Origin: an uncultured Anaerolineales bacterium | GTDB lineage: Bacteria > Chloroflexota > Anaerolineae > B4-G1 | Direction of reading: 5' to 3' | Length of the DNA: 64,000 bases | Assembly (NCBI GenBank): GCA_964450435.1 | Contig: CAYVCX010000008.1 | Location: 6,548-70,547, forward strand | Shown: positions 1-64,000 of the stretch, piece by piece | How the letters are laid out: each line of letters starts with the position of its first letter | Numbering within the stretch: the first letter of the stretch is position 1 | Notes under the pieces: generated by a model | What the model saw: the letters and a program-made list of their open reading frames with translations, nothing else | Databases searched by the model: none | What the model was told of the DNA's origin: nothing | Program-made: the position numbers and the translations under genes

Positions 1-1
1 C

Positions 2-2896
2 CGGGGCCCCATAGGCCTACTGCAGTACATCCGTAGTGCTGTTCGCGAGCATCCGCCGGGTTACTATCTGCTCCTTTCAGCGTGGATATCGTTGGCCGGG
101 ACAAGCGAGTTTACCCTGCGCTTCCTGTCGGTCGTCATCGGGGTCATCAGCGTTGCAGCGCTGTACCGTGTAGTGCGGGGCATCGGTGGTCGATCGTTCG
201 CTCTGTTGGCGACATGCCTGCTGGCTCTGTCCCCGCTCCATATTCGGATCTCGCGTGATGCACGGATGTACGGCTTGCTAGCTCTCTGGAGTCTGTTGTC
301 CACCTTCGCCTTCGCTGCCCTGATCGACGAGGAAGGGATTGGCTGGCCGTCCTCATTGACCGAGCGTCTCGACAGAGTCCTCGGAGCTACGACGCGGACG
401 TCCAGTATTGATGGTCGTGCGTTCGTGAAATGGGGGCTCTTCTGGCTGGTGACCGGTGTGGGGATGTTCACGCACTACTTTATGGTTTTCGTGTTATTGG
501 CAGAGAATCTGTTCCTGCTCCTGACCTGGCGGCGCCATCGTCACGTGTTGCTGGGCTGGGTAGTTGTCCACGTAACCCTTGCTGGAGTGGTGGTCATCTG
601 GGCCATCTCCTCACCAGGTCTGTGGGCAACAGTCCTTTCTCTGTGGAGGAGAGGACCGACCGAGACAGTGCGTTGGGGCGCGTTCGCTTCTGGGCTCAAC
701 GGGCTTTACCTCGGGACCACTGTCCGTCCCAACTGGCGTCACTTAGGCTGGCCCCTGATCATCACGGTTCTTGGCGTGGTCCCCCTTGGGGGCCAAGGCC
801 CCTGGCCTTCGCACGGAAGGCGACGGTGGCGCTTGCTGCTGGGCCTGCTCCTTGGTGTACCGACGCTGGCTGTATTCGCTCTCCCCGAGCGTTTCACAGG
901 CCGCTATCTGACAGTTGCCCTGCCCGGTGCCGTCTTGGTAATGGCCACGGGACTGGCCAGTACGTACTGCTTCTCCAGAGAATTACTGCGTCGCAGATAT
1001 CCTGGAAGGCTATGTTCCTTGGCATCTGGCTTTGCTGCCCTTGGCTTACTCTCCTGCCTGCTGCTTGTCAGCGCCCGCGCCTATCCCGCCATCTACTTCC
1101 GTACGGGTACGAGTTTCACGGCCAAGATGGAGCATCTGCGTGCCCACGCTCAGCCTGACGATGGGCTCCTGCTTCATGGCCCGTGGCAGCAGTTGCTGCT
1201 CTCGTACTACGACGCAGGCTCACTCGCGACGTACACGGTACCACTGCGCGACCTGAGAGTGGACCGCGACCTGATGGAAGAGGTGTTGGAGGAAATACTC
1301 AGGGAGCACGATCGACTGTGGGTTTCCTACGATTCCGTCTCTCCAGTGGATCCAGACTGGGTCGTCGCGCGATGGCTCCACGAGCACAGCCATCAGGTTC
1401 TGTCCCAGAAAGGTCTGACCTTGTACGTCCAGCCGCCCGCAGACAGACCGCCGTTGCCACCCGCCGCGGCTCCCCCAGATCGTGGTGTTGCCGGAACAGG
1501 AGATCCATCTTTCCAGGTTCTGCTACCACTCACCACCAAAGGCCGAAGCACGCAGTATGACCGGGTGGAGCACGTCGGTGTTACGTTCGAAGATCAACTG
1601 CACTTGGAGGACATCGCTCTCTTCAACCTGGAGTTGAGCAGCGGCGAGGCCATATTGTTCCTCTCCCGATGGCGGGCGCTTCACAGCATCCCTGCGGGTC
1701 TAGGCATGCGGATAGAGCTGGTGAGCCCCGACGAACAAGTCTGGCAGAAATACGAGTTTGAGACGGGACCGGCCCATATCGGGTCGCAGGCGCGGGCCGC
1801 AGGTGACACATTCGTTGAGCGTCGCGGTCTGGTGATTCCAATCGGTACGCCTCCGGGCAACTACAAGCTTCGGTTGCGCGTTTTCTCATCAGGGGAGGAA
1901 TGGCTCCCTGAGGACGGGAGGGCGTTCGAGGCCAGCTGGCTCCAGGTGCGCCACTCCTCACCCAACCCCCGAGCCATCCAGGCTCTGCCTGGGCGCGAGT
2001 TGTCGGCTGACTTCGGTGGGACGCTTGAGCTGATCGGCTACGCTCCGTGGGGCCGCGATTTCACGCTAGGCAATCCCCTGTTGTTCGATATCTACTGGAA
2101 AGCCCTCGACGTCCCTGAAGACAACTACGAAGTGAAGCTTGAAGTAGTGAATGGAGGAGGAGCAGTACTGACAGAGAAGCGTGTCCAGCCGGTTGCCGAC
2201 TGGCACCCCACGAGTTCTTGGAAGCCAGGCGGGATACTCAAAGGGCACTACGCGATTCCAACGCCAGTGGATGCCGCACCTGGGCGGTACCGGGTCCGGC
2301 TGTCGGTCATCGCCTCTGATGGTTCAGCACTGCCGCTGAGGGGGGTGCGTTCCCAGAAAGTCCTCGACTGGTGGGAGCGGGAAAAGGAACTGTCCGGCAC
2401 AAGCCTCGTGCTGTTCGAAGGTAAGCTCGAGTCTCGGCCGCGTCGGTATCGAGCTCCGGCCATGGATCATCGGACAGGTGCCGTGTTTGGCACTGGCCCC
2501 GATCAGCGGACCGTGGAACTGCTGGGATACGACTTGATCGGTGCCCCTATCGCACCGGGTGATTCAGTGGAGGTTACCCTCTACTGGAAAACGCTGCAAA
2601 GGATGGATCGTGTGTACGCCGTCTTCAACCACTTGGTCGCTGCTGACGGAGAAATGCTGGCACAGCAAGATGGCTGGCCCCGGCAGGGGACATACCATAC
2701 CACTCACTGGCTGCCAGGCGAAGTTGTCGAGGATCATTATACGATCGAGGTACCGCCAGACACCCCGCCAGGCGAGTACACCCTCCGGATCGGGATGTAC
2801 GATGCTGTCACGACAGAGCGCCTCCTGTGCTGGGTTGAGGGCGCGCCGGTTCCGGAACGGTACATCGAGTTGGCCTCGATGACCATCGGGAAGTGA
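2..2896 (+). CDS. GT-C fold glycosyltransferase, family 39 (PMT/ArnT-like) with C-terminal repeated beta-rich domains; 5' end lies outside window
   Basis: The reading frame is open from the window edge. HPPGYYLL motif and many TM helices are typical of GT39. The C-terminal ~110-aa repeats (LxGYxL..VxLYW..HL..DG.P..G.Y.T..W..G..) are shared with the next two genes. The stop overlaps the next start (GTGA). Confidence 0.7.
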   Translation, partial: RGPIGLLQYIRSAVREHPPGYYLLLSAWISLAGTSEFTLRFLSVVIGVISVAALYRVVRGIGGRSFALLATCLLALSPLHIRISRDARMYGLLALWSLLSTFAFAALIDEEGIGWPSSLTERLDRVLGATTRTSSIDGRAFVKWGLFWLVTGVGMFTHYFMVFVLLAENLFLLLTWRRHRHVLLGWVVVHVTLAGVVVIWAISSPGLWATVLSLWRRGPTETVRWGAFASGLNGLYLGTTVRPNWRHLGWPLIITVLGVVPLGGQGPWPSHGRRRWRLLLGLLLGVPTLAVFALPERFTGRYLTVALPGAVLVMATGLASTYCFSRELLRRRYPGRLCSLASGFAALGLLSCLLLVSARAYPAIYFRTGTSFTAKMEHLRAHAQPDDGLLLHGPWQQLLLSYYDAGSLATYTVPLRDLRVDRDLMEEVLEEILREHDRLWVSYDSVSPVDPDWVVARWLHEHSHQVLSQKGLTLYVQPPADRPPLPPAAAPPDRGVAGTGDPSFQVLLPLTTKGRSTQYDRVEHVGVTFEDQLHLEDIALFNLELSSGEAILFLSRWRALHSIPAGLGMRIELVSPDEQVWQKYEFETGPAHIGSQARAAGDTFVERRGLVIPIGTPPGNYKLRLRVFSSGEEWLPEDGRAFEASWLQVRHSSPNPRAIQALPGRELSADFGGTLELIGYAPWGRDFTLGNPLLFDIYWKALDVPEDNYEVKLEVVNGGGAVLTEKRVQPVADWHPTSSWKPGGILKGHYAIPTPVDAAPGRYRVRLSVIASDGSALPLRGVRSQKVLDWWEREKELSGTSLVLFEGKLESRPRRYRAPAMDHRTGAVFGTGPDQRTVELLGYDLIGAPIAPGDSVEVTLYWKTLQRMDRVYAVFNHLVAADGEMLAQQDGWPRQGTYHTTHWLPGEVVEDHYTIEVPPDTPPGEYTLRIGMYDAVTTERLLCWVEGAPVPERYIELASMTIGK

Positions 2897-2913
2897 CGGG
2901 TACGAGGGGTAGA

Positions 2914-5262
2914 ATGCAGCGGAAGAGGGAGTTGAATCCGTCTGGAGGTCATACTCCACGGCTCTGGCGATCAGTCGTGAATCACTGGTCGTTGGCACTG
3001 TGCCTCCTGCTATATCTGACCGTGACCATACTGTACAGTCTGACTGTCCCCATCTTCGAGACTCCCGATGCAAACGGGCATTACGCCTACATCCACGAAC
3101 TGACCGAGGGGCGCGGGCTGCCGGTGCAAGGCGAACCGTCCGGGAGCAGAGTGACCGGCTACGTGGCAAGCCATCCGCCGCTTTACTATGCTCTCTGCGC
3201 TGCGCTGAGTTGGTGGGTGCCTGACGATGTCGATTTTGAGGACTGGGCCTGGCGGAACCCTCATCAGACAATGGGCGATCCCGACCGGACGGCAAACAAG
3301 AACATCCTGGTCCACACATCGGCTGAGGAGTTCCCCTGGCGGGGGACCCCTCTCACGATGCACATCGCTCGCCTCGTCTCAACGTTGCTCGGTGCCCTGG
3401 CTGTGGCTGCGACGTACGCTATCGCCCTGGAGCTCTTTCCGCAACGGCGATGGCTGGCCCTGGGAGCGACAAGCCTGGTTGCCTTCAACCCGATGTTTGT
3501 GTTTACGGGCGCACGGGTGAGCAATGATGCAGCCGTGGCCGCCTTTGCCTCTCTCAGTATCTGGGGGGCGGTCCGTCTTGTGGTGAAAGACCTGTCTCGA
3601 AGAGGATTAGTGCTGACCGGCACGGCTCTCGGACTAGCGGTGCTTTCGAAGCTGAGTGGGCTCGTCCTCGCTCCTGTTGTCGCTCTTGCCCTGCTGGTCA
3701 ACAGCCTACACCGGTGGGACGAGAGGTCAGAGGAAAGCTGGCAGCAGAAGTTGTCAGCGCTCATGGGGCGCTGGGCACTGGTAGGCCTGACGGTGCTGGC
3801 TGTCACTGGCTGGTGGTTCGCTCGCAACGTGGTCCTGTACGATGAGCTGATGGGCGTCGAGGCCTGGCTCAGCCACACAGCCACGGTGCGCTCCGATCCC
3901 ATAGGCGTGCTAGATGTTGTCAGGGAGCTCAGCGGCCTGGAGAAGTCGTACTGGGCGATGTTCGGCTGGTTTAATGTCGCGGTGGCCCCCTGGATGTACA
4001 GGTTCTGGTGGGTGTTGGTACGCGCAGCTTTCCTAGCTTTGGGGCTTGTCGTAGTGGATCAAGTGTCGTCCCGACGACTGACTCGCCGGGTACAGTGGGG
4101 GCTGGTGATTCTGGTCGCCGCTGTACTCCTCAACTTCGGCTCGGTCTGGCGCTTTATCATGACAGTGCTAGGTGCGCAGGGACGATATCTGATGCCCGTC
4201 GTCGCCCCGATTTCTATCCTGTTGATGCTGGGCCTGGGGCGCCTGGTGCCGAGGGCGCTGCATCCATCCCGCTGGCGGTACGGACTGGCGGCCCTCATCG
4301 GCGTGACCCACGTCGTGCTCACGCTGATCTGTCTGGTGTTCTTCATACTACCGGCCTATGCCAAGCCGGCAGTCGTGACAGAGGACGAGATCCCCGAAGC
4401 GATGACTCGCCTGGATCTGTCGTTCGAGGGGACGCCCGTAGTTCTCCTCGGTGGACAGGTCGAGGCAGAGAGTGTGTCGCCGGGGGATCGGGTCTCAGTG
4501 AGCCTCTACTGGCGAGCCAGAGAGCCTTCAGAGCAAGACTACGTTGCTTTCCTGCAAATCCTGGGACGAGAGATGGAGCCGATCGCGGGGGTGGACTGCT
4601 ATCCGGGCGCTGGGACCTTCCCCCCTACGCTTTGGGAACCCGGCGTGGTCTATCGCGATCGCTACCACCTGGCCGTCGCCGCCGACGCGCTGAGCCCAAC
4701 CGCAGGTGTGCTTCACGCCGGTCTTTACACAGAGGAAGGAGAACGCCTATCGATCCGCCGCTCTGCTGACCAGCCGCTGTTGGACTTAGCTCTTCTGGAC
4801 CGGGTAGCAGTTCGCCCGCACGAGCCTGTCTCCGCCGACATCGCCCACAGGGTGAACGCGCGTTTCGGAGAGTCCATCACCCTGGTGGGATACGATATCT
4901 CGGACGAGAGCGTAAAACGCGGCGATGCAGTCACCGTCACCCTGGTGTGGCACACGGAGGCTGCGCTGGATACCGATTACACAGCCTTTGTCCATCTGAT
5001 AGACTCTGACGCGGACCTGGTCGTCCAGAGCGACCATCCACCCCTGAACGGTGCATACCCCACCTCTCTGTGGAAGGCCGGCGACGTCGTGCGAGACTTG
5101 CATCGCCTGACCATCGATCACGCTGCTGCGTCCGGTGCTTGCACACTGTCGATAGGTATGTACAATCCGGAGACGAATGAGCGCTTACCAGCCTACAAGG
5201 AACGGAACGACACCCGATTCAAGGACGACATCATTGTCGTTGGTGGGGTGACTATCGAATGA
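2914..5262 (+). CDS. GT39/PMT-ArnT-like membrane glycosyltransferase paralogue 2 with C-terminal repeat domains
   Basis: HPPLYY motif, TM-rich N-terminal half, and C-terminal repeats homologous to genes 1 and 3. The ATG at 2914 has a GAGGGG Shine-Dalgarno. An alternative GTG at 2893 overlaps the upstream stop. Confidence 0.7.
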   Translation: MQRKRELNPSGGHTPRLWRSVVNHWSLALCLLLYLTVTILYSLTVPIFETPDANGHYAYIHELTEGRGLPVQGEPSGSRVTGYVASHPPLYYALCAALSWWVPDDVDFEDWAWRNPHQTMGDPDRTANKNILVHTSAEEFPWRGTPLTMHIARLVSTLLGALAVAATYAIALELFPQRRWLALGATSLVAFNPMFVFTGARVSNDAAVAAFASLSIWGAVRLVVKDLSRRGLVLTGTALGLAVLSKLSGLVLAPVVALALLVNSLHRWDERSEESWQQKLSALMGRWALVGLTVLAVTGWWFARNVVLYDELMGVEAWLSHTATVRSDPIGVLDVVRELSGLEKSYWAMFGWFNVAVAPWMYRFWWVLVRAAFLALGLVVVDQVSSRRLTRRVQWGLVILVAAVLLNFGSVWRFIMTVLGAQGRYLMPVVAPISILLMLGLGRLVPRALHPSRWRYGLAALIGVTHVVLTLICLVFFILPAYAKPAVVTEDEIPEAMTRLDLSFEGTPVVLLGGQVEAESVSPGDRVSVSLYWRAREPSEQDYVAFLQILGREMEPIAGVDCYPGAGTFPPTLWEPGVVYRDRYHLAVAADALSPTAGVLHAGLYTEEGERLSIRRSADQPLLDLALLDRVAVRPHEPVSADIAHRVNARFGESITLVGYDISDESVKRGDAVTVTLVWHTEAALDTDYTAFVHLIDSDADLVVQSDHPPLNGAYPTSLWKAGDVVRDLHRLTIDHAAASGACTLSIGMYNPETNERLPAYKERNDTRFKDDIIVVGGVTIE

Positions 5263-7535
5263 TCCGACCCAGACTGTCATCCCGGCAGATGCTGGCCTCT
5301 ATCGTCATTCTATACCTGCTAGGCGGCGTTGTATACAGCTTAGTCACCCCGGTTATGGAGGCCTCCGACGAATTCAAGCACTACCCATACGTTCAGTACG
5401 TTCAGACGCAGCACGATTTGCCCGTGCTCGACCCGTCCGTCTGCCTGGATACCCCAAGCGAATGTCCCTGGCTGCAAGACGGTGGACAGCCTCCGACCTA
5501 CTACGTTCTTCTTGCGGCGGCCACGTCGTGGATAGATACCTCCGATCTCGCCGACCTCCGTCGCGTCAACTGGCACGCCTTCATCGGCGATCCAGGCCAG
5601 GTCTGCAACAAGAACTTGATCATCCATCGTCCGATCCAAGAACAATTTCCCTGGAAGGGCACGGTCCTGGCGATCCACGTGAGCCGTTTCGTCACGGTGG
5701 CGATAGGCGCCGGCACCGTCATAATGACCTATCTCACAGCTCGTACGTTATTCCCCGATCATCCTGCCCTGACACTCGGTGCCACCGCGTTGACCGCCTT
5801 TAACCCTATGTTCATCTTCGTCAACGCTTCAGTGAACAACGATGCCTTGACCACCTTCTTCGGCTGCCTGAACCTGCTCATGTTATTGCATCTGACGCGC
5901 GATGGCCTAGAGAGGGCGCTCCCGCTCTGGCGGTACGGATTGGTGGGAGTCACGATGGGTTTCTTTATGCTGACCAAACTGAGCGCTCTGACAGCCCTTA
6001 TGCTACTCCCCGCCGTGCTGGCCTGGGTCAGCTACCGCCGGCGAAGTTGGCGCCCACTCACAGTAGGTCTGCCTCTCATCGTCGTGGTGACCGCCCTGAT
6101 GAGTGGGTGGTGGTTTGTACGCAATTTCCGCCTCTACGGTGACTTGACCGGGCTGAATGCCTTCGTCAAGATTCAGGGAACGCGCGGCGGGTTTCCTTCG
6201 CTCCGCGATTGGGTGGAGGAATTCGTCACGTTTCGCTGGACGTACTGGGGGCTGTTCGGCGGGGTAAATGTAATGGCCCCAGTCTGGGTCTATCGTTTCT
6301 TCGACGCGCTGTCACTGCTCGGCCTGATCGGGTTTGTCAAGTGGTCAGTGAAGAGCGGTGAGCTTCGTCGCCTATGGATTGCTTTCCGTCGTCCCGAATC
6401 CCCTTCTCATACCTCGCTGTGGTGGATTCCTGCGCTGTGGGTGGGGATCCTCTTCCTCTCGGTATTGAGATGGACGTGGATCTACTACGCGTTTCAAGGT
6501 CGGTTTTTGTTTCCCAGCATTGGTGGCATCAGCACGCTGCTGATGGTCGGCCTCCATCAGTGGCTGCCGAACGAGTATCGTCCTCTCTTGAGCCTGGGTG
6601 TAGGATTGACCGTGTTGATGATCGCTGCGATGCTTCCCTTCGCTTCGATACGGCCCGCCTACGCTCATCCGGAGGCCCTAGCTCTCTCGGACATACCCCC
6701 GGGCGCCCGCGTGGAGCCGGTGCAGATTGGCAGTGTGGCTCGGGTCGTGGGGTGGGAGTTTGAGAGACAGACCGTAGCGCCGGGTGATTCCAACGTCTAC
6801 GTCGATCTTGTGGTCTACTGGCAGGCTGTGGCGCCCGATGGTGGCGATTACATCAGCTTTGCCCACTTGTTGGGGCGTGACAACGAGGTCGTCGGGAAGA
6901 TCAATCGCCGGCCCGCCTGCGGCATGGTTCCGACAGATTTGTGGGAACCCGGTCAGGTGTGGCGCGATCCCTATCGCATCCCAGTTGCGGATGACGCCCG
7001 GGCGCCGAGCAGGCTGCGCGTCGAGGCGGGTCTGTACAATCCCGAAGCCGACGAAACGCTGGGCGTGGTGCAGATAGGGGAAGCGAAGCTGGCTCCACCC
7101 GACCCACCGCTTGACATCGAGAATCCTCTGACGGTGGAGTTGGGAGATGGCATCACGTTCGCCGGATACGATCTTGCGCCAACAGGGGTGACCCCGGGAG
7201 AGGCTATCACGGTGACGCTGTATTGGAGGGCCAGAGAGGCGCCCTCGTCAGACTATCAGGTTTTCGTACACCTGCTTGAAGCCGATCCCCAGCCGGTGGC
7301 CCAGGGAGACGGGCCCCCGATGAAGGGCTACTACCCGACGTCCATGTGGGCAGCAGGCGATACTCTCTCTGATCCACATCGGTTGTCGCTGCCGAAAGAC
7401 CTACCCGTCGGGCAATATCGCCTCTCGGTGGGCATGTACAGCTTGAAGACAATGGACCGACTGCCCCGGTTAGATGGTAAGGGCACCAGCATCGAGATTC
7501 CTGCGACGGTGACGGTCACTCGGCCTGAGGATTGA
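5259..7535 (+). CDS. GT39/PMT-ArnT-like membrane glycosyltransferase paralogue 3 with C-terminal repeat domains
   Basis: ATGA start/stop overlap with the upstream gene. QPPTYY motif and TM-rich N-terminus. C-terminal repeats include ITFAGYDL..VTLYW..FVHL..GYYPTSMW... Confidence 0.7.
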   Translation: MIRPRLSSRQMLASIVILYLLGGVVYSLVTPVMEASDEFKHYPYVQYVQTQHDLPVLDPSVCLDTPSECPWLQDGGQPPTYYVLLAAATSWIDTSDLADLRRVNWHAFIGDPGQVCNKNLIIHRPIQEQFPWKGTVLAIHVSRFVTVAIGAGTVIMTYLTARTLFPDHPALTLGATALTAFNPMFIFVNASVNNDALTTFFGCLNLLMLLHLTRDGLERALPLWRYGLVGVTMGFFMLTKLSALTALMLLPAVLAWVSYRRRSWRPLTVGLPLIVVVTALMSGWWFVRNFRLYGDLTGLNAFVKIQGTRGGFPSLRDWVEEFVTFRWTYWGLFGGVNVMAPVWVYRFFDALSLLGLIGFVKWSVKSGELRRLWIAFRRPESPSHTSLWWIPALWVGILFLSVLRWTWIYYAFQGRFLFPSIGGISTLLMVGLHQWLPNEYRPLLSLGVGLTVLMIAAMLPFASIRPAYAHPEALALSDIPPGARVEPVQIGSVARVVGWEFERQTVAPGDSNVYVDLVVYWQAVAPDGGDYISFAHLLGRDNEVVGKINRRPACGMVPTDLWEPGQVWRDPYRIPVADDARAPSRLRVEAGLYNPEADETLGVVQIGEAKLAPPDPPLDIENPLTVELGDGITFAGYDLAPTGVTPGEAITVTLYWRAREAPSSDYQVFVHLLEADPQPVAQGDGPPMKGYYPTSMWAAGDTLSDPHRLSLPKDLPVGQYRLSVGMYSLKTMDRLPRLDGKGTSIEIPATVTVTRPED

Positions 7536-7539
7536 GGTT

Positions 7540-9027
7540 GTGACATCTCAGGATTGGCTCTATCGCATCTTCGCCTCCCGCCTCCGTTGGCTCTCCGCCC
7601 TGGCCACGCTGACGGTCTGTTCGGTGCTGGCGCTGGGAGCCGGCTATGTACTGGCCGAGTTCGGCCCGCTGGCTGCGGGAGCAGGGATAGTCACGCTGTT
7701 CCTTAGTCTGTGGATACTACGCGACATTGAGGTTGCCTATTGGTCCCTAATCGGCATTGTCTGTTTACTGCCCTTCGCGTCGTTCCCGTTCGCCATCGGG
7801 TTCACGCCCACGTTCCTCGATGCGGCGCTGGGGGCACTCTTCCTCACCTGGCTTCTCCAGCTTGCCGGCGACGCTCAAAGCGAGCTCATCGCCACACCGT
7901 TGGGGTTGCCGGTCGTGGCCTTCATGCTGCTGGCAGTGGGCACGTTCATATTCGGGCTGGCGCACGTTCCACTGGCCCTCGGTTTCCTGCAGTACTACCT
8001 ACGACACTTCGGCGAGGTGATGCTCAGCGTGGCCCTCTTCTTCCTCGTGGTCAACACCGTGCAGGACGAAGGACGGCTGCGACGCATCGTGCGCGCGCTG
8101 ATCCTGGGAGCTTCGGGCGCTGCCCTGCTGGGCACGGGGCTGTACATCATCGCCGACCAGGTCTCAAGCGATTTCGTCATTCGCATCCTCTCAGCCCTCG
8201 GGCGGGTCGGCTATCCCACCGGGCCAGGCGTGCTGCGCTACATTCGGGAAAACCCTGAGCTGCCGATGCGGGCCACGTCCACATCGGTGGACCCTAACGT
8301 GCTGGGAAGTCTGCTCAACCTGGCGCTGGCGATCAGCGTGCCGCAGCTTTTGGCCGCGCGCCCCCTGATTCGTCGCCGTTACCTCCTGCCGATGTTGGGT
8401 ATTATGGCCCTCTGCCTGGGCCTAACGATGAGCCGCGGCTCGATGGTCGGTCTGGGAGCCGCGCTGGTGGTGCTATCTGCGCTGCGTTACGGCAAGCTGT
8501 GGTTCCTGCTGATTGGTGCAGTGGCGCTCTTACTCCTACTACCCCAGACTCGGGGTCTGGTGCTGCATTTCGTCGAGGGGTTCATGATCCAGGATCTGGC
8601 CACCCAGATGCGTATGGGCGAGTACAAGGATGCACTGATCCTGATTCAACGCCATCGGCTGCTCGGGGTCGGCTTCGCGGGCTCTCCGGACATCGACACC
8701 TACATCGGCGTGGCCAACGTGTATCTGCTCATCGCCCAACAGATGGGCCTGATCGGCCTAGCCAGCTTCTTGATCGTGATGAGTGTGCTTCTGGTGCGCT
8801 TCTGGCGCACACGGCATATGGCAGTCGACACACGCCTGGAACCACTGTGGTGGGGGCTGCACGCAGGAGTCGTTGGAGCCCTGGCGGGCGGCATCTTCGA
8901 CCATTACTTCTTCAACCTAGACTTTCACCACTCGGTCACACTCTTCTGGCTCGTCGTCGGATTGGCAACGGCAGCGACAGAGCTAATCCGCAAGGGTGCA
9001 AGGCGACAGGACAGTCCGACAGTTTAG
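7540..9027 (+). CDS. O-antigen ligase / polymerase family membrane protein (Wzy_C domain)
   Basis: About 12 TM helices. Central loop ...TMSRGSMVGLGAALVVL... is typical of the WaaL/Wzy family. It starts 4 nt after the previous stop. Confidence 0.65.
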   Translation: MTSQDWLYRIFASRLRWLSALATLTVCSVLALGAGYVLAEFGPLAAGAGIVTLFLSLWILRDIEVAYWSLIGIVCLLPFASFPFAIGFTPTFLDAALGALFLTWLLQLAGDAQSELIATPLGLPVVAFMLLAVGTFIFGLAHVPLALGFLQYYLRHFGEVMLSVALFFLVVNTVQDEGRLRRIVRALILGASGAALLGTGLYIIADQVSSDFVIRILSALGRVGYPTGPGVLRYIRENPELPMRATSTSVDPNVLGSLLNLALAISVPQLLAARPLIRRRYLLPMLGIMALCLGLTMSRGSMVGLGAALVVLSALRYGKLWFLLIGAVALLLLLPQTRGLVLHFVEGFMIQDLATQMRMGEYKDALILIQRHRLLGVGFAGSPDIDTYIGVANVYLLIAQQMGLIGLASFLIVMSVLLVRFWRTRHMAVDTRLEPLWWGLHAGVVGALAGGIFDHYFFNLDFHHSVTLFWLVVGLATAATELIRKGARRQDSPTV

Positions 9028-9394
9028 CCATCAAGCCGTGCTTGGCTCTCGCCACCGGGCCATGGCCTGAACCGCTCAACACCACGTGCCACGCCTTCGT
9101 CTCGAGCACGATTCCCGACACTCGCTGGGCCTCTCTCACGAGCAAGGTCTTGGGTGACAGGCCTCAGGGGCTGACCTGAAAGGCACCGTGGCAGAAGGAA
9201 GGAAGGAAGAGGAACCCGTAGAGGCAGCCCGCACCTATTGGCTATCTCCAGACGTGTCGGCTGAGGCCAGGATTGACAGGTTGTTCTGAGCAGCCAGGGA
9301 TCCACCATGTTAGCTCGGAGGGACGGCTTAGATAACTCACCAGCCCACCCCAATCCCGTACACCGCGCGTTCACTCGCTACCTTGAGGTATGCG

Positions 9395-9403
9395 TGTTAT
9401 AAT
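9395..9403 (+). promoter_or_regulatory. extended -10 element TGTTATAAT upstream of M50 protease gene
   Basis: Identical 9-mer to the one at 16850. Confidence 0.3.
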
Positions 9404-9483
9404 CAATTGGATTTGAAGACGGAATGAGATCCCAAGGCACTTGTGGCCCTGGGCATCTCCACAAGATATAGAGGCAAAGGACA

Positions 9484-10122
9484 TTGTTGGGAAATCTCCT
9501 TGATCCGAACCGGCTGATTACGCTGGCCATACTGTTTCTGACCAGCATGCCCCTTCACGAGTGGGCGCATGCCTGGGCGGCATATCAGTTGGGCGATGAC
9601 ACAGCTGCCCGACGAGGACGGATGACCATAAACCCGCTGGCGCATCTCGATCCGGTCGGGACGATCTCTCTGGTGCTTTTCGGCTTTGGGTGGGGAAAGC
9701 CGGTGCCTGTAAGTCCTTATCGTCTGCGCGGAGACTTGCGCCGCAACCACGCGCTTGTGAGCATCGCCGGTCCCCTCTCCAACCTACTGCTGGCGATGCT
9801 GGGAGCGATTCCGTTTCGGCTCGGTTGGTTGAGTCTGTACGGCCGTGCTTCTGTGATCAGTCCGCAGGGCATTTTGATGCAATTCATCAGCATCAATCTG
9901 GCCCTGATGGCCTTCAACCTGATCCCCTTCCCCCCTCTCGATGGTTCTCGGGTACTGGTCTGGCTGCTGCCGCGTCAGTGGGCAACGAAATTCGAGCGAC
10001 TTGAGCAGTTCGGTGGGCCGGGACTGATGCTGGTATTGTACCTGATGTCAAGGACGGGCGTGCTTGGGATGGTCATGAACCCGCTGATGAGCTTCATGTT
10101 TCGAGCGCTGCTCGTCTACTGA
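9484..10122 (+). CDS. M50 family (site-2 protease-like) zinc metalloprotease
   Basis: HEWAH zinc motif within a TM helix, with a multi-TM organisation. The start is a TTG in the ORF track, and a later ATG is also possible. Confidence 0.6.
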   Translation: MLGNLLDPNRLITLAILFLTSMPLHEWAHAWAAYQLGDDTAARRGRMTINPLAHLDPVGTISLVLFGFGWGKPVPVSPYRLRGDLRRNHALVSIAGPLSNLLLAMLGAIPFRLGWLSLYGRASVISPQGILMQFISINLALMAFNLIPFPPLDGSRVLVWLLPRQWATKFERLEQFGGPGLMLVLYLMSRTGVLGMVMNPLMSFMFRALLVY

Positions 10123-10136
10123 CGCATCTGACGGCG

Positions 10137-10658
10137 ATGCCGCGTTGCCACCGCGTCGAGCAGTTTCTGCGAGCACTGACTGCCCGGCGCAGGATCAACA
10201 AGCCGCGGATGGAACAAGTGGCGAGGACTCTGTCGCCAGAGGCTCAAGCTCTATTCGTCAAACAAGCCCCACAGGATCAGTGTCATGCACTGACCGTGTA
10301 CGAGACACTCCGTCAGCGAGGGCACACTAATGAGGATCTCCTGGCAGCCGCACTGCTGCACGACGTCGGCAAGGCCGCGGCTCAACTGCCCGCATGGCAG
10401 AGAGGGGTGTTCGTGCTGATCCAACATCTCGTGCCGCGCACCTTAGATCGCCTCACCGATGGGCAGGCCGACGGTTGGCGACGGGCTCTCGCCCGATATG
10501 CCAGTCACGCAGAAACTGGAGCGCGCTGGGCGGAGGCGGCCGGGTGCTCGCCGCTCACTGTCGAGTTGATCCGGCGTCATCAGCAGCAGCTGAGTACGTG
10601 TCGGACAACAGAAGACCACCTGCTCGCAGCGCTGCAGGCGGGCGATGACGCAAACTAG
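10137..10658 (+). CDS. HD domain phosphohydrolase
   Basis: Conserved H..HDVGK motif (ALLHDVGKAA). Confidence 0.55.
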   Translation: MPRCHRVEQFLRALTARRRINKPRMEQVARTLSPEAQALFVKQAPQDQCHALTVYETLRQRGHTNEDLLAAALLHDVGKAAAQLPAWQRGVFVLIQHLVPRTLDRLTDGQADGWRRALARYASHAETGARWAEAAGCSPLTVELIRRHQQQLSTCRTTEDHLLAALQAGDDAN

Positions 10659-10748
10659 AGCACACGGGGCGAAGATGGCAACCCCTCACTATGGGTGGGC
10701 GTTGCATCTTGCGCAGGACGTCAACACTTACAGGGGAAAGACACGATT

Positions 10749-11762
10749 ATGAACTCTAATCGGGTAGCAATCATCGGCATCGATCTGATCAGCGCCTCCA
10801 TCGCTATGGGGCTTCGAGATCAAAGACAGACCATGGAGATTGTTGGGTACGACACTGACCGCGCCATCGCCGACTTGGCGAAGGTGCGGGGGATCTTCGA
10901 TGAGGTGCCGCGCAAACCAGGTCCGGCCTGCCAGGGAGCCTACCTGGTGATCGTATCTGAACCCTTGACTGACATCGAGGCGACATTCGCTGCTATCTCA
11001 CCTCATCTGGAAGAAGGCGCCGTCATTACGGACACGGCGCGGCTCAAGGCTCCGGTGCTGCGGTGGGCTGAGGAAGTTCTCCCCGAGCATGTCTCTTACG
11101 TCGGCGGTCATTGCATCCCTAACCCAGCGGTGGTCGGGCTACGTTCCCTGGAGGGGCTGGGAGACGCCAGCGCAGATCTTCTTGAGGAAGCGCTCTACTG
11201 CTTCACGCCCTCATCCAAGGCTTCCAGCGCCGCAATCGAGACGTGCTCTGGCTTGGCCTATGCGCTCGGTGCGCACCCCTTCTTCCTAGATGTTGACGAG
11301 CACGACGGCCTACAAGCGGGCATCGAAGGTCTACCGGACTTACTTACCATCGCCCTGTTGAGAGCTACGGTTGACACACCGGGATGGAAAGAGATGCGCA
11401 AGTTTGCCGCGAACCGCTTCGCCGCCGCTACCGAGGCCGTCGATGATGCCGTCAGGCAGTATCCCTCAATATACCTGAACAGGAAGAATGTCCTCCGTCG
11501 CCTCGATTCACTTATGGAGGAGTTGGTGTATCTGCGCGGCGTGCTGAGTGGAGCTGACGAGGACATCTTGGCCGAGACTGCCACCGAAGCCGCCAAGAGC
11601 CGAGATCGCTGGATGAAGCAACGGCAACGGGGGATGTGGTCTGAAAAAGATGCTCTTGACACACGGAACGTACCGGGGGCTGCCCAACAGCTGAGCCGCA
11701 TGATCTTTGGCAATCTGGCCTCCCGCTTCAATCAGACGCCCGCCGACTCGGAGGAAGAGTAG
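10749..11762 (+). CDS. tyrA: prephenate/arogenate dehydrogenase family protein
   Basis: N-terminal Rossmann RVAIIGIDLI..., and central ...LGAHPFFLDVDEHD... matching the TyrA catalytic region. GGGAAAG RBS before the ATG at 10749. The ORF track's upstream M at 10695 lacks an RBS. Confidence 0.55.
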   Translation: MNSNRVAIIGIDLISASIAMGLRDQRQTMEIVGYDTDRAIADLAKVRGIFDEVPRKPGPACQGAYLVIVSEPLTDIEATFAAISPHLEEGAVITDTARLKAPVLRWAEEVLPEHVSYVGGHCIPNPAVVGLRSLEGLGDASADLLEEALYCFTPSSKASSAAIETCSGLAYALGAHPFFLDVDEHDGLQAGIEGLPDLLTIALLRATVDTPGWKEMRKFAANRFAAATEAVDDAVRQYPSIYLNRKNVLRRLDSLMEELVYLRGVLSGADEDILAETATEAAKSRDRWMKQRQRGMWSEKDALDTRNVPGAAQQLSRMIFGNLASRFNQTPADSEEE

Positions 11763-11794
11763 TACGAGAGATAGCCGCAGTCACTTGAGACGCC

Positions 11795-12994
11795 TTGCCT
11801 GATTCATACCGCATCCTGATGGTCGCTCCCACGTCCTTCTTTCTGGACTACGGCTGCCACGTGCGAATCCTGGAAGAGTCGCGGGCGCTCCAAAGGTTAG
11901 GGCACCAGGTGACCATTGTGACATACTACCTGGGACGCGATCTTCCCGATCTCGAGATCGTCCGTACAAGGCCGACTCCCTGGCGCGCCGACTACGAGGT
12001 TGGCTCTTCACTGCACAAGATTGCGTTCGATATGTTCTTGTTGTGGAGTGGCGTCAAGGTGGTGTTGAATCGCCATTTTGACTTGATCCACGGCCACCTG
12101 CACGAGGGAGCCCTGATCGGCTACATATTGAGCAGACTCAAAGGGGTGCCACTGGTGGCCGACTTTCAAGGGAGCATGACCAGCGAGATGGTGGATCACG
12201 GCTTTCTCGACCCGGATGGCCTTTGGTACCGTTGGGCACGGCTTCTGGAGTGGCGCATCAGTCATCTGCCCGACGCGGTCGTCACCAGCACGCAGATGAC
12301 GGCGGCGTTGCTAGAGCAGGATTTCGGCTGCGGCAGCAACTGTGTCCATCCGGTGCCAGACTCGGTCAGCCTGGACTTGTTCCGACCGAACGTGCTAGAC
12401 GCAGAGGCGGTGGCGCAGCGTCGAGCGGCGTTGGGCATCCCGGTTGGACGCCCGGTGGTGGCGTACCTGGGGCTTCTGGCCGACTATCAGGGCACACCCC
12501 ACCTCTTGCAGGCCGCACAGGTGCTCAAGGAACGAGGAGTAGATGCACATTTCTTGATCATGGGTTTTCCCAGCGTTGAACACTACCAAAAGATGACCGT
12601 AGAACTAGGAATCGCTGACCGGGTGACGTTCACCGGCAAGGTGCCGTATGACCAGGCCCCAGCCAATCTGGCATTGGGGGACATTGCTGTGGCTCCCAAG
12701 CTGTCCACCACCGAGGGTGCGGGCAAGATGCTCAACTATATGGCTATGGGACTGCCGACCGTCGCCTTCGACACACCCGTTAGCCGGGAATACCTGGGCG
12801 CGCTGGGTACATACGCCTCACCTACCGGTGACCCAGTGGCGCTGGCCGATGCTATCGGCGATCTCCTGACAGCGCCAATCCGCTGCCGCGAAATCGGCCA
12901 GCGCCTCCGCGAGCGCGCGGGCCGGCATTTCTCCTGGGATCGCACCGGACGCCACTTGATGAAGATCTATCGTACAGTACTGGAGCCAGCGTAG
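11795..12994 (+). CDS. glycosyltransferase family 4 (GT-B, group 1)
   Basis: ILMVAPTSFFLDYGCHVRILEESRAL N-terminus. Typical GT4 fold motifs and E..E region. Confidence 0.7.
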   Translation: MPDSYRILMVAPTSFFLDYGCHVRILEESRALQRLGHQVTIVTYYLGRDLPDLEIVRTRPTPWRADYEVGSSLHKIAFDMFLLWSGVKVVLNRHFDLIHGHLHEGALIGYILSRLKGVPLVADFQGSMTSEMVDHGFLDPDGLWYRWARLLEWRISHLPDAVVTSTQMTAALLEQDFGCGSNCVHPVPDSVSLDLFRPNVLDAEAVAQRRAALGIPVGRPVVAYLGLLADYQGTPHLLQAAQVLKERGVDAHFLIMGFPSVEHYQKMTVELGIADRVTFTGKVPYDQAPANLALGDIAVAPKLSTTEGAGKMLNYMAMGLPTVAFDTPVSREYLGALGTYASPTGDPVALADAIGDLLTAPIRCREIGQRLRERAGRHFSWDRTGRHLMKIYRTVLEPA

Positions 12995-13040
12995 AGCGAG
13001 CTGACAACCAGCCGACAGAGATGGAGAGAACCTGACGCCC

Positions 13041-13856
13041 ATGGGTATTCTCGCTCGACTCAGAGAACTGTGGCAGTATCGCGAACTGATCCGCAACCTA
13101 GTCATGCGTGATCTCAAGGTGCGCTACCGCAACTCCGTGCTCGGAATCGTCTGGTCGTGGGCCAACCCCCTGTTGATGATGCTGGTATTCACCGTAGTCT
13201 TCAACTTCCTTTTCGTCCGATCCGATCTGAGTCACTATCACGTCTTCTTGCTTTGCGCTCTTCTGCCTTGGCAGTTCTTCTCTCAGTCGGTAACCGAGGC
13301 AACCAATAGCATTGTCGGGAGTGCTCACCTGATCAAGAAAGTCTACTTCCCCCGTGAGGTGCTCCCTCTATCAATCATCCTCTCGAACCTGGTCAACTTC
13401 ATCATCGCGCTACCCGTGTTCTTCGGGCTAGCGGTCGTCTCCGGAGCCACCATCACGCCCTGGGCGCTGCTGTTGCCTATTCCGATCCTCGTTCAGGTGA
13501 CGTTCACTCTGGGACTATGCTTGATCCTGTCCACGCTCAACGTGTTCTACCGAGATACAAGGATCATCCTGAGCGTCGCTATGCAGGCGTGGTTCTTCCT
13601 TACGCCGGTATTCTACCCCATCACTCAGATAGGCGGCGAGAGGACGATGCTCGGTGTCACCTTCGACGCCCAACTCTGGCTCCGCCGCCTGAATCCAATG
13701 GCCTCGGTCATCGCGTCGTACCGTGACCTGCTGTACTGGGGCACCTACACAGGTCTGGACTTCCTCCTCCGCACTGCTCTGAGCTCGCTGATCATGCTGA
13801 CAATTGGTTACTTAGTCTTCCTGCGCTACAGTCCGCGTTTCGGCGAGGAGGTATAG
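13041..13856 (+). CDS. ABC-2 type polysaccharide/teichoic-acid exporter permease (Wzm/KpsM/TagG-like)
   Basis: Signature N-terminus ...RELIRNLVMRDLKVRYRNSVLGIVWSW.NPLL... and 6 TM helices. Confidence 0.75.
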   Translation: MGILARLRELWQYRELIRNLVMRDLKVRYRNSVLGIVWSWANPLLMMLVFTVVFNFLFVRSDLSHYHVFLLCALLPWQFFSQSVTEATNSIVGSAHLIKKVYFPREVLPLSIILSNLVNFIIALPVFFGLAVVSGATITPWALLLPIPILVQVTFTLGLCLILSTLNVFYRDTRIILSVAMQAWFFLTPVFYPITQIGGERTMLGVTFDAQLWLRRLNPMASVIASYRDLLYWGTYTGLDFLLRTALSSLIMLTIGYLVFLRYSPRFGEEV

Positions 13857-13958
13857 CAACAGCGGGACGTGGACCGCCCAGGGTGTAGGCACCTGCGATC
13901 AGAAGGTCTAAGTGCTCGAATGGTGGATCATCGGGCCACACACTTTCCTCATGCACAG

Positions 13959-16478
13959 ATGGATTCATACACGTTCGCTGAAGTGGTGGTCTTCTCTCCG
14001 GCCAGGGCATCAGAGGATCGCCCGGCCTTCACGTATCACATACCCGACAGCCTGGGCGGACGCATTGAGCCCGGTTCACTGGTTGTGGTGCCGCTGGGGA
14101 GTCGTCGGCTCTATGGACTCGTAGTCGGAATGAGCGATCGGGCGCGGGTCCCAGAGACCCGCCCTGTCCTGTCTCTTGCCGATCCCAAACCCGTTCTGAC
14201 ACAGGAACAGATTAAGCTTGCCCGGTGGATGCGCCGGGAGTATCTGGCATCACTCTACGAATGCGTGGAGTTGATGCTCCCACCAGGTATGGTTGGCCAT
14301 GCCGACGTGAGAGTCGCCCTGAAAGGCGAGATCCCGGACGGCGCAGCCAATACTGACGCCCAGGCAGATTTGCTGGCCCTGTTGCAACGGCGCGGTGCTC
14401 TCCGGGGAACCCAGCTGGATTCGGCGCTGCGAGGTGTCGACTGGAGGGCGGCCGCCGAGCAACTGGCGCAACGTAACGTCGTGAGCCGGGAATCATTCCT
14501 CGCTCCCCCCAGGGCGCGGCCCAAACGCGTCGATACTGTCCGGCTGATAGCTGGAACGGACGAAGGGACCGGGCTGCAGGGTCTGCGCAGCGAGTACTAC
14601 CCGCCGATCCTCAATCTCCTCAAGGCCGAAGACCGACCCCTGGCAGTCCATCGGGTGTATGAGGAAACTGGCTGTGGGCGATACCACCTGGAAAAGCTGC
14701 AGGAGCGGGGCTTGATTGCCTTTGGCAGCCGGGAAGTCTGGCGCGACCCCCTTTCCGATGAGGTCTTCGTCCCCACCACACCGCCACCGTTGACTCCCGA
14801 TCAACAGGCTGTCTGGAAGCCCATATGCCGGTCCATCTCTGCTTTCGGGTCTGATCCTTTCCTCGTCCACGGCGTGACGGGTTCTGGGAAGACGGAGATA
14901 TACCTCCGTGCCGTCGCCAGGGTGTTGGAACAAGGCCGTGAGGCGATCGTCCTCGTCCCGGAGATCTCCTTGACACCCCAGACCGTCACCCGATTCGCTG
15001 GTCGCTTTCCGAACCGGGTCGCGGTACTCCACAGCGCACTGACCGACGGTGAGCGCTACGATACGTGGCGCCGCATCCGCGCCGGACTAGTCGACATCGT
15101 CATTGGACCGCGTTCAGCGCTGTTCGTCCCGTTCTCGTCGCTGGGACTGATCGTGCTGGACGAGGAGCACGATGACAGTTACAAACAGGAGGCGCCGCGC
15201 CCCCGCTATCACGCCCGTGATGCGGCACTCCACCTGGCGCAGCTCAACGACGCGACGGTCATCCTCGGCTCGGCAACGCCGAGCCTGGAAACGTACCATC
15301 GCGCCAAGCGCGGTGAACTCCAATTGCAGGAAATGCCGCGCCGGATTATGGGTCACACTCGCCGCCTGCAGGAACTCCAGGCCCGCTACCACGTCCGGAC
15401 CCTGCGCTATGAATCCATGGGCAACCAAGCGACTGAGGCTCGCTATCTGCCGCTGCCTCCGGTACAGGTCGTCGATCTGCGGGCTGAGCTGCGCGCCGGC
15501 AATCGGTCTATCTTCAGCCGCACGCTACAACGAACAATGGATGAGGCGCTGGCAGGTGGTGAGCAGGTGATTCTGTTCCTCAACCGGCGCGGAACTGCGA
15601 CATTTGTGCTGTGCCGCGACTGCGGTTTCGTGGCCCGCTGTCCCCGCTGTGACGTGCCCTTGACCTACCACGGATACCGGGCTCGACTGGTCTGTCATCA
15701 CTGCAATCATCGCGAGGCACAGCCCAAAGACTGCCCGCGATGCGGGGGGAGCCGCATTCGGTACTTCGGTCTGGGGACAGAGCGAGTGGAACGGGCAGTG
15801 CGCGAGCGCTGGCCCGACGCGCGACTGCTACGCTGGGACCGAGACACCGCCCGGAGCCACGAGGCTCATGCGAACATCCTGAGACGCTTCGCTGGCGGTG
15901 GCGCCGATGTCCTCGTGGGTACGCAGATGATTGCAAAGGGGCTCGATTTGCCGTTGGTCACCGTGGTGGGTGTTATCTCGGCCGACACAGCGCTCAATCT
16001 ACCTGACTTCCGTTCTGGGGAGCGCACGTTCCAGCTACTGACACAGGTGGCGGGACGTGCTGGCCGGGGCCTCCTGGGAGGGCAAGTCGTCATCCAGACC
16101 TACCATCCTGACCACTACGCCGTAGTGGCTGCGTCCAAGCACGACTATCGGGCCTTCGCCAAGAAGGAGTTGGCCTTCCGCCACGAGCAGAGGTACCCGC
16201 CTTACAGCCGGCTGGCAAAACTGATCTACGATGATGCTGATAATTCCCGCGCTCGAAGCGAAGCTGAACAGATGGCGGAGCGGCTGCGGAAGGCCCTGGC
16301 AAGCAGCGGCTTGCCTGCAGCCAACCTCATAGGGCCAGCGCCGCCCTTCTTCGCTCGCTTGCGGGGTCGCTACCGCTGGCAGATTCTGGTCCGCCACCCG
16401 GCCCCCCCCACGCTGCTCCGCAGCGTGCAAATCCCCGCTGGGTGGCGCGTCGAGGTGGACCCGGTGAGCGTGCTGTGA
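13959..16478 (+). CDS. priA: primosomal protein N' (replication restart helicase PriA)
   Basis: Walker A HGVTGSGKTEIY, DEEHD box, and Cys4 zinc-finger CRDCGFVARCPRCD..CHHCNH..CPRCG. The ATG at 13959 gives a typical PriA N-terminus (MDSYTFAEVVVF). The ORF track starts further upstream at 13869. Confidence 0.85.
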   Translation: MDSYTFAEVVVFSPARASEDRPAFTYHIPDSLGGRIEPGSLVVVPLGSRRLYGLVVGMSDRARVPETRPVLSLADPKPVLTQEQIKLARWMRREYLASLYECVELMLPPGMVGHADVRVALKGEIPDGAANTDAQADLLALLQRRGALRGTQLDSALRGVDWRAAAEQLAQRNVVSRESFLAPPRARPKRVDTVRLIAGTDEGTGLQGLRSEYYPPILNLLKAEDRPLAVHRVYEETGCGRYHLEKLQERGLIAFGSREVWRDPLSDEVFVPTTPPPLTPDQQAVWKPICRSISAFGSDPFLVHGVTGSGKTEIYLRAVARVLEQGREAIVLVPEISLTPQTVTRFAGRFPNRVAVLHSALTDGERYDTWRRIRAGLVDIVIGPRSALFVPFSSLGLIVLDEEHDDSYKQEAPRPRYHARDAALHLAQLNDATVILGSATPSLETYHRAKRGELQLQEMPRRIMGHTRRLQELQARYHVRTLRYESMGNQATEARYLPLPPVQVVDLRAELRAGNRSIFSRTLQRTMDEALAGGEQVILFLNRRGTATFVLCRDCGFVARCPRCDVPLTYHGYRARLVCHHCNHREAQPKDCPRCGGSRIRYFGLGTERVERAVRERWPDARLLRWDRDTARSHEAHANILRRFAGGGADVLVGTQMIAKGLDLPLVTVVGVISADTALNLPDFRSGERTFQLLTQVAGRAGRGLLGGQVVIQTYHPDHYAVVAASKHDYRAFAKKELAFRHEQRYPPYSRLAKLIYDDADNSRARSEAEQMAERLRKALASSGLPAANLIGPAPPFFARLRGRYRWQILVRHPAPPTLLRSVQIPAGWRVEVDPVSVL

Positions 16479-16829
16479 CCGATGTGAGGAAGCGAAGACA
16501 ATTCGCGTCCAGATCGGGGCGTCCACTCCGGCGGAGCGATTGAGCTTACGTCCAGGCCGGAGCCCGAGTGTTGACGGTGGGGGGAGAAGTCGTTTTCTCA
16601 CTTCAGGGCCGGCGAGGGAATGGCGGGTTCTCCAGATCGCGCCTCCCCTCGTGGGTCCAGTCTCTGTCTGGAGGTCTGTCACAGACAGCCGATGCGGCAC
16701 CGGGCCTCGCAATGGCTAGAATTGGATGTTGCCTGCAGGCCGGGGACTCACGGCTGGTGGGGGGCAGGCAGTTCCTCCGTGAAGATCAGGGGCGCCAACG
16801 AATCACCCAGCCTACTCACACAGGAGTCG

Positions 16830-16858
16830 TTGTCTCTCAGAATGAACAATGTTATAAT
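16830..16858 (+). promoter_or_regulatory. promoter TTGTCT-N17-(TG)TTATAAT upstream of coiled-coil/selB genes
   Basis: Extended -10 TGTTATAAT, ~50 nt upstream of the ATG at 16910. Confidence 0.4.
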
Positions 16859-16909
16859 CGACCTTGGTGCACTTGCATCTCGCACTAGCAAAGATGGGAG
16901 GAGCAGGCT

Positions 16910-18121
16910 ATGGTGACGAAGATTACGGAGTCGATGGATTCTGCACAGGCTCTGCAGACGCTGAAATGGCTCGACGAGCAGCGCCGTGCCGACAAAGCGA
17001 CAATCGCGACACTGGAAGAGCGATTGCAGGAACAGCAACGAGTGCTGAGTAAGCAGTCAGCGCAGATTCAAGAACTGCGATCTTCGCTGGCTGGTGTCGA
17101 AGGCGTGCTCTCCAGGGTCGATGAGTTCGAGCAGATGATCTCGAATTACAAGAAGGAGATGACCTATCAGCTCGAGCAGCGTGATGAGACCTGGCGCAAG
17201 GAGCGAGCCGAGTCGAAGCAACTGCGGCAGATTGAACATGAGGCAATAAAGAAGCATCTTGGCCGTCTGGAGAAGGACCTTCGTGTCCTTCCTCGGTACG
17301 ACGAGCAACTGAGTGCCCGTGAGGCTGAGGAAGAGCGCCTGACGAGCAGGATCCAGGCACTCGAAGTAACGTTGGCGGACCTGAGCAAGCGGCTTGAGGA
17401 ACCGACGAAAGCCGTGTCGTATCTGGAGGAGCGGCGGCGCTCGGACCACCGGCGCCTTACCGAGTTCGAGCAAGAGATCCCGGATTTACACAGAAGGATC
17501 GACAGTGTCGCGCAGAAGCTTCCTGCGCTGGAGCAGCGCTTGCAGAAGCACGATGCCCGGATCGAGCAGGTAATCCAGGAGACCCGAAGGTATGACGAAC
17601 CCATTGAGGAGCTACGTATCTCCAGCTTCCAGAGAGAGCAGAAGGTGCAGCGGTATCTGGATCAGGGTGAAGAGGTAGCAGAGGAGTTGAAGCGGCTCCG
17701 CGAGCAGACGCACGGCTTCATTGAGCGAAAGCAGCAAGTGAAACGGGCTTTGAGTGCCCTCGAGAAATTCAAGACACGCCTCGAGAGACGTCAGGACGAG
17801 ATGGCTGAGAGGCAGCGCATCGCCGAGGAGAGGATCGTGCGAGAGTGGGAAGAATGGCAAGCGGCACGAGCCAAGGAGTTGACGAAGCAGGCGATGATTC
17901 TCGAGCAACGTGGGCAGGCACACGAGGAGATCAGAATTGCCCACGAGAGGCGGCTAGAGGTATTGGAGGCCGCCGTCAAGTTGTACCGCGACCAGCTGAC
18001 GGCCATATGGGAGACGCAGCGCGCCGATGCTGGAAGTCTGTTGAGTGCTGCTCAGGACGTGTATCGGGAGCTCGTCGCGCCGATTGATGAGCAGCTGGCC
18101 AAGCTGCGCGGCGAGCAGTAA
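16910..18121 (+). CDS. hypothetical all-alpha coiled-coil protein (E/R/Q/L-rich, no TM)
   Basis: 403-aa ORF with heptad-like charged repeats throughout. GGGAGGAG RBS. It ends 10 nt before selB. Confidence 0.5.
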   Translation: MVTKITESMDSAQALQTLKWLDEQRRADKATIATLEERLQEQQRVLSKQSAQIQELRSSLAGVEGVLSRVDEFEQMISNYKKEMTYQLEQRDETWRKERAESKQLRQIEHEAIKKHLGRLEKDLRVLPRYDEQLSAREAEEERLTSRIQALEVTLADLSKRLEEPTKAVSYLEERRRSDHRRLTEFEQEIPDLHRRIDSVAQKLPALEQRLQKHDARIEQVIQETRRYDEPIEELRISSFQREQKVQRYLDQGEEVAEELKRLREQTHGFIERKQQVKRALSALEKFKTRLERRQDEMAERQRIAEERIVREWEEWQAARAKELTKQAMILEQRGQAHEEIRIAHERRLEVLEAAVKLYRDQLTAIWETQRADAGSLLSAAQDVYRELVAPIDEQLAKLRGEQ

Positions 18122-18131
18122 CGACAAGACT

Positions 18132-20084
18132 ATGCGCGTCATTGGCACTGCCGGTCACGTAGACCACGGGAAATCCGCTCTGGTTCTGGCTCTCACAGGG
18201 ATCGACCCAGACCGCCTCCGTGAAGAGAAAGAGCGCGGTCTGACCATCGACCTGGGCTTCGCGTGGCTCACGCTTCCGAATGGCGAATCGGTGGGAATCG
18301 TTGATGTGCCGGGTCACCGTGACTTCGTCGAGAACATGCTGGCCGGTGTAGGCAGCATCGACGCGGCGCTTTTCGTCGTCGCCGCCGATGAGAGCGTAAT
18401 GCCGCAGACCAGAGAACACCTGGCCATCCTCGACATTCTGGAGATCGAGGCAGGGGTCGTCACGCTGACCAAGACGGACCTCGTGGAGAATGAAGAGTGG
18501 CTCGATCTGGTGGTGGACGATGTCATTGAGACCCTCGAGGGGACCGTGCTGGAGAACGCGCCGCTCGTACTTACGTCAGCCCGAACGGAGCAGGGCCTCG
18601 ATGAGTTGATGTATGCACTGCAGGAAGTGCTGGCCGACGTCGAGCCCCAGGCTGATCGGGGCCGGCCCAGGCTTTCGATCGACCGAGTCTTCACCGTCAG
18701 CGGGTTTGGCACTGTCGTCACCGGCACGCTCATCGACGGCTATCTTCGGGTGGGGGAGGAGGTGGAGATACAGCCCCAGGAATTGAAGGCCCGCATCCGT
18801 GGCCTTCAGACTCACAAGGAAGCGGTCGAGCGGGCCGTGCCGGGGAGCCGAGTAGCGATCAACCTCAGCGGTGTTGACAAAGACGCACTGAAGCGTGGTG
18901 ACGTCGTCACGTCTCCTGGTTGGCTGCACCCGACGACCCTAGTGGACGTGCAACTGCGTTATCTGCCCGATATGCTCTGGGCAGACCTGGGCCAGTTCGC
19001 CCAACGCCCGCTGCGACACAACACGCGACTCAAGTTCTACACCAGAGCCGCTGAGGTCATGGCCCGCGTCCGGCTGCTGGGCAAAGAGAGACTGTTGCCT
19101 GGCCAGACTGGTTGGGTTCAACTGGAGCTCCAAGAGCCCGTGGCCGTAGTTAAGGGGGATCGCTATATTGTGCGTCTGCCATCGCCTCCCACAACGGTGG
19201 GGGGCGGCATCGTTGTGGACCCTCATCCCGGCCGCAAGCACCGTCGATTCCGCTCCCCTGTCGTCGAGCACCTGAAGACGCTGGCTCAGGGCAGCCCGTC
19301 GTCAATACTGCTGCAGACTCTGGAACGGCAAGGGCCTGTGTCCATTGGAAGCCTGTTCGAGGCTGCGAGACTCGGAGAGGATGCGGAGAGAGCTTTGATC
19401 CAGTTGCTGGACGAGGACCAGGCAGTCCTTCTGACGGGAGGAAAGAATCAAGAGCGCACGGCCGCGCACTGGAGCCGGGCCGGTGAGCAATTGGTGGTCG
19501 CCAGGGATTGGTGGAGACAACTGATGACTCGCGCGACCGACGAACTCTCGGCCTATCATAAATCGTTCCCTCTGCGAACAGGGATGCCTCGAGAGGCGCT
19601 GCGCAGCAGCTTGCGCCTGACTCCCCGGATCTTCGACGCAGCGATGGCTCAGGCCAATGCTGAAGGCGTGGTCGTTGACGAAGGGGCTACCGTTCGACTG
19701 CCGTCTCACACCGTCGAGTTGGGACCGGGGCAGAGGCAACGCGTGGAGGATCTGCTAGCCCGCTTCCATCGCGAGCCATATGCGCCGCCGTCGGTTAAGG
19801 AGAGCGCTGAAGCCGTGGGGGAGGACGTGCTAAGGGTGCTACTCCAGCGAGGGGAGCTGGAGCAGGTAGGACCAGACGTGGTGTTCCTGTCCGAGACCTA
19901 TCAAGAGATGGTCCGCCGGGTTGAAGAGACGATCCAGCGACAGGGGAGCATCACGCTTGCCGAAGTGCGGGACATGTTTGACTCGAGCCGCAAGTATGCG
20001 CAGGCCCTGCTGGAGCACCTAGACGAGGCGGGGGTGACGAGGCGAGTCGGTGACAAGCGCATCTTGCGTCAGATGGGACGATGA
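18132..20084 (+). CDS. selB: selenocysteine-specific translation elongation factor SelB
   Basis: GTPase N-terminus [17 protein letters not shown]..., DVPGH motif, NKTD-type TKTD motif. Long C-terminal extension consistent with mRNA(SECIS)-binding winged-helix domains. Confidence 0.85.
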
Positions 20085-20116
20085 CTTGCAGCACGGGTTG
20101 CTTCAGGCATTCCACC

Positions 20117-21484
20117 CTACTCACTGCGCTCCATCTCTCTGCGTTTCATCGCTCGCATGCGTTCAAGGATCTCCCGCTCGTGGCCGTGCCCCGCGGGCCT
20201 GAACCACTCAGCACTGACCCCGTCCGGCAAGTACCGCTGGTAGACCCAGCCTTCCGGGTAAGCGTGGGGATACTTGTAGCCATCGTGCTCTTCCATTGTC
20301 CGCTTGTAGTGGTCGTGTAGCGCACCGCGGAAGACATCGCTCTTGTCCCGCAGATGAGCCGGCACCGGCCCGGCTCCTCGCTCCCGCACCTCCTCCAGTG
20401 CCTTCCAGTAGGCACCCACAGCGTTGGACTTAGGAGCCGTGGCGAGATAGAGCGTTGCCATCGCCAGGTGGTATTGTCCTTCTGGCATCCCCACCCACTC
20501 GAACGCCTGAGCACAGGCGTCGACAACCTGAACTCCGTTCGGATCGGCCAAGCCGATGTCCTCGGCCGCCAGGATGTACAAGCGGCGGAGGATGAAGCGC
20601 GGATCCTCGCCCGCGGCGACCATCTTTGCCAACCAATAGAGCGCCGCATCGGGGTCGCTGCCCCGCACCGACTTGATGAAAGCTGAAGCGGTATCGTAGT
20701 GTTGATCGCCCGACTTATCGTAGCGCAGTGCCCGCTGCTGGATTGAATCTTCGGCTACCTCCAGAGTAACGTACGTACAGCCGTCTTCGTCGGGCGGCGT
20801 ACTTTCCACGGCCAATTCCAGAGCATTAAGGGCATCCCGGGCATCACCTCCAGCGACTCGCACCAGATGGGCCAAGGCTTCATCCGCGATCCGAACGCAG
20901 CGATCCCCATAGCCGTCCTTGACATCTTCGACGGCCCGCCTCAGAACAGCCTCCACCTCGTGGTCAGCCAGCGGCTCAAACTGGAAGATCCGGGACCTGG
21001 AGACGAGAGGCCCGATGACCTCGAAGTAGGGATTCTCCGTCGTAGCGCCGATGAGGACAATCGTACCGTCCTCGACGTGGGGCAACAGGGCATCCTGCTG
21101 TGCCTTGTTCCAGCGGTGGATCTCGTCCACAAAGAGGATGGTGCGCTGAGCGTACATGCCCAGCCGATCCTTGGCTTCCTTGATGATACGTCGGAGGTCG
21201 GCCACCCCGGTCAACACCGCGCTCATAGTCTCGAAGTGCCTCTCGGTGGAGTTGGCGATGATCATAGCAAGGGTCGTCTTGCCGGTTCCTGGAGGACCCC
21301 AGAAAATCAACGAGGAAAAGAGTCGATCAGCCTTGATGGCGCGATAGAGTAGCCGTCCGTCTCCGACGATGTGCCTCTGCCCGACAAACGCCTCGAGGGT
21401 TCCAGGTCGCACACGCGCCGCCAGGGGGGCCTGACGGCGAATCTGCTCCTGTCGACTGTGTGCAAACAAGTCGTCCATTCTCAA
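20117..21484 (-). CDS. rarA: replication-associated recombination protein A (AAA+ ATPase RarA/MgsA)
   Basis: [13 protein letters not shown] Walker A. RarA-type lid and C-terminal domain. Confidence 0.85.
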
Positions 21485-21868
21485 CCCTTTCTCCGTTCTC
21501 CTGTGCGAAGGGTTTCATCTCACGCTCGCGTACGCAGCAGGCCGCACCACGTATTGTAAGCCAAGACTCGGCTCGCGACAAGGTATTCGCCCAACAGGAC
21601 GCGGCGGAACAGGCCCAGCCCTGACCGGCAACAGAACGCTCCGAGAAGGAGTCGAGCGTCCCATCAAGCGTGGCTGCGGCCCGCGTCCGTGGCGGCTCTG
21701 CCGGCCCGTGGTGCTCCTCTTGCCTCTCCTGGCATGGCGTTGTGGGCGGCAAAGCAAGGCTTCAGTGGATGGGACGAGCCGGCACCTCGCTCGGTGCCCC
21801 AGGTAGAGATGCGTCAACAGTGTCCCTCGATTGTGGGGCTGCTCACGGTGGTGGAGCTGGCTCGGTGA

Positions 21869-21877
21869 TGCTATAAT
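21869..21877 (+). promoter_or_regulatory. extended -10 element TGCTATAAT followed by AGCGCAG, upstream of amrB
   Basis: AT island 55 nt upstream of the start codon. The downstream motif is shared with 42106 and 24678. Confidence 0.3.
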
Positions 21878-21931
21878 AGCGCAGAGGCCTTGCCCAGTTC
21901 ACGGATCAGTCAGTAACTACAGGAGGACGCG

Positions 21932-22732
21932 ATGTCCCAGTTATCCATCCGACAACCGGCTGTCGCCGGGCAGTTCTATCCGGCCGATCCCGTCGAGCTG
22001 AAGCGGGAGGTGCAGCAGTACGTCAGCCGCGCGTCGCTTCCTGAGAACCTCGGGATCGTAAGGGCGGTCGTCGCCCCGCACGCCGGCTACGTCTACTCGG
22101 GGTCCACGGCGGGGTACGCCTTCAAGGCACTGGAGCAGCTTCCCAGCAGAGACTGGACCGTCTTCCTGCTGGGGCCTGCCCATCGGGTGCCCGTGAGCGG
22201 CGTGGCGCTGGGCAGCTACTCAGCATATCGTACACCTCTTGGCGACGTACCTGTGGCGGTCGAGCGCATCGCCGATATGCTAGCGCGGTCCTCACTGTAC
22301 CAGCGGATTCCTGGCGCTCATGCTCCGGAGCACTGTCTCGAGGTCGAGCTCCCCTTCCTGCAGGTCGTTCTATCGGAGTTCAGACTGGTGCCCATGCTGT
22401 TTGGACAGGTGGACCCGGGAGACGTGGTAGAGGATTTGGTCGATGAGATCGACGAGAATGATCTGATTGTCGTTTCTACGGATCTGAGCCATTTCTACCC
22501 GCATGATGCGGCTCAGGAGTTGGACCAGGATTTCCTGGACGCGCTGCTGCTGGGAGACGAGGACAAAGTTATGGGAGGCGAAGCCTGCGGACGTGCGCCG
22601 GCAGCAGCGCTCGCAGGAATCGCCGAGCGAAAAGGGTGGAGCCCTCATCTGCTTGACTATCGCACTTCCGGGGACACAGCAGGCAACAAGTCTCGCGTTG
22701 TGGGTTATGCTTCGGTGGCCTATGCAAGCTGA
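21932..22732 (+). CDS. amrB: AmmeMemoRadiSam system protein B (MEMO1 family)
   Basis: AGQFYPADP...VAPHAGYVYSG motif typical of the Memo family. Confidence 0.75.
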   Translation: MSQLSIRQPAVAGQFYPADPVELKREVQQYVSRASLPENLGIVRAVVAPHAGYVYSGSTAGYAFKALEQLPSRDWTVFLLGPAHRVPVSGVALGSYSAYRTPLGDVPVAVERIADMLARSSLYQRIPGAHAPEHCLEVELPFLQVVLSEFRLVPMLFGQVDPGDVVEDLVDEIDENDLIVVSTDLSHFYPHDAAQELDQDFLDALLLGDEDKVMGGEACGRAPAAALAGIAERKGWSPHLLDYRTSGDTAGNKSRVVGYASVAYAS

Positions 22733-22763
22733 GGCGGATAGGAGCTTAACGGAGAGAGACACA

Positions 22764-23330
22764 ATGTCGCTGTCGCCAGAGGAACGACGCTATCTACTCA
22801 ACCTAGCACGGGAATCGATCGCGCGGGCCGTCCAGAGCCAGGATCCACCCCCTATCGGCGGCGACGCTGTGCCCGAAACCCTTCGACGTCCGGGCGCGAG
22901 CTTCGTCACCCTGAACAAGAACAATCGACTTCGTGGTTGTATCGGTTCACTTGAAGCCCGACGTCCTCTGGCGCTGGACGTGCAACAGAATGCCATAGGG
23001 GCAGCGCTCCGCGATCCCCGCTTTCCCCCCGTGCGCCCGGAGGAGGTTGACGACCTGACGATCGAGATATCGGTGCTCAGTCTCCCTGAGCCCGTGGATT
23101 GCGACAACGTCGACGAGCTGTTAGACAGACTGCGCCCAGGTGTGGATGGGGTAGTGATCGAACGGGGATGGCACAGAGCTACGTTTCTTCCCCAGGTGTG
23201 GGAGAAGGTCCCGGACAAGGAGGAATTCCTCCACCGGCTCTGCCTGAAGGCAGGCCTCCCCGGCGATGCCTACCGTGACGGCGAACTCGGCGTCTCAACG
23301 TATCAGGTGGAGAAATTCAAGGAAGAATGA
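22764..23330 (+). CDS. amrA: AmmeMemoRadiSam system protein A (AMMECR1 domain)
   Basis: GASFVTLNKNNRLRGCIGSLEA motif. The ATG at 22764 (MSLSPEERRYLL) lies inside the longer track ORF 22503..23330. Confidence 0.75.
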   Translation: MSLSPEERRYLLNLARESIARAVQSQDPPPIGGDAVPETLRRPGASFVTLNKNNRLRGCIGSLEARRPLALDVQQNAIGAALRDPRFPPVRPEEVDDLTIEISVLSLPEPVDCDNVDELLDRLRPGVDGVVIERGWHRATFLPQVWEKVPDKEEFLHRLCLKAGLPGDAYRDGELGVSTYQVEKFKEE

Positions 23331-23420
23331 GCGTTTCCTGAACCGCGCAGCAGAGGAAGGCTGAAAGGTTGGGCCTTCGCCTTCGGGTCCATCCAACCAA
23401 TTCCGAGGCTGCCCGCTGCT

Positions 23421-24638
23421 CTACGGTTCGACCATAATCTCGATCCAGCGCTCGCCCAGCGGCAGAATCTCGAAGAAGCTGCTTCCAACCTTGAATGGGA
23501 GCGGGTCCCCCACCTCGTCCGTCAGGGTCAGCATGTCGTCTCGCTCTTCTCGATGCCAGATGCCGTCGAAGCGCTGCCCGTCCCGGAAGAGGATGGCCTG
23601 GCGATAGGGATTGTCCTTGTTCCACAGCGCCCACTGGATGGAGAGAGCACCGCTGTGGGGATCCTCCACGATGTTGGTGTTCCACTGGGAGACGTAGAGC
23701 ACCACGACGTTTGCCACGCTGAGTTGCTGTCCGGTAAGAGCATCTCTGTGCGGCGCGCCGTCGCTCCAGCGCAGGTAACGCTCCGCGCTCTCATCGTAGC
23801 GCCACTGGGCGTCCAGTCGGTTCCACGGAATAGTGATGCTGGTGGCAGGGCCGCTCGCCTCCATGTCAGGGCCAGGCCTCTCGGAGAAGACCATGCCCTC
23901 CAGGTTCTGTCTTCCTTCGATGCCTCGCGCCGCTGCCCACTCACGCACCAAGGTGGGGCTAGTGTACATGGTGTGCTCCAGCGGCACGCTGCGGCTATAG
24001 TCTCGGTAGAATGGGCGCGGTTGCAGCGTCTCTGGAAGACTGTCTGACACGATCTGGTCGGGGTAGAGGTCTGAATCCCGGAAAAGCGCAACAAGACCAT
24101 TGCTGAATCCTGAGTTGGCGAAGACGGCGTCATACATGGCCGGGATCTCCAGGTCGATGAGCCGCCCACTGCGCATCGGGCCCACACGTTCCGGAGACTG
24201 GCCAAGATAGACAGCAGTCCAGCGGGTCGCGAACCAGCCCTCGTTGTAGTGCTCGAAGATGAGATCTGCGCTGTCGATGCCAGCCTGGGGCCGCACGTAT
24301 TGCCCAGGCCAGTTCGATAGCTTGATGGCCACCGGCACCTGAGCGAGCTGGCGCGGATCGTCCACGACCTCGCCGGTCAGTGGGTTGACGTTTTCCGGCC
24401 AGGGCGTCGGCGTCGGAGTTGCTGTTGGGGTTGGGGTCGACGTGGGAAGCGGTGTGGCACTTGGCGGAGGCGTGCTCGTGGCCGTTGCCGGAGCCTCGGT
24501 TGGGGGCAGCGTCGCAGTGGGCTGAACCTCACTCCTGAGGCAGCCACTCAGCAAGGCAGACACAAAGGCCAACATCGCCAGCCCAGCCGCGATGAGCATC
24601 AAGGTGGGGGGCCATCGTTCGAGAGCGGTGTGAATCAT
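23421..24638 (-). CDS. DUF3048 family lipoprotein (YerB-like) with Pro/Thr-rich linker
   Basis: Signal peptide ending LLSGC (lipobox), followed by a TPPPSATPLPTSTPTPTATPTPTP linker. The conserved body (VAIKLSNWPGQYVRPQAGIDSADLIFEH...) matches the DUF3048 N- and C-terminal domains. GGAGGT RBS upstream of M at 24638. Confidence 0.55.
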   Translation of the reverse strand: MIHTALERWPPTLMLIAAGLAMLAFVSALLSGCLRSEVQPTATLPPTEAPATATSTPPPSATPLPTSTPTPTATPTPTPWPENVNPLTGEVVDDPRQLAQVPVAIKLSNWPGQYVRPQAGIDSADLIFEHYNEGWFATRWTAVYLGQSPERVGPMRSGRLIDLEIPAMYDAVFANSGFSNGLVALFRDSDLYPDQIVSDSLPETLQPRPFYRDYSRSVPLEHTMYTSPTLVREWAAARGIEGRQNLEGMVFSERPGPDMEASGPATSITIPWNRLDAQWRYDESAERYLRWSDGAPHRDALTGQQLSVANVVVLYVSQWNTNIVEDPHSGALSIQWALWNKDNPYRQAILFRDGQRFDGIWHREERDDMLTLTDEVGDPLPFKVGSSFFEILPLGERWIEIMVEP

Positions 24639-24781
24639 CCTAATCCGGTTACCTCCGTGTGCATGTCCAAGGACATCCATTATAGCACAGGCAAAACGTG
24701 CAGCAACTCTCGGTCACTTTTCGGCTCATGGCTTGGGTGGTATACTGAGACCACGGGACTGAGATCCAGGCCGGGTACCCT

Positions 24782-27046
24782 ATGCCCAAACGAAGCCAGT
24801 TCATTCCTGGTCGGCTGGTACCGCCAAGGCGGCCGCTGGCTGACTACCGCCCTCACGAACCGGTGGGAGCTGCCGCGGAGTATGTGCGAGCTCTCACTGC
24901 ACCGGGCGATGTTGTCGTGGATCTGTTCTGCCAGGGGCCAAGGTTCGTGCGGGAAGCGGTCGGGACCGGCCGACGCGCTCTAGGCTTCAGCATCAATCCC
25001 TTGCTGCTTCTGATCGCTCGACTGGACCTTTGCGGTCGAGATCCCCACGCGCTGAGTGCGGCGTTCACTCACCTGGCAAGTAGCTTGAAGGGGGACACGC
25101 CTCTCCACAGCCATCTGACGTCTCTCTACCGTTCTAGCTGTCCCGGCTGCGGCAGCCAAGGCGTCGCCGAATGGTTCGCCTGGGATCGGGACCTGGGCTA
25201 TCCCTTCGAGAAGGGGGTCCGCTGCCCCGACTGTGGCGAGGTGCAGACTGGACCTACAGACAGAGACGATGTCGTGCTGGCTCGCACGATGGCCCCTCGG
25301 AGCCTAGCCTATTACTATGCGTTGGATCGAGCAGCGCCTGTCGGTCATTCAGCCCGAAAGCGGGCCGCCGAGCTGGTTGACTGCTACACGCCGCGCAACC
25401 TGTCCGCCCTGATGGATCTGTCTCGCCGGCTCGAGGCTCTGCAGGCCGCTCCTGGCGTGAAGACGGCACTGATGGCCGTGCTGCTGGACTGTTTCGACCG
25501 TGGAAGCAAGCTCTATCCCCATGGCGAGGATCGCCGCCGGCCACGCACCCTAAGGACTCCACCTCGTTATCTCGAGCGGAACGTCTGGTACTGTTTCGAA
25601 AGGGGTTTTACAGGGCTCACGTCTGATGAACCGCGCCCGCTCCCCGGTCAGGCAGAGGATCCCGAGTCAGTTATGCAGAAGGAGAACGGCCAATATGCCC
25701 TGGTTCCACGTGCAGCCCGAGACATCGGAGACGTACTCCCGGCAGCGAGTGTAGAGCTGGTCCTTGCCGATCCACCACGTCCAGATGGTGCGTTCTGGGC
25801 GCTCTCGGCTCTTTGGGCAGCATGGCTGTGGAAGTCGCCTGAGGCTCACGCGATGCGTCCTTTTCTGCGACGGCGCCGCTTCGACTGGGAGTGGCACTGG
25901 GGCGCACTTGGAGAGGCTCTGACGGTTGTCGGGTCACGTCTCACCGCTGAAGGGGCTCTCGTGACCCTGTTCTCCGATTCCGCTGGGGCCTTGCTGGAGT
26001 CCGTCTGTCTGGCGGCATGCAGCGCAGGCTATGAGCTTCAAAACTGGGGCTACGCACCTGAGGTAGGCCATCGCCTAGTGTGGCATTGGAGGGGTATTCA
26101 CCCGGAGCCATCGTTGTCGACCGAGACGTTGAAGCAGGAACTGAGCGCCAGAGCACGGAGAGCAACTGTCAGGACTCTTTTGGATCGAGGGGAGCCCACG
26201 ACGAACGGGCTGCTGCGTACTGGAGCCTACGCGTCTCTCGTCGAAAGCGGGCTATTGTCCTCCGTCGCAGCCCTGGAGCAGGACCAGTCGCCGATGGGTT
26301 TCGCAGCAGAGGCTATCGACAACAGCTTTGGTAGGGCTTCCATGACAAAGCTCGGCCAAGCAGAGCAGAGCAATGAGGCATTGTGGTGGCTGACCGACAA
26401 GGGGGAAACGAGGGACACACTGGCAGACCGTGTCGAAGAAGCAGTGCGGTCCTTGCTTGCCGAACGGCCGACGTGGAATCAGGATGATCTGACAAACGCT
26501 CTCTATGGACAGTTCCCGCGCCAGCTGACCCCCGAACTCACACTGGTCCGGGTCTGCGTCGAATCCTACGGGACTTGCGATGATGAGGATGTCCGCTTGC
26601 GCCAGGAGGATGAGCAGCAGCGTCGAGGCCGTGAGGTCGATCAGATACGCGAAGACCTGGTCGCCATGGGAGAAGGAATCGGATACGTGGCCTGTACGGG
26701 CGACATCTGGGATGTTCGGTGGCTGGAAGAGGGGCGGGAGGCCTACGTCTTCAGCATCTCACCGACGGCAGCCCTGGCTCGGCATCTGCTGGACGAACGG
26801 CTGCCGACTACGGAAGGGCAGCGCTGTCTCGTCGTGCCGGGCAGTCGGGCAAGGCTGATCGACCTCAAGCTGAAGCGCGATCCGCGGCTGACCAGCGCCG
26901 TTGAGGCAGATGCGTGGCAGTTCATCAAATTCCGGCATCTTCGCCGGCTGAAGGCGAAGAAAGATCTGGATCAGTACGATCTGAGGACAGTTCTCGGACT
27001 TGATCCCATCGTCGAACATGAAGGAGCACAGATTCCGCTTTTCTAA
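24782..27046 (+). CDS. hypothetical protein, class-I methyltransferase-like with Zn-ribbon insertion and degenerate catalytic motif
   Basis: Motif-I-like VVDLFCQGPRF...G..A.GFSINP. CPGC..17..CPDC zinc ribbon. LVLADPPRP in place of (D/N)PP(Y/F/W). Long acidic C-terminal region with no recognisable domain. Confidence 0.45.
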   Translation: MPKRSQFIPGRLVPPRRPLADYRPHEPVGAAAEYVRALTAPGDVVVDLFCQGPRFVREAVGTGRRALGFSINPLLLLIARLDLCGRDPHALSAAFTHLASSLKGDTPLHSHLTSLYRSSCPGCGSQGVAEWFAWDRDLGYPFEKGVRCPDCGEVQTGPTDRDDVVLARTMAPRSLAYYYALDRAAPVGHSARKRAAELVDCYTPRNLSALMDLSRRLEALQAAPGVKTALMAVLLDCFDRGSKLYPHGEDRRRPRTLRTPPRYLERNVWYCFERGFTGLTSDEPRPLPGQAEDPESVMQKENGQYALVPRAARDIGDVLPAASVELVLADPPRPDGAFWALSALWAAWLWKSPEAHAMRPFLRRRRFDWEWHWGALGEALTVVGSRLTAEGALVTLFSDSAGALLESVCLAACSAGYELQNWGYAPEVGHRLVWHWRGIHPEPSLSTETLKQELSARARRATVRTLLDRGEPTTNGLLRTGAYASLVESGLLSSVAALEQDQSPMGFAAEAIDNSFGRASMTKLGQAEQSNEALWWLTDKGETRDTLADRVEEAVRSLLAERPTWNQDDLTNALYGQFPRQLTPELTLVRVCVESYGTCDDEDVRLRQEDEQQRRGREVDQIREDLVAMGEGIGYVACTGDIWDVRWLEEGREAYVFSISPTAALARHLLDERLPTTEGQRCLVVPGSRARLIDLKLKRDPRLTSAVEADAWQFIKFRHLRRLKAKKDLDQYDLRTVLGLDPIVEHEGAQIPLF

Positions 27047-27374
27047 GGGAGGCGAGTTCCAGCGTCCCGATCCAATGCGTCACCGGCTTGGACAGGATGT
27101 CCCTGGCCAGAAGGGGGGTTGTTGCCGTTGATTTATGGAGACCCGCCAGGTCAGGGGGCCGACCCGCGCCGCATCTGTCCCTGGACAGCATGGTGAGAGC
27201 GACAGCGGGAGGATCATGCCCACTGCCACGGTGGTAAAACTGTCCTCGAATACGCCGGCAGAGACACATGTGCGCCATCAGACGGCTGCCCGACGGCCCT
27301 CGGTCCCCCCGGCACGGCGTTGGGAAAAGCACAACACAATGGGGGCACGCCCCTCATCCGCCTGACAGGCGTAA

Positions 27375-27403
27375 TTGACGAGTGATGCCGCGGGCAGTAT
27401 AAT
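27375..27403 (+). promoter_or_regulatory. sigma70-type promoter TTGACG-N17-TATAAT, ~410 nt upstream of korD
   Basis: Perfect -35/-10 hexamers with a 17-nt spacer. AT island in a GC-rich intergenic region. Confidence 0.5.
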
Positions 27404-27814
27404 CTCAAGCAAGATGCTCAGCATCGCAGCGTCGAACCAGCCCGGGAGTGTCTTCCCACCAGGGGCCAATACCGGCACTCCAGGCTCGAACCTTGTGACG
27501 GGACACAGGCAAACCGTCAGCAAGCCAGAGGAGGACATCAAGCATTTGCTGGCTCGCCCCGCATTCAGCGCTGACGAGGCAACTGGGGATCCCAACCGTC
27601 AGGTTCCTGGCGACAGCAGGACCCGCGCTACCCTCTGCGGCGGGTCTGGCTTCGCCGCAACCGGTCTCACCGTTCAGCCCAAGCCAGTCGTTGCTCCACG
27701 CGAGTCGTCGGCCTCGCCACGGAGAGGCAAGCCGCGCGGTCACCTTCACCGACTGCTCGCGAATCGGGTCTTGCGCACATCTTCTTTCTGTTCTAGGTAC
27801 TGGGAGGCAGAGTA

Positions 27815-28057
27815 ATGGCACGAGGTAAGGTTATCATCAGGGAGGATCGCTGCAAGGGATGCGGTCTATGCGTGACTGTCTGCCCGGTGGAGATCCTACA
27901 ATTGGCAGAAGACCGGTTCAACGTCAAGGGACACCACCCTGTCGAAGTGACCGATCCCGAGGAATGTACGGGTTGTGCAATGTGCGCTACCATCTGCCCT
28001 GACGTGGTCTTCACCGTGTATCGGCGTGAGCGAAAGCGGAAGCGCACGACCGCATAG
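27815..28057 (+). CDS. korD: 2-oxoacid:ferredoxin oxidoreductase delta subunit (2x[4Fe-4S] ferredoxin)
   Basis: Two CxxCxxCxxxCP motifs in 80 aa. It is the first gene of a D-A-B-G cluster. GGGAGG RBS. Confidence 0.75.
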   Translation: MARGKVIIREDRCKGCGLCVTVCPVEILQLAEDRFNVKGHHPVEVTDPEECTGCAMCATICPDVVFTVYRRERKRKRTTA

Positions 28058-28067
28058 GAGATAGATA

Positions 28068-29147
28068 ATGGGAAAGGAACTCTTGGAAGGAAACGAGGCA
28101 TTCGCTGAGGCAGCGGTCCGGGCGGGGTTGGAGGCTTTCTACGGGTATCCAATCACGCCACAGAGCGAGGCACTGGAGCACCTATCGAAGCGTCTGCCAG
28201 AGTTGAATCGCTCATTCCTGCAGGCGGAGAGTGAAGTCGCGGCTATCAACATGGTCTACGGCGCAGCGTGTGCTGGCGCTCGAGTGATGACTTCGTCATC
28301 TAGCCCTGGCATCAGTCTCATGCAGGAGGGACTCTCGTACATCGCATGCTCCGAGGTGCCAGTTGTCTTGGTGAACGTAATGCGCGGGGGCCCGGGCCTG
28401 GGAAACATCCAACCGTCCCAGGGTGACTATTTCCAGTCCGTGAAGATGGCAGGGCATGGTGATTTTCACATGATTGTCCTCGCCCCGGCCAACGTGCAAG
28501 AGCTGATCGACAACATGGTCCTGGCGTTCGACCTAGCGGAGAAGTACCGCACCATCGTGCTGGTCGTAATCGATGGGTCCATTGGCCAGATGATGGAGCC
28601 GGCGGAGCTGCCGCCGCTGCAATCCGTCCGACATCGTGACGAGCGCGCCGAGTGGGCGCTGACTGGGGCCGATGGCCGCGAGCCGAACACCATCACCTCT
28701 CTATACCTGGGCGCTGAGAACCTAGAAGAGGTCAACCTTCGGCTCCAGGCGAAGTTGGAGAGAATCAGAGCCAACGAGACCCGGTGGAAGGAGTATGAGA
28801 CAGAAGATGCCGATCTGCTGCTGGTAGCCTTTGGTACAGTGGGGCGGATCTGTCAGACGGTGGTGCGAGATGCTCGGGACAAGGGTATGAACGTAGGGCT
28901 GCTCCGCCCGACCACCCTGTGGCCGTTCCCCACTGAACGGATTGCCGAGCTTGCTCAGCAGGTTCAAGGCATCTTGACAGTTGAGATGAACGCCGGGCAG
29001 ATGGTCGAGGACGTGCAACTGGCCGTGGGGGGGCGCTGCCCGGTGGCATTCTATGGCCGAATGGGAGGAGTCATACCCCTAGATGACGAGATCCTGCCTG
29101 AACTTGAGAAGTTGGCTGCCGACGTCAACGGCGGATTGGAGGCATGA
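28068..29147 (+). CDS. korA: 2-oxoacid:ferredoxin oxidoreductase alpha subunit
   Basis: N-terminus [34 protein letters not shown] is typical of PorA/KorA. Confidence 0.8.
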
Positions 29148-29148
29148 C

Positions 29149-29937
29149 ATGGCAACTGCTAAGAGCCTTGAGAACATGGAATTGGTCTACGACTATCCAG
29201 ACAGCCTGACAGAAGCGGACACCCACTATTGCCCCGGTTGCACGCACGGCACGATCCATCGTCTCATTGCTGAGGTGTTGGACGAGCTCGATGTCCGGGC
29301 AAGAACGATCGGCATCGCCCCGGTGGGATGCTCGGTGTTGGCGTACAACTACTTCAACACCGATTTTGCGGAGGCGGCACACGGGCGGGCGCCGGCGATG
29401 GCGACAGGCATCAAACGAGTCAGCCCGCAAAAGGTGGTGTTCACATATCAGGGCGACGGCGACCTGGCCGCTATTGGGACGGCCGAGATTGTCCACGCCG
29501 CGAATCGAGGCGAATTGCTCACGACGATCTTCGTGAACAACGCAATCTATGGGATGACCGGGGGGCAGATGGCTCCTACGACGCTGCCCGGCCAGGTGAC
29601 CACCTCTTCGCCGACCGGCAGAGATGTGGTGACAGCTGGACATCCCATCCGGATGGCTGAGTTGATCGGAGAGCTTCCCGGGTCTGCTTACGTTACCCGG
29701 CAGGCGGTGTTCGACGTCCGGGGGATTCGCCGTACGAAGCGGGCGATCAAGACAGCTTTCCGGGCCCAACTCGAGGGAGTGGGCTTCTCCATGGTCGAAG
29801 TGTTGTCGACGTGCAACACAAACTGGGGTATGTCGCCTCAGGAAGCACTGGAATGGGCCAAGGAACATATGGTGGACTACTACCCGCTGGGCGACACGAA
29901 AGCCAGCGAAGATGTCAGCGCGCTTCTGGAGGAATAG
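29149..29937 (+). CDS. korB: 2-oxoacid:ferredoxin oxidoreductase beta subunit (TPP-binding)
   Basis: CPGCTHG...GDGD TPP-binding motifs. The ATG at 29149 is 1 nt after the korA stop. Confidence 0.8.
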   Translation: MATAKSLENMELVYDYPDSLTEADTHYCPGCTHGTIHRLIAEVLDELDVRARTIGIAPVGCSVLAYNYFNTDFAEAAHGRAPAMATGIKRVSPQKVVFTYQGDGDLAAIGTAEIVHAANRGELLTTIFVNNAIYGMTGGQMAPTTLPGQVTTSSPTGRDVVTAGHPIRMAELIGELPGSAYVTRQAVFDVRGIRRTKRAIKTAFRAQLEGVGFSMVEVLSTCNTNWGMSPQEALEWAKEHMVDYYPLGDTKASEDVSALLEE

Positions 29938-29946
29938 GAGACCACG

Positions 29947-30489
29947 ATGCAAGAGGAAGTCATTATTTCTGGCTTCGGCGGACAGGGGGCACTTTTCGCC
30001 GGGCAGTTGCTAGCCTACGCCGCCATGGATCAGGGTCTCTTTGTGACCTGGATTCCGTCCTACGGTCCCGAGATGCGGGGAGGGAAAGCTCGCTGCACGG
30101 TCGTCGTCTCTGATCAGGAGATCGGCGCGCCGTTGGTGCGGCGCCCGAGTGCGGCTGTGGTGCTCAACATTCCGTCAATGGAGGCTTTCGAGCCGTCGGT
30201 GAAACCCGGAGGCGTGCTCGTGGTCAACAGCTCGATGGTTCCCGATCAGAGTGAGCGGGAGGACATTGAGGTGATCTACGCTCCCGCGAGCGACATGGCA
30301 ACCGAAATCGGCAACGTACGGATGGCGAACGTGGTCTGTCTGGGCGCTCTGTTGCAGGCTACCCGGGTCGTGTCACTGGACGCCGTCGCCCAAGCTCTGG
30401 AGGATCACTTGCCAGAGCGTCACCGAGATCTCCTCGATCTGAACAAGGAGGCGCTGCGGGAAGGAGCGGCGATTGCTCGCGGTTCGTAG
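29947..30489 (+). CDS. korC: 2-oxoacid:ferredoxin oxidoreductase gamma subunit
   Basis: IISGFGGQGALFAGQLLA... is typical of the gamma subunit. Confidence 0.8.
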   Translation: MQEEVIISGFGGQGALFAGQLLAYAAMDQGLFVTWIPSYGPEMRGGKARCTVVVSDQEIGAPLVRRPSAAVVLNIPSMEAFEPSVKPGGVLVVNSSMVPDQSEREDIEVIYAPASDMATEIGNVRMANVVCLGALLQATRVVSLDAVAQALEDHLPERHRDLLDLNKEALREGAAIARGS

Positions 30490-30775
30490 CCGCCGATCCG
30501 GGGCGTCTGTCGCCGAACTGGCTGATCACAGCGGCACGGGAGCCTATCTGATCAGCCCGCGGAAGACACCGCGAGTTGACGATGACGCGTCCCAGCAGGG
30601 TTCAGCACACGGGTTTGGCAGATCCGTCAGGTTGATCTGTGCACCTACCTGCCTTCTTCAGCCCCTAAGACACGGGAAGCCGGACCACTAGCCTGGTCGC
30701 TCCGCGACCAGGCTCAGACAACGGAGAGGTTTGAGGGAGCCACTGCAGGATTCGGTCGGCTCGCAACCTGTAGAG

Positions 30776-30815
30776 AGAACGTGGAGCGGCGGAGCGCTCC
30801 ACGTTCTTCTTTGCC
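30776..30815. terminator. hairpin terminator: 13-bp perfect stem AGAACGTGGAGCG/CGCTCCACGTTCT, then TCTTTG
   Basis: Seen directly in sequence. It lies between the kor operon and the fur promoter. Confidence 0.45.
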
Positions 30816-30880
30816 GCTACGGCGCGTCGATGGCTCTCGATGGCGTTTGAGGTACACGAGGGCACCCAATGTCGGCGCAC

Positions 30881-30935
30881 TTGTCAAGTCGCAGCCACCG
30901 TGGTATGATTGTTGAAAATGAGAATCACTTGCAAT
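30881..30935 (+). promoter_or_regulatory. promoter TTGTCA-N17-TATGAT overlapped by a Fur-box-like operator upstream of fur-feoAB
   Basis: GAAAATGAGAATCACTTGC matches the 19-bp Fur box GATAATGATAATCATTATC at 14/19 positions. It overlaps -10/+1. Confidence 0.45.
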
Positions 30936-30962
30936 AAGCTGACACCCACCGAGTGAGGAGAG

Positions 30963-31388
30963 ATGGACAAGCCGAGGGACGGATTGCGAGAGGCTTTCCA
31001 GGATGCCGGTCGGCGTCTGACATCTCAGCGGCGTCTGATTCTGGATGTTCTGAAAGAGTGTGACGAGCACCTAGAGGCGGACGCGATTCACGACCGAGCC
31101 AAGACGGATGCTCCTGGCCTGAGCCTCGCGACAGTCTACCGCACTCTGGCTCTGCTGAAAGAGATGGGCCTGATTGAGGAACATCGGCTTGGAGAAGGCC
31201 ACAGCCACTACGAAGCGGTCCAGGAGGAGCCACACTACCATTTCACGTGCCAGCGCTGCGGCAAGGTAATAGAGTTTGATACGTCCTTGGTCACCAGGGT
31301 GAAGCACGATCTATGCGAGCAGGAAGGTGTTCGCATCACGAACTCCCATCTTCATCTCATAGGTTATTGCAGGGATTGCCAGGACTGA
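30963..31388 (+). CDS. fur: Fur family transcriptional regulator (ferric uptake regulator-like)
   Basis: DNA-binding helix ...ATVYRTLALL... HxH..E metal site, and CxxC...CxxC structural-zinc site. It sits upstream of feoAB and has a Fur-box-like operator in its own promoter. Confidence 0.75.
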   Translation: MDKPRDGLREAFQDAGRRLTSQRRLILDVLKECDEHLEADAIHDRAKTDAPGLSLATVYRTLALLKEMGLIEEHRLGEGHSHYEAVQEEPHYHFTCQRCGKVIEFDTSLVTRVKHDLCEQEGVRITNSHLHLIGYCRDCQD

Positions 31389-31489
31389 GAAGCGCGGGGG
31401 GGGATGTCCCACTCTCCTCACTGCAGCAAAGACACGCGAGGGTCATGGGCTGACTCTTGACGCAGACTTTATCGGAGGACAGCGAAGCA

Positions 31490-31777
31490 ATGGAGCCTGA
31501 GCTCGAACAGCATCGGACGCCGTCGTCGTCTGGGTCAAAGGACAGGATTGTCTCGTTGAGCGCTCTGCATTCGGGCGAGCAGGGCGAAGTCGTCAAGCTG
31601 GCTGGCGGTCGCGGCATGTTGAGTAGGATGACGGCTTTGGGTTTCACGCCGGGCGCGGATGTAACCGTCGTGCAGAATTTCGGCCGAGGACCGCTCATTG
31701 CGCGGGTGCGCGACGCTCGCATCGCCCTGGGGCGGGGCGAAGCCAAGCGCGTCTACGTGCGGAGGAGAATCCAGTGA
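31490..31777 (+). CDS. feoA: FeoA family protein
   Basis: SH3-like FeoA motif LSALHSGEQGEVVKL...G..PG..V.V. GGAGGA RBS before the ATG at 31490. The track's start at 31457 is TTG. Confidence 0.65.
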   Translation: MEPELEQHRTPSSSGSKDRIVSLSALHSGEQGEVVKLAGGRGMLSRMTALGFTPGADVTVVQNFGRGPLIARVRDARIALGRGEAKRVYVRRRIQ

Positions 31778-33816
31778 GGGCTCAATCGGCCCCATTCGCT
31801 CAAGATGGCGTGACCGAGAAGGAGAGCTTGGCCGAGAGAACCGCGCTGGTCGCGTTGGCCGGCCAGCCGAACGTGGGGAAGTCGACGCTCTTCAACGTCC
31901 TGACCGGCCTCAGTCAGCACGTCGGTAACTGGCCTGGGAAGACCGTCGAACGGAAAGAGGGGACATTCACCCACGCTGGCACCACGTATCGGGTGGTCGA
32001 TCTGCCCGGCACCTATAGCTTGACCGCCAACTCTGCCGAGGAAGTCATCGCCCGTGAGTTCATCATCCGAGAGCGTCCGGACGTGGTGGTGGCTTTGGTG
32101 GACGCTGCTATTCTGGAGCGCAGCCTCTACCTGGTGTCCGAGCTCATTCCACTGCCTGCTCCGGTGATCGTGGCGCTGAATATGATGGATGTGGCGGACC
32201 AAGAGGGCGTGCAAATTGAGCCCCAGGTGTTGGAGGCAGCTCTTGGAGTCCCTGTGGTCCCGATGGTCGCTACCCGCAACGCGGGAGTTGAGGAGCTCCT
32301 GACTGCCATTGCACAGGTCACACAGGACGAGTACGACTACAACCCGACCTCGCCACGCATTCGAGAAGATCATCAGGATGTCTTGCGGCAAGTTGAACAG
32401 GTGATTGAGGGATATGTGCCAGATCCTTATCCACAGGACTGGGTGGCACTAAAGCTTCTGGAGGGAGACCGAAAAGTCACGGCTATGATGAATAGCTGTA
32501 TGACCGAGGCACGCCAGGAAGCGCTGCATACTGTTGTGCGAGAGCACGATGACGCACTGGTCGCTGTGGCCAGCGGCCGCTACGAGTGGATCGGCCGCAT
32601 GATACGCGCGGCACTGACGCGCCCCAGGACCGGTCGGATCGGACTGACAGAACGGCTGGATCGTTGGGCCACGCATCCTTTCTGGGGGGTTGTGATCCTG
32701 GCCGGCATCCTTGGGCTCGCGTTCTGGCTGACATACGCCGTGGGTACTCCGCTGCAGGAACTGCTCGATAATTACGCCGTCAGCCCATTGGCGGAGCTTT
32801 CTCGCGCGGCCCTGGCTGGAGCCCCGTCCTGGGTTGCTGCTCTGGTGGCGGACGGCGTGATTGGGGGTGCCGGGGCGATGCTCACCTTCCTTCCCATTCT
32901 GGTCGTTTTCTTCGGTGTGATGGCCACCCTGGAAGATGTGGGCTACCTGGCGCGAGCGGCTTATGTGATGGATCGTTTCATGCACGTGATGGGCCTCCAT
33001 GGTAAGTCGTTCCTCCCTTTGTTCCTTGGTTTCGGTTGCAACGTGCCTGCCGTGCTCGGCGCGCGAGTGATCGAGTCGGAGCGGGCGCGCTTGCTCACGA
33101 TTCTTCTTGCTCCTCTGGTGCCTTGCACGGCCGTGATGACTGTGATCGCCTTTCTGGCCCCCGCGTTCTTCGGCTCTGCTGCTGCGTTGGTCTCCTGGGG
33201 GATGATTCTTCTGGCGTTGGGTGTGCTGGCCGTCTCCGGTGTGCTCATGAACAAGGTGTTGTTCCACGGTGCGAGGGCGGCGTTCATCATGGAGCTGCCT
33301 CTCTACCATCTTCCGAACCGTCGGACCATCGCCTTGCGCGTGTGGCAACGCAGCGTTTCATTCGTCCGCAAGGCCGGCACGTTGATCCTGGCCGTCTCCG
33401 TGGTCGTCTGGGCTCTCTCGACACTGCCTGGCGGGGAAATCGAGACAAGCTTCCTCGCGCGTATCGGACACCTTTTCGAGCCATTGGGCCGACTAATGGG
33501 CTTCGACTGGCGGCTGACGGTGGCCTTGCTGACCAGCTTCATTGCCAAAGAGAACTCCATCGCCACGCTGGGGGTCCTGTTTGGCACGAGCGAGGGCGCA
33601 GGATTGGCAGCAACATTGGCAACAACATTCTCTACCCCAACAGCGCTCGCCTTCCTTACGGTACAGATGCTCTTCATCCCATGCGTGGCGACGATCGCGG
33701 TCATTCGTCAGGAGACATCGTGGAAGTGGGTGCTCTTCGATTTGGCCTTCCTGCTGGGTGTCTCCCTTGGGGCTGGCACTATCGTCTATTGGGTTGCCCG
33801 CCTCCTGGGGCTATGA
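31774..33816 (+). CDS. feoB: ferrous iron transporter FeoB
   Basis: G-domain ALAGQPNVGKSTLFN..., followed by a polytopic membrane domain. GTGA overlap with feoA. Confidence 0.85.
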   Translation: MRAQSAPFAQDGVTEKESLAERTALVALAGQPNVGKSTLFNVLTGLSQHVGNWPGKTVERKEGTFTHAGTTYRVVDLPGTYSLTANSAEEVIAREFIIRERPDVVVALVDAAILERSLYLVSELIPLPAPVIVALNMMDVADQEGVQIEPQVLEAALGVPVVPMVATRNAGVEELLTAIAQVTQDEYDYNPTSPRIREDHQDVLRQVEQVIEGYVPDPYPQDWVALKLLEGDRKVTAMMNSCMTEARQEALHTVVREHDDALVAVASGRYEWIGRMIRAALTRPRTGRIGLTERLDRWATHPFWGVVILAGILGLAFWLTYAVGTPLQELLDNYAVSPLAELSRAALAGAPSWVAALVADGVIGGAGAMLTFLPILVVFFGVMATLEDVGYLARAAYVMDRFMHVMGLHGKSFLPLFLGFGCNVPAVLGARVIESERARLLTILLAPLVPCTAVMTVIAFLAPAFFGSAAALVSWGMILLALGVLAVSGVLMNKVLFHGARAAFIMELPLYHLPNRRTIALRVWQRSVSFVRKAGTLILAVSVVVWALSTLPGGEIETSFLARIGHLFEPLGRLMGFDWRLTVALLTSFIAKENSIATLGVLFGTSEGAGLAATLATTFSTPTALAFLTVQMLFIPCVATIAVIRQETSWKWVLFDLAFLLGVSLGAGTIVYWVARLLGL

Positions 33817-33885
33817 GGCCAGGTTTGGGAAGAGCTGCAGCGCTGCAGGCACACAGCGCCCGACTCCAATCGGCAAGAGAATCAG

Positions 33886-35052
33886 ATGCGTAGAGCAGAG
33901 TGGCTCATCGCGGTTGTGTTGGCTGCCCTGGTCGTTTTGGCCGTGGCGATCGTAGTGGTTGGCCCCAGGGCTGACCAAGACTTGTCACCCTTTGACCGGC
34001 GCCGCGGTTCGAGCGGAACCGAGACGATGGCTGCGCGAGTTGTCGAAGTGCTGGAGCAGGGCACGATCGAACTGGGCGAAGGGAGTACGCAGCCATATCA
34101 GCGACTGGTGGTGAAGGTAGAGACAGGATCCATGGCCGGGCAAAAGATTGTGGTGGAAGAGGGCGTCACGAACATCATCACTCAACAACGGCTCTTTGAA
34201 CCCGGCGATCGCGTGTTCGTGGAGCGAGCGGCGGGATCAGAGGGCGACCGCTTCTACATCTCCGACGTGGTGCGGCTTGGCCCACTGCTCTTCCTCGTTC
34301 TGCTGTTCGTTGGGCTCGTGGTCACTGTGGGACGATGGAAGGGCGTGCGCTCGCTTGGAGGTACGCTCTTCAGCCTGGCGATCATCTTCGCCTTCATCCT
34401 CCCTCAGATTCTGGCCGGCCGGGATCCGGTGCTGGTGAGCGTCGTGGGCTCTATTCTGTTGCTCTCCGTCTCGACCTACCTGACCTATGGGGTGAGTCCC
34501 AAAGCCCATGCAGCAGTGGCAGGGATGGCCCTAAGCCTGACGCTAACCGGGGGGTTGGCCCGGTTTTTTGTGGGGTGGGCGCGCTTGAGCGGTATGGGTA
34601 TGGAGGAGAGCACCTTCCTGGTGATGGAACTAGGATCTGGCATCGACCTGCGCGGGCTTGTGCTGGGTGGGATTATCATCGGCTCTCTGGGCGTGCTGGA
34701 TGACGTATGCGTGGGGCAGGCGTCTGCGGTATTTGAGTTGATCGGTGCCAATCGAAACCTAAGCTGGCTCGACCTCTTTCGCAGCAGTCTCAACATCGGT
34801 ACGGATCACATCGCGGCAATGGTCAACACCTTGCTCCTGGCCTACGTCGGTGGGGCAATGCCGTTGATGTTGGCCTTCATTATCTACCAGGAACCGCTGT
34901 TGCGTCGTATCAACCGGGAGCCCATCGCCGAGGAGATTGTGCGCACTCTCGCCGGCAGCTGCGGATTGGTGCTGGCGGTGCCGATAACCGGTCTGATCGC
35001 CAGCGCTATGGCGCGCTGGGCCGTTCGGCGGAGGGAGATAGAGGGCAAGTAG
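33886..35052 (+). CDS. YibE/F family membrane protein
   Basis: N-terminal TM helix plus an extracytoplasmic domain, then about 7 TM helices. Pattern matches the YibE/F family. Confidence 0.5.
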   Translation: MRRAEWLIAVVLAALVVLAVAIVVVGPRADQDLSPFDRRRGSSGTETMAARVVEVLEQGTIELGEGSTQPYQRLVVKVETGSMAGQKIVVEEGVTNIITQQRLFEPGDRVFVERAAGSEGDRFYISDVVRLGPLLFLVLLFVGLVVTVGRWKGVRSLGGTLFSLAIIFAFILPQILAGRDPVLVSVVGSILLLSVSTYLTYGVSPKAHAAVAGMALSLTLTGGLARFFVGWARLSGMGMEESTFLVMELGSGIDLRGLVLGGIIIGSLGVLDDVCVGQASAVFELIGANRNLSWLDLFRSSLNIGTDHIAAMVNTLLLAYVGGAMPLMLAFIIYQEPLLRRINREPIAEEIVRTLAGSCGLVLAVPITGLIASAMARWAVRRREIEGK

Positions 35053-35056
35053 AAAG

Positions 35057-35338
35057 ATGTTAAACAAGCTGCTGGAACTGCTGCGAGAAGGGGGGACGCG
35101 CCGGATAGCCGAGTTGGCTCAGGAACTCGAAACGACGCCGCAGCTCGTTCAGGCAATGTTGGAGGATCTGGCCCGAATGGGATACCTTGGGCAGTTAAAC
35201 GCCCAGTGCTCGGAGAGTTGCGCTGAATGCCCTATGTCCCACGTGTGCGCCGTTGGCGGGCCGTCATCCGAGGGAGGCAACGGGCGAGTCTGGGTGCTCC
35301 TGGAGGCCAAGAAGGCAAACAGCGATGCATCTGGCTAG
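35057..35338 (+). CDS. FeoC-like winged-helix protein with Cys cluster
   Basis: 93-aa protein. N-terminal wHTH followed by C..C....C Cys-rich segment as in FeoC-like regulators. It ends the feo operon. Confidence 0.45.
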   Translation: MLNKLLELLREGGTRRIAELAQELETTPQLVQAMLEDLARMGYLGQLNAQCSESCAECPMSHVCAVGGPSSEGGNGRVWVLLEAKKANSDASG

Positions 35339-35670
35339 CTGCCTGGACTGAAGAACCATCTTTCCGCTCTGTAGCAGGAAGATGCGGCTGATTTCCGTGA
35401 CAGGCGGTGGTCACAAGAGAGCGTAGACCACGGGCTCCGCCATCACCGGATCCGAGAGCGGCGTTACACCCCCTGCGTGTTGGTTCGCTATCTCCCGTCT
35501 GAGGCCAAAGGCTGGGCACGCCTCGTGCCGCCCGAGTCCTGAGGAACCGCCAGCCTTGTCTCCCGCCGTACGGCGCCTTGCTCGAGCCGACCCACTCTGT
35601 ATTGTGCATCCTATGCTCCGATGGCGGGCCTGTCTGATCAACCTGACCCGGACGCCCCAGATTCTCTCCG

Positions 35671-35699
35671 ATTGACCCATAGACACGAGAATGATATAC
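35671..35699 (+). promoter_or_regulatory. promoter TTGACC-N17-TATACT with TG extension, upstream of ald
   Basis: Canonical spacing. 80 nt upstream of the ald start. Confidence 0.5.
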
Positions 35700-35777
35700 T
35701 CTTGCCGTCGACGAGGCTTACCGCCCCCTTGGGAAGACCGCTCAGTTGATCGGCAAGCTAACAGGAGGTAATCTGAG

Positions 35778-36884
35778 ATGAACATTGGCATTCCAAAGGA
35801 ACGCAGGGACCTGGAGCAGCGGGTGGGCCTGACACCCTATGGAGTGGACCTACTGACCCGCGCCGGTCATATCTGCTACATCGAGAAAGATGCCGGACTG
35901 CAGGCAGGGTTTACGGATTATCATTACGAGCGAGTAGGGGGGCACATCGTCTACTCGGGCGAGGAGGTCTACGGCCGATCTGATCTGGTTCTCAAGGCGG
36001 TGCGGCCTACCGAAAGAGAGTTGGACTGGCTGCGTGCGGGACAGATCATCGCGGGCTTCTTGCACCTGGCTGCTGCTCGTCGCAGCTGGGTCGAAACGTT
36101 CTTGAAGAAGAACGTCACCGCTATCGCGTATGAGACCATCGAAGAGGACGACGGGACGCTACCGGTGCTGCGTCCGATGAGCGAGGTGGCTGGCCGGATG
36201 GCCCCGCAGCTAGCTGCGACATTCCTACAGAGCAGCTATGAAGGCCGCGGTGTGCTCCTCAGCGGCGTGCCTGGCATCCCCCCAGCCAGCGTAGGCATCC
36301 TGGGAGCCGGCGTGTTGGGGACTAACGCAACCCGCACGTTCCTAGGGTTGGGAGCCCGAGTCTACGTGCTGGATCGGGATCAAGAGAAACTCCGCAGGGT
36401 TGACGAACAGTTCGCGGGTTGTGCCACGACAATGGTCTCCTACCCTTTCAACATCACCCGGGTCGCACGCTTCGCCGAGGTCTTGGTGGGTGCGATTCTC
36501 GTACCGGGTTCTCGGGCTCCGATTGTGGTCACGCGGGACATGGTGCGTTCTATGAAGCAGGGCTCCGTGATCCTGGATTTCAGCATCGATCAAGGCGGAT
36601 GCGTGGAGACCAGCCGACCCACCACACTGCGGGATCCTGTCTTCGTTGAGGAGGATATCGTACACTTCTGTGTTCCCAACGTGCCGGGAGCCGTCCCCCG
36701 GACGGCGACACATGCGTTCAACAATGCCATCTGGCCCTATGTTCGGCACATCGCTGAGGCAGGTCTGGAGCAAGCAGCGAGGGAGAAAGCCCCGCTAGCC
36801 CGGGGGATTGTTACGCAGGCGGGCGAGATCGTGAACGAGGCTTTGGCCGCAGCCTACTACGCTGGTGAGGAGGGCGAACAATGA
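35778..36884 (+). CDS. ald: alanine dehydrogenase
   Basis: MNIGIPKERRDLEQRVGLTP N-terminus and NAD-binding GILGAGVLG. AGGAGG RBS. Confidence 0.8.
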   Translation: MNIGIPKERRDLEQRVGLTPYGVDLLTRAGHICYIEKDAGLQAGFTDYHYERVGGHIVYSGEEVYGRSDLVLKAVRPTERELDWLRAGQIIAGFLHLAAARRSWVETFLKKNVTAIAYETIEEDDGTLPVLRPMSEVAGRMAPQLAATFLQSSYEGRGVLLSGVPGIPPASVGILGAGVLGTNATRTFLGLGARVYVLDRDQEKLRRVDEQFAGCATTMVSYPFNITRVARFAEVLVGAILVPGSRAPIVVTRDMVRSMKQGSVILDFSIDQGGCVETSRPTTLRDPVFVEEDIVHFCVPNVPGAVPRTATHAFNNAIWPYVRHIAEAGLEQAAREKAPLARGIVTQAGEIVNEALAAAYYAGEEGEQ

Positions 36885-38185
36885 GCTGGATGGAGGCTTA
36901 CGAGAGTCGCGTCACGACTGCCGAACAGGCGATAGCCGCGGCTGTCGAGTCAGGCGATCGGATCTTCCTCACCGGGAACTGTAGTGTGCCACAGCTTTTG
37001 ATGGAGGCCCTAGTTGAACGAGCACCAGAGCTGGAGGACATCGAGATCTGCCACGCCCTGACCCTCGGCTCGAGCGACTATGTGGCTCCGGAGATGGAGG
37101 GGCACATCCGGGCGAACTCGCTTTTCATCGGCCCAAACGTGCGCGAGGCAGTGCAGGAGGGGCGGGCCGATTTTACACCTGTCCTTCTCTCCGAGTTCAC
37201 ACTGCTTTTCAAGGAGCGGGTTCTTCCGGTGGACGTGGCCTTCGTTCACCTCTCCCCGCCGGATGAACACGGCTTCTGCTCCTATGGGATCGAGACCGGG
37301 CTGACCAAATCGCCGGCCGAAGCGTCTGACATCATCATCGCTGAGGTCAACGAGAACATGCCGCGTTGTCTGGGCGACTCCTTCGTCCACGTCAGCCACC
37401 TGGACTACATCGTGCCGGTGGACTATCCTCTGCTCGAACTGCCGATGACGAGGGGCAACCTCTCAGACGCCCACATCAAGATCGGCGAGTACATCGCTGA
37501 GTTGATTCCCGACGGGGCAACGATGCAGATGGGCCTGGGCGCCATCCCCGACGCCGTGCTCAGATTCCTGCACGACAAGCGCGATCTGGGGGTTCATACT
37601 GAGCTATTCTCGGACAGCGTGATCGATCTTGTGGAGGCCGGGGTTCTGACCAACGCGAAGAAGACCCTGCACCCGGGCAAGATCACCTCGGGCTTCATGA
37701 TTGGGTCCCGTCGACTCTACGAATGGGCGCACGACAACCCCCTGATTGAGCTCCACCGCACTGAGTACGTGAACGACCCTTTTGTCATCGCTCAAAACGA
37801 TCGGCAAGTGGCGATCAACTCAGCTATCGAGATAGATCTGACCGGGCAAGTGTGCGCTGACTCTATCGGGCCCAAGCTCTACAGCGGCGTGGGTGGGCAG
37901 CTGGACTTCATCTATGGGGCATCACGTTCTACTGACGGCATACCCATCATTGCGCTGCCCGCCACGGTAGAAGGCAAGAACATCAGTCGAATTGTCCCGA
38001 TGCTCAAGCGAGGTGCTGGAGTGGTAACAACCCGCTACCACGTGCATTACGTGGTGACGGAGTACGGCGTGGCTGACCTGTACGGAAAGACGATCCGAGA
38101 GCGAGCCAAGGCGTTGATCAGCATTGCGGCGCCCGAATACCGCGAGGAACTCACTCGGGCGGCGAAGGAGTTGCACTACATTTAG
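36881..38185 (+). CDS. acetyl-CoA hydrolase/transferase family protein (4-hydroxybutyrate/acetate CoA-transferase-like)
   Basis: Family-typical N-terminus and length (434 aa). ATGA overlap with ald. Confidence 0.7.
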   Translation: MSWMEAYESRVTTAEQAIAAAVESGDRIFLTGNCSVPQLLMEALVERAPELEDIEICHALTLGSSDYVAPEMEGHIRANSLFIGPNVREAVQEGRADFTPVLLSEFTLLFKERVLPVDVAFVHLSPPDEHGFCSYGIETGLTKSPAEASDIIIAEVNENMPRCLGDSFVHVSHLDYIVPVDYPLLELPMTRGNLSDAHIKIGEYIAELIPDGATMQMGLGAIPDAVLRFLHDKRDLGVHTELFSDSVIDLVEAGVLTNAKKTLHPGKITSGFMIGSRRLYEWAHDNPLIELHRTEYVNDPFVIAQNDRQVAINSAIEIDLTGQVCADSIGPKLYSGVGGQLDFIYGASRSTDGIPIIALPATVEGKNISRIVPMLKRGAGVVTTRYHVHYVVTEYGVADLYGKTIRERAKALISIAAPEYREELTRAAKELHYI

Positions 38186-38214
38186 GCGCAGAGGCCCTGA
38201 GGGTTATCCAATCC

Positions 38215-39570
38215 TCAAGGCCTTTCGCCAAACAAGTCGTATTCGAGAGCGGCCGTGATGCGGACGGGCACGATCTCGCCCACCGGCAGTTCCGCCTCGG
38301 TCAACACAAGTCCGTCCACCTCGGGAGCGTCGCGGTAGGAGCGGCCGACGCTCAATCCTTCTCCGCGGCCCTCGACCAGCACGTCCAGCACGTCTCCCAC
38401 CAGCGCCTGGTTCTTCGCCAGAGAGATAGGTTGCTGCGCCGCCATGATCCGCGCCCGTCGTTCCTCCTTGACCGTAGACGGCACGTCATCCTCGAGCTCG
38501 GCGGCCGGCGTCCCCACCTCGTGCGAGTAAGTGAAGACTCCCACGCGGTCAAATCGAATCTCGACCAAAAACTCAAGGAGGGCTTCAAATTCCTGTTCCG
38601 TCTCGCCCGGATAGCCTACCAGGAAGGTAGTCCGGATTGCAATCTCGGGCATGGCTGCTCGCAACTGTGCGATCGTCCGACGCACCCGATCCATATTCGC
38701 CGGTCGGCGCATACGGCGCAGCACATCGGGATGGGCATGCTGCAGCGGCAGGTCGAGGTAGGGCAGGATCTGGGGATGACCAGCCATCATCTCAATCAGC
38801 CTTTCCGAAAGACCAGTCCGGCTTGGATAAGCGTACATGAGTCGCAGCCATGGGACCCGGGGTACCGCCGCAACCAGATCATCCAGCAAGTTCGAAAGAC
38901 CATTTTGCATCCCAAGATCGTGACCATAATCCGTGGTATCCTGGGCGATCAGGATGATCTCCTGTACACCAAACTCCGCCAACCGTTCTGCATCGGCCAG
39001 AACAGCGTCTGGAGGGCGGCTCACGCTGGGGCCCTTAATCAGCGGGATGGCACAGAAGGCACACGCTCGACGACAACCCTCGGCAAGCTTCAGGTACGCA
39101 CTGCCGCCCTGGACCGCCGCACGAACCACTCCCGGTTCACGGCGGTCAGCCGGCGGCATCCCTGACACGTGACAAAGAGCTGTCGAGGAGCCACGTCGCT
39201 CAGCTCGCGCCTCAACTCGCTCGAGCAGATCAACGATGTCCATCCAGCGCCGGGTACCGATGAGGCCATCGATACCGGGGACTGCCCCGGCGAGTTCATT
39301 GGGACAACGCTGCGAGTAGCAGCCAGCAGCGACGATTCTCTGTTCGGGCTGCCTGTTATGAACCAACTCCCGCAACACAGCACGCGATTCGCTCCGAGCC
39401 GACTCAATGAACCCACAGGTGTTGACAATCAGCACGTGGGCCGCATCAGGATCGGTGGCTGAGGAATAGCCAGCGCGGTTCAGCAACGTGGCCATCCCCT
39501 CACTGTCCACGAGGTTCTTCGGACAGCCGAGGGAGATCAGGTAGAAACTCCGTGGTTCGTCAGTCATCAC
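38215..39570 (-). CDS. rimO: ribosomal protein S12 methylthiotransferase RimO (radical SAM MTTase)
   Basis: N-terminus ISLGCPKNLVDSE (MTTase domain). Radical SAM CAFCAIP. C-terminal TRAM domain. Confidence 0.8.
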   Translation of the reverse strand: MMTDEPRSFYLISLGCPKNLVDSEGMATLLNRAGYSSATDPDAAHVLIVNTCGFIESARSESRAVLRELVHNRQPEQRIVAAGCYSQRCPNELAGAVPGIDGLIGTRRWMDIVDLLERVEARAERRGSSTALCHVSGMPPADRREPGVVRAAVQGGSAYLKLAEGCRRACAFCAIPLIKGPSVSRPPDAVLADAERLAEFGVQEIILIAQDTTDYGHDLGMQNGLSNLLDDLVAAVPRVPWLRLMYAYPSRTGLSERLIEMMAGHPQILPYLDLPLQHAHPDVLRRMRRPANMDRVRRTIAQLRAAMPEIAIRTTFLVGYPGETEQEFEALLEFLVEIRFDRVGVFTYSHEVGTPAAELEDDVPSTVKEERRARIMAAQQPISLAKNQALVGDVLDVLVEGRGEGLSVGRSYRDAPEVDGLVLTEAELPVGEIVPVRITAALEYDLFGERP

Positions 39571-39645
39571 AACGTTGGCACAAAAAGAGCGGGCATTCGC
39601 CCGCTGTCATCTTCAAGCCGTCTTCTGAGCCAGGGAAGGAGATGT

Positions 39646-40479
39646 CTATGATGGTGCATCCCCGCCTGACGGGCTCCAGGCACAAGTCCCAGCTTTCCCG
39701 GGCCAGTGTATCCCCTCCTGTGCCTGCCTGCCGGTGGTCTTGCCGCCTGCAGCTGCACTGTCCTTCTCCACGGGAGCCACTCTGTCACCCGGCCCGGTAT
39801 CGGTGCGGTTCGGTGGTGTCATCCGCTCAAACACAGCCCGCCACCCTCGTTGGATTCGGACCACGACGTCGGCGGCGGCTTCCAATGCAAGGGCAGCCTT
39901 CCCACCATCAGGGACTGAGGAGAGGCGCAGCAAGTCCCCCAAAGCCGAGTCCATCGTCAGCGCCAGAGCAATCCTGGCGGGGGGTGTCGCCGACGATGGG
40001 AGAGCCTGCTCACCGTCGGGTCGATTCATCACATAGCTGACGACAGCCAGGATCACCAGCAATGCCGTAAGCACGATGCCCACAATCAGCACCGTCTCCA
40101 CACTCATCCAACGGGGAAGGGAGGATGACACGGGAATGTCGCGAGGACGAAATCGGATGACCGTCAGATCATCGGCCGACTCGGCGGGCTCGGCCTGCCT
40201 CGCTGCCGGCAAGGCCTCGACGGCCAGCGGCCCTACGCCATCCACCTCGTTCTCATAACGATCCAGAGCCTCTTCCGTCGGCAGGTCAAGATGCCTGGCA
40301 TAGATACGCAGGAATCCCCGCACTTGCACGTCACCGCCAGGGAAGGCAGCGAAATCGCCGGCTTCCAGCAGCTCCAGGAACTGAGCTCGAATCCGGGTCG
40401 CTGCCTCTGCTTCCTCCAGCGTAGTTCCCTGAGCCTCACGTGCCTCTTGCAGCCACCGGCCGACCTTCTCCACCGTCAT
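39646..40479 (-). CDS. RodZ-like helix-turn-helix membrane protein
   Basis: HTH_25/RodZ motif GRWLQEAREAQGTTLEEAEAATRIR...GDF..FPG..QVRGFLRIYARHLDL, followed by a Pro-rich region and a TM helix. A start at the internal M is more plausible than the track start at 40542. Confidence 0.5.
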   Translation of the reverse strand: MTVEKVGRWLQEAREAQGTTLEEAEAATRIRAQFLELLEAGDFAAFPGGDVQVRGFLRIYARHLDLPTEEALDRYENEVDGVGPLAVEALPAARQAEPAESADDLTVIRFRPRDIPVSSSLPRWMSVETVLIVGIVLTALLVILAVVSYVMNRPDGEQALPSSATPPARIALALTMDSALGDLLRLSSVPDGGKAALALEAAADVVVRIQRGWRAVFERMTPPNRTDTGPGDRVAPVEKDSAAAGGKTTGRQAQEGIHWPGKAGTCAWSPSGGDAPS

Positions 40480-40510
40480 CTCCTCACTGCCGCCCGCTTG
40501 ACAACAGGGA

Positions 40511-41005
40511 CTACGAGGTGCTCTCTTCGGCAGGCTCGACATCCGCCGGCAAACTGCCGCCCTCCGGCTTCACGACAACCCGGATCTGGGGCTCAATGTC
40601 CTCCATCAGGCGAACGGGAACAAAATGCTCCCCCACCTCTCGAATCGGCTCTGAAAGAGGGATGTCTCGCCTGTCGATCTCGACACCAACTTGCTCCTCA
40701 AGCGCTTCGGCGATATCGGCGTTGGTGATGGAGCCGTAGAGCTGACCTGTCTCCCCGGTCTTGACCTCGAAGGTGATCGTATGGGACGTCAAGCGACGGG
40801 CCAAGGCCTCCGAGCGCTTCTTCATCCTCTCGTGCTTGCGCGCCTGCACCTCTTGACGATGCTGGAAATCCTTCAACGCGCCCGGGGTGGCCCTCACGGC
40901 CATTCCCCGCGGGATCAAGTAATTCCGGGCGTAGCCGTCCGCTACTTCGTGAACATCTCCTCTTTTGCCCAGGTTGGGCACGTCTTGTTTCAGTATGACT
41001 TTCAC
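40511..41005 (-). CDS. rplI: 50S ribosomal protein L9
   Basis: MKVILKQDVPNLGKRGDVHEVADGYARNYLIPRG is a canonical L9 N-domain. Confidence 0.85.
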   Translation of the reverse strand: MKVILKQDVPNLGKRGDVHEVADGYARNYLIPRGMAVRATPGALKDFQHRQEVQARKHERMKKRSEALARRLTSHTITFEVKTGETGQLYGSITNADIAEALEEQVGVEIDRRDIPLSEPIREVGEHFVPVRLMEDIEPQIRVVVKPEGGSLPADVEPAEESTS

Positions 41006-41050
41006 GGTAGCACCCCTTGAACGTGATCAAGCAACCAAAGCGTGGATGCA

Positions 41051-41136
41051 GGTAGGGCGGGTGGGATTCGAACCCACACGTCCTCTCAGACAGAGGATTT
41101 TAAGTCCCCGGCGTCTTCCTATTCCGCCACCGCCCC
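41051..41136 (-). tRNA. tRNA-Leu (anticodon UAA), long variable arm
   Basis: Manual fold. Acceptor GGGGCGG/CCGCCCT, anticodon loop CUUAAAA (UAA), long variable arm, T-arm GUGGG-UUCGAAU-CCCAC. CC is encoded but not the terminal A. Confidence 0.8.
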
Positions 41137-41187
41137 GCATAGAGCGCGGGCAGCTTGATGCTGCCCGCAGTCGACGCCAACGAAAAG

Positions 41188-41259
41188 AGGCGGCGGCCGG
41201 ATTCGAACCGGCGGATGGGACTTTTGCAGAGTCCTGCCTTGCCACTTGGCTACGCCGCC
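41188..41259 (-). tRNA. tRNA-Cys (anticodon GCA)
   Basis: Manual fold. Acceptor GGCGGCG/CGCCGCC, anticodon stem-loop GGACU-CUGCAAA-AGUCC (GCA), T-arm CCGG-UUCGAAU-CCGG. Confidence 0.8.
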
Positions 41260-41728
41260 TTGCTTCGCACCAAGATTCTACCACATGTTGATGCGGTCTG
41301 CAAGCAGTCGCTGCGAGGGTGTCGAATAATGGGCGATCAGCATCACCAATCTGCCCCATTATGCTCCTAGTCCCCGATTTTCAAGGCTCTCATTTTGCGA
41401 TTGGTGGAGGGAATCGTGCACCGCCGTGAACAGGCGGTGCTGGGGGGGGGTGCCTGGCGGGGTGGGATCAGTCGTTCGAGGTGTTTTTTCAACACTCTCC
41501 GCTGCCGGTAATGACGAAGACCCACTACGCACCAGATTCCGATGACACTCCAGGTAGGCGAACTCGATGCCCTCACGCAGAGAGCAGGAGGAACGCCGAC
41601 CGCGTACGCCTTCGGGCGAGAGACCGGGATCGAACCTGGCAAAGTCAGGAAAAGCGACCTCTCATCACCAGGACGTCAGGCGGCGCCAGGTGATGGCAGA
41701 AGACGGACGTCGGATAGGGCTGCGGTCG

Positions 41729-41746
41729 CCGATATTGTACAATATC
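41729..41746. promoter_or_regulatory. 18-bp perfect palindrome CGATATTGTACAATATCG
   Basis: Self-complementary. An AT-rich island in a 65% GC genome. Shares the half-site CGATATTGT with the element at 41873. Confidence 0.35.
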
Positions 41747-41872
41747 GAATCAAAATCCGCCTCCGAGGTGGTGGGGAGAAGGGGCCAAAATACGGGCCTC
41801 TGGGGCGGGATCTACCCACAAACCAGCCATCTGAGGGCAGAAAGTGGGGCGCCGTCCCTGGATTCTGGTCAA

Positions 41873-41915
41873 CGATATTGTTTCTGCGCGGCATTTTTTC
41901 CCGGAAACAATATCG
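41873..41915. promoter_or_regulatory. inverted repeat CGATATTGTTTC-N19-GAAACAATATCG (12-bp perfect arms)
   Basis: Same CGATATTGT half-sites as 41729, but separated by a 19-nt spacer. Could be an operator pair or an RNA hairpin. Confidence 0.35.
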
Positions 41916-41982
41916 GTGCGGCAGGCCAGAGCGCGGAATAGACTCCAGAGGTTGTCAATGTCCAGCAGCATTTCCGTGACCC

Positions 41983-42002
41983 AGAGCAGCATCGTGTGGA
42001 GC
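41983..42002. repeat. 2x10-bp tandem direct repeat TGTAGCCCAG
   Basis: Seen directly. Confidence 0.4.
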
Positions 42003-42102
42003 GAGTATTCCCTGTAGCCCAGTGTAGCCCAGTCTCGGCAACCCTTGAGATCTCTGCACTATCCCGCGGATGCCGGTAGGACAACGCGCCTGGGTCGAGT
42101 GC

Positions 42103-42111
42103 TGATATTAT
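42103..42111 (+). promoter_or_regulatory. orphan extended -10-like element TGATATTAT followed by AGCGCAGG, with no downstream ORF
   Basis: Shares TAT(A/T)ATAGCGCAG with the amrB promoter. It sits inside the ORF-less 1.9 kb region. Confidence 0.25.
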
Positions 42112-43173
42112 AGCGCAGGCGGGGGCGGTTGTAAAGAGGGGAAATTTGGGATACCGTTTGGGAAATGGGTCAGGAATTTGGGATATGGGAGGGCGATCTG
42201 CAAGTTGCGGATTCTATACTGCAGGCTCCAAGTAATGGATGGAGACAAGAGCGGGGGCGAGGGTGGAGATCGATTTGCCCGACCGGCTTCACCACGGGCG
42301 CGCCAGCCTTTGGCCCCAGCCCGTGTATGATCTGGCGCACACCGACACCGCTTGAGGATATGACACGGATGCCAGCGTCGCCTTGCGGCGGCAGGGGGAG
42401 GAGCGGGCCGGAATACGCAGCGGGCTCCCCTGCGGCGAGGTCTGTCTCCGTCTGCATGCCTACGTTTTCCAGACGCCGTGCCACCACTGATAGGCAGGCG
42501 TCCGCCTCGGATTTCGGCATCTGCCAGGGCAGAGGATTCAAGGCGATGGCTTCAAAGGCTGGAGATCTGCACCTCATCACGCGCAACAGCGAGATTCGAG
42601 CACGAAGCGCTCGGCAGACACCACCCGCGTGCAACAATACACACCGGGCAACCAGGGATCCATCTAGGGGAAACAGGATCGGATCCACCCTGGCTCCCGT
42701 CGTGTCCCCGTGGGGCCGAGTCGAATGCATCGTTGATCGGCGCCCCATTCTTCGGCTTCACAGTTGCTTCCCGTTGGCCCCAGGCACAGATAACACTCAT
42801 ATCCGAGCGCCTGCGGCCCAACGATCGGTTCGCGTGGCAGCAGTATCGTGATACCCCGTGAACCTCTGGTGCGAGTTGATGGGTAAGCAATCCTGTTCAC
42901 CAACCAGTACATGAGACTGCGCGCAATTGATCAACAGGTGCGCCAATACTGGGAGAGTTCTGTCTCGCTTCATCCGTCACCAGAGAAGAAACCATCCCCT
43001 GGACAGCGGGTCTTGTCCCTATTGGGCCAGTTCGCGGGCGATACATCGGTGCGAACGAGTGCGTCGACCAGCAGGACAGTCATTGCGGCTAAAGCCCCAG
43101 ATCCTCGACGTGGATCGGGTCGTGCCGGATGTACTGGACGCATGCCCCTACAAGGATTGCGATGGGGAGCATT

Positions 43174-44121
43174 TTACACCTCGCGCCTGTTGAGCCTTCT
43201 CAGGTAGAAGCGGTGGCCTGCGTACTCCGCCGCGACAAGCCGATCGTCGGCCACCAGGCGACGGATCACGGCCCAATCCGCGTCTGACCGCGCCAGGAAC
43301 TCGCGGATTGCGTCCTCCCGCATCGGATGGACCGCGGTGATGCTCAACAAATCCTCCTCGACGTCACCCGTGGAGGCGAACGCATTCCCCTCGTAGCCAA
43401 TCAAAACCTCCACGTGATCCACGCGCTCGCCGATGATCTGATAGGCCCGGTTGACCGTCCCCTCGTCGGGCCCGTGTGCCCACGGCTCGGCGGGCGGTCT
43501 GGTGGGGATCGCAACGTACGCCCGCTCCGGTTTCAAGCGGGCCATAAAGGCAGCCACCTCATTCAGCGCGACCTCGCCGTCGTTGATGCCGTTCACCAGC
43601 ATCGTCTCCGTCGCCAGCATCCCCTCGTAATCGTCCGCGAAAGCCAGCATGTCATCCTGGATCGCCCGCAGTTGGAGCCTCCGGTGCGGCCGATTGACCT
43701 GGCGCCAGATGTCCTCCGACGCGGCGTCGACTTTCAGGGACACCCAGTCAGCCTGCGCCAGCGCGTCCCTCACGTCCCGCCGCCAGACGAGCGAGCCGTT
43801 GCTGATGACCGCGGTCTTGATCCCCAGCGGTTGCAAAAGCTCGATCTCACGGCCCAGGTTTGCGTCGAGGGTCGGCTCCCCATCCGGGACGAAAGTGAGG
43901 TAGTCGATGGCCTCCCCTGCCTCCTTGGCCTGCTCGACCTTGGTTTGGACATCCCGTAGGACGCGCTCTGGCTCATAGAACGAACGACGCTCCACCTGCA
44001 TTTTGATCGTTGGTCCCAGCTGGCAGTACGCACACGAATAGGTGCATATCTTGGGCGGGATGTTGTTTATGCCCAGGCTACGACCCAGGCGTCGCGATGG
44101 AACGGGCCCATAGGCGATCAT
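43174..44121 (-). CDS. radical SAM domain protein (CxxxCxxC; COG0731-like)
   Basis: N-terminus GPVPSRRLGRSLGINNIPPKICTYSCAYCQLG carries the CX3CX2C SAM-cluster motif. Confidence 0.65.
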   Translation of the reverse strand: MIAYGPVPSRRLGRSLGINNIPPKICTYSCAYCQLGPTIKMQVERRSFYEPERVLRDVQTKVEQAKEAGEAIDYLTFVPDGEPTLDANLGREIELLQPLGIKTAVISNGSLVWRRDVRDALAQADWVSLKVDAASEDIWRQVNRPHRRLQLRAIQDDMLAFADDYEGMLATETMLVNGINDGEVALNEVAAFMARLKPERAYVAIPTRPPAEPWAHGPDEGTVNRAYQIIGERVDHVEVLIGYEGNAFASTGDVEEDLLSITAVHPMREDAIREFLARSDADWAVIRRLVADDRLVAAEYAGHRFYLRRLNRREV

Positions 44122-44143
44122 ATTGTCAATTCCTCCCCAGAGG

Positions 44144-46198
44144 TCACTCGCCCTCCCCTATGATCTCTTCAAAGGCAACCAGAAACGCATCGTTCTCCTG
44201 CTGCGTACCGACTGTTACCCGGATGAATCCGGGCGGCAACTGGTTCGAGACGTCCGAGACCAGCACGCCTGCGTCCCTGAGTCGTCTAGCCATATCAAGG
44301 ATGTCGCTTCGGACCAGCAGGAAGTTTGTGTGACTGGGGATGACGCGCGCGCCCGCGTCCCGCAGTGCCTCCCGCAGACGCTCCCTCTCCACCACCAGTC
44401 GCCCCACGGTATCCCGCGCGTAACCCGGGTCCTCCAGTGCTTCTATCCCCGCATGCAGGCTGGACTGCGGAAGAAACGCGTAGAAACCGATGAACGCCTC
44501 CCGAAAGGCCTCTCCCACCACTGCGTACCCCACCCGGGCGCCCGCCAGGCTGAAGGCCTTGTCCAGCGTCCGCGTCACCGCCAGGTTGGTATACTCCTCC
44601 ACCAGGTCGGCGAACGAGCCGTGTGGCCTTTCCTCGCCCCGCGCGCTCACCCGGGAGAAGTCGTGGTACGCCTCGTCGATCACCAGCAGGGTCTGCTCGC
44701 TCTGCAGCACCGCCCGGACCGTCTCGCGATCCAGCAGCACCTGGCCGGTGGGGTTGTTCGGGTTGTCGATGATGGCGAGGCACGGTCCTTCCAGCGCGCG
44801 CATCAGCACCTCCGGCTCCAGCGCGAACGTGGGTGGGCTCAGCCGCAGGCCGGTCCACCGCGCTGCAACCTGCCGCACCGTCTCCACGGTGGGAAGAAAC
44901 GTCGGACTCACCGTGATCACCATCCGCTCTCCCCCGAAGGCGTGGATCATCTCCCGCAGCAGAAGGTCGGAGCCCGGTCCCATCACGAGCTGCTGCTCCG
45001 GAACCCCGGCGTAGTGCGCGAGCAGCCCTCGAAACCGGGCCAGATCCTCCGGATCGGCGTACCGGTTCAGGCGAGACAATCCTCTCCCGGCCCCCGCGAC
45101 GACGTGCGGCGGGGGAAGGGTGGTCACCTCGTTCCTGTCGAGCCGGATGGGCTGCTCTACCATACTGACCTCCACCATCATCCATTCTCGGTAGCCGACC
45201 GTGACCTTGACGTACCCCGACACCGTCTCATCGAGGGTCGCGTCACCCGTATCCACGCGCAAGCACTCGAGCTTGTTCACCTTACGTCGGGCCCCCACGA
45301 CGATCACGTTCTCCTTGCCCACCGCCCAGATCACCGTCGGCGTGAACTGCTTGCTCCCCCTTCCGAAGATGAACCCGTTGCCCCCGATGGGGGTCACGAT
45401 GATCTTTCGCTTGCGGTGCTGCTCCAGAAGACGCAGGATGTCCTTTTCGTTCACGTCCTCTCCCACGAGCGTTCCCTCGTGGACCGCGTCCAGCCCCAGA
45501 AGGGTGTTAGAGAGCTCCAGTTCTTCCGTGATGGCGCGCACCGTCGTGCCGGGTCCCAGCAGGTGGAGCGTCTGCGGATCCAGCTCCTCTACGATAGATC
45601 TGGCGATGTCCGCCTTGACCTGCTCGGAGGGTGCGCTGACGTCCGAGGCTGCCTTTGCGGGCTGGAGGGAGGTTCGCACCTCGGGCACCAGGAGCGTACC
45701 GTAGAGCCTGGAGGCCAGCCTGTCGTCCCGGAAGGCCGCCTCGTCGATGTCGAGCACCTCCTCCTCCGTCACCAGAGCCCCGGCGACGAAGGCGTCCACC
45801 ATATCGGCCGTCGCCGCCCACGAAAACCAGCAACTCAACGCCCCGAGCCACCATCGCCCGGGCGATGCGCTTCGTGTGCTGCGCCGAGGTCTCCTCGCCG
45901 ATCTCCCCGATGACCGTGGCCGGTATGCCCATCTCCTGCAGGTGGAGGGCTCCCATCCGACCTAGCGCGGCGAGGAACGCCATCTCGTCCTTCCGCTCCA
46001 GGTGTGCCAGCATGTCCCGCGTCCTCCGGGGTGTGACCGGCTCGGCGCCCAGCTCCACGGCCCTCTCGTGCATCTCTCCGTCAGTCCCCTTGAGTCCAAC
46101 GCTCCCCCCATGCCCGCCACGGGATTGACGATCAGGCCAGCGGTCCTTTTCTTCATCCTGAACTCCCCCCCAGTAGCCATCGCCCCCGGGCGCCCCAC
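44144..46198 (-). pseudogene. frameshift-disrupted fusion gene: N-terminal ATP-NAD-kinase-like (COG3199-type) domain plus C-terminal HisC/CobD-like class-II aminotransferase
   Basis: Three consecutive minus-strand ORFs (45962..46198, 45507..46202, 44144..45838) carry a continuous homology signal. GLIVNPVAGMGG is followed, after a +1 shift, by SVGLKGTDG (the shift falls in a G6 run). LLVFVGGDG is followed, after a shift, by TADMVDAF... The C-terminal part carries the PLP-lysine motif TLDKAFSLAGARVGY and NPNNPTG. Confidence 0.5.
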
Positions 46199-46477
46199 GC
46201 AATAGGTCTCCTCTCGCCCTGCCCGTCGCTTGGGTCGCCTTCCTGCGCCGACCGATATGTCGCGCTCGACCTCACGTGCGTCGACCAGGTGCTCACCCAG
46301 TGCCCGGCGCGCCTCCTACCAATGTGTCCTCTCTTGCATCCCGAACCTTGACCACGAGCCTTCCTTATGCCAGATAAGTCCCCCGGAAAGAGCCGACGCT
46401 CACGATGTGGTCACCCGCCTCGGAGACGGACTTGCCCAGCTGCAGGAAAATCTCCTTCCCCTCCGTGACCTCCAACG

Positions 46478-46657
46478 TCAGGCGCAAACCCGAGCACCCG
46501 CCGGCGAGGCGCACGCCGGATCATGCTCGCAGACGATGTCAATGAGCCTGCCGTCTTCGTCCACGACCGGAAGCCCTCGAAACCCGCGCGTCGGCACCAG
46601 GCCCCAAGGCGTCGCGAATTACTCTGTCTGGTGTTATTGTCACCGGTGGTGAACTCA
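46478..46657 (-). pseudogene. small single-CBS-domain gene interrupted by a 1-nt frameshift
   Basis: Minus-strand ATG at 46657 gives MSSPPVTITPDRVIRDALG. The next frame continues LVPTRGFRGLPVVDEDGRLIDIVCEHD, which is a classic CBS domain. The shift is at a GGGGCC run. Confidence 0.3.
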
Positions 46658-46782
46658 TGCGATGGCGTACAAGCATCGGATTTGTCCCCTTATTGCCGCT
46701 ACGTCGTTTGCCTCAGGGATGGTCGGACCCAGCCGGCACCGTGTGCTCCGCGCCTCTCTTGCTCGCCGTCCCTCGTTCTATC

Positions 46783-47022
46783 TCAGTCGCGTCGGCACGC
46801 ACCGCCGGCAGAACACGGCGGCGCGTCACATCGTTCGTCGCGACCGCAGCAGGTCTGCCCCGTGACCCGAGCTGTCCGCCCGCTCAATACCGTGGGTGCG
46901 GAGAGCAGCTTCTTCAGCGACGCACTGCCGCACTCCGGACAGGTGACCGCGCCTCTCCTCCGCACCAGCGTTTCAAACGTCGTCCCACAGATGTCACAAC
47001 GATATTCATAGATCGGCATCGG
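46783..47022 (-). CDS. FmdB family zinc-ribbon protein
   Basis: MPIYEYRCDICGTTFE...CPECGS motif. The internal M of track ORF 46783..47109 is the likely start. Confidence 0.6.
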   Translation of the reverse strand, partial: PMPIYEYRCDICGTTFETLVRRRGAVTCPECGSASLKKLLSAPTVLSGRTARVTGQTCCGRDERCDAPPCSAGGACRRD

Positions 47023-47395
47023 TGCCTCCTCGCCCTCCTGCAAACTCGATGTCCAGCTCCGGCGGATGCAGCAGCGTATTGGGAAGCGTGGCGTGGCTTG
47101 CCACGGCAACCAGACGCCGCCTCATGCCCTCATCTGGTTCCGGGTCCAGATGGAGCGTCGCCCTCAGTACGCCTATGCGGCGCGCACCCGGAACCTCGTT
47201 GTACGCCATCTCCAGGCTCAGGTGTTCGACCGCCACGCCGTGCAGCCTGCACGAGTTCAGCACGAACTCCTCCACGGACGCGGCAAACGCCGCCGCAAAG
47301 AGTCCCGGCGCGTTTGTCGCTGTGCTTCCGCCCCCATCCTCCGGTGCTGCATCGACGACCACGGTATGCTCGTTCACCGTCGCCAGGAAGCGCAT
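47006..47395 (-). CDS. OsmC/Ohr family protein
   Basis: TNAPGLFAAAFAASVEEFVLNSC core resembles the OsmC peroxiredoxin-like fold. The assignment is weak. Confidence 0.45.
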   Translation of the reverse strand: MRFLATVNEHTVVVDAAPEDGGGSTATNAPGLFAAAFAASVEEFVLNSCRLHGVAVEHLSLEMAYNEVPGARRIGVLRATLHLDPEPDEGMRRRLVAVASHATLPNTLLHPPELDIEFAGGRGGTDADL

Positions 47396-47461
47396 CGTCC
47401 ACGTGTTCCACGATTAGCTTCACGCCGACCACCTCCGTGGTCATCTCCCCGCCCTGCCTAC

Positions 47462-47947
47462 CTAGCGTCCCCGCCTGCGGTGCTGTCTCCGAGCCCCTCG
47501 ACCGTTCGCCCTCCCGGGTGCGCGGGTTCCCCCCCTTGTCATAGGAGGCGTCCCGCGCCCCTCCGACGGCTCTGCGAGCCAGCGGCTGACAGCTCGCGCC
47601 AGCGCGTGGGCGGCCCGCACAAGAAGCCCTACCCCGACCTCCGTGACCGCCGGCCCGGCGGTCTCAACCAGAGGACGCGCACGCTCGACCGCGGGAGCGA
47701 GCCGCCCCTTGGTCCGGCGTGCCGCCACCGCCCGCTCCTCCGCCCGGACCAGCTCCCCATGCACCACAGGGTGTATCGCGTCCTCAGGGCAGACCTCGAG
47801 GCAGGCCCCGCAACCGGTACACATCTCCTCCGCCACGTGAGCCTTACCGTCCACCAGGGCGATCGCCCCGACGGGGCAGGCCTCAACGCAGGCGCCGCAC
47901 CTGGTACAGCGCTCCGTGTCTATCCATACCACCTGGTCGTTAGCCAT
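47462..47947 (-). CDS. 2x[4Fe-4S] ferredoxin with basic C-terminal tail
   Basis: CTRCGACVEACP and CTGCGACLEVCP motifs. Confidence 0.7.
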   Translation of the reverse strand: MANDQVVWIDTERCTRCGACVEACPVGAIALVDGKAHVAEEMCTGCGACLEVCPEDAIHPVVHGELVRAEERAVAARRTKGRLAPAVERARPLVETAGPAVTEVGVGLLVRAAHALARAVSRWLAEPSEGRGTPPMTRGGTRAPGRANGRGARRQHRRRGR

Positions 47948-48001
47948 CTGTTCCTCCCTACGCTAACCGCCTTTCCTCTGCCTCCAACGCATCCCCCCTG
48001 A

Positions 48002-48565
48002 TCACCTGCCCTTTCCCAACCCCTGAACCAGCTGTTCGAGGACGGGTTGGTCGGCGAACGATCCGCCCCCGATCGCACTGTTAGGGCAGGCAGCGACGCA
48101 GCCACCGCAGCCCATGCAGCGATTGTGGTCCACCGTCGAGACACGTGTGCCTTCCTGGACCGCCAGGGAAAGCGCGTCGTACGGACATAGTTCCACACAG
48201 TTCCCACAGCCGGAGCAGAGGTCAGAATCCACCACGACGGTCTCCAGCGGCGACGTGTACCCTGACTCCAGGGCCAGTTCACGAAGTGCGCCGATGACAT
48301 CAGAGATGTGGACCTCTTGTGGGCAGCCAGCGTAACACAGGTCACAGGCCGTGCAATGCCAGACCGTCATGTCCTCAAAGACAGCCCGGCGCATGCCCAG
48401 GAGGGCCCTGTGAAACAACCGGCGAGGATTGTACGCTTGGTCGCGCCAGGGGATGATGCACCGGCTGACACACGTCCCACAGGCGTAGCACGCTCGCAGG
48501 CTCTCGGCGCCGGGGGCGAGAGGGAGCTCATCCTGGAAGCCCGTGACGGTTGGGTCTACATGCAT
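48002..48565 (-). CDS. HdrC-like iron-sulfur protein fused to a 2x[4Fe-4S] ferredoxin domain (four clusters predicted)
   Basis: CYACGTCVSRC...CTACDLCYAGCP is HdrC-type. It is followed by CSGCGNCVELCP and CMGCGGCVAACP. Confidence 0.55.
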   Translation of the reverse strand: MHVDPTVTGFQDELPLAPGAESLRACYACGTCVSRCIIPWRDQAYNPRRLFHRALLGMRRAVFEDMTVWHCTACDLCYAGCPQEVHISDVIGALRELALESGYTSPLETVVVDSDLCSGCGNCVELCPYDALSLAVQEGTRVSTVDHNRCMGCGGCVAACPNSAIGGGSFADQPVLEQLVQGLGKGR

Positions 48566-48704
48566 TAGTCATCGCTCCTTCAACGCGATCGGCGACTTCC
48601 CCGCCAATCATGGCCCGCGCACGATCTCCTCGCTTCCTCGCGTACGATCGAGTCCGTGCGCTTCAGCGGCTGATGCTTGTTTGGGTATCGTTTCTTCCGC
48701 TACA

Positions 48705-49724
48705 TCACGACCGTCCCGTGGTCGCGACGCCCCTCCCCGGGGACACAGCCAGGAACCGCTCCGCCTCCATCGCGGCGTTCGCCCCGTCTGCGGCTGCTGA
48801 CACCACCTGCCGGAAACGCCGGTTCTGAACGTCGCCTGCGGCGAAGACGCCCGGCACACTTGTCTGTTGTCGTTCGTCCGTCGCGACATAGCCCCGGTCG
48901 TCGAGGGCGACCTGATCGACGAATAGCTCCGTCTGCGGCACTGTACCCACATAGATGAACACACCGTCGGCCTCAATGACCTCCGTCTCATTATCCTTCC
49001 CGTTCAGCACCCGCACGCCGGTCACCCTCTTCTCCCCCAGGATCTCCTTCACCACGCTGTTCCACACAAACGCCATCTTCGGGTTGGCGAAGGCCCGATC
49101 CTGGTAGATCTTCGTCGCCCGCAGTTCGTCGCGCCGATGGACGACGACTACCTCGCGGGCGAATCTGGTCAGGAACAGCCCTTCGTCCAGAGCGCTGTCG
49201 CCACCGCCGACGACCACGACGCGCTTGTCCTGATAGAAGAATCCGTCGCAGGTGGCGCACGTGGAGACTCCCCGCCCGAAGAGCCGGGCCTCGCCGGGCA
49301 CGCCCAGCCGTCGCGGGACGGCGCCCGTAGCCACGATCACCGTACGACCCTGGTAAACCTGTCGTCCGGTCCGCACCGCCAGTCGCGAGTTGGAGAAGTT
49401 GACCTCTGTTGCGGCGTCGTGCACAATCTCTGCTCCGAACCGCTCCGCCTGGAGGCGAAACCGCTGAGCAAGCTCCGATCCCTCGATGCCCTCAGGAAAT
49501 CCCGGGAAGTTCTCGATACGGTTGGTACTCGACAGCTGACCACCCATCGCTGGGCCTGCCAGCACGACGGTCGCCAGGCTGGCGCGACCGGCGTAGATGG
49601 CGGCGGTAAGGCCTGCCGGCCCGGCTCCAAGGATGGTCAGGTCGTACCTGTGGACCTCGTCGGGCTTAGCCTCTCCTGATTCTCTAGCCTTCTGGTCAGG
49701 GGCTGTCAAGTTGAAATCGAGCAT
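48705..49724 (-). CDS. trxB: thioredoxin-disulfide reductase (NADPH-dependent, CATC active site)
   Basis: FAD site ILGAGPAGLTAAIYA. Redox-active CATCDGFFY. NADPH site VVGGGDSALDEG...HRRDELRA. Confidence 0.75.
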   Translation of the reverse strand: MLDFNLTAPDQKARESGEAKPDEVHRYDLTILGAGPAGLTAAIYAGRASLATVVLAGPAMGGQLSSTNRIENFPGFPEGIEGSELAQRFRLQAERFGAEIVHDAATEVNFSNSRLAVRTGRQVYQGRTVIVATGAVPRRLGVPGEARLFGRGVSTCATCDGFFYQDKRVVVVGGGDSALDEGLFLTRFAREVVVVHRRDELRATKIYQDRAFANPKMAFVWNSVVKEILGEKRVTGVRVLNGKDNETEVIEADGVFIYVGTVPQTELFVDQVALDDRGYVATDERQQTSVPGVFAAGDVQNRRFRQVVSAAADGANAAMEAERFLAVSPGRGVATTGRS

Positions 49725-49749
49725 GTTGTGTCTCCTTCCCTTACCGGAC

Positions 49750-50181
49750 TCACAGGAACAGCTCGTCCTGGATGGGACTAGGCCCCAAGTCGGTGATCTG
49801 TCTGTCGAATTCCCTCACCACCTGGGCAAACCGCGGAGCCTCAGAGGATGAGATCCAAGAAAGCCGCAAGCGATCCCCCATCTCCAGCTCCAAGGTATCG
49901 AAGATGGACTTGAGCAGCGTTGTTCGCCTTCGCGCCTGCAAGTTCCCCGTCTGGTAGTGACATTGGCCGGGCCAACACCCGCTGATCAGCACCCCGTCCG
50001 CTCCCAGGAGGAACGCAGTGAATACGAACAGTGGGTCGACTCGACCGGAGCACATCACGCGGACGACCATGACTGAAGGCGGCATCTTGAACCTGGACAC
50101 GCCGGCCGAATCGGCGGCGGCGTACGTGCACCAGTTGCACAGGAATCCTACAATCGTCGGTGTGAGTTTTCGCTCTTCCAT
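49750..50181 (-). CDS. mvhD: hydrogenase iron-sulfur subunit MvhD/FlpD-like
   Basis: IVGFLCNWCTYAAAD...VRVMCSGRV...GADGVLISGCWPGQCHYQTGN is the canonical MvhD motif set. Confidence 0.75.
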   Translation of the reverse strand: MEERKLTPTIVGFLCNWCTYAAADSAGVSRFKMPPSVMVVRVMCSGRVDPLFVFTAFLLGADGVLISGCWPGQCHYQTGNLQARRRTTLLKSIFDTLELEMGDRLRLSWISSSEAPRFAQVVREFDRQITDLGPSPIQDELFL

Positions 50182-50189
50182 ATCTCCCC

Positions 50190-51332
50190 CTATGTCGCCA
50201 CCTCAGTGAACTCTTCTTCTTCAAACGTCCTCAGCGGAATCTCCTCGCCCACGTCTCTCCCCGGCTGATAGTCGAAGACGGCCTGAGCGGCCGTTCCCAC
50301 TTTGGAGAACATCGTCGAGATCGGGATGTCCGCGGGACACACGTCCGTACACATACCGCATCCCACACACGAGATAGCCATATGGGCCATCCGCCCGAGG
50401 TGGAAATAGACGGTATCGGATGGCACCCGGAGCCCTCCTTTCCTGACCGCTTCTCCCTCGTAGAATGCCACTGGACGCTCGCAGTTCTGAGAATCGAAAT
50501 AGCACAGGCGGCAATAGCAGATTGGGCACACCGTCTTGCAGCCGTGGCAGCCGATGCAGCGCCCAAACGTGTGGATCAGCTGCTTCAGGCCGACTCCGAC
50601 TCGGGCGAAGAGTTCCTCTCGGAAGGCTTCGCGCTCATCGTGGGAGCGTTCGAGCGCCTCGCTGTCCAACTTTCCCGAGACGGACGTCCCCTCCATATCG
50701 CTTGCGAAAGCCGCTCCCTTCTCGGTGTTCAGGTGGAGCGTGCACTGCGCATGGAGATCTGCCCCCCCCAGCAGCGCCACCGTGATGTCGGCACCTTCGG
50801 GAACGAAATTCTCGCACGCACGACACGTTGGCCGCACATCGTCGTCCAGCTCACCCTGCTCCACCCCCTCCCAGTACCCGGGCAGCTTCCCCTCCAGACT
50901 GCCGTCGATGCCCATATCCAGCGGGTAGACGCCACCGCAGGTGGAACTGATCAGAAGGAAGTTGTCCTGGTTTCCCTGGTTGAGCTTCAGTAGTTCGATG
51001 AACGCCCGCAACTCGCAGGGTTTGACCACAGCCGCCACTGGCTCAGCGACCGGCCCCTTCAGCGTCAGCCGGGAGAGCAACCCTCCGGCGTTGGCGGGCA
51101 TGAACGGGAGCAGGGGAAGCGTGTCCCCATCCTCTCCGAACGCTTCCGGGTCTCTGAACAGGGAATATGCCACTCCTCCGCTGGGGCCCCCGGTCCTTCC
51201 CAGCGCCAGCACAGCGGTCACCTTGCTGCTTTCCAGGAGGGAGCGCAGCAACTCTCGCACCGTGTGCTCTGCTCCTTTGTTGATGTGTAGCCTTTGCGAT
51301 GCAAAGGCTGACTTGGTTGCTTCCTCAGGCAT
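50190..51332 (-). CDS. FrhB/FdhB family protein (coenzyme F420 hydrogenase/dehydrogenase beta-subunit-like) with C-terminal 2x[4Fe-4S] domain, paralogue 1
   Basis: FrhB-type C-x2-C-x-(D/N)-F...ADI..G motif CRACENFVPEGADITVALLGGADLH. C-terminal CIGCHGCKTVCP and CVGCGMCTDVCP. Strong AGGAGG RBS before the ATG at 51332. The track ORF starts earlier at 51401, but that would overlap the paralogue's 3' end. Confidence 0.6.
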   Translation of the reverse strand: MPEEATKSAFASQRLHINKGAEHTVRELLRSLLESSKVTAVLALGRTGGPSGGVAYSLFRDPEAFGEDGDTLPLLPFMPANAGGLLSRLTLKGPVAEPVAAVVKPCELRAFIELLKLNQGNQDNFLLISSTCGGVYPLDMGIDGSLEGKLPGYWEGVEQGELDDDVRPTCRACENFVPEGADITVALLGGADLHAQCTLHLNTEKGAAFASDMEGTSVSGKLDSEALERSHDEREAFREELFARVGVGLKQLIHTFGRCIGCHGCKTVCPICYCRLCYFDSQNCERPVAFYEGEAVRKGGLRVPSDTVYFHLGRMAHMAISCVGCGMCTDVCPADIPISTMFSKVGTAAQAVFDYQPGRDVGEEIPLRTFEEEEFTEVAT

Positions 51333-52515
51333 CCTGCACCTCCTGGTTTCGGTAGATCTCCACATAGGGCTGTTCCACTTCGTGGAGTTCATCCATCTCA
51401 TAGGACACTAACGGCAGCGGATCCCGAAGGCTCACTCCCGCCACGTATCCCAGTGCCTTCTGCGCTCGATCCCCCAGCAGGCTGAACACCTGGCCGACCG
51501 GGATGTCCATTGGGCAGGCATCCTCGCACGCGCCGCACGATACGCACGACAGGGCCATGTGCGATGCCCGTCCAATGTGAAACAGCAAGGTGTCCGGCGA
51601 GAACCTCAGTGCTCCTTTGCGCTCTGCTCGCGCCAAGTAGTTCTCCGGGGGGAGCTTCAGCGCTGCCGATTCGAAGTAGCATTGGCGACAGTAGCACACT
51701 GGACACACCCGCTGGCAGTTGTGGCAGTTTATGCAGCTGCTGAACACGCCCAACAGCTTCTCCGCCCCGGCAATTGCCTCCTGCAGGTCTGCCTGCGCCT
51801 GCCGACGTCGCTCCCTCTGTGCCTGTTCAACCTGCTCCACCCGCGCGCCCCAATCCGTCAGCGCCGTGTTCAGGGAGTTGGCCTGCTGGGCCTCGTCTGG
51901 GGCGGGCAGGTCCATCTGCTCCAGGATGCGCTCTCCCTTGGTGCTCCCTGCGACGATAACTGCCGTTCCTTCCGCGCATCCCAGCGTGCCCACGTGCAGG
52001 TCCGAGCCGGGTGCCTGTCGGATGCTGAAGTGATCGCAGATCTGGCACGTCGACCGCATCGGCGAGCGGTCCCATTGTGAAGAAGCCTCCGCAAAGTAGG
52101 CCGCGTTGGCGACAGGGTCCTCAAGATAGTCCCCCAGCGGCAGCACGCCGGGGCAGTCCACAGTCATCAAATATACGTTGTCCAGATGTGCTTGCTCAAG
52201 CTTGCTCAGCTCGATCGCGGCCCGTGCCTCGCAGGGCCGCACGACCGCCGCGATTCGCTTGTTCGGCTTCCCGCGCATCGTCAGGCGACCGATTGCCTTA
52301 CTGCCCTGGACGGGCATCACGGGCGGTAGAAGGGAGGCACTATCAAGGATAGCCGGGTCCTGCAGCAGTAGGTAAGCGAACGAGTCCCCGGCCGGCGTTC
52401 TCACAGGTATGAGAACTGCATCAAAGATTCTCTTGTTCAACGTCTCCTTCAACCAGCCGATGAACGCCGCCTCAACGCCGTCGTCTGCTGCCAACACAAT
52501 ACCGTTGTCACTCAT
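51325..52515 (-). CDS. FrhB/FdhB family protein with C-terminal 2x[4Fe-4S] domain, paralogue 2
   Basis: CQICDHFSIRQAPGSDLHVGTLG motif. CINCHNCQRVCP and CVSCGACEDACP. ATGA overlap with the upstream mvhD-like gene. Confidence 0.6.
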   Translation of the reverse strand: MSDNGIVLAADDGVEAAFIGWLKETLNKRIFDAVLIPVRTPAGDSFAYLLLQDPAILDSASLLPPVMPVQGSKAIGRLTMRGKPNKRIAAVVRPCEARAAIELSKLEQAHLDNVYLMTVDCPGVLPLGDYLEDPVANAAYFAEASSQWDRSPMRSTCQICDHFSIRQAPGSDLHVGTLGCAEGTAVIVAGSTKGERILEQMDLPAPDEAQQANSLNTALTDWGARVEQVEQAQRERRRQAQADLQEAIAGAEKLLGVFSSCINCHNCQRVCPVCYCRQCYFESAALKLPPENYLARAERKGALRFSPDTLLFHIGRASHMALSCVSCGACEDACPMDIPVGQVFSLLGDRAQKALGYVAGVSLRDPLPLVSYEMDELHEVEQPYVEIYRNQEVQDA

Positions 52516-52943
52516 GTGTCGCTCCTTGTCTTCAGCGGGTTAGGACCCAGGCTCGTGATGTGCCGGTTGAACTCAGCGGACGTGTCCACAAACCGCCGTC
52601 CTTCGCCGTGCGCCACGTAGCGGAACCACACGCGCTCCGGCTCGAGACCCAGCGTGTCCAGCAGGCTCTTGACCAGCGCGACACGCCTTCGCGCGCGGAA
52701 GTTGCCATCGTCGTAGTGGCAGTCACCTGGGTGGCATCCGCTGATGACCACGCCGTCTGCCCCTTCAATCAGCGGGCGGACGATGTGCACCGCCGGCAGG
52801 GCGCCAGTGCAGTTGACCCGCGACGGGATCACGTTCTCCGGATAGCGCAGGTGATGGGCGGCGGCGGTCTCCGCCCCGCCGGAGCCACACCAGCTGCACA
52901 TGAAGTAGATGATCTTAGGTACGAACTCGTGTTCCTCGCTCAC
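52512..52943 (-). CDS. MvhD-like hydrogenase iron-sulfur subunit, paralogue 2
   Basis: YFMCSWCGSGGAE...RVNCTG...GADGVVISGCHPGDCHYDDGN. Confidence 0.65.
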   Translation of the reverse strand: MSEEHEFVPKIIYFMCSWCGSGGAETAAAHHLRYPENVIPSRVNCTGALPAVHIVRPLIEGADGVVISGCHPGDCHYDDGNFRARRRVALVKSLLDTLGLEPERVWFRYVAHGEGRRFVDTSAEFNRHITSLGPNPLKTRSDT

Positions 52944-52951
52944 ATTTCACC

Positions 52952-55900
52952 TCACACCAGTAGAGCATCGAGCGCGGCTACGGACTGCTCACCTTTAAAG
53001 TCCTGCAGATAGGACGCGTTGTTGGGACACGTGGCCACGCACGAACCACACGAATCGCAGAGGAAGGGGCGGATCTTGACCACCCGCTCGATCTGGTCAA
53101 TGACTCGCGCGCCGTAGGGACACACGTCCACACACACGCCGCAGCCCATGCACAGGGATTCGTGTACAGCGGCGACAAACATCTTGTTGGGAGGAGGCAT
53201 CTGATCCTTACCGATGACCACCAGCGCGCGACCGACCGCGTCCTTTGCGGTCAAGATCGTCTCGTCGAATGATCGCGGCGAGTGCGCCAGTCCCACCGGG
53301 AAGATGCCGTTGCTCCCCAGCTCGAAGGGCTTGGTCAGCTTCTTGATCGCCTCTTCATACGGGTAATTGCTGATGTCGCTGGAGAAGAAACCCTCGTAGT
53401 CCAGCGGATAACCCAGCAGCTCAGAGAGAGCCTCGTTGTTCTCTGCGTCCGGCACAATCCCCGTGCTCAACACCACCCAGTCCGCAGGATGGGTTTCCCC
53501 TTTGGTGACGACCTCCAACCCGGCCTCGTTCCTCCGCACCTCGGGATATCCGGTCTCCACGTCGTCTCCCGGGAAACGGATGAACGAAACCCCTGCCTCT
53601 TTGGCCAGTCGGTAGTAGTCCGTCTTTCCATAGCTTGCGATGTCGCGGTAGAAGACTCTGACCTCGGCTCCTTGCTCCCGGAGCAAGATGGCGTGCTCCA
53701 ACGCCTGGTTGCAGCACAGGCGGGAGCAGTACGGTACCTCCGGGGTTCTCGATCCCACGCACTGGATCATCGCCACGTGCTTGGCGGTCTCTCCGCCCTT
53801 CATTCTTTCCGCCAGCTCCGCCTGCGTCATCACGGCCGGATCTTCCCCGTAGAGGAAACCCTGCGGCAGGGATTCTTGCGCCCCCGTCGCTACGAAGATC
53901 ACACCCGCTTCCGCCGAGACAGGGGTCGCGGGGGTGTTCACGACCACCTGGTAATTCCCTGCGTACCCATCCACCTGGCTCAGTTCTGCTTGCGTGTAAC
54001 AGGTGATATTGTCCGAGGCGGTCACGCTAGAGATAAGTCTTTTCACGTACTCCCGCTGTCCCTCATCCAGGTACTTCGTCTGACCGCCCAGCTCGCTCTC
54101 GCGCTCCACCAACACCACGGCGAACCCATTGGCCGCGATCTCGGTGGCCGCAGTCAGCCCGGCCAGCCCGCCGCCGACGACCAGTGCCTGTCCGTTGAAC
54201 GTGTCCACAGATGGACGGACGTGTCTCCCGCGCTTGACCTTCTCCACTGCGCCCCGGATCAGCGCCAGCGACTTCATCAACATCCTCTCCGGATCTGTGT
54301 GAACCTGAATCACGTCTTCCCTGAAGCGCAGGTACTCACATAGGAGAGGGCTGAGGCCAGCTGTCATGACGGCCTTGTTGTACTTCCCTTTCTTCTGCAG
54401 GGGAGTGCAGGTGGCCAGGACAACCCGGTTGACGCCTGATGCTTCGATGCACTCCGTTGTCGCCTTGATCGTTGGGCCGGTGCAGCACCCCTCGATGACC
54501 TCCGCGTGGCTGACGCCCGGCAGTGTCTGCACGCGTTCCACCAGTCCCGGCAGATCAATCCGTTCATCGAACTGGCCGAAGCAACTACAGATGAACACAC
54601 CGACGCGTGCGAGCTCACCCGCTACGTCGCGCAGCGGTGGGGCAGGGCCGGGTTTCACGTTTTTCTCTCCCAGGTATGATTGCATCTCCGTCAGCGCTGC
54701 GCAGCCGTCCCATACGGTCTCCGGATTCCCCTTGGGGCCCGTCAGTTCTCCAACGGCAAAGATCCCATCCACGTCGGTCTCGCAGCACGAAAAGGGTCGC
54801 CGGCGGCAGAACCCATTGTCGTCTGCCTGCACGCCGGTCAGCCGTGACAGCTCGTTCATCTGCGACGGCGGGCTCTGCCCGGTGACCAGGATGGCGAGCT
54901 CAACGGTCTGCGTGCACGATTCCCCGTCTACGGACGTGTAATGGATTGTCGCTTCCTCAACGGTATCGTCGGGAACGATGCTGAGCGTCTCCGCCCGCTC
55001 CACACGCACCCCGGCATCCAGCGCTTTCTCGTACCACTGATGGTGTCCCTTGCCTATCCCCCGGTAATCGTGCAGGAAGACGGTCACCTCGGCCTGCGGC
55101 AGGATCTCCCTGAGACGGACCGCCCGGTAGATGGCGCTCACGCTCAGGTTGTAGTTCTCGTACTCGACCCCCGGTCGGTTGAAGTGCGGCGTGACGATCA
55201 CGGCGAACGTCTGCGGCATCCTGCCAGACGGCAGGCACACCGAGTCACGTACAAAGTTCGTCAGCAGGGAGCGCCTGGCCACCTCGGAGTTGCGAATGAC
55301 GCTCGGGCCTTGCCCCAATCCAAAATCGCTCAGGTCCTCATCGCTCGGCTCCTCGAACGCATCGGCTAGGACGATCGCGCCCACGTCGGCCTCCATTGCT
55401 TCCTCGGGTCGCTCGACCTTGAGCGCGCCGGTGGGACACACCTCCTCGCATGCACCGCAGCGCGTGCAGTGCTCGAAGTCGATCAGGTAGCAATTCTCCC
55501 AGCCCGCCTCGGGGATCACGCGGATCGCCTTGCCGTCATCCACCTCGACGGGACAGACCTCGATGCACTGATCGCACTCCGTGCAGGCGAAGTTGTTGAC
55601 CGCCTTGTCTCTCTTCTTGAACTTGACGTGGAAATGCCCCGCCTCGCCGGAGACCGCCAGCAACTCCGCGTTGTAACAGTCCTGCATCGCGCCGCTGGCC
55701 TTGAATGCGCGCTGGGGCATATGCCCGCAGATCCAGCAGAAGTCGAGGGGCAACTGGGCCAGGGCCTGATACTTCTCCTCGTCCACGTACGAGCCACGGT
55801 TGAGCAGGATGAACTTATGCCCGCGCTTGCCAAGGGCGTACGCCGCTCGATAGCCGCCTAGATTGGTTCCATAGATCAACACCGTACTCTCATTTGGCAT
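52952..55900 (-). CDS. hdrA: HdrA-like FAD/iron-sulfur oxidoreductase, double-length (982 aa) with internal and C-terminal ferredoxin domains
   Basis: N-terminal HdrA-like region with inserted 2x[4Fe-4S] (CTECDQCIEVCP, CTRCGACEEVCP). Second Rossmann/FAD site ALVVGGGLAGLTAATEIA. Multiple Cys clusters. C-terminal CMGCGVCVDVCP and CDSCGSCVATCP. Confidence 0.7.
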   Translation of the reverse strand: MPNESTVLIYGTNLGGYRAAYALGKRGHKFILLNRGSYVDEEKYQALAQLPLDFCWICGHMPQRAFKASGAMQDCYNAELLAVSGEAGHFHVKFKKRDKAVNNFACTECDQCIEVCPVEVDDGKAIRVIPEAGWENCYLIDFEHCTRCGACEEVCPTGALKVERPEEAMEADVGAIVLADAFEEPSDEDLSDFGLGQGPSVIRNSEVARRSLLTNFVRDSVCLPSGRMPQTFAVIVTPHFNRPGVEYENYNLSVSAIYRAVRLREILPQAEVTVFLHDYRGIGKGHHQWYEKALDAGVRVERAETLSIVPDDTVEEATIHYTSVDGESCTQTVELAILVTGQSPPSQMNELSRLTGVQADDNGFCRRRPFSCCETDVDGIFAVGELTGPKGNPETVWDGCAALTEMQSYLGEKNVKPGPAPPLRDVAGELARVGVFICSCFGQFDERIDLPGLVERVQTLPGVSHAEVIEGCCTGPTIKATTECIEASGVNRVVLATCTPLQKKGKYNKAVMTAGLSPLLCEYLRFREDVIQVHTDPERMLMKSLALIRGAVEKVKRGRHVRPSVDTFNGQALVVGGGLAGLTAATEIAANGFAVVLVERESELGGQTKYLDEGQREYVKRLISSVTASDNITCYTQAELSQVDGYAGNYQVVVNTPATPVSAEAGVIFVATGAQESLPQGFLYGEDPAVMTQAELAERMKGGETAKHVAMIQCVGSRTPEVPYCSRLCCNQALEHAILLREQGAEVRVFYRDIASYGKTDYYRLAKEAGVSFIRFPGDDVETGYPEVRRNEAGLEVVTKGETHPADWVVLSTGIVPDAENNEALSELLGYPLDYEGFFSSDISNYPYEEAIKKLTKPFELGSNGIFPVGLAHSPRSFDETILTAKDAVGRALVVIGKDQMPPPNKMFVAAVHESLCMGCGVCVDVCPYGARVIDQIERVVKIRPFLCDSCGSCVATCPNNASYLQDFKGEQSVAALDALLV

Positions 55901-56124
55901 CTGCCTACCTCCACTGCCTTAGGGCTCAAATGTGTGACTTGAACGGTAACCCGATGGATGACTTCGACGTAACGGACTGAGCTCCGATTTGGCCTCGACC
56001 GGCGTGCTTCTGCTGGGCCTGGATCGTCCATCCGGCCCAGAGATCGAAATCCGGCCTTCACTTCAGAGCGAAACTAGCTTCACTGAGTCTGCTTGCATTG
56101 TGCCCTCCTCATAATGGCGGGTTT

Positions 56125-57396
56125 TCAAAGATCTGATTGCCCCATATGCAACGTCTCTGGGACGGTCGTTAGCAGAGGAATCCTGATGAACAAGTCCACC
56201 ACCAGCGGAACCAGGAACACATATCCCGGGCCCAGCCTCTCCCATATCAACCCGGCCAGGATAGGAGCAGGGATCGTGATCAGCCCTCGAAAGAGACCTT
56301 GCAGGCCACTCCATTTGCCCATCTCCTCCACCGAGACGAGCTCTAACGCCATGGCTCCGCTGACGCCGGAGTTGATGTAGTAGAACGTCCACAGCGCGCC
56401 TGCCAGGATCAACGTCACCGAGCTGAAAGAGAAGATCAGCAGCAAGTGGGACACGTACCACAGGGGAGTCAGAAGGTAGATCACCTTCTTCCGCCCAATC
56501 CGGTCCGCCAGGCGGCCCAGGGGGACGCCGAATACCAGTCGCGTGAGGATGGTCGCCGTTGCCATGGCGCCAAGCACGTACTGATTCGCTCCCTTTACCT
56601 CGTGGGCGAACACCTGAAGGAACGGGAGGGACATAGCAATAGGGAGCGACGTAAGAGAGGAGATGACGACCCACTTCCTCAAAGGGCTGCTGCCCGCGAG
56701 GAGTTGCTTGATCCCGCTGATCAGACCGGGAGTGACCCCTGCGGCGGGCGTGCTTTTGATGTCGCTCAGCCGGGTCGCCACGAGGAGGAAGACGAGCGCA
56801 TAGCCGGCGAAACGCATCGCATACAGGGGTCGGATCCCCTCGAGCGTCACGCCTCCAAAGGCTGTCACCACCGGGGCCGCGAGCAGCGGGGCCATCATCG
56901 AGAGCACAGAGCGGAACGCTGCGCACAGGTTCTGTGCAGTCGCGCGATCCTCGTTCGCCACGGAGTCGACGCTGATGACGCTGCAGCCTGTCCCCGTGAG
57001 CCGCACCGCGATTGCGTAGAGAATCATCGCACACACGATGGCGTGCCAGCCTGGCGCCACGGCGTAGATCAGCGCCACGCCAGCCAGCAATCCCGTTCCC
57101 AGCACGTAGAAGCGCTTGAAGCCGTGCCGGTCGACGAGCCACCCCACCGGTACGGCGATGAGGGCAGCGACCCCGTTGCCGATGCTGTTTACCGTCCCCA
57201 GCTCGACCGACCCCGCTCCGAGCGCCACCGTGTAGATGGAATCGTATGGGGCCGTCAGGTTGTACAGGAACTCGTTCACCGCGGCGCGTGTGACCCCAAC
57301 CCGGTAGTTGTGCTTCTGCCGGTTGATGAACCCAGTGACGCGTCCAACCGATTTGGCGATTGTGCTTGCCGCAGCCCAGTCCTTCGCCTCTTCCAC
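56125..57396 (-). CDS. MFS transporter
   Basis: 12 predicted TM helices with a 6+6 organisation and MFS-like loop motifs. Confidence 0.65.
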   Translation of the reverse strand: MEEAKDWAAASTIAKSVGRVTGFINRQKHNYRVGVTRAAVNEFLYNLTAPYDSIYTVALGAGSVELGTVNSIGNGVAALIAVPVGWLVDRHGFKRFYVLGTGLLAGVALIYAVAPGWHAIVCAMILYAIAVRLTGTGCSVISVDSVANEDRATAQNLCAAFRSVLSMMAPLLAAPVVTAFGGVTLEGIRPLYAMRFAGYALVFLLVATRLSDIKSTPAAGVTPGLISGIKQLLAGSSPLRKWVVISSLTSLPIAMSLPFLQVFAHEVKGANQYVLGAMATATILTRLVFGVPLGRLADRIGRKKVIYLLTPLWYVSHLLLIFSFSSVTLILAGALWTFYYINSGVSGAMALELVSVEEMGKWSGLQGLFRGLITIPAPILAGLIWERLGPGYVFLVPLVVDLFIRIPLLTTVPETLHMGQSDL

Positions 57397-57490
57397 GCTT
57401 CCTGTCTCTATAGATATCTCTTCGCCTGCGGCTCACTCACCGGCAAGCTTCCGGCCCCTTGCTCCGTTCCGACCTCCAGACGAGAAGCCG

Positions 57491-58483
57491 TCACCGGCAG
57501 ACCGTCGTTCTCCCATCGCTCGATCGCTCTGGCTCCCCACGGAGAGGCCTACGCGCACGATTCGGCATACCGGAGGCAGTCGCCAGTGTCGGCCTCAACT
57601 CGGGCGTAGGCTTCGTGCCACCCCCAGGGTACCGGCATCTCCTCATAGAGCGCCTCTCGGCGCGCCCCCAACAGGCACCGTGCCCCCCCATGAAATCGGC
57701 CGTGCACATCACCCGCTGCCCTGTTCTGGATGAGAGACAATCAAGCCACTCCAAGCCCTCCTCGCACCGGAGCAGGTGGTGGTCCAGGATCAGCGTATCG
57801 ACCTCCCGGGCCAGTCGTTCTGCGTTCTTCCAGGCACGCACGCGCCGCCTGCGGCCCACGAAGTGGCAGAGATAGAGGGCTGACCCGCCAACCAGGACGC
57901 TATCAGGCACCCAGTCTAGGATCAACGAGACGGCCTGGTGGTCGAGGAGTTGAATGTCGGAAGCGTGCACGAAGACGGTCCCGTCATCCTCGATGCGGGT
58001 CATCATCACCGTGCCGAGATGCGAATCTGGCTCTCCGTGCGCTACCGCCGGGGAGAAGGCGAGAGCTCCGGGGATCTGCCCGTCGGCGGCGTCCAGAGGC
58101 CTGTCCAGAATGTCGCTCAGGCCCTCGCGACGATCCTTCATGGTGGGGGAGAGACCTTCGTCTCCTTTCACCCACAACTGGGTCGTGTGACAGAGAGTCG
58201 CTGCCCGCAGTGCCTTCAGCTGGTAGGGATTCGCGTCCGGTAGAGGTGCGTGATCGCCGTGAAGGTGGCTGATCACCACGTCGCTCGCTGCCTCCAACCT
58301 TTTCCGGATCTTCGGACGCGCGCACTCGCCGACGGCCACCTGGGCCGGGTGCCGGAGCAGGCCGTGGCGCTCATAGCCTAGCGCCAGTCCAGGGTCAATG
58401 AGGAACCTGCGACCCGCGGCTTCCACGGCACAGCACAAGCCGCGCACGCCCAGCGACTCCGCACCGAGAATCTCAATCTGCAT
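57491..58483 (-). CDS. MBL-fold metallo-hydrolase
   Basis: HLHGDH zinc motif. The last ~60 aa are Arg-rich and look out of frame, so there may be a 3' frameshift. Confidence 0.55.
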   Translation of the reverse strand: MQIEILGAESLGVRGLCCAVEAAGRRFLIDPGLALGYERHGLLRHPAQVAVGECARPKIRKRLEAASDVVISHLHGDHAPLPDANPYQLKALRAATLCHTTQLWVKGDEGLSPTMKDRREGLSDILDRPLDAADGQIPGALAFSPAVAHGEPDSHLGTVMMTRIEDDGTVFVHASDIQLLDHQAVSLILDWVPDSVLVGGSALYLCHFVGRRRRVRAWKNAERLAREVDTLILDHHLLRCEEGLEWLDCLSSRTGQRVMCTADFMGGHGACWGRAERRSMRRCRYPGGGTKPTPELRPTLATASGMPNRARRPLRGEPERSSDGRTTVCR

Positions 58484-58548
58484 CTGATCCCACCCCAGAG
58501 AAGACCGCGAGCGAAGACGAGGCCGTCTGAACGTAGGCTGACTTCGGA

Positions 58549-59889
58549 CTATTTCCGCATCTTCGCCAGGGCCATCTCGGCCGCGTTCACCACGTGGTAT
58601 GCGATAGGCGAGGCGGTTAGCGCCGGATGGGTCCCGATCTGGAACATCGCCATCTCCTCGGCCGTCATGCGGCTCTGCACACAGGCCGAGATCGCGTTGA
58701 TGATCTCGCCGGCGGTCGCATCGCCCATGACCTGGCCGCCCAGCGCCAGACCGGAGTTCCGCTCAAATACCATCTTCACCTTTGTCTGCGCCACGCCGGG
58801 CATGGAGCCAGGGTGGCGGTTCGGTCCTTCGATCGCCACGGAGACCACGTCGTAACCCAAGTCCTCGGCCATCGATTCCGTCAGCCCAGCGGTGGCCAGC
58901 GCATGATCGCCCACCGCCGTCGACCAGACGCCCACCGTGCCGACGTTCTCCCGCTTGATGGCAAACAGATTCGCGCCGGCGATGCGCGCCTCGGTCGAGG
59001 CAATGGAAGCTAACTTGAGGCCCGAGGGCTTCCCACCAAAGAAAGAGACCTTCTCCGCGCAGTCACCGCACGCATAGACGTCGTCGGACGATGTCTGCAT
59101 CGTCCGATCCACGCTGATCCCGCCCGTCGGCCCTGTCTCCAGGCCCGCGCGTTCCGCCAGGTCCACGCTCGCCACGGCGCCTACGCCCATAATCACCATG
59201 TCCGCGTCGATGACTGTACCGTCTGCCAGCTCCACGCGTTCCACGCATCCGTTGCCAGCGATGCGCTCCACCCGTGCTGGAGCGCTCACGGTGACGCCGC
59301 GGGATTCGAGTATCTCCTCCATGGTGACGCAGAACTCCTCATCGTATGCTAACATGAGGCAGTGCGGTAGCATCTCGACGATGGTGACGTTCTTGTCCCC
59401 CGTCTTGTTGATCTCATCCCCGAACTCAATCCCGATGAACCCGCCGCCGATGACCACCACATCCTCGACCGTTTCCAACTCCCTCTGCAGGTCACTCAGG
59501 TAGTCCACGTCTTTGAGAACGGTGTATACCCCGTCCAGATCGATCCCCGGTATGGGGGGCATGGCCGGCTTCGATCCGGTGGCCAGAATCAGCCGGTCGT
59601 AGCCGATTTGAGCTGACCCGGTATCTACTACCTTCTTCTCTGTATCCAGGGCCTCTACTTCCGTGACCAACAGCTCGATGTCGTTCTTCTCAAGCACCGC
59701 ATCCGATATCAAGTTTCTATCCGGTGATCCCACTGTGCCGAAGATGTACGGGATCCCGCACGGGATCAGAACCTGCTCTTCCTTCCGCACCATCAGGATC
59801 GATTTCTCTGGATAGTGGCGTCGTGCTGTGATGGCGGCGGTCAGGCCAGCGGCACTTCCCCCCACGATGACAACGTCAGCCCGTTTCAT
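58549..59889 (-). CDS. FAD-dependent pyridine nucleotide-disulfide oxidoreductase (CoA-disulfide reductase / NADH oxidase family)
   Basis: VVIVGGSAAGLTAA FAD site. Redox Cys in LIPCGIPY. Second Rossmann VVVIGGGFIGIEF. Confidence 0.7.
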   Translation of the reverse strand: MKRADVVIVGGSAAGLTAAITARRHYPEKSILMVRKEEQVLIPCGIPYIFGTVGSPDRNLISDAVLEKNDIELLVTEVEALDTEKKVVDTGSAQIGYDRLILATGSKPAMPPIPGIDLDGVYTVLKDVDYLSDLQRELETVEDVVVIGGGFIGIEFGDEINKTGDKNVTIVEMLPHCLMLAYDEEFCVTMEEILESRGVTVSAPARVERIAGNGCVERVELADGTVIDADMVIMGVGAVASVDLAERAGLETGPTGGISVDRTMQTSSDDVYACGDCAEKVSFFGGKPSGLKLASIASTEARIAGANLFAIKRENVGTVGVWSTAVGDHALATAGLTESMAEDLGYDVVSVAIEGPNRHPGSMPGVAQTKVKMVFERNSGLALGGQVMGDATAGEIINAISACVQSRMTAEEMAMFQIGTHPALTASPIAYHVVNAAEMALAKMRK

Positions 59890-60110
59890 GTTTGGCTCCT
59901 TCTGTTGACGATGGTTAATTCCACCTGGACCGGTGGTCCAGTCCCATCCACGCCCGCTATCGGGGGCATGTCGATGTCTCTCGCGACTGCCGTGCCTCGT
60001 GTGAGACGTATACTGTCGTATGTCCCGCGTCGCACCTCCTTATCCCAGACGTCCTGCTCTCTTCAAGCGTGCCGCGCGGGCCGTTGTGCCTGGCCTCCTG
60101 ACCAGGCACT

Positions 60111-60785
60111 TCACCCCTCTTCCTCAAGCTGCTCCAACCGATCCAACACCTGGCTCAGCTGATTCTGCAACTGCTTGGCTGTCTCCTTCAACGCAGCCAT
60201 CTCTTCCTTTGCCGTGGCTCCCGGCTGCCCAGCCGGCGGTACAGACCCCGACGCTGCCGGACCTGACGGTACTGCCGCTGACTGTGGCGGTGCGCTCGTG
60301 CCGTACCCTTGACCGACACGGCCCATGCCGCGGCCCATACCACGCCCTCTACCCATACCACGGCCCCTACCCATTCCTCGTCCCGTGCCCATCCCCGGCT
60401 GCACGCCGCTCCCGTGGGGCACGCCCATGCCCATACCGGCCTGCGCGCTGGCGTCGGCGATCGACTGCAGCTGGCCCGACTTGAAGGCTTCGACGGCCTC
60501 TCGCACGGTCCCTTCACCGAACAAGTAGATAGGAATCCCCGCCGCCTGGAACACGTTGTAGGCATTCGGTCCCACGTTGCCCGTCACCACCGCCTGTGCG
60601 CCCTGCGCGACGACGAACTGAGCGGCCTGAATGCCCGCCCCGCTGGCGGCGCCGATCACCTGATTCTCCGCGGCCTCGTGCGCCATGCTCTGCGTGTCCA
60701 CGAAGACGTAGGCGGGACAGCGACCGAAGACCGGGCTTGCCGCTGCGTCGAGATCGGCTCCGTTGCTTGTGACCGCAATTCTCAT
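60111..60785 (-). CDS. NifX/NifB-like dinitrogenase FeMo-cofactor-family domain protein with Gly/Arg-rich repeat (GMGRGRG)n and C-terminal coiled coil
   Basis: MRIAVTSNG..D..SPVFGRCPAYVFVD matches the Nitro_FeMo-Co fold. Internal M with AGGAGGAG RBS. The tail is DUF5320-like. Confidence 0.6.
   Translation of the reverse strand: MRIAVTSNGADLDAAASPVFGRCPAYVFVDTQSMAHEAAENQVIGAASGAGIQAAQFVVAQGAQAVVTGNVGPNAYNVFQAAGIPIYLFGEGTVREAVEAFKSGQLQSIADASAQAGMGMGVPHGSGVQPGMGTGRGMGRGRGMGRGRGMGRGMGRVGQGYGTSAPPQSAAVPSGPAASGSVPPAGQPGATAKEEMAALKETAKQLQNQLSQVLDRLEQLEEEG
60321..60400. repeat. imperfect 9-12-bp tandem repeats (CCCATACCACGG-like) encoding (GMGRGR)n in the NifX-like gene
   Basis: Seen directly, both as DNA periodicity and as the MGRGRGMGRGRGMGRGMGR peptide. 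Confidence 0.5.
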
Positions 60786-60929
60786 TTGCACTCCTCCTGA
60801 CGAGACGTACAGTTCTCCTACCTGCCGGACGAGAGGCATCCGCCCCTCGTCCGCTACGGCGCTCGAGACGGGTGAGGACGTAGACCACGGCAACACCCGC
60901 CCCGAAGATCTTCGTGGACCGCTTGCGCC

Positions 60930-61295
60930 TTATGCCTCTTCCTGTTCGAGCTCCTGGATGCGGCCGGTGATGGCGTCCAGCGACTCGCGCAGCCGCTCAG
61001 CGTGCGTCCGCAGGGTAGTGGCCTCCTGCTCCTTGGTCGGCGCAGGACCGTACGGCGGATATCCTGCTGGAGCTGCGTAGCCGGCTCCGTACCGTGCCCA
61101 GAAGGGCAGCCCAGTCGCGTAGTAGCCCCGTCGCCACCCGCGACCCCAACCGCCGCCCCAGCCACGGCCCCAGCCATTGCTCATGCGGGCCCCCGGGTTG
61201 GCGTAGCCCGGCATGCCGTACCCGGAGCAGTACCCGGCGGCTCGTCCTGTCATCGGTCCCATACCCATGGGCCCGGTTCCGTCTCCTGCTGGCAT
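60930..61295 (-). CDS. DUF5320-like small Gly-rich protein (MPxGDGTGPMG...GYC motif) with C-terminal coiled coil
   Basis: MPAGDGTGPMGMGPMTGRAAGYCSGYGMPGY, then WGRGWGGGWGRGW, then ...ERLRESLDAITGRIQELEQEEA. AAGGAGGT RBS. Confidence 0.55.
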   Translation of the reverse strand: MPAGDGTGPMGMGPMTGRAAGYCSGYGMPGYANPGARMSNGWGRGWGGGWGRGWRRGYYATGLPFWARYGAGYAAPAGYPPYGPAPTKEQEATTLRTHAERLRESLDAITGRIQELEQEEA

Positions 61296-61439
61296 GTCCT
61301 CATACCTCCTTGGCAACGTGCCTCACCCTAGGCTTCTCACTTCCTCGATTCTGCTGCTCCCAGCAGATGTCCGATCCGCCCGCAGTACGTGCTGTACATC
61401 CCCTTCATCATCGACTTTCGTCGTCCGTACTGTGTCTGG

Positions 61440-61685
61440 CTAGCACCCGACACGTCCTCGGCCTCGGCCCCAGCCACCGCGAAAGCCCCTGGCGAGGCCC
61501 CAGCGCGGCCGCCTACGGCCGTAGAGCGGTCGACGGACCTCGTACGCCGGCCGCAAGTGTGCCGCCAGCGGAGGCCGGTAGGTGCCGTATCCTCTCGACA
61601 CGGGGCTGACGGGATTGCACCATCCCCGTGCACCTCCGGTCATCGGTCCTCTGCCGCTTGGCCCAGTTCCATCGAACGCTGGCAT
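61440..61685 (-). CDS. DUF5320-like small protein paralogue (N-terminal motif conserved, C-terminus divergent/truncated)
   Basis: MPAFDGTGPSGRGPMTGGARGWC. GGAGGAGGTG RBS. Spacing of ~385 nt matches a tandem unit. Confidence 0.4.
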   Translation of the reverse strand: MPAFDGTGPSGRGPMTGGARGWCNPVSPVSRGYGTYRPPLAAHLRPAYEVRRPLYGRRRPRWGLARGFRGGWGRGRGRVGC

Positions 61686-62067
61686 AGTTCTCACCTCCTC
61701 CAGTCTCTTGGTTGGCACGCCGGCCCATCGGCCTGCCGGTTCCTGCTGCTACTTCCCAACGCCCGGGCGGAGCCATCGTCTGGGTGCGGTCAGCGTACCC
61801 CGGCGTCCTCGCCCCCCTGCCGCGCAGTCGCCCTCGCCAGAAGGTGGGAAATCGCCACACGGTACGTCGTGACCAGGAGGGTCGCGTCGGTAGTCGGCGC
61901 GCCGACCATCCCAGCGATGCCCTCACATGCACCGAGCGGCCCTGCTGGCCTGCGTAGCCGACAGTCGGTTCTCCTGGCGCGTCGGGCAGTTTCACGGCAC
62001 AGTATCCCTCTCCGCGCCCACTGAACGGACCTTCGCCCAGTGGCCCTGTTCCGTCAAACCTCGGCAT
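61513..62067 (-). CDS. DUF5320-like small protein paralogue, probably frameshifted (track ORF over-extends across the next gene's RBS)
   Basis: MPRFDGTGPLGEGPFSGRGEGYCAV with GGAAGGAGGTG RBS at 62067. The downstream ~100 aa are R/W-rich and overlap paralogue B, so the true 3' end is unclear. Confidence 0.3.
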   Translation of the reverse strand: MPRFDGTGPLGEGPFSGRGEGYCAVKLPDAPGEPTVGYAGQQGRSVHVRASLGWSARRLPTRPSWSRRTVWRFPTFWRGRLRGRGARTPGYADRTQTMAPPGRWEVAAGTGRPMGRRANQETGGGENYASVRWNWAKRQRTDDRRCTGMVQSRQPRVERIRHLPASAGGTLAAGVRGPSTALRP

Positions 62068-62124
62068 ATCTCTCACCTCCTTCCTCACCATACTCTATCA
62101 AGGCGCGCCCTTACCGTGCCTGGT

Positions 62125-62562
62125 TCAGTCATAGGCGAGTCGGATTTCCTCATCAGTCAGCACGTGCGCGATCCGCTTCTGCCAAGCCGGAGAGCGCCAC
62201 GTGCTCAGTGCCTGGTGCGTCACGTAGTAATTCTGGGGGATTGGATGCGTGCCGATTACCACCTCCAGACCGTATTTGGCCGGCATGAAATCACAGAATG
62301 CCTGCAGGCGCGGGCAGGGTGGGTAGCCTACCACCAACCCGGTGGCCAGGTGAATCACCTCCGCCCCGTTCTTCTTCATCTCCGCGGGGGCGTACTCTAC
62401 GTTGCCGCCGGGACACCCGCCGCACGTGGCGTAGCCGACCAGCTCAATCTCCTCGGCTTCGTATAGGGCGAACGCCCCTTCGCGACTTCTCAGTGAGCGC
62501 AGGCACTTCCCACCTGCACACGTGTGGTAGCGGTGACAGATGATAATCCCGATCCGTTTCAC
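62125..62562 (-). CDS. CGGC domain-containing protein
   Basis: Cys pattern including the eponymous YATCGGCPG motif. Confidence 0.6.
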   Translation of the reverse strand: MKRIGIIICHRYHTCAGGKCLRSLRSREGAFALYEAEEIELVGYATCGGCPGGNVEYAPAEMKKNGAEVIHLATGLVVGYPPCPRLQAFCDFMPAKYGLEVVIGTHPIPQNYYVTHQALSTWRSPAWQKRIAHVLTDEEIRLAYD

Positions 62563-63443
62563 AGCTGCTTCTCCTTATGGTATCCACGACTGTCCTTTTC
62601 GTCCCTCCCCTGGTGCAAAATCAGGCTTCTCACCCGCACGCCCAGATCCCTGGCGATGACCGGGCACTTCGTCTGGAGCAGGAAAAAAAGCTGCGATCCC
62701 TCCTCGCTCAGCGTCTCGTAGTTTGCCTGTCCCTTGGCGATGACCAGTTCGGACTCCTCATATAGGCCGCGGAAAGGCTCCGAACACGTTTCCAAGATTG
62801 TGCCTGGGGCGTCTGAGCCATTGCTCATCACCTCCGCTACCTGATCCACACCGGCGGCTTGTGCGTCCTCCATCGTGGCATCGTTAATGGTGGGATGCCC
62901 TTTGACGGCGTAGACGACTGGTGGGTCGATGGTCTCGATCAACAGCCGATCGAAGACTGTCTCCCCGGCGTTGTCAGCCAGGTAGAGCACCTCCTGAGCT
63001 TCGTCGAGGGCGGTGCGGAAAACTTCCCCATCGTCGATGCCGAACGGCTCCTCTAGCACGCGCTTGACCTCTTCCCGCAGATCATATTCTGCGTCTGCGG
63101 CCATATCGATGATGTTCCCCGCGATGCTGAGTCGCACCGCCGCCTCCAGCCAGTCTTCCGCGTCAGCCAGCAGCTGTTCCATCCACGGATAGAGCGCCAA
63201 CGCTTCCTCAGTGCTGCACGCTTTGGCAGCCCGGTATGGATCGTCGGCGCCGGTCTCCTGCCTGACGATGCGGTGAACCTGGTGGGTGATCTGTGGAGGC
63301 GTGATCAACAACGGGGAGTTCTTCAGCACGTCCAGCACTCGTCCGAGGATTGCTCTCAGTTCTCGGTCATCCGCCCCCGCCACTCGTGCGGCATCCAGAG
63401 CCTGGCGTAGGAAGCACGGATAGCAGTCGAGATAGGTTCTCAC
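62559..63443 (-). CDS. DUF89 / ARMT1-like damage-control phosphatase family protein
   Basis: N-terminus MRTYLDCYPCFLRQAL (C..C). Conserved D/N metal-binding region (YLADNAGE, GQANYE). Confidence 0.65.
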   Translation of the reverse strand: MRTYLDCYPCFLRQALDAARVAGADDRELRAILGRVLDVLKNSPLLITPPQITHQVHRIVRQETGADDPYRAAKACSTEEALALYPWMEQLLADAEDWLEAAVRLSIAGNIIDMAADAEYDLREEVKRVLEEPFGIDDGEVFRTALDEAQEVLYLADNAGETVFDRLLIETIDPPVVYAVKGHPTINDATMEDAQAAGVDQVAEVMSNGSDAPGTILETCSEPFRGLYEESELVIAKGQANYETLSEEGSQLFFLLQTKCPVIARDLGVRVRSLILHQGRDEKDSRGYHKEKQL

Positions 63444-64000
63444 TCGTCATTCTCCTCAGAGACACTCTTCCTCGCTGCCAGACGGTCCACCACCTGTTCT
63501 GCGATCGGCTCGAAGACCTCGATGGTGCATGTCTCGATCCTCCCGACGTCGCAGTGGTGAGAGATCTCTGGATCCAGCGGGATGCGCCCCAGGAGTGGCA
63601 CCCCCAGCTCCGATGCTGTGTAGGCGGCCTGGCTCGGTCCGAAGACCTCGATCCTTGCGCCGCAGTCGGGGCAGGTAGCATAGCTCATGTTCTCCACCAG
63701 GCCCAGGATGGGCGCCCCCATCTGCTTGGCCATACGCGCCGCCTTCCGCACCACCATTCCCGCCAGATCCTGTGGTGATGTTACCAGCACCACCCCTCCG
63801 AGCGGGATCGACTGCATCACCGTCAGCGAGGCATCCGACGTTCCAGGCGGGAGATCGACCACCAGATAATCGAGCTTCCCCCAGACCACCTCGTTCCAGA
63901 ACTGTTTGATGACACTGCTGATCAGCGGCCCTCGCCAGATGACGGCCTCATCCTCGCTCGGGAGCAGCAGGTTGATCGACATGACCTTGACGCCCTGCTC
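63440..64000 (-). CDS. Mrp/NBP35 family Fe-S cluster carrier ATPase (ApbC-like); N-terminal P-loop part lies beyond window end
   Basis: AVIWRGPL...LDYLVVDLPPGTSD...VLVTSPQDLA...VENMSYATCPDCG is canonical for Mrp. The ORF remains open to the window edge. Confidence 0.7.
   Translation of the reverse strand, partial: EQGVKVMSINLLLPSEDEAVIWRGPLISSVIKQFWNEVVWGKLDYLVVDLPPGTSDASLTVMQSIPLGGVVLVTSPQDLAGMVVRKAARMAKQMGAPILGLVENMSYATCPDCGARIEVFGPSQAAYTASELGVPLLGRIPLDPEISHHCDVGRIETCTIEVFEPIAEQVVDRLAARKSVSEENDE

Follow-up and report, generated by a model that had tools for sequence, protein, structure and literature searches.

The operon at positions 46783-55900 of the 64-kb stretch of DNA analysed here (the window) encodes an uncharacterised variant of the Hdr-type complexes. 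Its evolutionary unit is a cassette of five genes, coding for a fused HdrA of 982 aa, an MvhD, FdhB-like 2, FdhB-like 1 and a second MvhD. The cassette occurs widely among uncultured anaerobes, yet it has gone unstudied so far; an earlier sequence-only reading of this DNA had recognised no characterised system in the gene combination, and this stands, no description of the cassette having been found in the literature searched. The identity of the cassette, taken together with its separability from the adjoining thioredoxin reductase (TrxB), is highly probable, and an electron-transfer role for its FdhB-like, MvhD and HdrA proteins is quite probable. The cassette is self-contained and, as a whole, is best explained, if tentatively, as encoding an Nfn-like complex with three terminals.

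The ten minus-strand genes listed by the sequence-only reading were all found (Table 1), with families assigned by Pfam and NCBIfam profiles, and profile matches bore out the double-length HdrA, the two MvhD and the two FdhB-like proteins. Two starts were corrected: FdhB-like 1 begins at 51332 (MPEEATK), instead of the 51401 called earlier, its homologues measuring 370-380 aa, and now overlaps the stop codon of the upstream gene by 8 nt; the Zn-ribbon gene starts at 47019. Upstream of hdrA, a 457-aa ORF (56063-57436) was discarded as an off-frame artefact, the true gene being that of an MFS transporter. Gaps of 8 nt separate hdrA from mvhD (a) and FdhB-like 1 from mvhD (b), the final gene of the conserved cassette, while mvhD (a) and FdhB-like 2 share an ATGA overlap. 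Further downstream, 25 nt with a GGAAGGAG site lie between mvhD (b) and trxB, and 139 nt between trxB and the hdrC-like gene. A scan for promoters and terminators gave sites no more frequent than in shuffled sequence.

Table 1. Genes of the operon and the gene bounding it upstream, in window coordinates.
Feature	Position	Strand	Evidence or remark
HdrA, fused, asymmetric, 982 aa	52952..55900	-	Best NCBIfam matches HdrA2/HdrA
MvhD/FlpD-type [2Fe-2S] subunit (a), 143 aa	52512..52943	-	FlpD/MvhD 138 bits
FdhB/ElpB-like protein 2, 396 aa	51325..52515	-	Paralogue of FdhB-like 1
FdhB/ElpB-like protein 1, 380 aa, start corrected	50190..51332	-	Paralogue of FdhB-like 2
MvhD/FlpD-type [2Fe-2S] subunit (b), 143 aa	49750..50181	-	FlpD/MvhD 158 bits
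NADPH-type thioredoxin reductase TrxB, 339 aa	48705..49724	-	TIGR01292 391 bits
HdrC-like N-terminus fused to 2x[4Fe-4S] ferredoxin domain, 187 aa	48002..48565	-	Pfam/NCBIfam
2x[4Fe-4S] ferredoxin with basic tail, 161 aa	47462..47947	-	Pfam
OsmC-like protein, 129 aa	47006..47395	-	21 bits, below the Pfam cutoff of 27.5
Zn_ribbon_8 (FmdB-type) small protein, 78 aa	46783..47019	-	Pfam
MFS transporter, upstream boundary of the insertion site	56125..57396	-	Replaces an off-frame ORF

The description of the operon as an Hdr-type cluster without HdrB was also confirmed: an HMM made for the purpose from six HdrB sequences found no match when the window was searched in all six translated frames, and neither a CCG-domain HdrB nor a formate dehydrogenase, MetF or hydrogenase was found anywhere in the 64 kb. 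The limits of the cassette are given by its recurrence. Genes for relatives of FdhB-like 1 occur in 387 species-level genomes; FdhB-like 1 and FdhB-like 2 stand in tandem in 73 loci, followed by MvhD in 59, with HdrA directly upstream. The best 80 loci cover more than ten phyla and include Anaerolineae, Ignavibacteria, Cloacimonadota, WOR-3, Aminicenantes, Dehalococcoidia and Thermoplasmata, among others. In Ignavibacteria the cassette occurs by itself, with only MerR and NifU genes on its flanks. The HdrC-like polyferredoxin is its usual companion in Anaerolineae, encoded downstream in 9 Anaerolineae-type loci, some of them without TrxB.

TrxB itself, judged by its motifs (CATC, GGGDSA, HRRDELRA) and by a TIGR01292 score above the cutoff (391 versus 343 bits), is a genuine NADPH-type thioredoxin reductase. 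The sequence-only reading had suggested a complex coupled to NAD(P)H/thioredoxin, in which TrxB would be an integral part replacing the heterodisulfide site; spelled out as a model, TrxB would be a subunit or dedicated partner, with NADPH/thioredoxin as the high-potential bifurcation couple in place of CoM-S-S-CoB/HdrB. Several features are in line with this: trxB follows mvhD by 25 nt, with a strong ribosome-binding site and no terminator predicted before it, and from the short gap it is likely co-transcribed with the cassette here; L001 and L088 share the arrangement; a CoADR-like disulfide reductase (58549-59889) and the OsmC-like gene lie nearby; and the TusA and DsrE-like genes of a sister type with split HdrA suggest thiol/persulfide chemistry in the wider family. 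The OsmC-like protein, for its part, has a single Cys, and lacks the catalytic cysteine pair known from OsmC/Ohr.

The comparison of loci did not uphold the claim. Adjacency of trxB is limited to 3 of 88 loci, all closely related (the window and L001, with L088 added as a third to the 2/85 detected by tblastn). The nearest relative, L006, with a FdhB-like 1 90% identical to that of the window, has mvhD running directly into the hdrC-like gene, and five further Anaerolineae loci also lack TrxB at the cassette. Moreover, two cassette-free contigs, L086 and L089, keep the backbone MFS-TrxB-DUF1638-...-ferredoxin-Zn-ribbon-radical SAM, in the gene order of the window and with amino-acid identities of 62-83%; MFS leads directly to trxB in L089, and to cooC-cooT-trxB in L086, which belongs to the same MAG as the cassette-bearing contig L044, on a separate contig. 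TrxB orthologues about 70% identical occur in varied gene contexts. An older conserved backbone thus includes TrxB together with the Zn-ribbon protein and the 161-aa ferredoxin, the latter two also encoded in L086 and L089. The OsmC-like gene was seen again only in close relatives that have the cassette, and no copy turned up at either of these empty sites. In the lineage of the window, the cassette sits between the MFS transporter gene and the backbone trxB, so TrxB is the neighbour beside which it was inserted and not one of its conserved members. The layout of the window and L088 is more than one simple insertion can account for, since trxB is enclosed there by mvhD and the hdrC-like gene, both of which travel with the cassette. 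Biochemically, a TrxB with full NADPH-binding motifs and a score above the family cutoff does not depend on electrons from elsewhere, and no gene for thioredoxin lies next to it. By textbook potentials, thioredoxin (about -270 mV) would also serve poorly as the high-potential acceptor when NAD(P)H is to reduce ferredoxin. Thioredoxin coupling of the cassette is therefore unlikely, and very unlikely in the full form of TrxB as a bifurcation partner; the 161-aa ferredoxin is a possible electron partner.

The fused HdrA carries a FAD motif at residues 572-609 and Fer4 domains at 94-166 and 910-962, and its two halves are unequal. The N-half (54617-55900) has a TrxR-like scaffold in which the FAD motif is degenerate (YGTNLGG...LLNRG) and the HA4 cysteines are missing, and retains a Cys197-like DFCWIC motif and an inserted 2x[4Fe-4S] ferredoxin domain. 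The C-half (52952-54616) comprises an N-terminal cluster domain, the FAD motif GGGLAG, the HA4 motif CVGSR..YCSRLCC and a C-terminal 2x[4Fe-4S] domain. The FAD and HA4 motifs are lost from the N-half in every fused-type locus inspected, and intact in the C-half in all of them. In Elp-Hdr, each HdrA protomer has a mobile arm that acts on FAD', HA4' and HA5' of its partner (PMC12350162); here the partner, the N-half, lacks the FAD and HA4 motifs, so the canonical bifurcation geometry is not preserved. Besides, the position of Lys409, a residue suggested to distinguish HdrA that bifurcates from HdrA that does not (PMC12054007), is occupied in the window by Glu735, and by K/R/E in 12/4/4 cases among fused-type loci versus K in 80/85 split-type HdrA sequences. 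This weakens the earlier argument, which took HdrA and MvhD as hallmarks of bifurcating complexes.

The two FdhB-like proteins are 35% identical and share a common cysteine pattern; FdhB-like 1 has 15 invariant cysteines, a CPxCxCxxC motif among them. Pfam FrhB_FdhB_C matched both weakly and partially (22.5 and 36.4 bits), and the N-domain of FrhB/FdhB was not detected in the same search. Nonetheless they are homologous to Hdr-bound FdhB/ElpB: the family profile matched 9t1s_M (2e-48), 8rvu_E (2e-37) and 7bkb_E (3e-35), and Foldseek with an FdhB-like model placed 7bkb_E and 8rvu_E at the top, with Fsr, FrhB and HCAR next. ElpB takes electrons from F420H2 and relays them via FAD and [4Fe-4S] clusters to the MvhD homologue ElpC and on to HdrA (PMC12350162). 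The closest solved relatives (FdhB, ElpB, FrhB, Fsr) are all F420 users. Some Chloroflexota make F420, and the FdhB-like subunits could oxidise F420H2 as in Elp-Hdr, in an Anaerolineae host making this cofactor. Such a complex is unlikely: the cassette also occurs in Ignavibacteria, Cloacimonadota, WOR-3 and Aminicenantes, from which F420 is not known; the FrhB fold is also found in ferredoxin-dependent enzymes such as HCAR; and none of the annotated genes of the window was recognisable as one for F420 biosynthesis, although 64 kb says little about the genome.

In the Nfn-like explanation that we prefer, the cassette would encode a soluble complex of flavins and an estimated 17 or so Fe-S clusters, with three redox terminals. 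By homology with ElpB/FdhB, two terminals would be the putative flavin sites of the FdhB-like subunits, exchanging hydride with a soluble two-electron carrier; F420 synthesis is not known from most host phyla, so NAD(P)H or another carrier would be more probable than the F420H2 of methanogens. Each FdhB-like subunit would be wired to HdrA through its own four [4Fe-4S] clusters and the [2Fe-2S] cluster of an MvhD; the sequence gives no indication of where the second MvhD/FdhB-like pair would dock. The inserted ferredoxin domain of the HdrA N-half would be the third terminal, passing electrons of low potential on to ferredoxin or the HdrC-like polyferredoxin, and the single flavin of the C-half would split or merge electron pairs among the three. 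The result would be a bifurcating or confurcating oxidoreductase needing neither HdrB nor a disulfide substrate. Bifurcation by this complex is plausible, with a chance approaching even, and unproven; any specific substrate has at best a low probability.

The same architecture could also be read as that of a linear oxidoreductase into which the fused type has degenerated, connecting, in the manner of FpoF-type Fd:F420 oxidoreductases, a hydride carrier at the FdhB-like flavins with ferredoxin or polyferredoxin, the HdrA flavin being an ordinary relay or vestigial. Both the loss of the N-half motifs and the relaxed constraint at the Lys409 position agree with this, and the mobile-arm and inserted ferredoxin domains surrounding the lost flavin site may offer a path from arm to ferredoxin that bypasses the flavin. 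Uncoupled reduction of ferredoxin by NAD(P)H or F420H2 is endergonic by textbook potentials, and two FdhB-like paralogues with one MvhD each, conserved across phyla, exceed what two terminals need; with the C-half motifs intact as well, we find a linear path somewhat unlikely, even though FpoF, a FrhB homologue, is cited as a soluble Fd:F420 oxidoreductase in a passage of PMC11176372.

Among the systems compared, the split-HdrA sister (46 loci) is arranged as DsrE-like, TusA, MvhD, HdrA (~425 aa), HdrA (~560 aa), FdhB-like 2, FdhB-like 1 and MvhD. Its FdhB-like pair is orthologous to that of the window (about 45-55% identity), and the MvhD pair and the division of the HdrA domains are alike. 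Unlike in the window, HdrA is encoded by two genes, both keeping the FAD and HA4 motifs and Lys409, and, unlike in the fused type, TusA and DsrE-like genes are nearly constant companions; the cluster often adjoins HdrCBA, Flx-like, Mvh or fumarate-reductase-like genes. These neighbours raise the idea of a family reducing protein persulfide or polysulfide from TusA/DsrE-like carriers, which the window would have exchanged for other thiol-handling neighbours. TusA stands immediately upstream in 32/46 split-type loci and DsrE-like genes in 29/46, enough upstream sequence to judge being available in only 30/46, and YeeE/YedE sulfur transporters occur in 4 split-type loci (11 loci overall, tblastn), along with rhodanese. 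Sulfur relay is nevertheless highly improbable for the window: it has no TusA/DsrE-like genes, nor has any of the 16 fused-type loci; the split type keeps the second flavin that the fused type has lost, so that functions may differ; and TusA, DsrE-like and NifU genes could equally serve as maturation factors for a complex rich in Fe-S clusters.

FlxABCD-HdrABC of sulfate reducers and QmoABC are likewise bacterial Hdr-type modules with MvhD-like domains and non-hydrogenase donors, and neither has FdhB-like subunits, unlike the window. Qmo also lacks HdrB, and has the membrane subunit QmoC and AprAB as partner; Flx has the NAD(P)H-binding FlxA (AsrB/HydG-like) and keeps HdrBC. The Flx-like clusters beside split-type cassettes are separate gene sets. 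NfnAB/Stn-type transhydrogenases follow a logic similar to the one proposed here (a central flavin and Fe-S chains joining ferredoxin to two sites for hydride carriers), but their catalytic subunits are not homologous, and the likeness would be one of functional analogy.

Double-length or paired HdrA is shared with the ANME "type II" proteins (HdrA3/4, HdrA5/6) and with Moorella MetFV-HdrABC-MvhD (PMC9012536, PMC12054007). Heterodimeric or fused HdrA divides two features between its halves, the N-terminal cluster domain occurring in one without Cys197, and Cys197 in the other without the domain (PMC9012536); the halves in the window show the same complementary pattern in reversed order, the Cys197-bearing half coming first. 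The ANME paralogues are reported with FAD residues kept, whereas the window N-half has lost its FAD and HA4 motifs, and, unlike in these systems, the partners are FdhB-like proteins only, without HdrBC, MetFV or FdhA. Elp-Hdr (ElpABC-HdrABC) and Fdh-Hdr-Fmd (8RVU, 7BKB; PMC12350162) differ from the window in having an HdrB or HdrC catalytic module and an ElpA/FdhA partner, in their use of F420, doubtful in most host lineages of the cassette, and in a symmetric homodimer of HdrA where the window has a fused pseudo-dimer with one flavin; the window, in turn, has two FdhB paralogues and two MvhD. In these two complexes FdhB/ElpB-type flavo-iron-sulfur subunits and MvhD-type [2Fe-2S] subunits feed HdrA, as they would in the window.

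The ten genes at 46783–55900 are co-directional on the minus strand, as the sequence-only reading had claimed, and were assigned to families with Pfam and NCBIfam (see table). Five of them form what we will refer to as the cassette: a double-length ("fused") HdrA, MvhD, FdhB-like 2, FdhB-like 1 and a second MvhD. Both MvhD proteins contain the CxxC...C...CxxxxC cysteines, and the HdrC-like protein matches TIGR03290 (HdrC) over residues 24–105 with 72 bits against a cutoff of 160, and carries an extra ferredoxin domain. The junctions up to trxB comprise 8 nt, an ATGA overlap, an 8-nt overlap, 8 nt and 25 nt, and a 139-nt gap separates trxB from the hdrC-like gene; a promoter and terminator scan of 46000–57000 returned sites no more numerous than in shuffled sequence, and is thus uninformative on separate trxB transcription. 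A 457-aa ORF just upstream of hdrA was discarded as an off-frame artefact, the true gene encoding an MFS transporter. The operon had also been described as lacking HdrB, and this is borne out: a custom HdrB HMM found no match in the six-frame translation of the 64-kb window, whose CCG tripeptides occur only in off-frame ORFs and in the tail of the Zn-ribbon protein, and HdrB is also absent from the core cassette of the related loci from other genomes and contigs compared here (L001–L089). Neither the window nor that core cassette contains a molybdopterin-type or ElpA-like gene. Formate dehydrogenase, MetF and hydrogenase genes are likewise absent from the 64-kb window, and membership in the Hdr-Fdh, Hdr-Flx, MetFV-Hdr or Mvh-Hdr types via genes elsewhere in the window was rejected, since no such genes lie there.

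Features of the operon and of other window genes considered in the text
Feature	Position	Strand	Length	Assignment and remarks
HdrA		-	982 aa	Best family matches HdrA2/HdrA; FAD motif residues 572–609; ferredoxin domains 94–166 and 910–962
FlpD/MvhD (two)		-		PF02662, 138 and 158 bits (cutoff 22.3)
FrhB/FdhB-like paralogues (two)		-		Mutual identity 35%; FdhB-like 1 start corrected to 51332, overlapping the upstream stop by 8 nt (homologues 370–380 aa)
TrxB		-		TIGR01292 equivalog, 391 bits (cutoff 343)
HdrC-like	48002–48565	-		HdrC-like N-terminus fused to 2x[4Fe-4S] domain
Ferredoxin		-	161 aa	2x[4Fe-4S]
OsmC-like protein		-		Sub-threshold Pfam match
Zn-ribbon protein		-		Zn_ribbon_8 (FmdB-type); start corrected to 47019
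MFS transporter	56125–57396			
MBL-fold	57552–58483	-		Frameshifted; upstream of MFS transporter
CoA-disulfide-reductase/NADH-oxidase-like flavoprotein	58549–59889	-		Single Cys in IPCGIPY; TIGR03385 250 bits, below cutoff
Nitro_FeMo-Co, DUF5320	60111–60896, 60930–61316	-		By match to annotated L086 genes
DUF89-like (presumed)	62559–63443	-		N-terminal LDCYPCF; 6.6 kb upstream of hdrA; family by reading of sequence
NAD kinase, disrupted	44144–46118	-		Residues 14–113 in frame -3 (46118–45819), 155–368 in frame -1 (45805–45164)
Radical SAM protein	43174–44121	-		
2-oxoacid:ferredoxin oxidoreductase	27815–30489	+		Four genes: delta (ferredoxin), alpha, beta, gamma; alpha and beta alone Pfam-confirmed
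SelB	18045–20084	+		Selenocysteine-specific elongation factor

The TrxB of the operon is of the NADPH type, because the CATC, GGGDSA and HRRDELRA (HRRxxxR) motifs are present, and it had been read as a component of the complex. This part of the proposal did not hold, as the co-occurrence is not conserved: tblastn over 85 loci placed TrxB beside the cassette in the window and L001 only, and a short metagenome contig (L088) provides the third such neighbourhood, for a total of 3 out of 88 loci. In the closest relative, L006 (FdhB-like 1 90% identical), mvhD runs straight into the hdrC-like gene, an arrangement also found in L007, L008, L010, L012 and L044, and TrxB orthologues at ~70% identity also occur in other contexts. 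The cassette-free locus L089 keeps the order of the genes flanking the cassette in the window (DUF5320, Nitro_FeMo-Co, CoADR-like reductase, MBL-fold, MFS and TrxB, followed by DUF1638, YkoF, a methyltransferase, ferredoxin, Zn ribbon and radical SAM), with 30 nt between MFS and TrxB; a second cassette-free locus, L086, shows the same order except for CooC-CooT between MFS and TrxB, and is collinear with the window at 62–83% amino-acid identity. The MAG containing L086 encodes the cassette and the hdrC-like gene on a separate contig (L044), at 72–90% identity. From the two empty sites and this split genome it follows that TrxB and the cassette are separable, and that the cassette occupies a site between the MFS and trxB genes of an older locus, whose backbone includes, judging by these comparisons, the genes for TrxB, the 161-aa ferredoxin and the Zn-ribbon protein. 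A functional link of the cassette to TrxB or thioredoxin is thus very unlikely; trxB does lie between mvhD and the hdrC-like gene in both the window and L088, a position unexplained by a single insertion. The thioredoxin idea is largely explained away, TrxB probably standing beside the cassette by insertion history, which is also a caution against inferring function from adjacency.

Several other genes are worth noting. The L001 and L089 homologues of the MBL-fold gene match frame -1 as far as 57644 and frame -3 between 57695 and 57552, and the annotated ORF of 330 aa has an off-frame, Arg-rich tail at its end; either the assembly is wrong here or the gene is a pseudogene. About 40 residues are missing from the window NAD kinase, and its remainder is fused in frame to a histidinol-phosphate-aminotransferase-like gene as a 564-aa ORF (two separate genes in L001). 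The Nitro_FeMo-Co/DUF5320 pair, kept at the backbone start in L086 and L089, has long Gly/Arg/Met-rich low-complexity stretches (GMGRGRGMGRGRG..., GWGRGWGGGWGRGW), and the CoADR-like flavoprotein gene is conserved upstream in the Anaerolineae backbone, with only a remnant in L086. A gene whose likeness to the presumed DUF89-like one was judged by reading the sequences immediately adjoins the cassette in L012 (4115–4990) and L037 (11010–11870). A radical SAM protein like that of the window is encoded directly downstream of the cassette (mvhD) in L030 and L047, together with NifU_N and a Cys-rich protein of 67 aa; these may be maturation factors for the Fe-S-rich complex. Furthermore, the 2-oxoacid:ferredoxin oxidoreductase set is probably a supplier of reduced ferredoxin in this organism.

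The distribution of the cassette is broad. FdhB-like 1 homologues amount to 1047 proteins at E <= 1e-5 among scored candidates, and a pattern scan with one genome per species found a relative encoded in 387 genomes. Genes in 85 related loci were called by a per-locus codon-usage model, which recovers the window operon genes except the small Zn-ribbon gene, labelled by BLASTP against the window proteins and then clustered; longest-ORF calling was abandoned, as it picked antisense and off-frame ORFs in these 61% GC loci. FdhB-like 2 and FdhB-like 1 are adjacent in 73 of the 85, with MvhD next in 59 and HdrA directly upstream. Two types can be distinguished. The fused type, HdrA(~980)-MvhD-FdhBl2-FdhBl1-MvhD, is represented by 16 non-redundant loci including the window (3 further loci of identical gene order were left out) from Anaerolineae, Thermoflexales, Ignavibacteria, Acidobacteriota and two unclassified hosts. 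The split type, DsrE-like(117 aa)-TusA(74 aa)-MvhD-HdrA(~425)-HdrA(~560)-FdhBl2-FdhBl1-MvhD, comprises 46 loci from Cloacimonadota, WOR-3, Aminicenantes, Dehalococcoidia, Thermoplasmata, KSB1, Aerophobetes and others. In Ignavibacteria the five genes occur by themselves; elsewhere their variable neighbours include a Mvh-type [NiFe] hydrogenase, HdrC-HdrB-HdrA(650)-MvhD, Flx-like sets, fumarate-reductase-like genes, MetV, YeeE/YedE, NifU and a NuoEF/Stn-like set. The split-type cassette often has a second cluster as its immediate neighbour (L016, L034, L036, L039, L048, L049, L057, L077), HdrA(~1015 aa)-MvhD-(AsrA/FlxC-like Fe-S protein)-(Fe-S protein)-(AsrB/HydG-like NAD(P)H flavoprotein)-HdrC, which resembles the Flx-Hdr system. 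Relatives from Cloacimonadota (L048, L056, L057, L071, L082) show an in-frame TGA at the Cys of SGC.PG.CHY in the MvhD after FdhB-like 1, a position occupied by Cys in the window MvhD proteins; by this codon, the former are probably selenocysteine-containing.

Pfam confirms the TusA (PF01206) and DsrE-like (PF13686) proteins of the split type, whose genes nearly always stand ahead of the cluster (e.g., L077 4564–5165) and were found in 32 and 29 of the 46 loci, respectively. A sulfur-relay role is attractive for this type; for the window cassette it is highly improbable, and the carriers were rejected as part of its system, since TusA and DsrE-like genes are absent from the window and from all 16 fused-type loci. 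This difference suggests that the split type, unlike the fused type, is linked to sulfur carriers. Some split-type clusters (loci L014–L085) also have YeeE/YedE sulfur transporters or rhodanese.

The FdhB-like proteins are, according to profile and model comparisons, FdhB/FrhB homologues in sequence and fold, Fe-S ligands included. The family profile recovers the Hdr-bound FdhB/ElpB chains of the PDB (9t1s_M, 2e-48; 8rvu_E, 2e-37; 7bkb_E, 3e-35) at near full length, CPxCxCxxC motif included, and 15 cysteines are invariant in the family; the Pfam C-domain matches only partially and the N-domain was undetected. An AlphaFold2 model (mean pLDDT 72, mostly >80 in the N-terminal 250 residues) gave 7bkb_E and 8rvu_E as best Foldseek matches (probability 1.0, TM 0.6), followed by Fsr, FrhB and HCAR. 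In Elp-Hdr, ElpB oxidises F420H2 at its FAD, and electrons travel through [4Fe-4S] clusters and the HdrA terminal domains to the MvhD homologue ElpC, then to the HdrA flavin (PMC12350162). This precedent brings in F420H2 as a carrier for the cassette, which we consider rather improbable.

The claim that HdrA is of the bifurcating type was sustained only in part. Alignment to solved HdrA chains and to split-type proteins maps residues 429–982 (C-half) onto an N-terminal cluster domain, the FAD motif, the HA4 motif and a C-terminal ferredoxin domain. In this half the FAD feature of a TrxR-like domain, GxGxxG with an acidic residue closing beta-2 (VVGGGLAG...LVERE, aligned to HdrA residues 10–242), and the HA4 [4Fe-4S] motif (CVGSR..YCSRLCC; CVGSRTPEVPYCSRLCC), which lies beside the flavin in HdrA, are present, and the inserted ferredoxin domain and a Cys197-like motif are missing. 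Residues 1–428 (N-half) form a TrxR-like scaffold with an inserted 2x[4Fe-4S] domain (residues 94–166) and the Cys197-like motif DFCWIC, but YGTNLGG...LLNRG replaces GxGxxG...E, so that the FAD feature is lost, and no cysteines occupy the HA4 position. The inserted and C-terminal ferredoxin domains, the N-terminal cluster domain and the Cys197-like partner motif are therefore all present, shared between halves. All fused-type loci inspected, Anaerolineae through Ignavibacteria, share this degenerate N-half, whereas in the split type the FAD and HA4 motifs persist in both HdrA proteins; a homologue search with the N-half returned 17 matches from a candidate list probably saturated by ferredoxin-domain words, and is unusable for distribution.

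Two points qualify bifurcation. In the published Elp-Hdr mechanism, the mobile arm of one protomer serves FAD', HA4' and HA5' of its partner (PMC12350162), and the N-half, the partner in this scheme, has no FAD or HA4. Besides, Lys409 (M. thermolithotrophicus numbering), which contacts flavin N5, is a proposed marker for HdrA of the bifurcating kind (PMC12054007); CCMYAMK409 of 5ODC aligns with CCNQALE (Glu735) in the window, the position being K12/R4/E4 in fused-type loci and K in 80 of 85 split-type sequences. The region of Glu356, which positions Lys409, falls outside the HMMER alignment, an "AELAER" segment being a plausible counterpart whose register is not fixed. Thus, the cassette could be a degenerate, non-bifurcating electron wire, a reading we regard as unlikely given the FAD and HA4 motifs of the C-half.

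We tentatively favor, at somewhat less than even confidence, a bifurcating or confurcating oxidoreductase linking two hydride-carrier pools with ferredoxin or the HdrC-like polyferredoxin. The single HdrA flavin would lie between three redox terminals: two distinct FdhB-like flavin sites, each paired with an MvhD of its own, and an exit domain of ferredoxin type. Two hydride-carrier pools would in this way be coupled to ferredoxin or the HdrC-like polyferredoxin, with no disulfide substrate. It is this layout, with three terminals around one flavin, that fits such an enzyme. It is possible, if doubtful, that the fused and split forms together constitute a new class of Hdr-derived flavin-based electron-bifurcating enzyme, HdrB-less and three-terminal, connecting two hydride-carrier pools and ferredoxin, in which two FdhB-like flavoproteins would replace the donor (hydrogenase or formate dehydrogenase) and acceptor (HdrBC) modules, widespread in uncultured anaerobic bacteria and archaea, and with the split form tied to TusA/DsrE carriers.

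Energy conservation in anaerobes depends centrally on Hdr-type complexes, whose biochemistry and structures are known almost entirely from methanogen HdrABC paired with hydrogenase, formate dehydrogenase or Elp as donor. The cassette occurs in many lineages of sediments and digesters (Anaerolineae, Cloacimonadota, Aminicenantes, Thermoplasmata and others) for which genomes are the only source of ideas on energy metabolism, and since the cassette has no HdrB, the labels "heterodisulfide reductase", "F420 hydrogenase" and "formate dehydrogenase beta" mislead. In agreement with the sequence-only reading, the combination appears uncharacterised: in the literature searched, which includes few subscription-journal papers, we found no description of a set without HdrBC and FdhA/ElpA and with two FdhB paralogues and two MvhD, nor of how widely it is distributed, of the division into fused and split types with its TusA/DsrE association, or of the flavin site lost by the fused type. 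If bifurcation is true, the cassette would be a new module combination among known bifurcating enzymes, and its fused form a natural single-flavin, asymmetric HdrA for mechanistic study. Its parts are all of known kinds (HdrA, MvhD, FdhB/ElpB and HdrC-like); the fused asymmetric HdrA is already noted in genome surveys, and the complementary N-terminal-domain/Cys197 pattern of the window HdrA is common to the tandem or fused HdrA of ANME and Moorella (PMC9012536; "type II", PMC12054007).

Follow-up and report, generated by a model that had tools for sequence, protein, structure and literature searches.

A conserved DUF5320, NifX-like and Mrp ATPase gene cluster in an Anaerolineales bacterium as a candidate IssA/ORP-type iron-sulfur system

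Organization of the gene cluster

The window, i.e. the whole stretch of 64,000 nucleotides of Anaerolineales DNA analysed here, ends in a cluster whose genes all lie on the minus strand. They code for an Mrp/NBP35-type ATPase, a DUF89 protein, a CGGC-domain protein, three DUF5320 proteins and a NifX-like protein with a long tail. These domain assignments were made in the original prediction and every one of them is supported by Pfam profile searches. The cluster forms the distal part of a single operon of the order padR, mrp-duf89-cggc, duf5320A, duf5320B, duf5320C, nifX::RG::helix. The window ends within the mrp gene; contig L001, which overlaps the window over 2084 nt with no mismatch, supplies the rest of this gene together with a PadR-family gene upstream. 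The genes mrp, duf89 and cggc are translationally coupled, the stop of Mrp and the start of DUF89, and likewise the stop of DUF89 and the start of CGGC, overlapping by 4 nt. The whole arrangement and its order are retained in Anaerolineae relatives at 71-79% identity.

The part of the mrp gene lying in the window (63440..64000, minus strand) codes for the C-terminal 180 residues of a protein of 358 residues (Pfam ParA/NUBPL, 6e-60; PF10609, 203 bits). In the full-length protein (contig L001), an FeS_assembly_P domain lies at the N-terminus and the Walker A motif is deviant, GKGGVGKS; CPDC corresponds to the CxxC motif that bridges the cluster. By its Walker A, CxxC and ParA/NUBPL profile, the protein is predicted to be an Fe-S carrier ATPase of the Mrp/NBP35/ApbC group. 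The top NCBIfam model is MrpORP (NF041136), which is matched over positions 2-246 only and with 320 bits (cut-off 450); the ApbC model scores 234 bits.

The DUF89 gene (62559..63443, minus strand) encodes an ARMT1-like metal-dependent phosphatase of the archaeal subfamily I type (Pfam 1.2e-64). The protein clears the Pfam domain threshold (218.9 bits) and stays below the NCBIfam equivalog cut-off for damage-control phosphatases (177.6 versus 440 bits), and is thus assigned to the DUF89 family. Its closest PDB entries are AF1104 (2ffj, 8e-39) and PH1575 (2g8l). Residues C7, C10, C220 and C260 are kept in at least 85% of the 25 DUF89 proteins linked to DUF5320 loci. The following gene (62125..62562, minus strand) codes for a CGGC-domain protein of 145 residues matching the full PF08821 profile (1.5e-27, 96.4 bits) and carrying its conserved Cys pattern, CGGC included. 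Six Cys are invariant among 49 sequences (C9, C15, C20, C47, C50 and C83). Identity across phyla reaches 77-90% with a dN/dS of about 0.06. Comparison of its AF2 model (pLDDT 85) with the PDB gave no significant fold match.

A minus-strand gene for a flavoprotein of the Nox/CoA-disulfide (persulfide) reductase family (58549..59889; Pfam Pyr_redox_2, 1e-62) sits 221 nt downstream, outside the cluster itself. In the PDB it is most similar to NoxA-3, CoA-persulfide reductase and the Pyrococcus CoADR. The gene is found again in 10 of the 84 DUF5320 loci surveyed below, including loci of Actinomycetota, Omnitrophota, Verrucomicrobiota and Pirellulales, and is a possible accessory of the cluster.

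The NifX-like protein and the three DUF5320 proteins

The last gene of the operon (60111..60785, minus strand) encodes 224 residues made of a NifX-like domain (IPR003731; Pfam Nitro_FeMo-Co PF02579, 7.9e-20, 71.4 bits), a (GMGRGR)n segment, a Pro/Ala-rich linker and a C-terminal helix of the DUF5320 type. A GTG at 60896 had been proposed as its start; the ATG at 60785, preceded by GGAGGAG, is the likelier one. The predicted (GMGRGR)n tail is real and is encoded by an 18-nt tandem repeat (60334..60392, minus strand; TRF period 18, 3.3 copies). The best PDB matches of the domain are TM1816 (3e-19), the ORP of Desulfovibrio gigas (2wfb, 2.3e-18, residues 2-109) and MTH1175 (4e-17). The tail matches DUF5320 over profile positions 18-99 (5e-6, 28.0 bits) and so exceeds the gathering cut-off of this family (PF17253, 27 bits). 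The tail is itself a DUF5320 region, devoid of the N-terminal module described below. This combination of NifX-like domain and tail was found in 17 loci from several phyla.

All three small genes lie on the minus strand, and the only sequence common to them is a 23-residue module at the N-terminus, MPxxDGTGPxGxGPxTGRxxGxC, in which M1, P2, D5, T7, G8, P9, G11 and G13 show no or almost no variation among 147 proteins. Type C (60930..61295, 121 residues) matches the full DUF5320 profile (8.7e-27, 94.6 bits) and consists of the N-module, a (GWGRG)n middle segment (pI 10.2, 5 Trp, 29% Gly) and a C-terminal amphipathic helix. In its AF2 model, residues 1-80 have a pLDDT below 50 and helix 88-120 a pLDDT of about 90. 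This helix (profile positions ~70-99) is present in type C and in the NifX tail and missing from types A and B, most of which end in ...RW. Type B (61440..61685, 81 residues), with the motif GWCNP and an Arg/Gly/Trp-rich C-terminus, matches positions 1-56 (1.3e-05) with 26.7 bits, slightly short of the cut-off. A remnant of a helix-like coding tail persists in the spacer after this gene. Type A (61513..62067; GYCAVKLPD...GYAGQQGR) matches positions 1-46 (1.2e-08, 36.4 bits). Its orthologues in two syntenic loci (L003 and L006) have 89-91 residues; by comparison, a +1 shift near 61807-61821 and the loss of the family-typical stop expected at 61749-61751 extend the type A frame to 61513, into type B. 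An independent assembly (L002) has the identical type A sequence.

The small genes had been described as tandem units of about 385 nt with perfect GGAGGTG ribosome binding sites. The spacing is correct, starts being 390 and 382 nt apart, but the genes are not copies of one unit: the only repeat at the DNA level is a 56-nt piece encoding the N-terminal motif, with 61-73% identity. The GGAGGTG site precedes two of the genes and the third has GGAGGTA. Types A, B and C are not recent repeats; they are paralogs that diverged long ago and keep a fixed order. They evolve under purifying selection, with dN/dS values of 0.15-0.26 for type A (first 80 codons), 0.15-0.49 for type B and 0.11-0.28 for type C. 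It could be argued that A and B are decaying, functionless duplicates of type C, considering their lack of the helix, the score of B just below the Pfam cut-off, the shifted 3' end of A and the remnant after B. Against this, their dN/dS values are similar to those of adjoining genes, ORF length and A-B-C order are conserved in six loci, the type B frame is kept at 80-87 residues in 10 loci, and both types are recognisable across phyla, making decay extremely unlikely.

Genomic neighbourhoods of DUF5320 genes

The survey covered 84 DUF5320 loci from more than 15 phyla of anaerobes. NifX-like genes were present in 76 of them and P-loop Fe-S ATPases in 75, the ATPase genes lying on the same strand in 168 of 172 cases. 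DUF5320, NifX-like protein and P-loop Fe-S ATPase thus constitute a core kept across these phyla, and the conservation that had been predicted for the neighbourhood extends well beyond the Anaerolineae. DUF89 (25/84) and CGGC (7/84) are too infrequent to belong to the core and are considered as accessories. Other recurring neighbours are related to Fe-S or metals, i.e. NifU_N, Fur, DUF364 and MinD proteins with ferredoxin inserts, the latter resembling Orp3/4 and found in 46 loci. MrpORP-like fusions occur in 8 loci, Radical SAM genes in 17 and sigma-54 activators in many. The neighbours related to Fe-S or metals fit the metallocluster assembly or delivery function suggested from the window. 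The vicinity of an Hdr-like operon, also taken as suggestive, carries no weight since HdrA-like genes occur in only 4 of the 84 loci and the association is lineage-specific.

RG/RGG repeats commonly bind RNA. The small genes could be unrelated to metal and encode RGG-type nucleic-acid-binding or condensate proteins or, as tandem paralogs with a conserved N-terminus and a variable remainder, precursors of ribosomally synthesised peptides whose leader is conserved and whose cores vary, for which the Radical SAM genes in some loci could be invoked. Yet the supposed cores are conserved across phyla, and fusions join them to NifX domains or to a Cys4 zinc ribbon. The neighbours in the surveyed loci are overwhelmingly Fe-S or metal proteins and include no recurrent protease, transporter or cyclase. 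A function of this kind appears very improbable.

The constancy and shared strand of the P-loop ATPases raise another option, namely that DUF5320 proteins are adaptors or activators of ParA/MinD/Mrp-type ATPases, comparable to McdB, MinE or the N-terminal peptides of ParB. McdB-type partners of ParA/MinD ATPases are small and largely disordered, with a coiled coil, a biased composition and often a C-terminal Trp. Type C likewise combines disorder with one helix, and types A and B mostly have the terminal RW. The resemblance to McdB is an analogy only: both are encoded beside a ParA/MinD-family ATPase, whereas the cargo and the ATPase subfamily differ. The polar location of MrpORP in the cell (PMC6345978) would also agree with such partners, which would position or regulate cargo instead of binding mineral. 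However, typical activator peptides are basic, whereas the N-module is rich in Gly and Pro and has only one Arg, and the same tails are also fused directly to NifX domains. This role is considered unlikely, and could partly coexist with the storage or delivery system proposed below.

Comparison with IssA and with the ORP complex

The neighbourhood had been called functionally unexplained. This is too strong, since related systems have been studied: the ORP complex with MrpORP (PMC6345978) and IssA (PMC5524996). IssA (PF2025/SipA) of Pyrococcus furiosus is an iron-sulfur storage protein that forms nanoparticles, binds Fe and S in the form of thioferrate and reconstitutes ferredoxin (Vaccaro et al. 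2017; PMC5524996). The role of IssA itself is disputed between iron sulfide storage and detoxification (PMC8219758).

IssA-like proteins have the same IPR003731 domain as the window protein (37-38% identity; hhalign probability 99.3%), followed by a disordered cationic Gly/Arg tail. As in DUF5320, their tails have one Cys, in 'GYC', and (GWGRG)n repeats. The IssA tail aligns with type C over the GWGRG repeats (hhalign probability 96%, E 2e-9), a low-complexity match that may be compositional, and the Pfam DUF5320 model does not match IssA-like tails (E 2-5). The CGGC gene adjoins the IssA-like gene in three of the five archaeal IssA-like contigs examined. One of these archaeal contigs (L100) encodes a CGGC protein 68% identical to that of the window, as well as another NifX-like protein, whose tail is of the (GMGRG)n type. 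No N-module was detected in the five archaeal loci examined. In IssA the aromatic W/G/R segment belongs to the same chain as the globular domain, whereas in the window it is carried by separate small proteins, the NifX tail having no Trp and ending in an acidic helix. The Mrp, DUF89 and PadR genes also distinguish the window operon from the IssA system. According to the operational definition of Vaccaro et al. (supplement), IssA and IssX have an IPR003731 globular domain, a pI of at least 9 (IssA) or 8 (IssX), a final stretch of 40 residues with a Gly content of at least 20% (IssA) or 10% (IssX), and few Cys. The NifX-like protein has the domain and one Cys. Its pI is too low (5.71), though that of the RG segment alone is 12.0 (32% Gly), and so is the Gly content of its last 40 residues (8%) because they form the acidic helix.

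The window cluster resembles the ORP complex in being specific to anaerobes and in combining an ORP/MTH1175-type NifX-like protein with an Fe-S carrier of the Mrp/NBP35 type. In Desulfovibrio vulgaris, MrpORP, a P-loop NTPase fused to a Di-Nase (NifX-like) domain, passes clusters to ORP proteins (PMC6345978); in the window the two are separate genes. The cluster could be an ORP-type complex proper, containing a heterometallic (Mo/W-Cu) sulfide cluster and serving cell division or morphology instead of Fe-S storage. The match of the NifX domain to D. gigas ORP, the proximity of Mrp to the MrpORP model, the sigma-54 activators, MinD+Fer4 pairs and MrpORP-like fusions of many DUF5320 loci and the morphological defects of ORP mutants (PMC8359166) point in this direction. 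Nevertheless, no Orp3/Orp4-type ATPase is encoded in the window operon, on contig L001 or in the syntenic loci L003 and L006, and the operon has no P-loop/NifX fusion. Its regulator is of the PadR family instead of the sigma-54-dependent OrpR, no sigma-54 activator (EBP) was found in L003 and L006, and no Mo or Cu genes lie nearby. RG tails are a feature of IssA, reportedly absent from Orp9 (PMC6345978), and neither they nor DUF5320 proteins have been described for the ORP complex. An ORP complex in the strict sense has a low probability. The C-terminal domains of NifX, NafY and NifB belong to the same PF02579 family and bind complex anionic Fe-S cofactors non-covalently. No nif gene was present among the window genes examined (48.7-64 kb), and NafY was not matched by the NifX-like domain in the PDB search, which ranked ORP, MTH1175 and TM1816 best.

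Proposed function of the cluster

By analogy with these systems, the cluster may be a bacterial version of an IssA/ORP-type iron-sulfur (metal-sulfide) storage or delivery system, a reading to which we give slightly more credence than doubt. The pI and Gly content outside the IssA/IssX limits and the missing Orp3/4-type ATPase count against it. In such a system, the Mrp/NBP35 dimer would build or carry a [4Fe-4S] cluster on its CxxC motif and hand it over, as MrpORP does. The NifX-like domain would hold an anionic iron-sulfide species non-covalently, comparable to the Mo-Cu sulfide cluster of ORP or the thioferrate of IssA. The cationic disordered Arg/Gly segments, located on the NifX tail and, along with Trp, on the three DUF5320 proteins, could provide the counter-charge and wrap the inorganic anion, as has been suggested for the tail of IssA. 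A coiled coil may form between the homologous C-terminal helices of DUF5320-C and the NifX-like protein and thereby recruit in trans the aromatic (GWGRG)n segment, which IssA carries on its own chain. The N-module, with its one invariant Cys, might serve as a docking or ligand peptide for the ATPase or the NifX-like domain, and the CGGC protein, with its six invariant Cys, as a metal- or Fe-S-binding partner. DUF89 and the CoADR-like flavoprotein would be accessories, the latter possibly supplying sulfide; a storage or delivery model offers no evident role for the DUF89 phosphatase. In a literature search, DUF5320 proteins appeared in two incidental mentions only. These three small, mostly disordered Arg/Gly-rich proteins would be a previously uncharacterised addition to IssA/ORP-like systems.

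Organization of the operon

The genes of the operon are all located on the minus strand. From the right end of the window, they code for a Mrp/NBP35-type ATPase (from 63440 past the window end; Pfam ParA/NUBPL 6e-60), a DUF89/ARMT1-like protein (62559-63443; Pfam 1.2e-64), a CGGC-domain protein (62125-62562; Pfam 1.5e-27), three small DUF5320 proteins referred to as type A (start 62067; Pfam 1.2e-08), type B (61685-61440; Pfam 1.3e-05) and type C (61295-60930; Pfam 8.7e-27), and a NifX-like protein (60111-60785; Pfam Nitro_FeMo-Co 7.9e-20). This last protein, with its C-terminal half, also passes the Pfam cut-off for DUF5320 (profile positions 18-99). Overlaps of 4 nt join Mrp to DUF89 and DUF89 to CGGC. 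With small corrections, the cluster originally predicted is thus borne out by Pfam. A public contig overlaps the window end by 2084 nt with 0 mismatches and adds 2223 nt. It provides the complete Mrp of 358 aa, with FeS_assembly_P and ParA domains, a Walker A motif GKGGVGKS and a CxxC motif CPDC, and a PadR-family gene 79 nt upstream. The names attached to close homologues assign the organism to the Anaerolineae. No Rfam family was found in 57000-64000, and a scan for promoters and terminators gave a signal at chance level.

Three types of small DUF5320 genes

The small genes had been described as three tandem ~385-nt units. The spacing is correct (390 and 382 nt), but the units are not copies of each other. 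The DNA repeat is confined to the 56 nt encoding the N-terminal motif (61-73% identity), and TRF detected no ~385-nt or other long period. The three proteins have only the 23-residue MPxxDGTGPxGxGPxTG(R/G)xxG(Y/W)C motif in common, hereafter the N-module, after which their sequences differ. Type A continues with GYCAVKLPD...GYAGQQGR and an Arg/Trp-rich end. In type B, GWCNP precedes a stretch rich in Pro and Tyr, and the end is GRGRGR. Type C corresponds to the full-length Pfam family: a (GWGRG)n middle is followed by YYATGLPxWARxGY, a linker rich in Pro and an amphipathic helix at the C-terminus. The AlphaFold2 model of type C (64-sequence alignment) has no confident structure for residues 1-80 and one long helix at 88-120 (pLDDT about 90). 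An unlikely alternative is that the small genes code for RNA-binding proteins or peptide precursors, a reading that fits the conserved context less well than the Fe-S storage or delivery role proposed below.

The A-B-C order was found again in six Anaerolineae loci, and other phyla too have genes that can be identified as types A and B. A recent tandem triplication is ruled out by the similarity of only 56 nt per unit, the lack of a ~385-nt TRF period and the separate conservation of the types across loci. The dN/dS ratios against two relatives are 0.15-0.49 for types A, B and C and 0.06-0.27 for the neighbouring genes. The three types are therefore all maintained coding genes, and types A and B cannot be regarded as pseudogenes. 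Ongoing decay of these two types likewise has the dN/dS ratios against it, and accounts for the conserved context less well than the proposed storage or delivery role.

In the window (61749-61821, minus strand), an extra base is present in type A near 61807-61821, in or beside a G-run, and the stop at which its orthologues end is missing. The reading frame of type A is therefore extended by 93 codons, to 61513, and crosses the start of type B. Removal of one base gives a 105-aa product with the family-like end ...GRGRGRR.... A second, independent assembly has the identical sequence, so that an assembly error is unlikely and the shift probably genuine. In several phyla, type A is fused in frame to the next C-like gene, resulting in one protein with two N-modules (loci L018 4379-4861, L022 7223-7708, L049 7495-7962 and L057 7827-8399; proteins P0080 and P0084). 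The spacer that separates type B from type C in the window (61320-61440, minus strand) encodes a helix-like tail remnant, ...HVLRADRTSAGSSRIEEVRSLG, in frame straight after the TAG stop of type B; a similar sequence is present in the syntenic relative L003 (7860-7973). This remnant suggests that type B is the truncated descendant of a full-length protein.

The neighbourhood across anaerobes

The arrangement is kept whole in two relatives, whose type C proteins are 79% and 71% identical to that of the window. Their gene order is PadR, Mrp, DUF89, CGGC, A, B, C, tailed NifX-like protein, CoADR-like flavoprotein, MFS transporter and HdrA-like protein. A scan for the N-module, with one genome per species, gave at least 383 confirmed loci, of which the best 80 were kept. 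They belong to Anaerolineae, Planctomycetota, Bacillota, Actinomycetota, several former Deltaproteobacteria, Omnitrophota, Verrucomicrobiota, NC10, Zixibacteria, Leptospirales, Lentisphaerota, Atribacterota and others. The family as a whole is spread over more than 15 phyla of anaerobes, and a search of 1.84 billion representatives with the type C profile retrieved 6463 clusters at 50% identity. A literature search for DUF5320 gave no more than two mentions, both incidental.

The neighbours were profiled with iterated HMMs on all ORFs of 84 loci, i.e. the best 80, the window, L003, L006 and L009. Since many contigs are short, the counts are lower bounds. NifX-like genes are present in 76 of the 84 loci (155 ORFs, 146 on the same strand) and P-loop ATPases of the Mrp/MinD kind in 75; MinD proteins with ferredoxin inserts (Orp3/Orp4 type) are found in 46 loci and P-loop/NifX fusions (MrpORP type) in eight. 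The core therefore consists of DUF5320, a NifX-like protein and an Fe-S ATPase, and the conservation initially expected for this neighbourhood holds. DUF89 (25 loci) is a frequent accessory; CGGC (7 loci) and PadR (12 loci) are mostly lineage-specific. Other recurrent neighbours are sigma-54 activators (21 loci), radical SAM proteins (17), NifU_N (13), CoADR/Nox-like flavoproteins (10), TrmO_N-like proteins (10), Fur (9, named from sequence without a profile) and DUF364/DUF4213 (7).

The proximity of an Hdr-like operon had been considered suggestive, but HdrA-like genes occur in only 4 of the 84 loci and are not a conserved neighbour. In the window, this operon (48705-55900, minus strand) includes a 982-aa HdrA-like protein, two MvhD/VhuD-like proteins (52512-52943 and 49750-50181), two ORFs of ~400 aa and a thioredoxin reductase (48705-49724; TIGR01292 391 bits, above cut-off), all on the same strand. 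One of the ~400-aa ORFs (51325-52515) is ferredoxin/FrhB-like according to its L003 orthologue and the other (50190-51401) has a weak ferredoxin match only.

Modular tails and comparison with the ORP systems

The tailed NifX-like architecture, i.e. a NifX domain, (GMGRG)n, a linker and a DUF5320-type helix, was found in 17 loci from several phyla. A fourth N-module type, type E, is not found in the window. It ends with a Cys4/His zinc-ribbon-like motif (CxCPxCG...H...PC...CPxCG), is present in 22 of the 84 loci, including L017, L018, L022 (7740-7976) and L049, and has at least 3876 relatives; in some proteins, the type E tail is joined to a NifX domain instead. N-module and NifX domain thus act as alternative heads on the same kinds of tail. 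Type E may correspond to the small [2Fe-2S] protein of the Desulfovibrio ORP operon (Dde_3197). The profile search with type E relatives returned no named Desulfovibrio protein among the best 120 matches listed, and the candidate N-module protein of that operon, Orp7 (DVU2107) or Dde_3197, is not described in the ORP literature searched.

The nearest relatives of the NifX-like domain are TM1816 (3e-19), the D. gigas orange protein (2e-18) and MTH1175 (4e-17); the structural-relative search gave no match to NafY. The Mrp of the window resembles MrpORP, its best NCBI model (320 bits, against 234 bits for ApbC), and remains below the MrpORP cut-off of 450 because it lacks the NifX-like domain that is fused to MrpORP. 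MrpORP is an Fe-S cluster carrier that passes clusters to ORP proteins (PMC6345978). A true ORP-type complex, holding a Mo/Cu cluster and acting in cell division, fits the conserved context less well than a role in Fe-S storage or delivery.

Comparison with IssA

In the IssA protein of Pyrococcus furiosus, a NifX-like domain precedes a disordered, cationic tail with many Gly, Arg and aromatic residues; the protein keeps iron and sulfur as thioferrate and can rebuild a ferredoxin cluster (PMC5524996). In a later view, IssA may chiefly tame insoluble iron sulfide (PMC8219758). The NifX-like protein of the window differs from IssA/IssX by the published operational criteria (pI 5.7, 8% Gly in the last 40 residues) because of its acidic helix. 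Its RG segment alone has a pI of 12 and 32% Gly.

The N-terminal peptide specified by the published issA primer was back-translated and used to scan metagenome contigs. Nine IssA-like genes of 161-210 aa were found, the shortest being cut by a contig end. Their tails contain, in order, a Pro-rich segment, (GWGRG)n, LGYCPWTG and ...FGWW. Pfam DUF5320 has no significant match to these tails (E 2-5), and homology is therefore not claimed. The profile-profile comparison with type C (hhalign) gave a probability of 96% and an E of 2e-9 over 45 columns of GWGRG repeats; this match is of low complexity and so is taken as shared chemistry, with homology possible but unproven.

The gene context is more telling than the tail match. 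A CGGC gene is located just upstream of the IssA-like gene in three of five contigs. The CGGC protein encoded beside an IssA-like gene (archaeal contig L100, 528-977; CGGC is also present in L097 and L104) is 68% identical to that of the window, an unusual, cross-domain conservation, matched by 77-90% identity across bacterial phyla. L100, the best-resolved contig, has the order TrmO_N-like, CGGC, DUF364/DUF4213, IssA-like, a 75-aa ORF and a second NifX-like gene, whose product has a (GMGRG)n tail ending with GRGRGGW. The 75-aa ORF (2513-2740) starts with MPRGMGRGYGRR, continues with a hydrophobic, probably membrane-spanning stretch and has no Pfam match. TrmO_N-like and DUF364 genes recur in bacterial DUF5320 loci too. 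The window operon and the archaeal issA neighbourhood therefore have four kinds of components in common; their arrangement differs, and the window adds N-module proteins and the proposed coiled coil.

CGGC, DUF89 and downstream genes

The CGGC protein has six invariant Cys. Its confidently predicted model (pLDDT 85) has no significant structural relative, and a sequence search against the PDB returned nothing. Elsewhere, CGGC is solitary in Marispirochaeta and lies beside MTHFR in Desulfobacula. The DUF89 protein is of the type found in archaea as AF1104 and PH1575. In those DUF89 proteins that are linked to DUF5320 loci, four Cys are conserved (an N-terminal CxxC, C220 and C260), a sequence pattern that may point to an additional site for a metal or Fe-S cluster; AF1104 and PH1575 also show the CxxC and the second-last Cys. 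No report of DUF89 or CGGC in such a context was found in a literature search. The flavoprotein encoded downstream is a member of the Nox/CoADR/CoA-persulfide-reductase family. One of its relatives, the P. furiosus NSR, is induced by elemental sulfur, as is IssA. The next gene of the window, located before that of the MFS transporter, encodes a metallo-beta-lactamase-fold protein (57491-58483, minus strand) of the PRK04286 'hypothetical protein' family (NCBIfam 2e-89), common to only two related loci. A metallo-beta-lactamase family other than PRK04286 was found in 27 of the 84 loci.

A proposed Fe-S storage or delivery system in anaerobic bacteria

In general terms, a role of the operon in the storage or delivery of Fe-S or metal sulfide is slightly favored. 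In this model, Mrp would make or carry [4Fe-4S] clusters, the NifX-like domain would hold anionic iron-sulfide species non-covalently, and the disordered Arg/Gly(/Trp) segments would neutralise and wrap them. The helices of type C and the NifX-like protein are homologous and could pair, so that the aromatic repeat, present in cis in IssA, would here be supplied in trans. The N-module, with its single invariant Cys, may dock on the ATPase or the NifX domain. CGGC may be a further metal or cluster site and the downstream flavoprotein could supply sulfide. A less likely alternative is that the DUF5320 proteins are McdB-like adaptors of the ATPases; this is in part compatible with the storage or delivery model and fits the conserved context less well. 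A more specific proposal, to be taken as a long shot, is that the DUF5320 proteins are free-standing equivalents of the IssA tail. With the tailed NifX-like proteins, they would build a multivalent condensate or nanoparticle of protein and iron sulfide, a bacterial Fe-S store of the thioferrate type that is loaded, unloaded or positioned by Mrp/MinD-type ATPases via the N-module.

The domain families were known before, as were the precedents of ORP and IssA. The modular relation of DUF5320 to tailed NifX-like proteins, the fixed A-B-C set and the link between CGGC and IssA appear to be new. To our knowledge, little is understood of the storage and traffic of iron and sulfide in strict anaerobes; among systems built on the NifX-like domain, only IssA and the ORP complex have been studied as examples of it, separately so far, and thioferrate-type Fe-S storage is known from a single hyperthermophilic archaeon. 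The locus and its relatives link IssA and ORP through the RG-tailed NifX-like domain, the CGGC protein and the Mrp/MinD ATPases that they have in common, and they point to the uncharacterised, disordered DUF5320 family as a missing component. If the thioferrate store exists as proposed, such storage would be widespread in anaerobic bacteria, and DUF5320, if a true component, would provide concrete candidates, open to experiment, for the storage or detoxification of Fe-S by anaerobes that are abundant in the environment.
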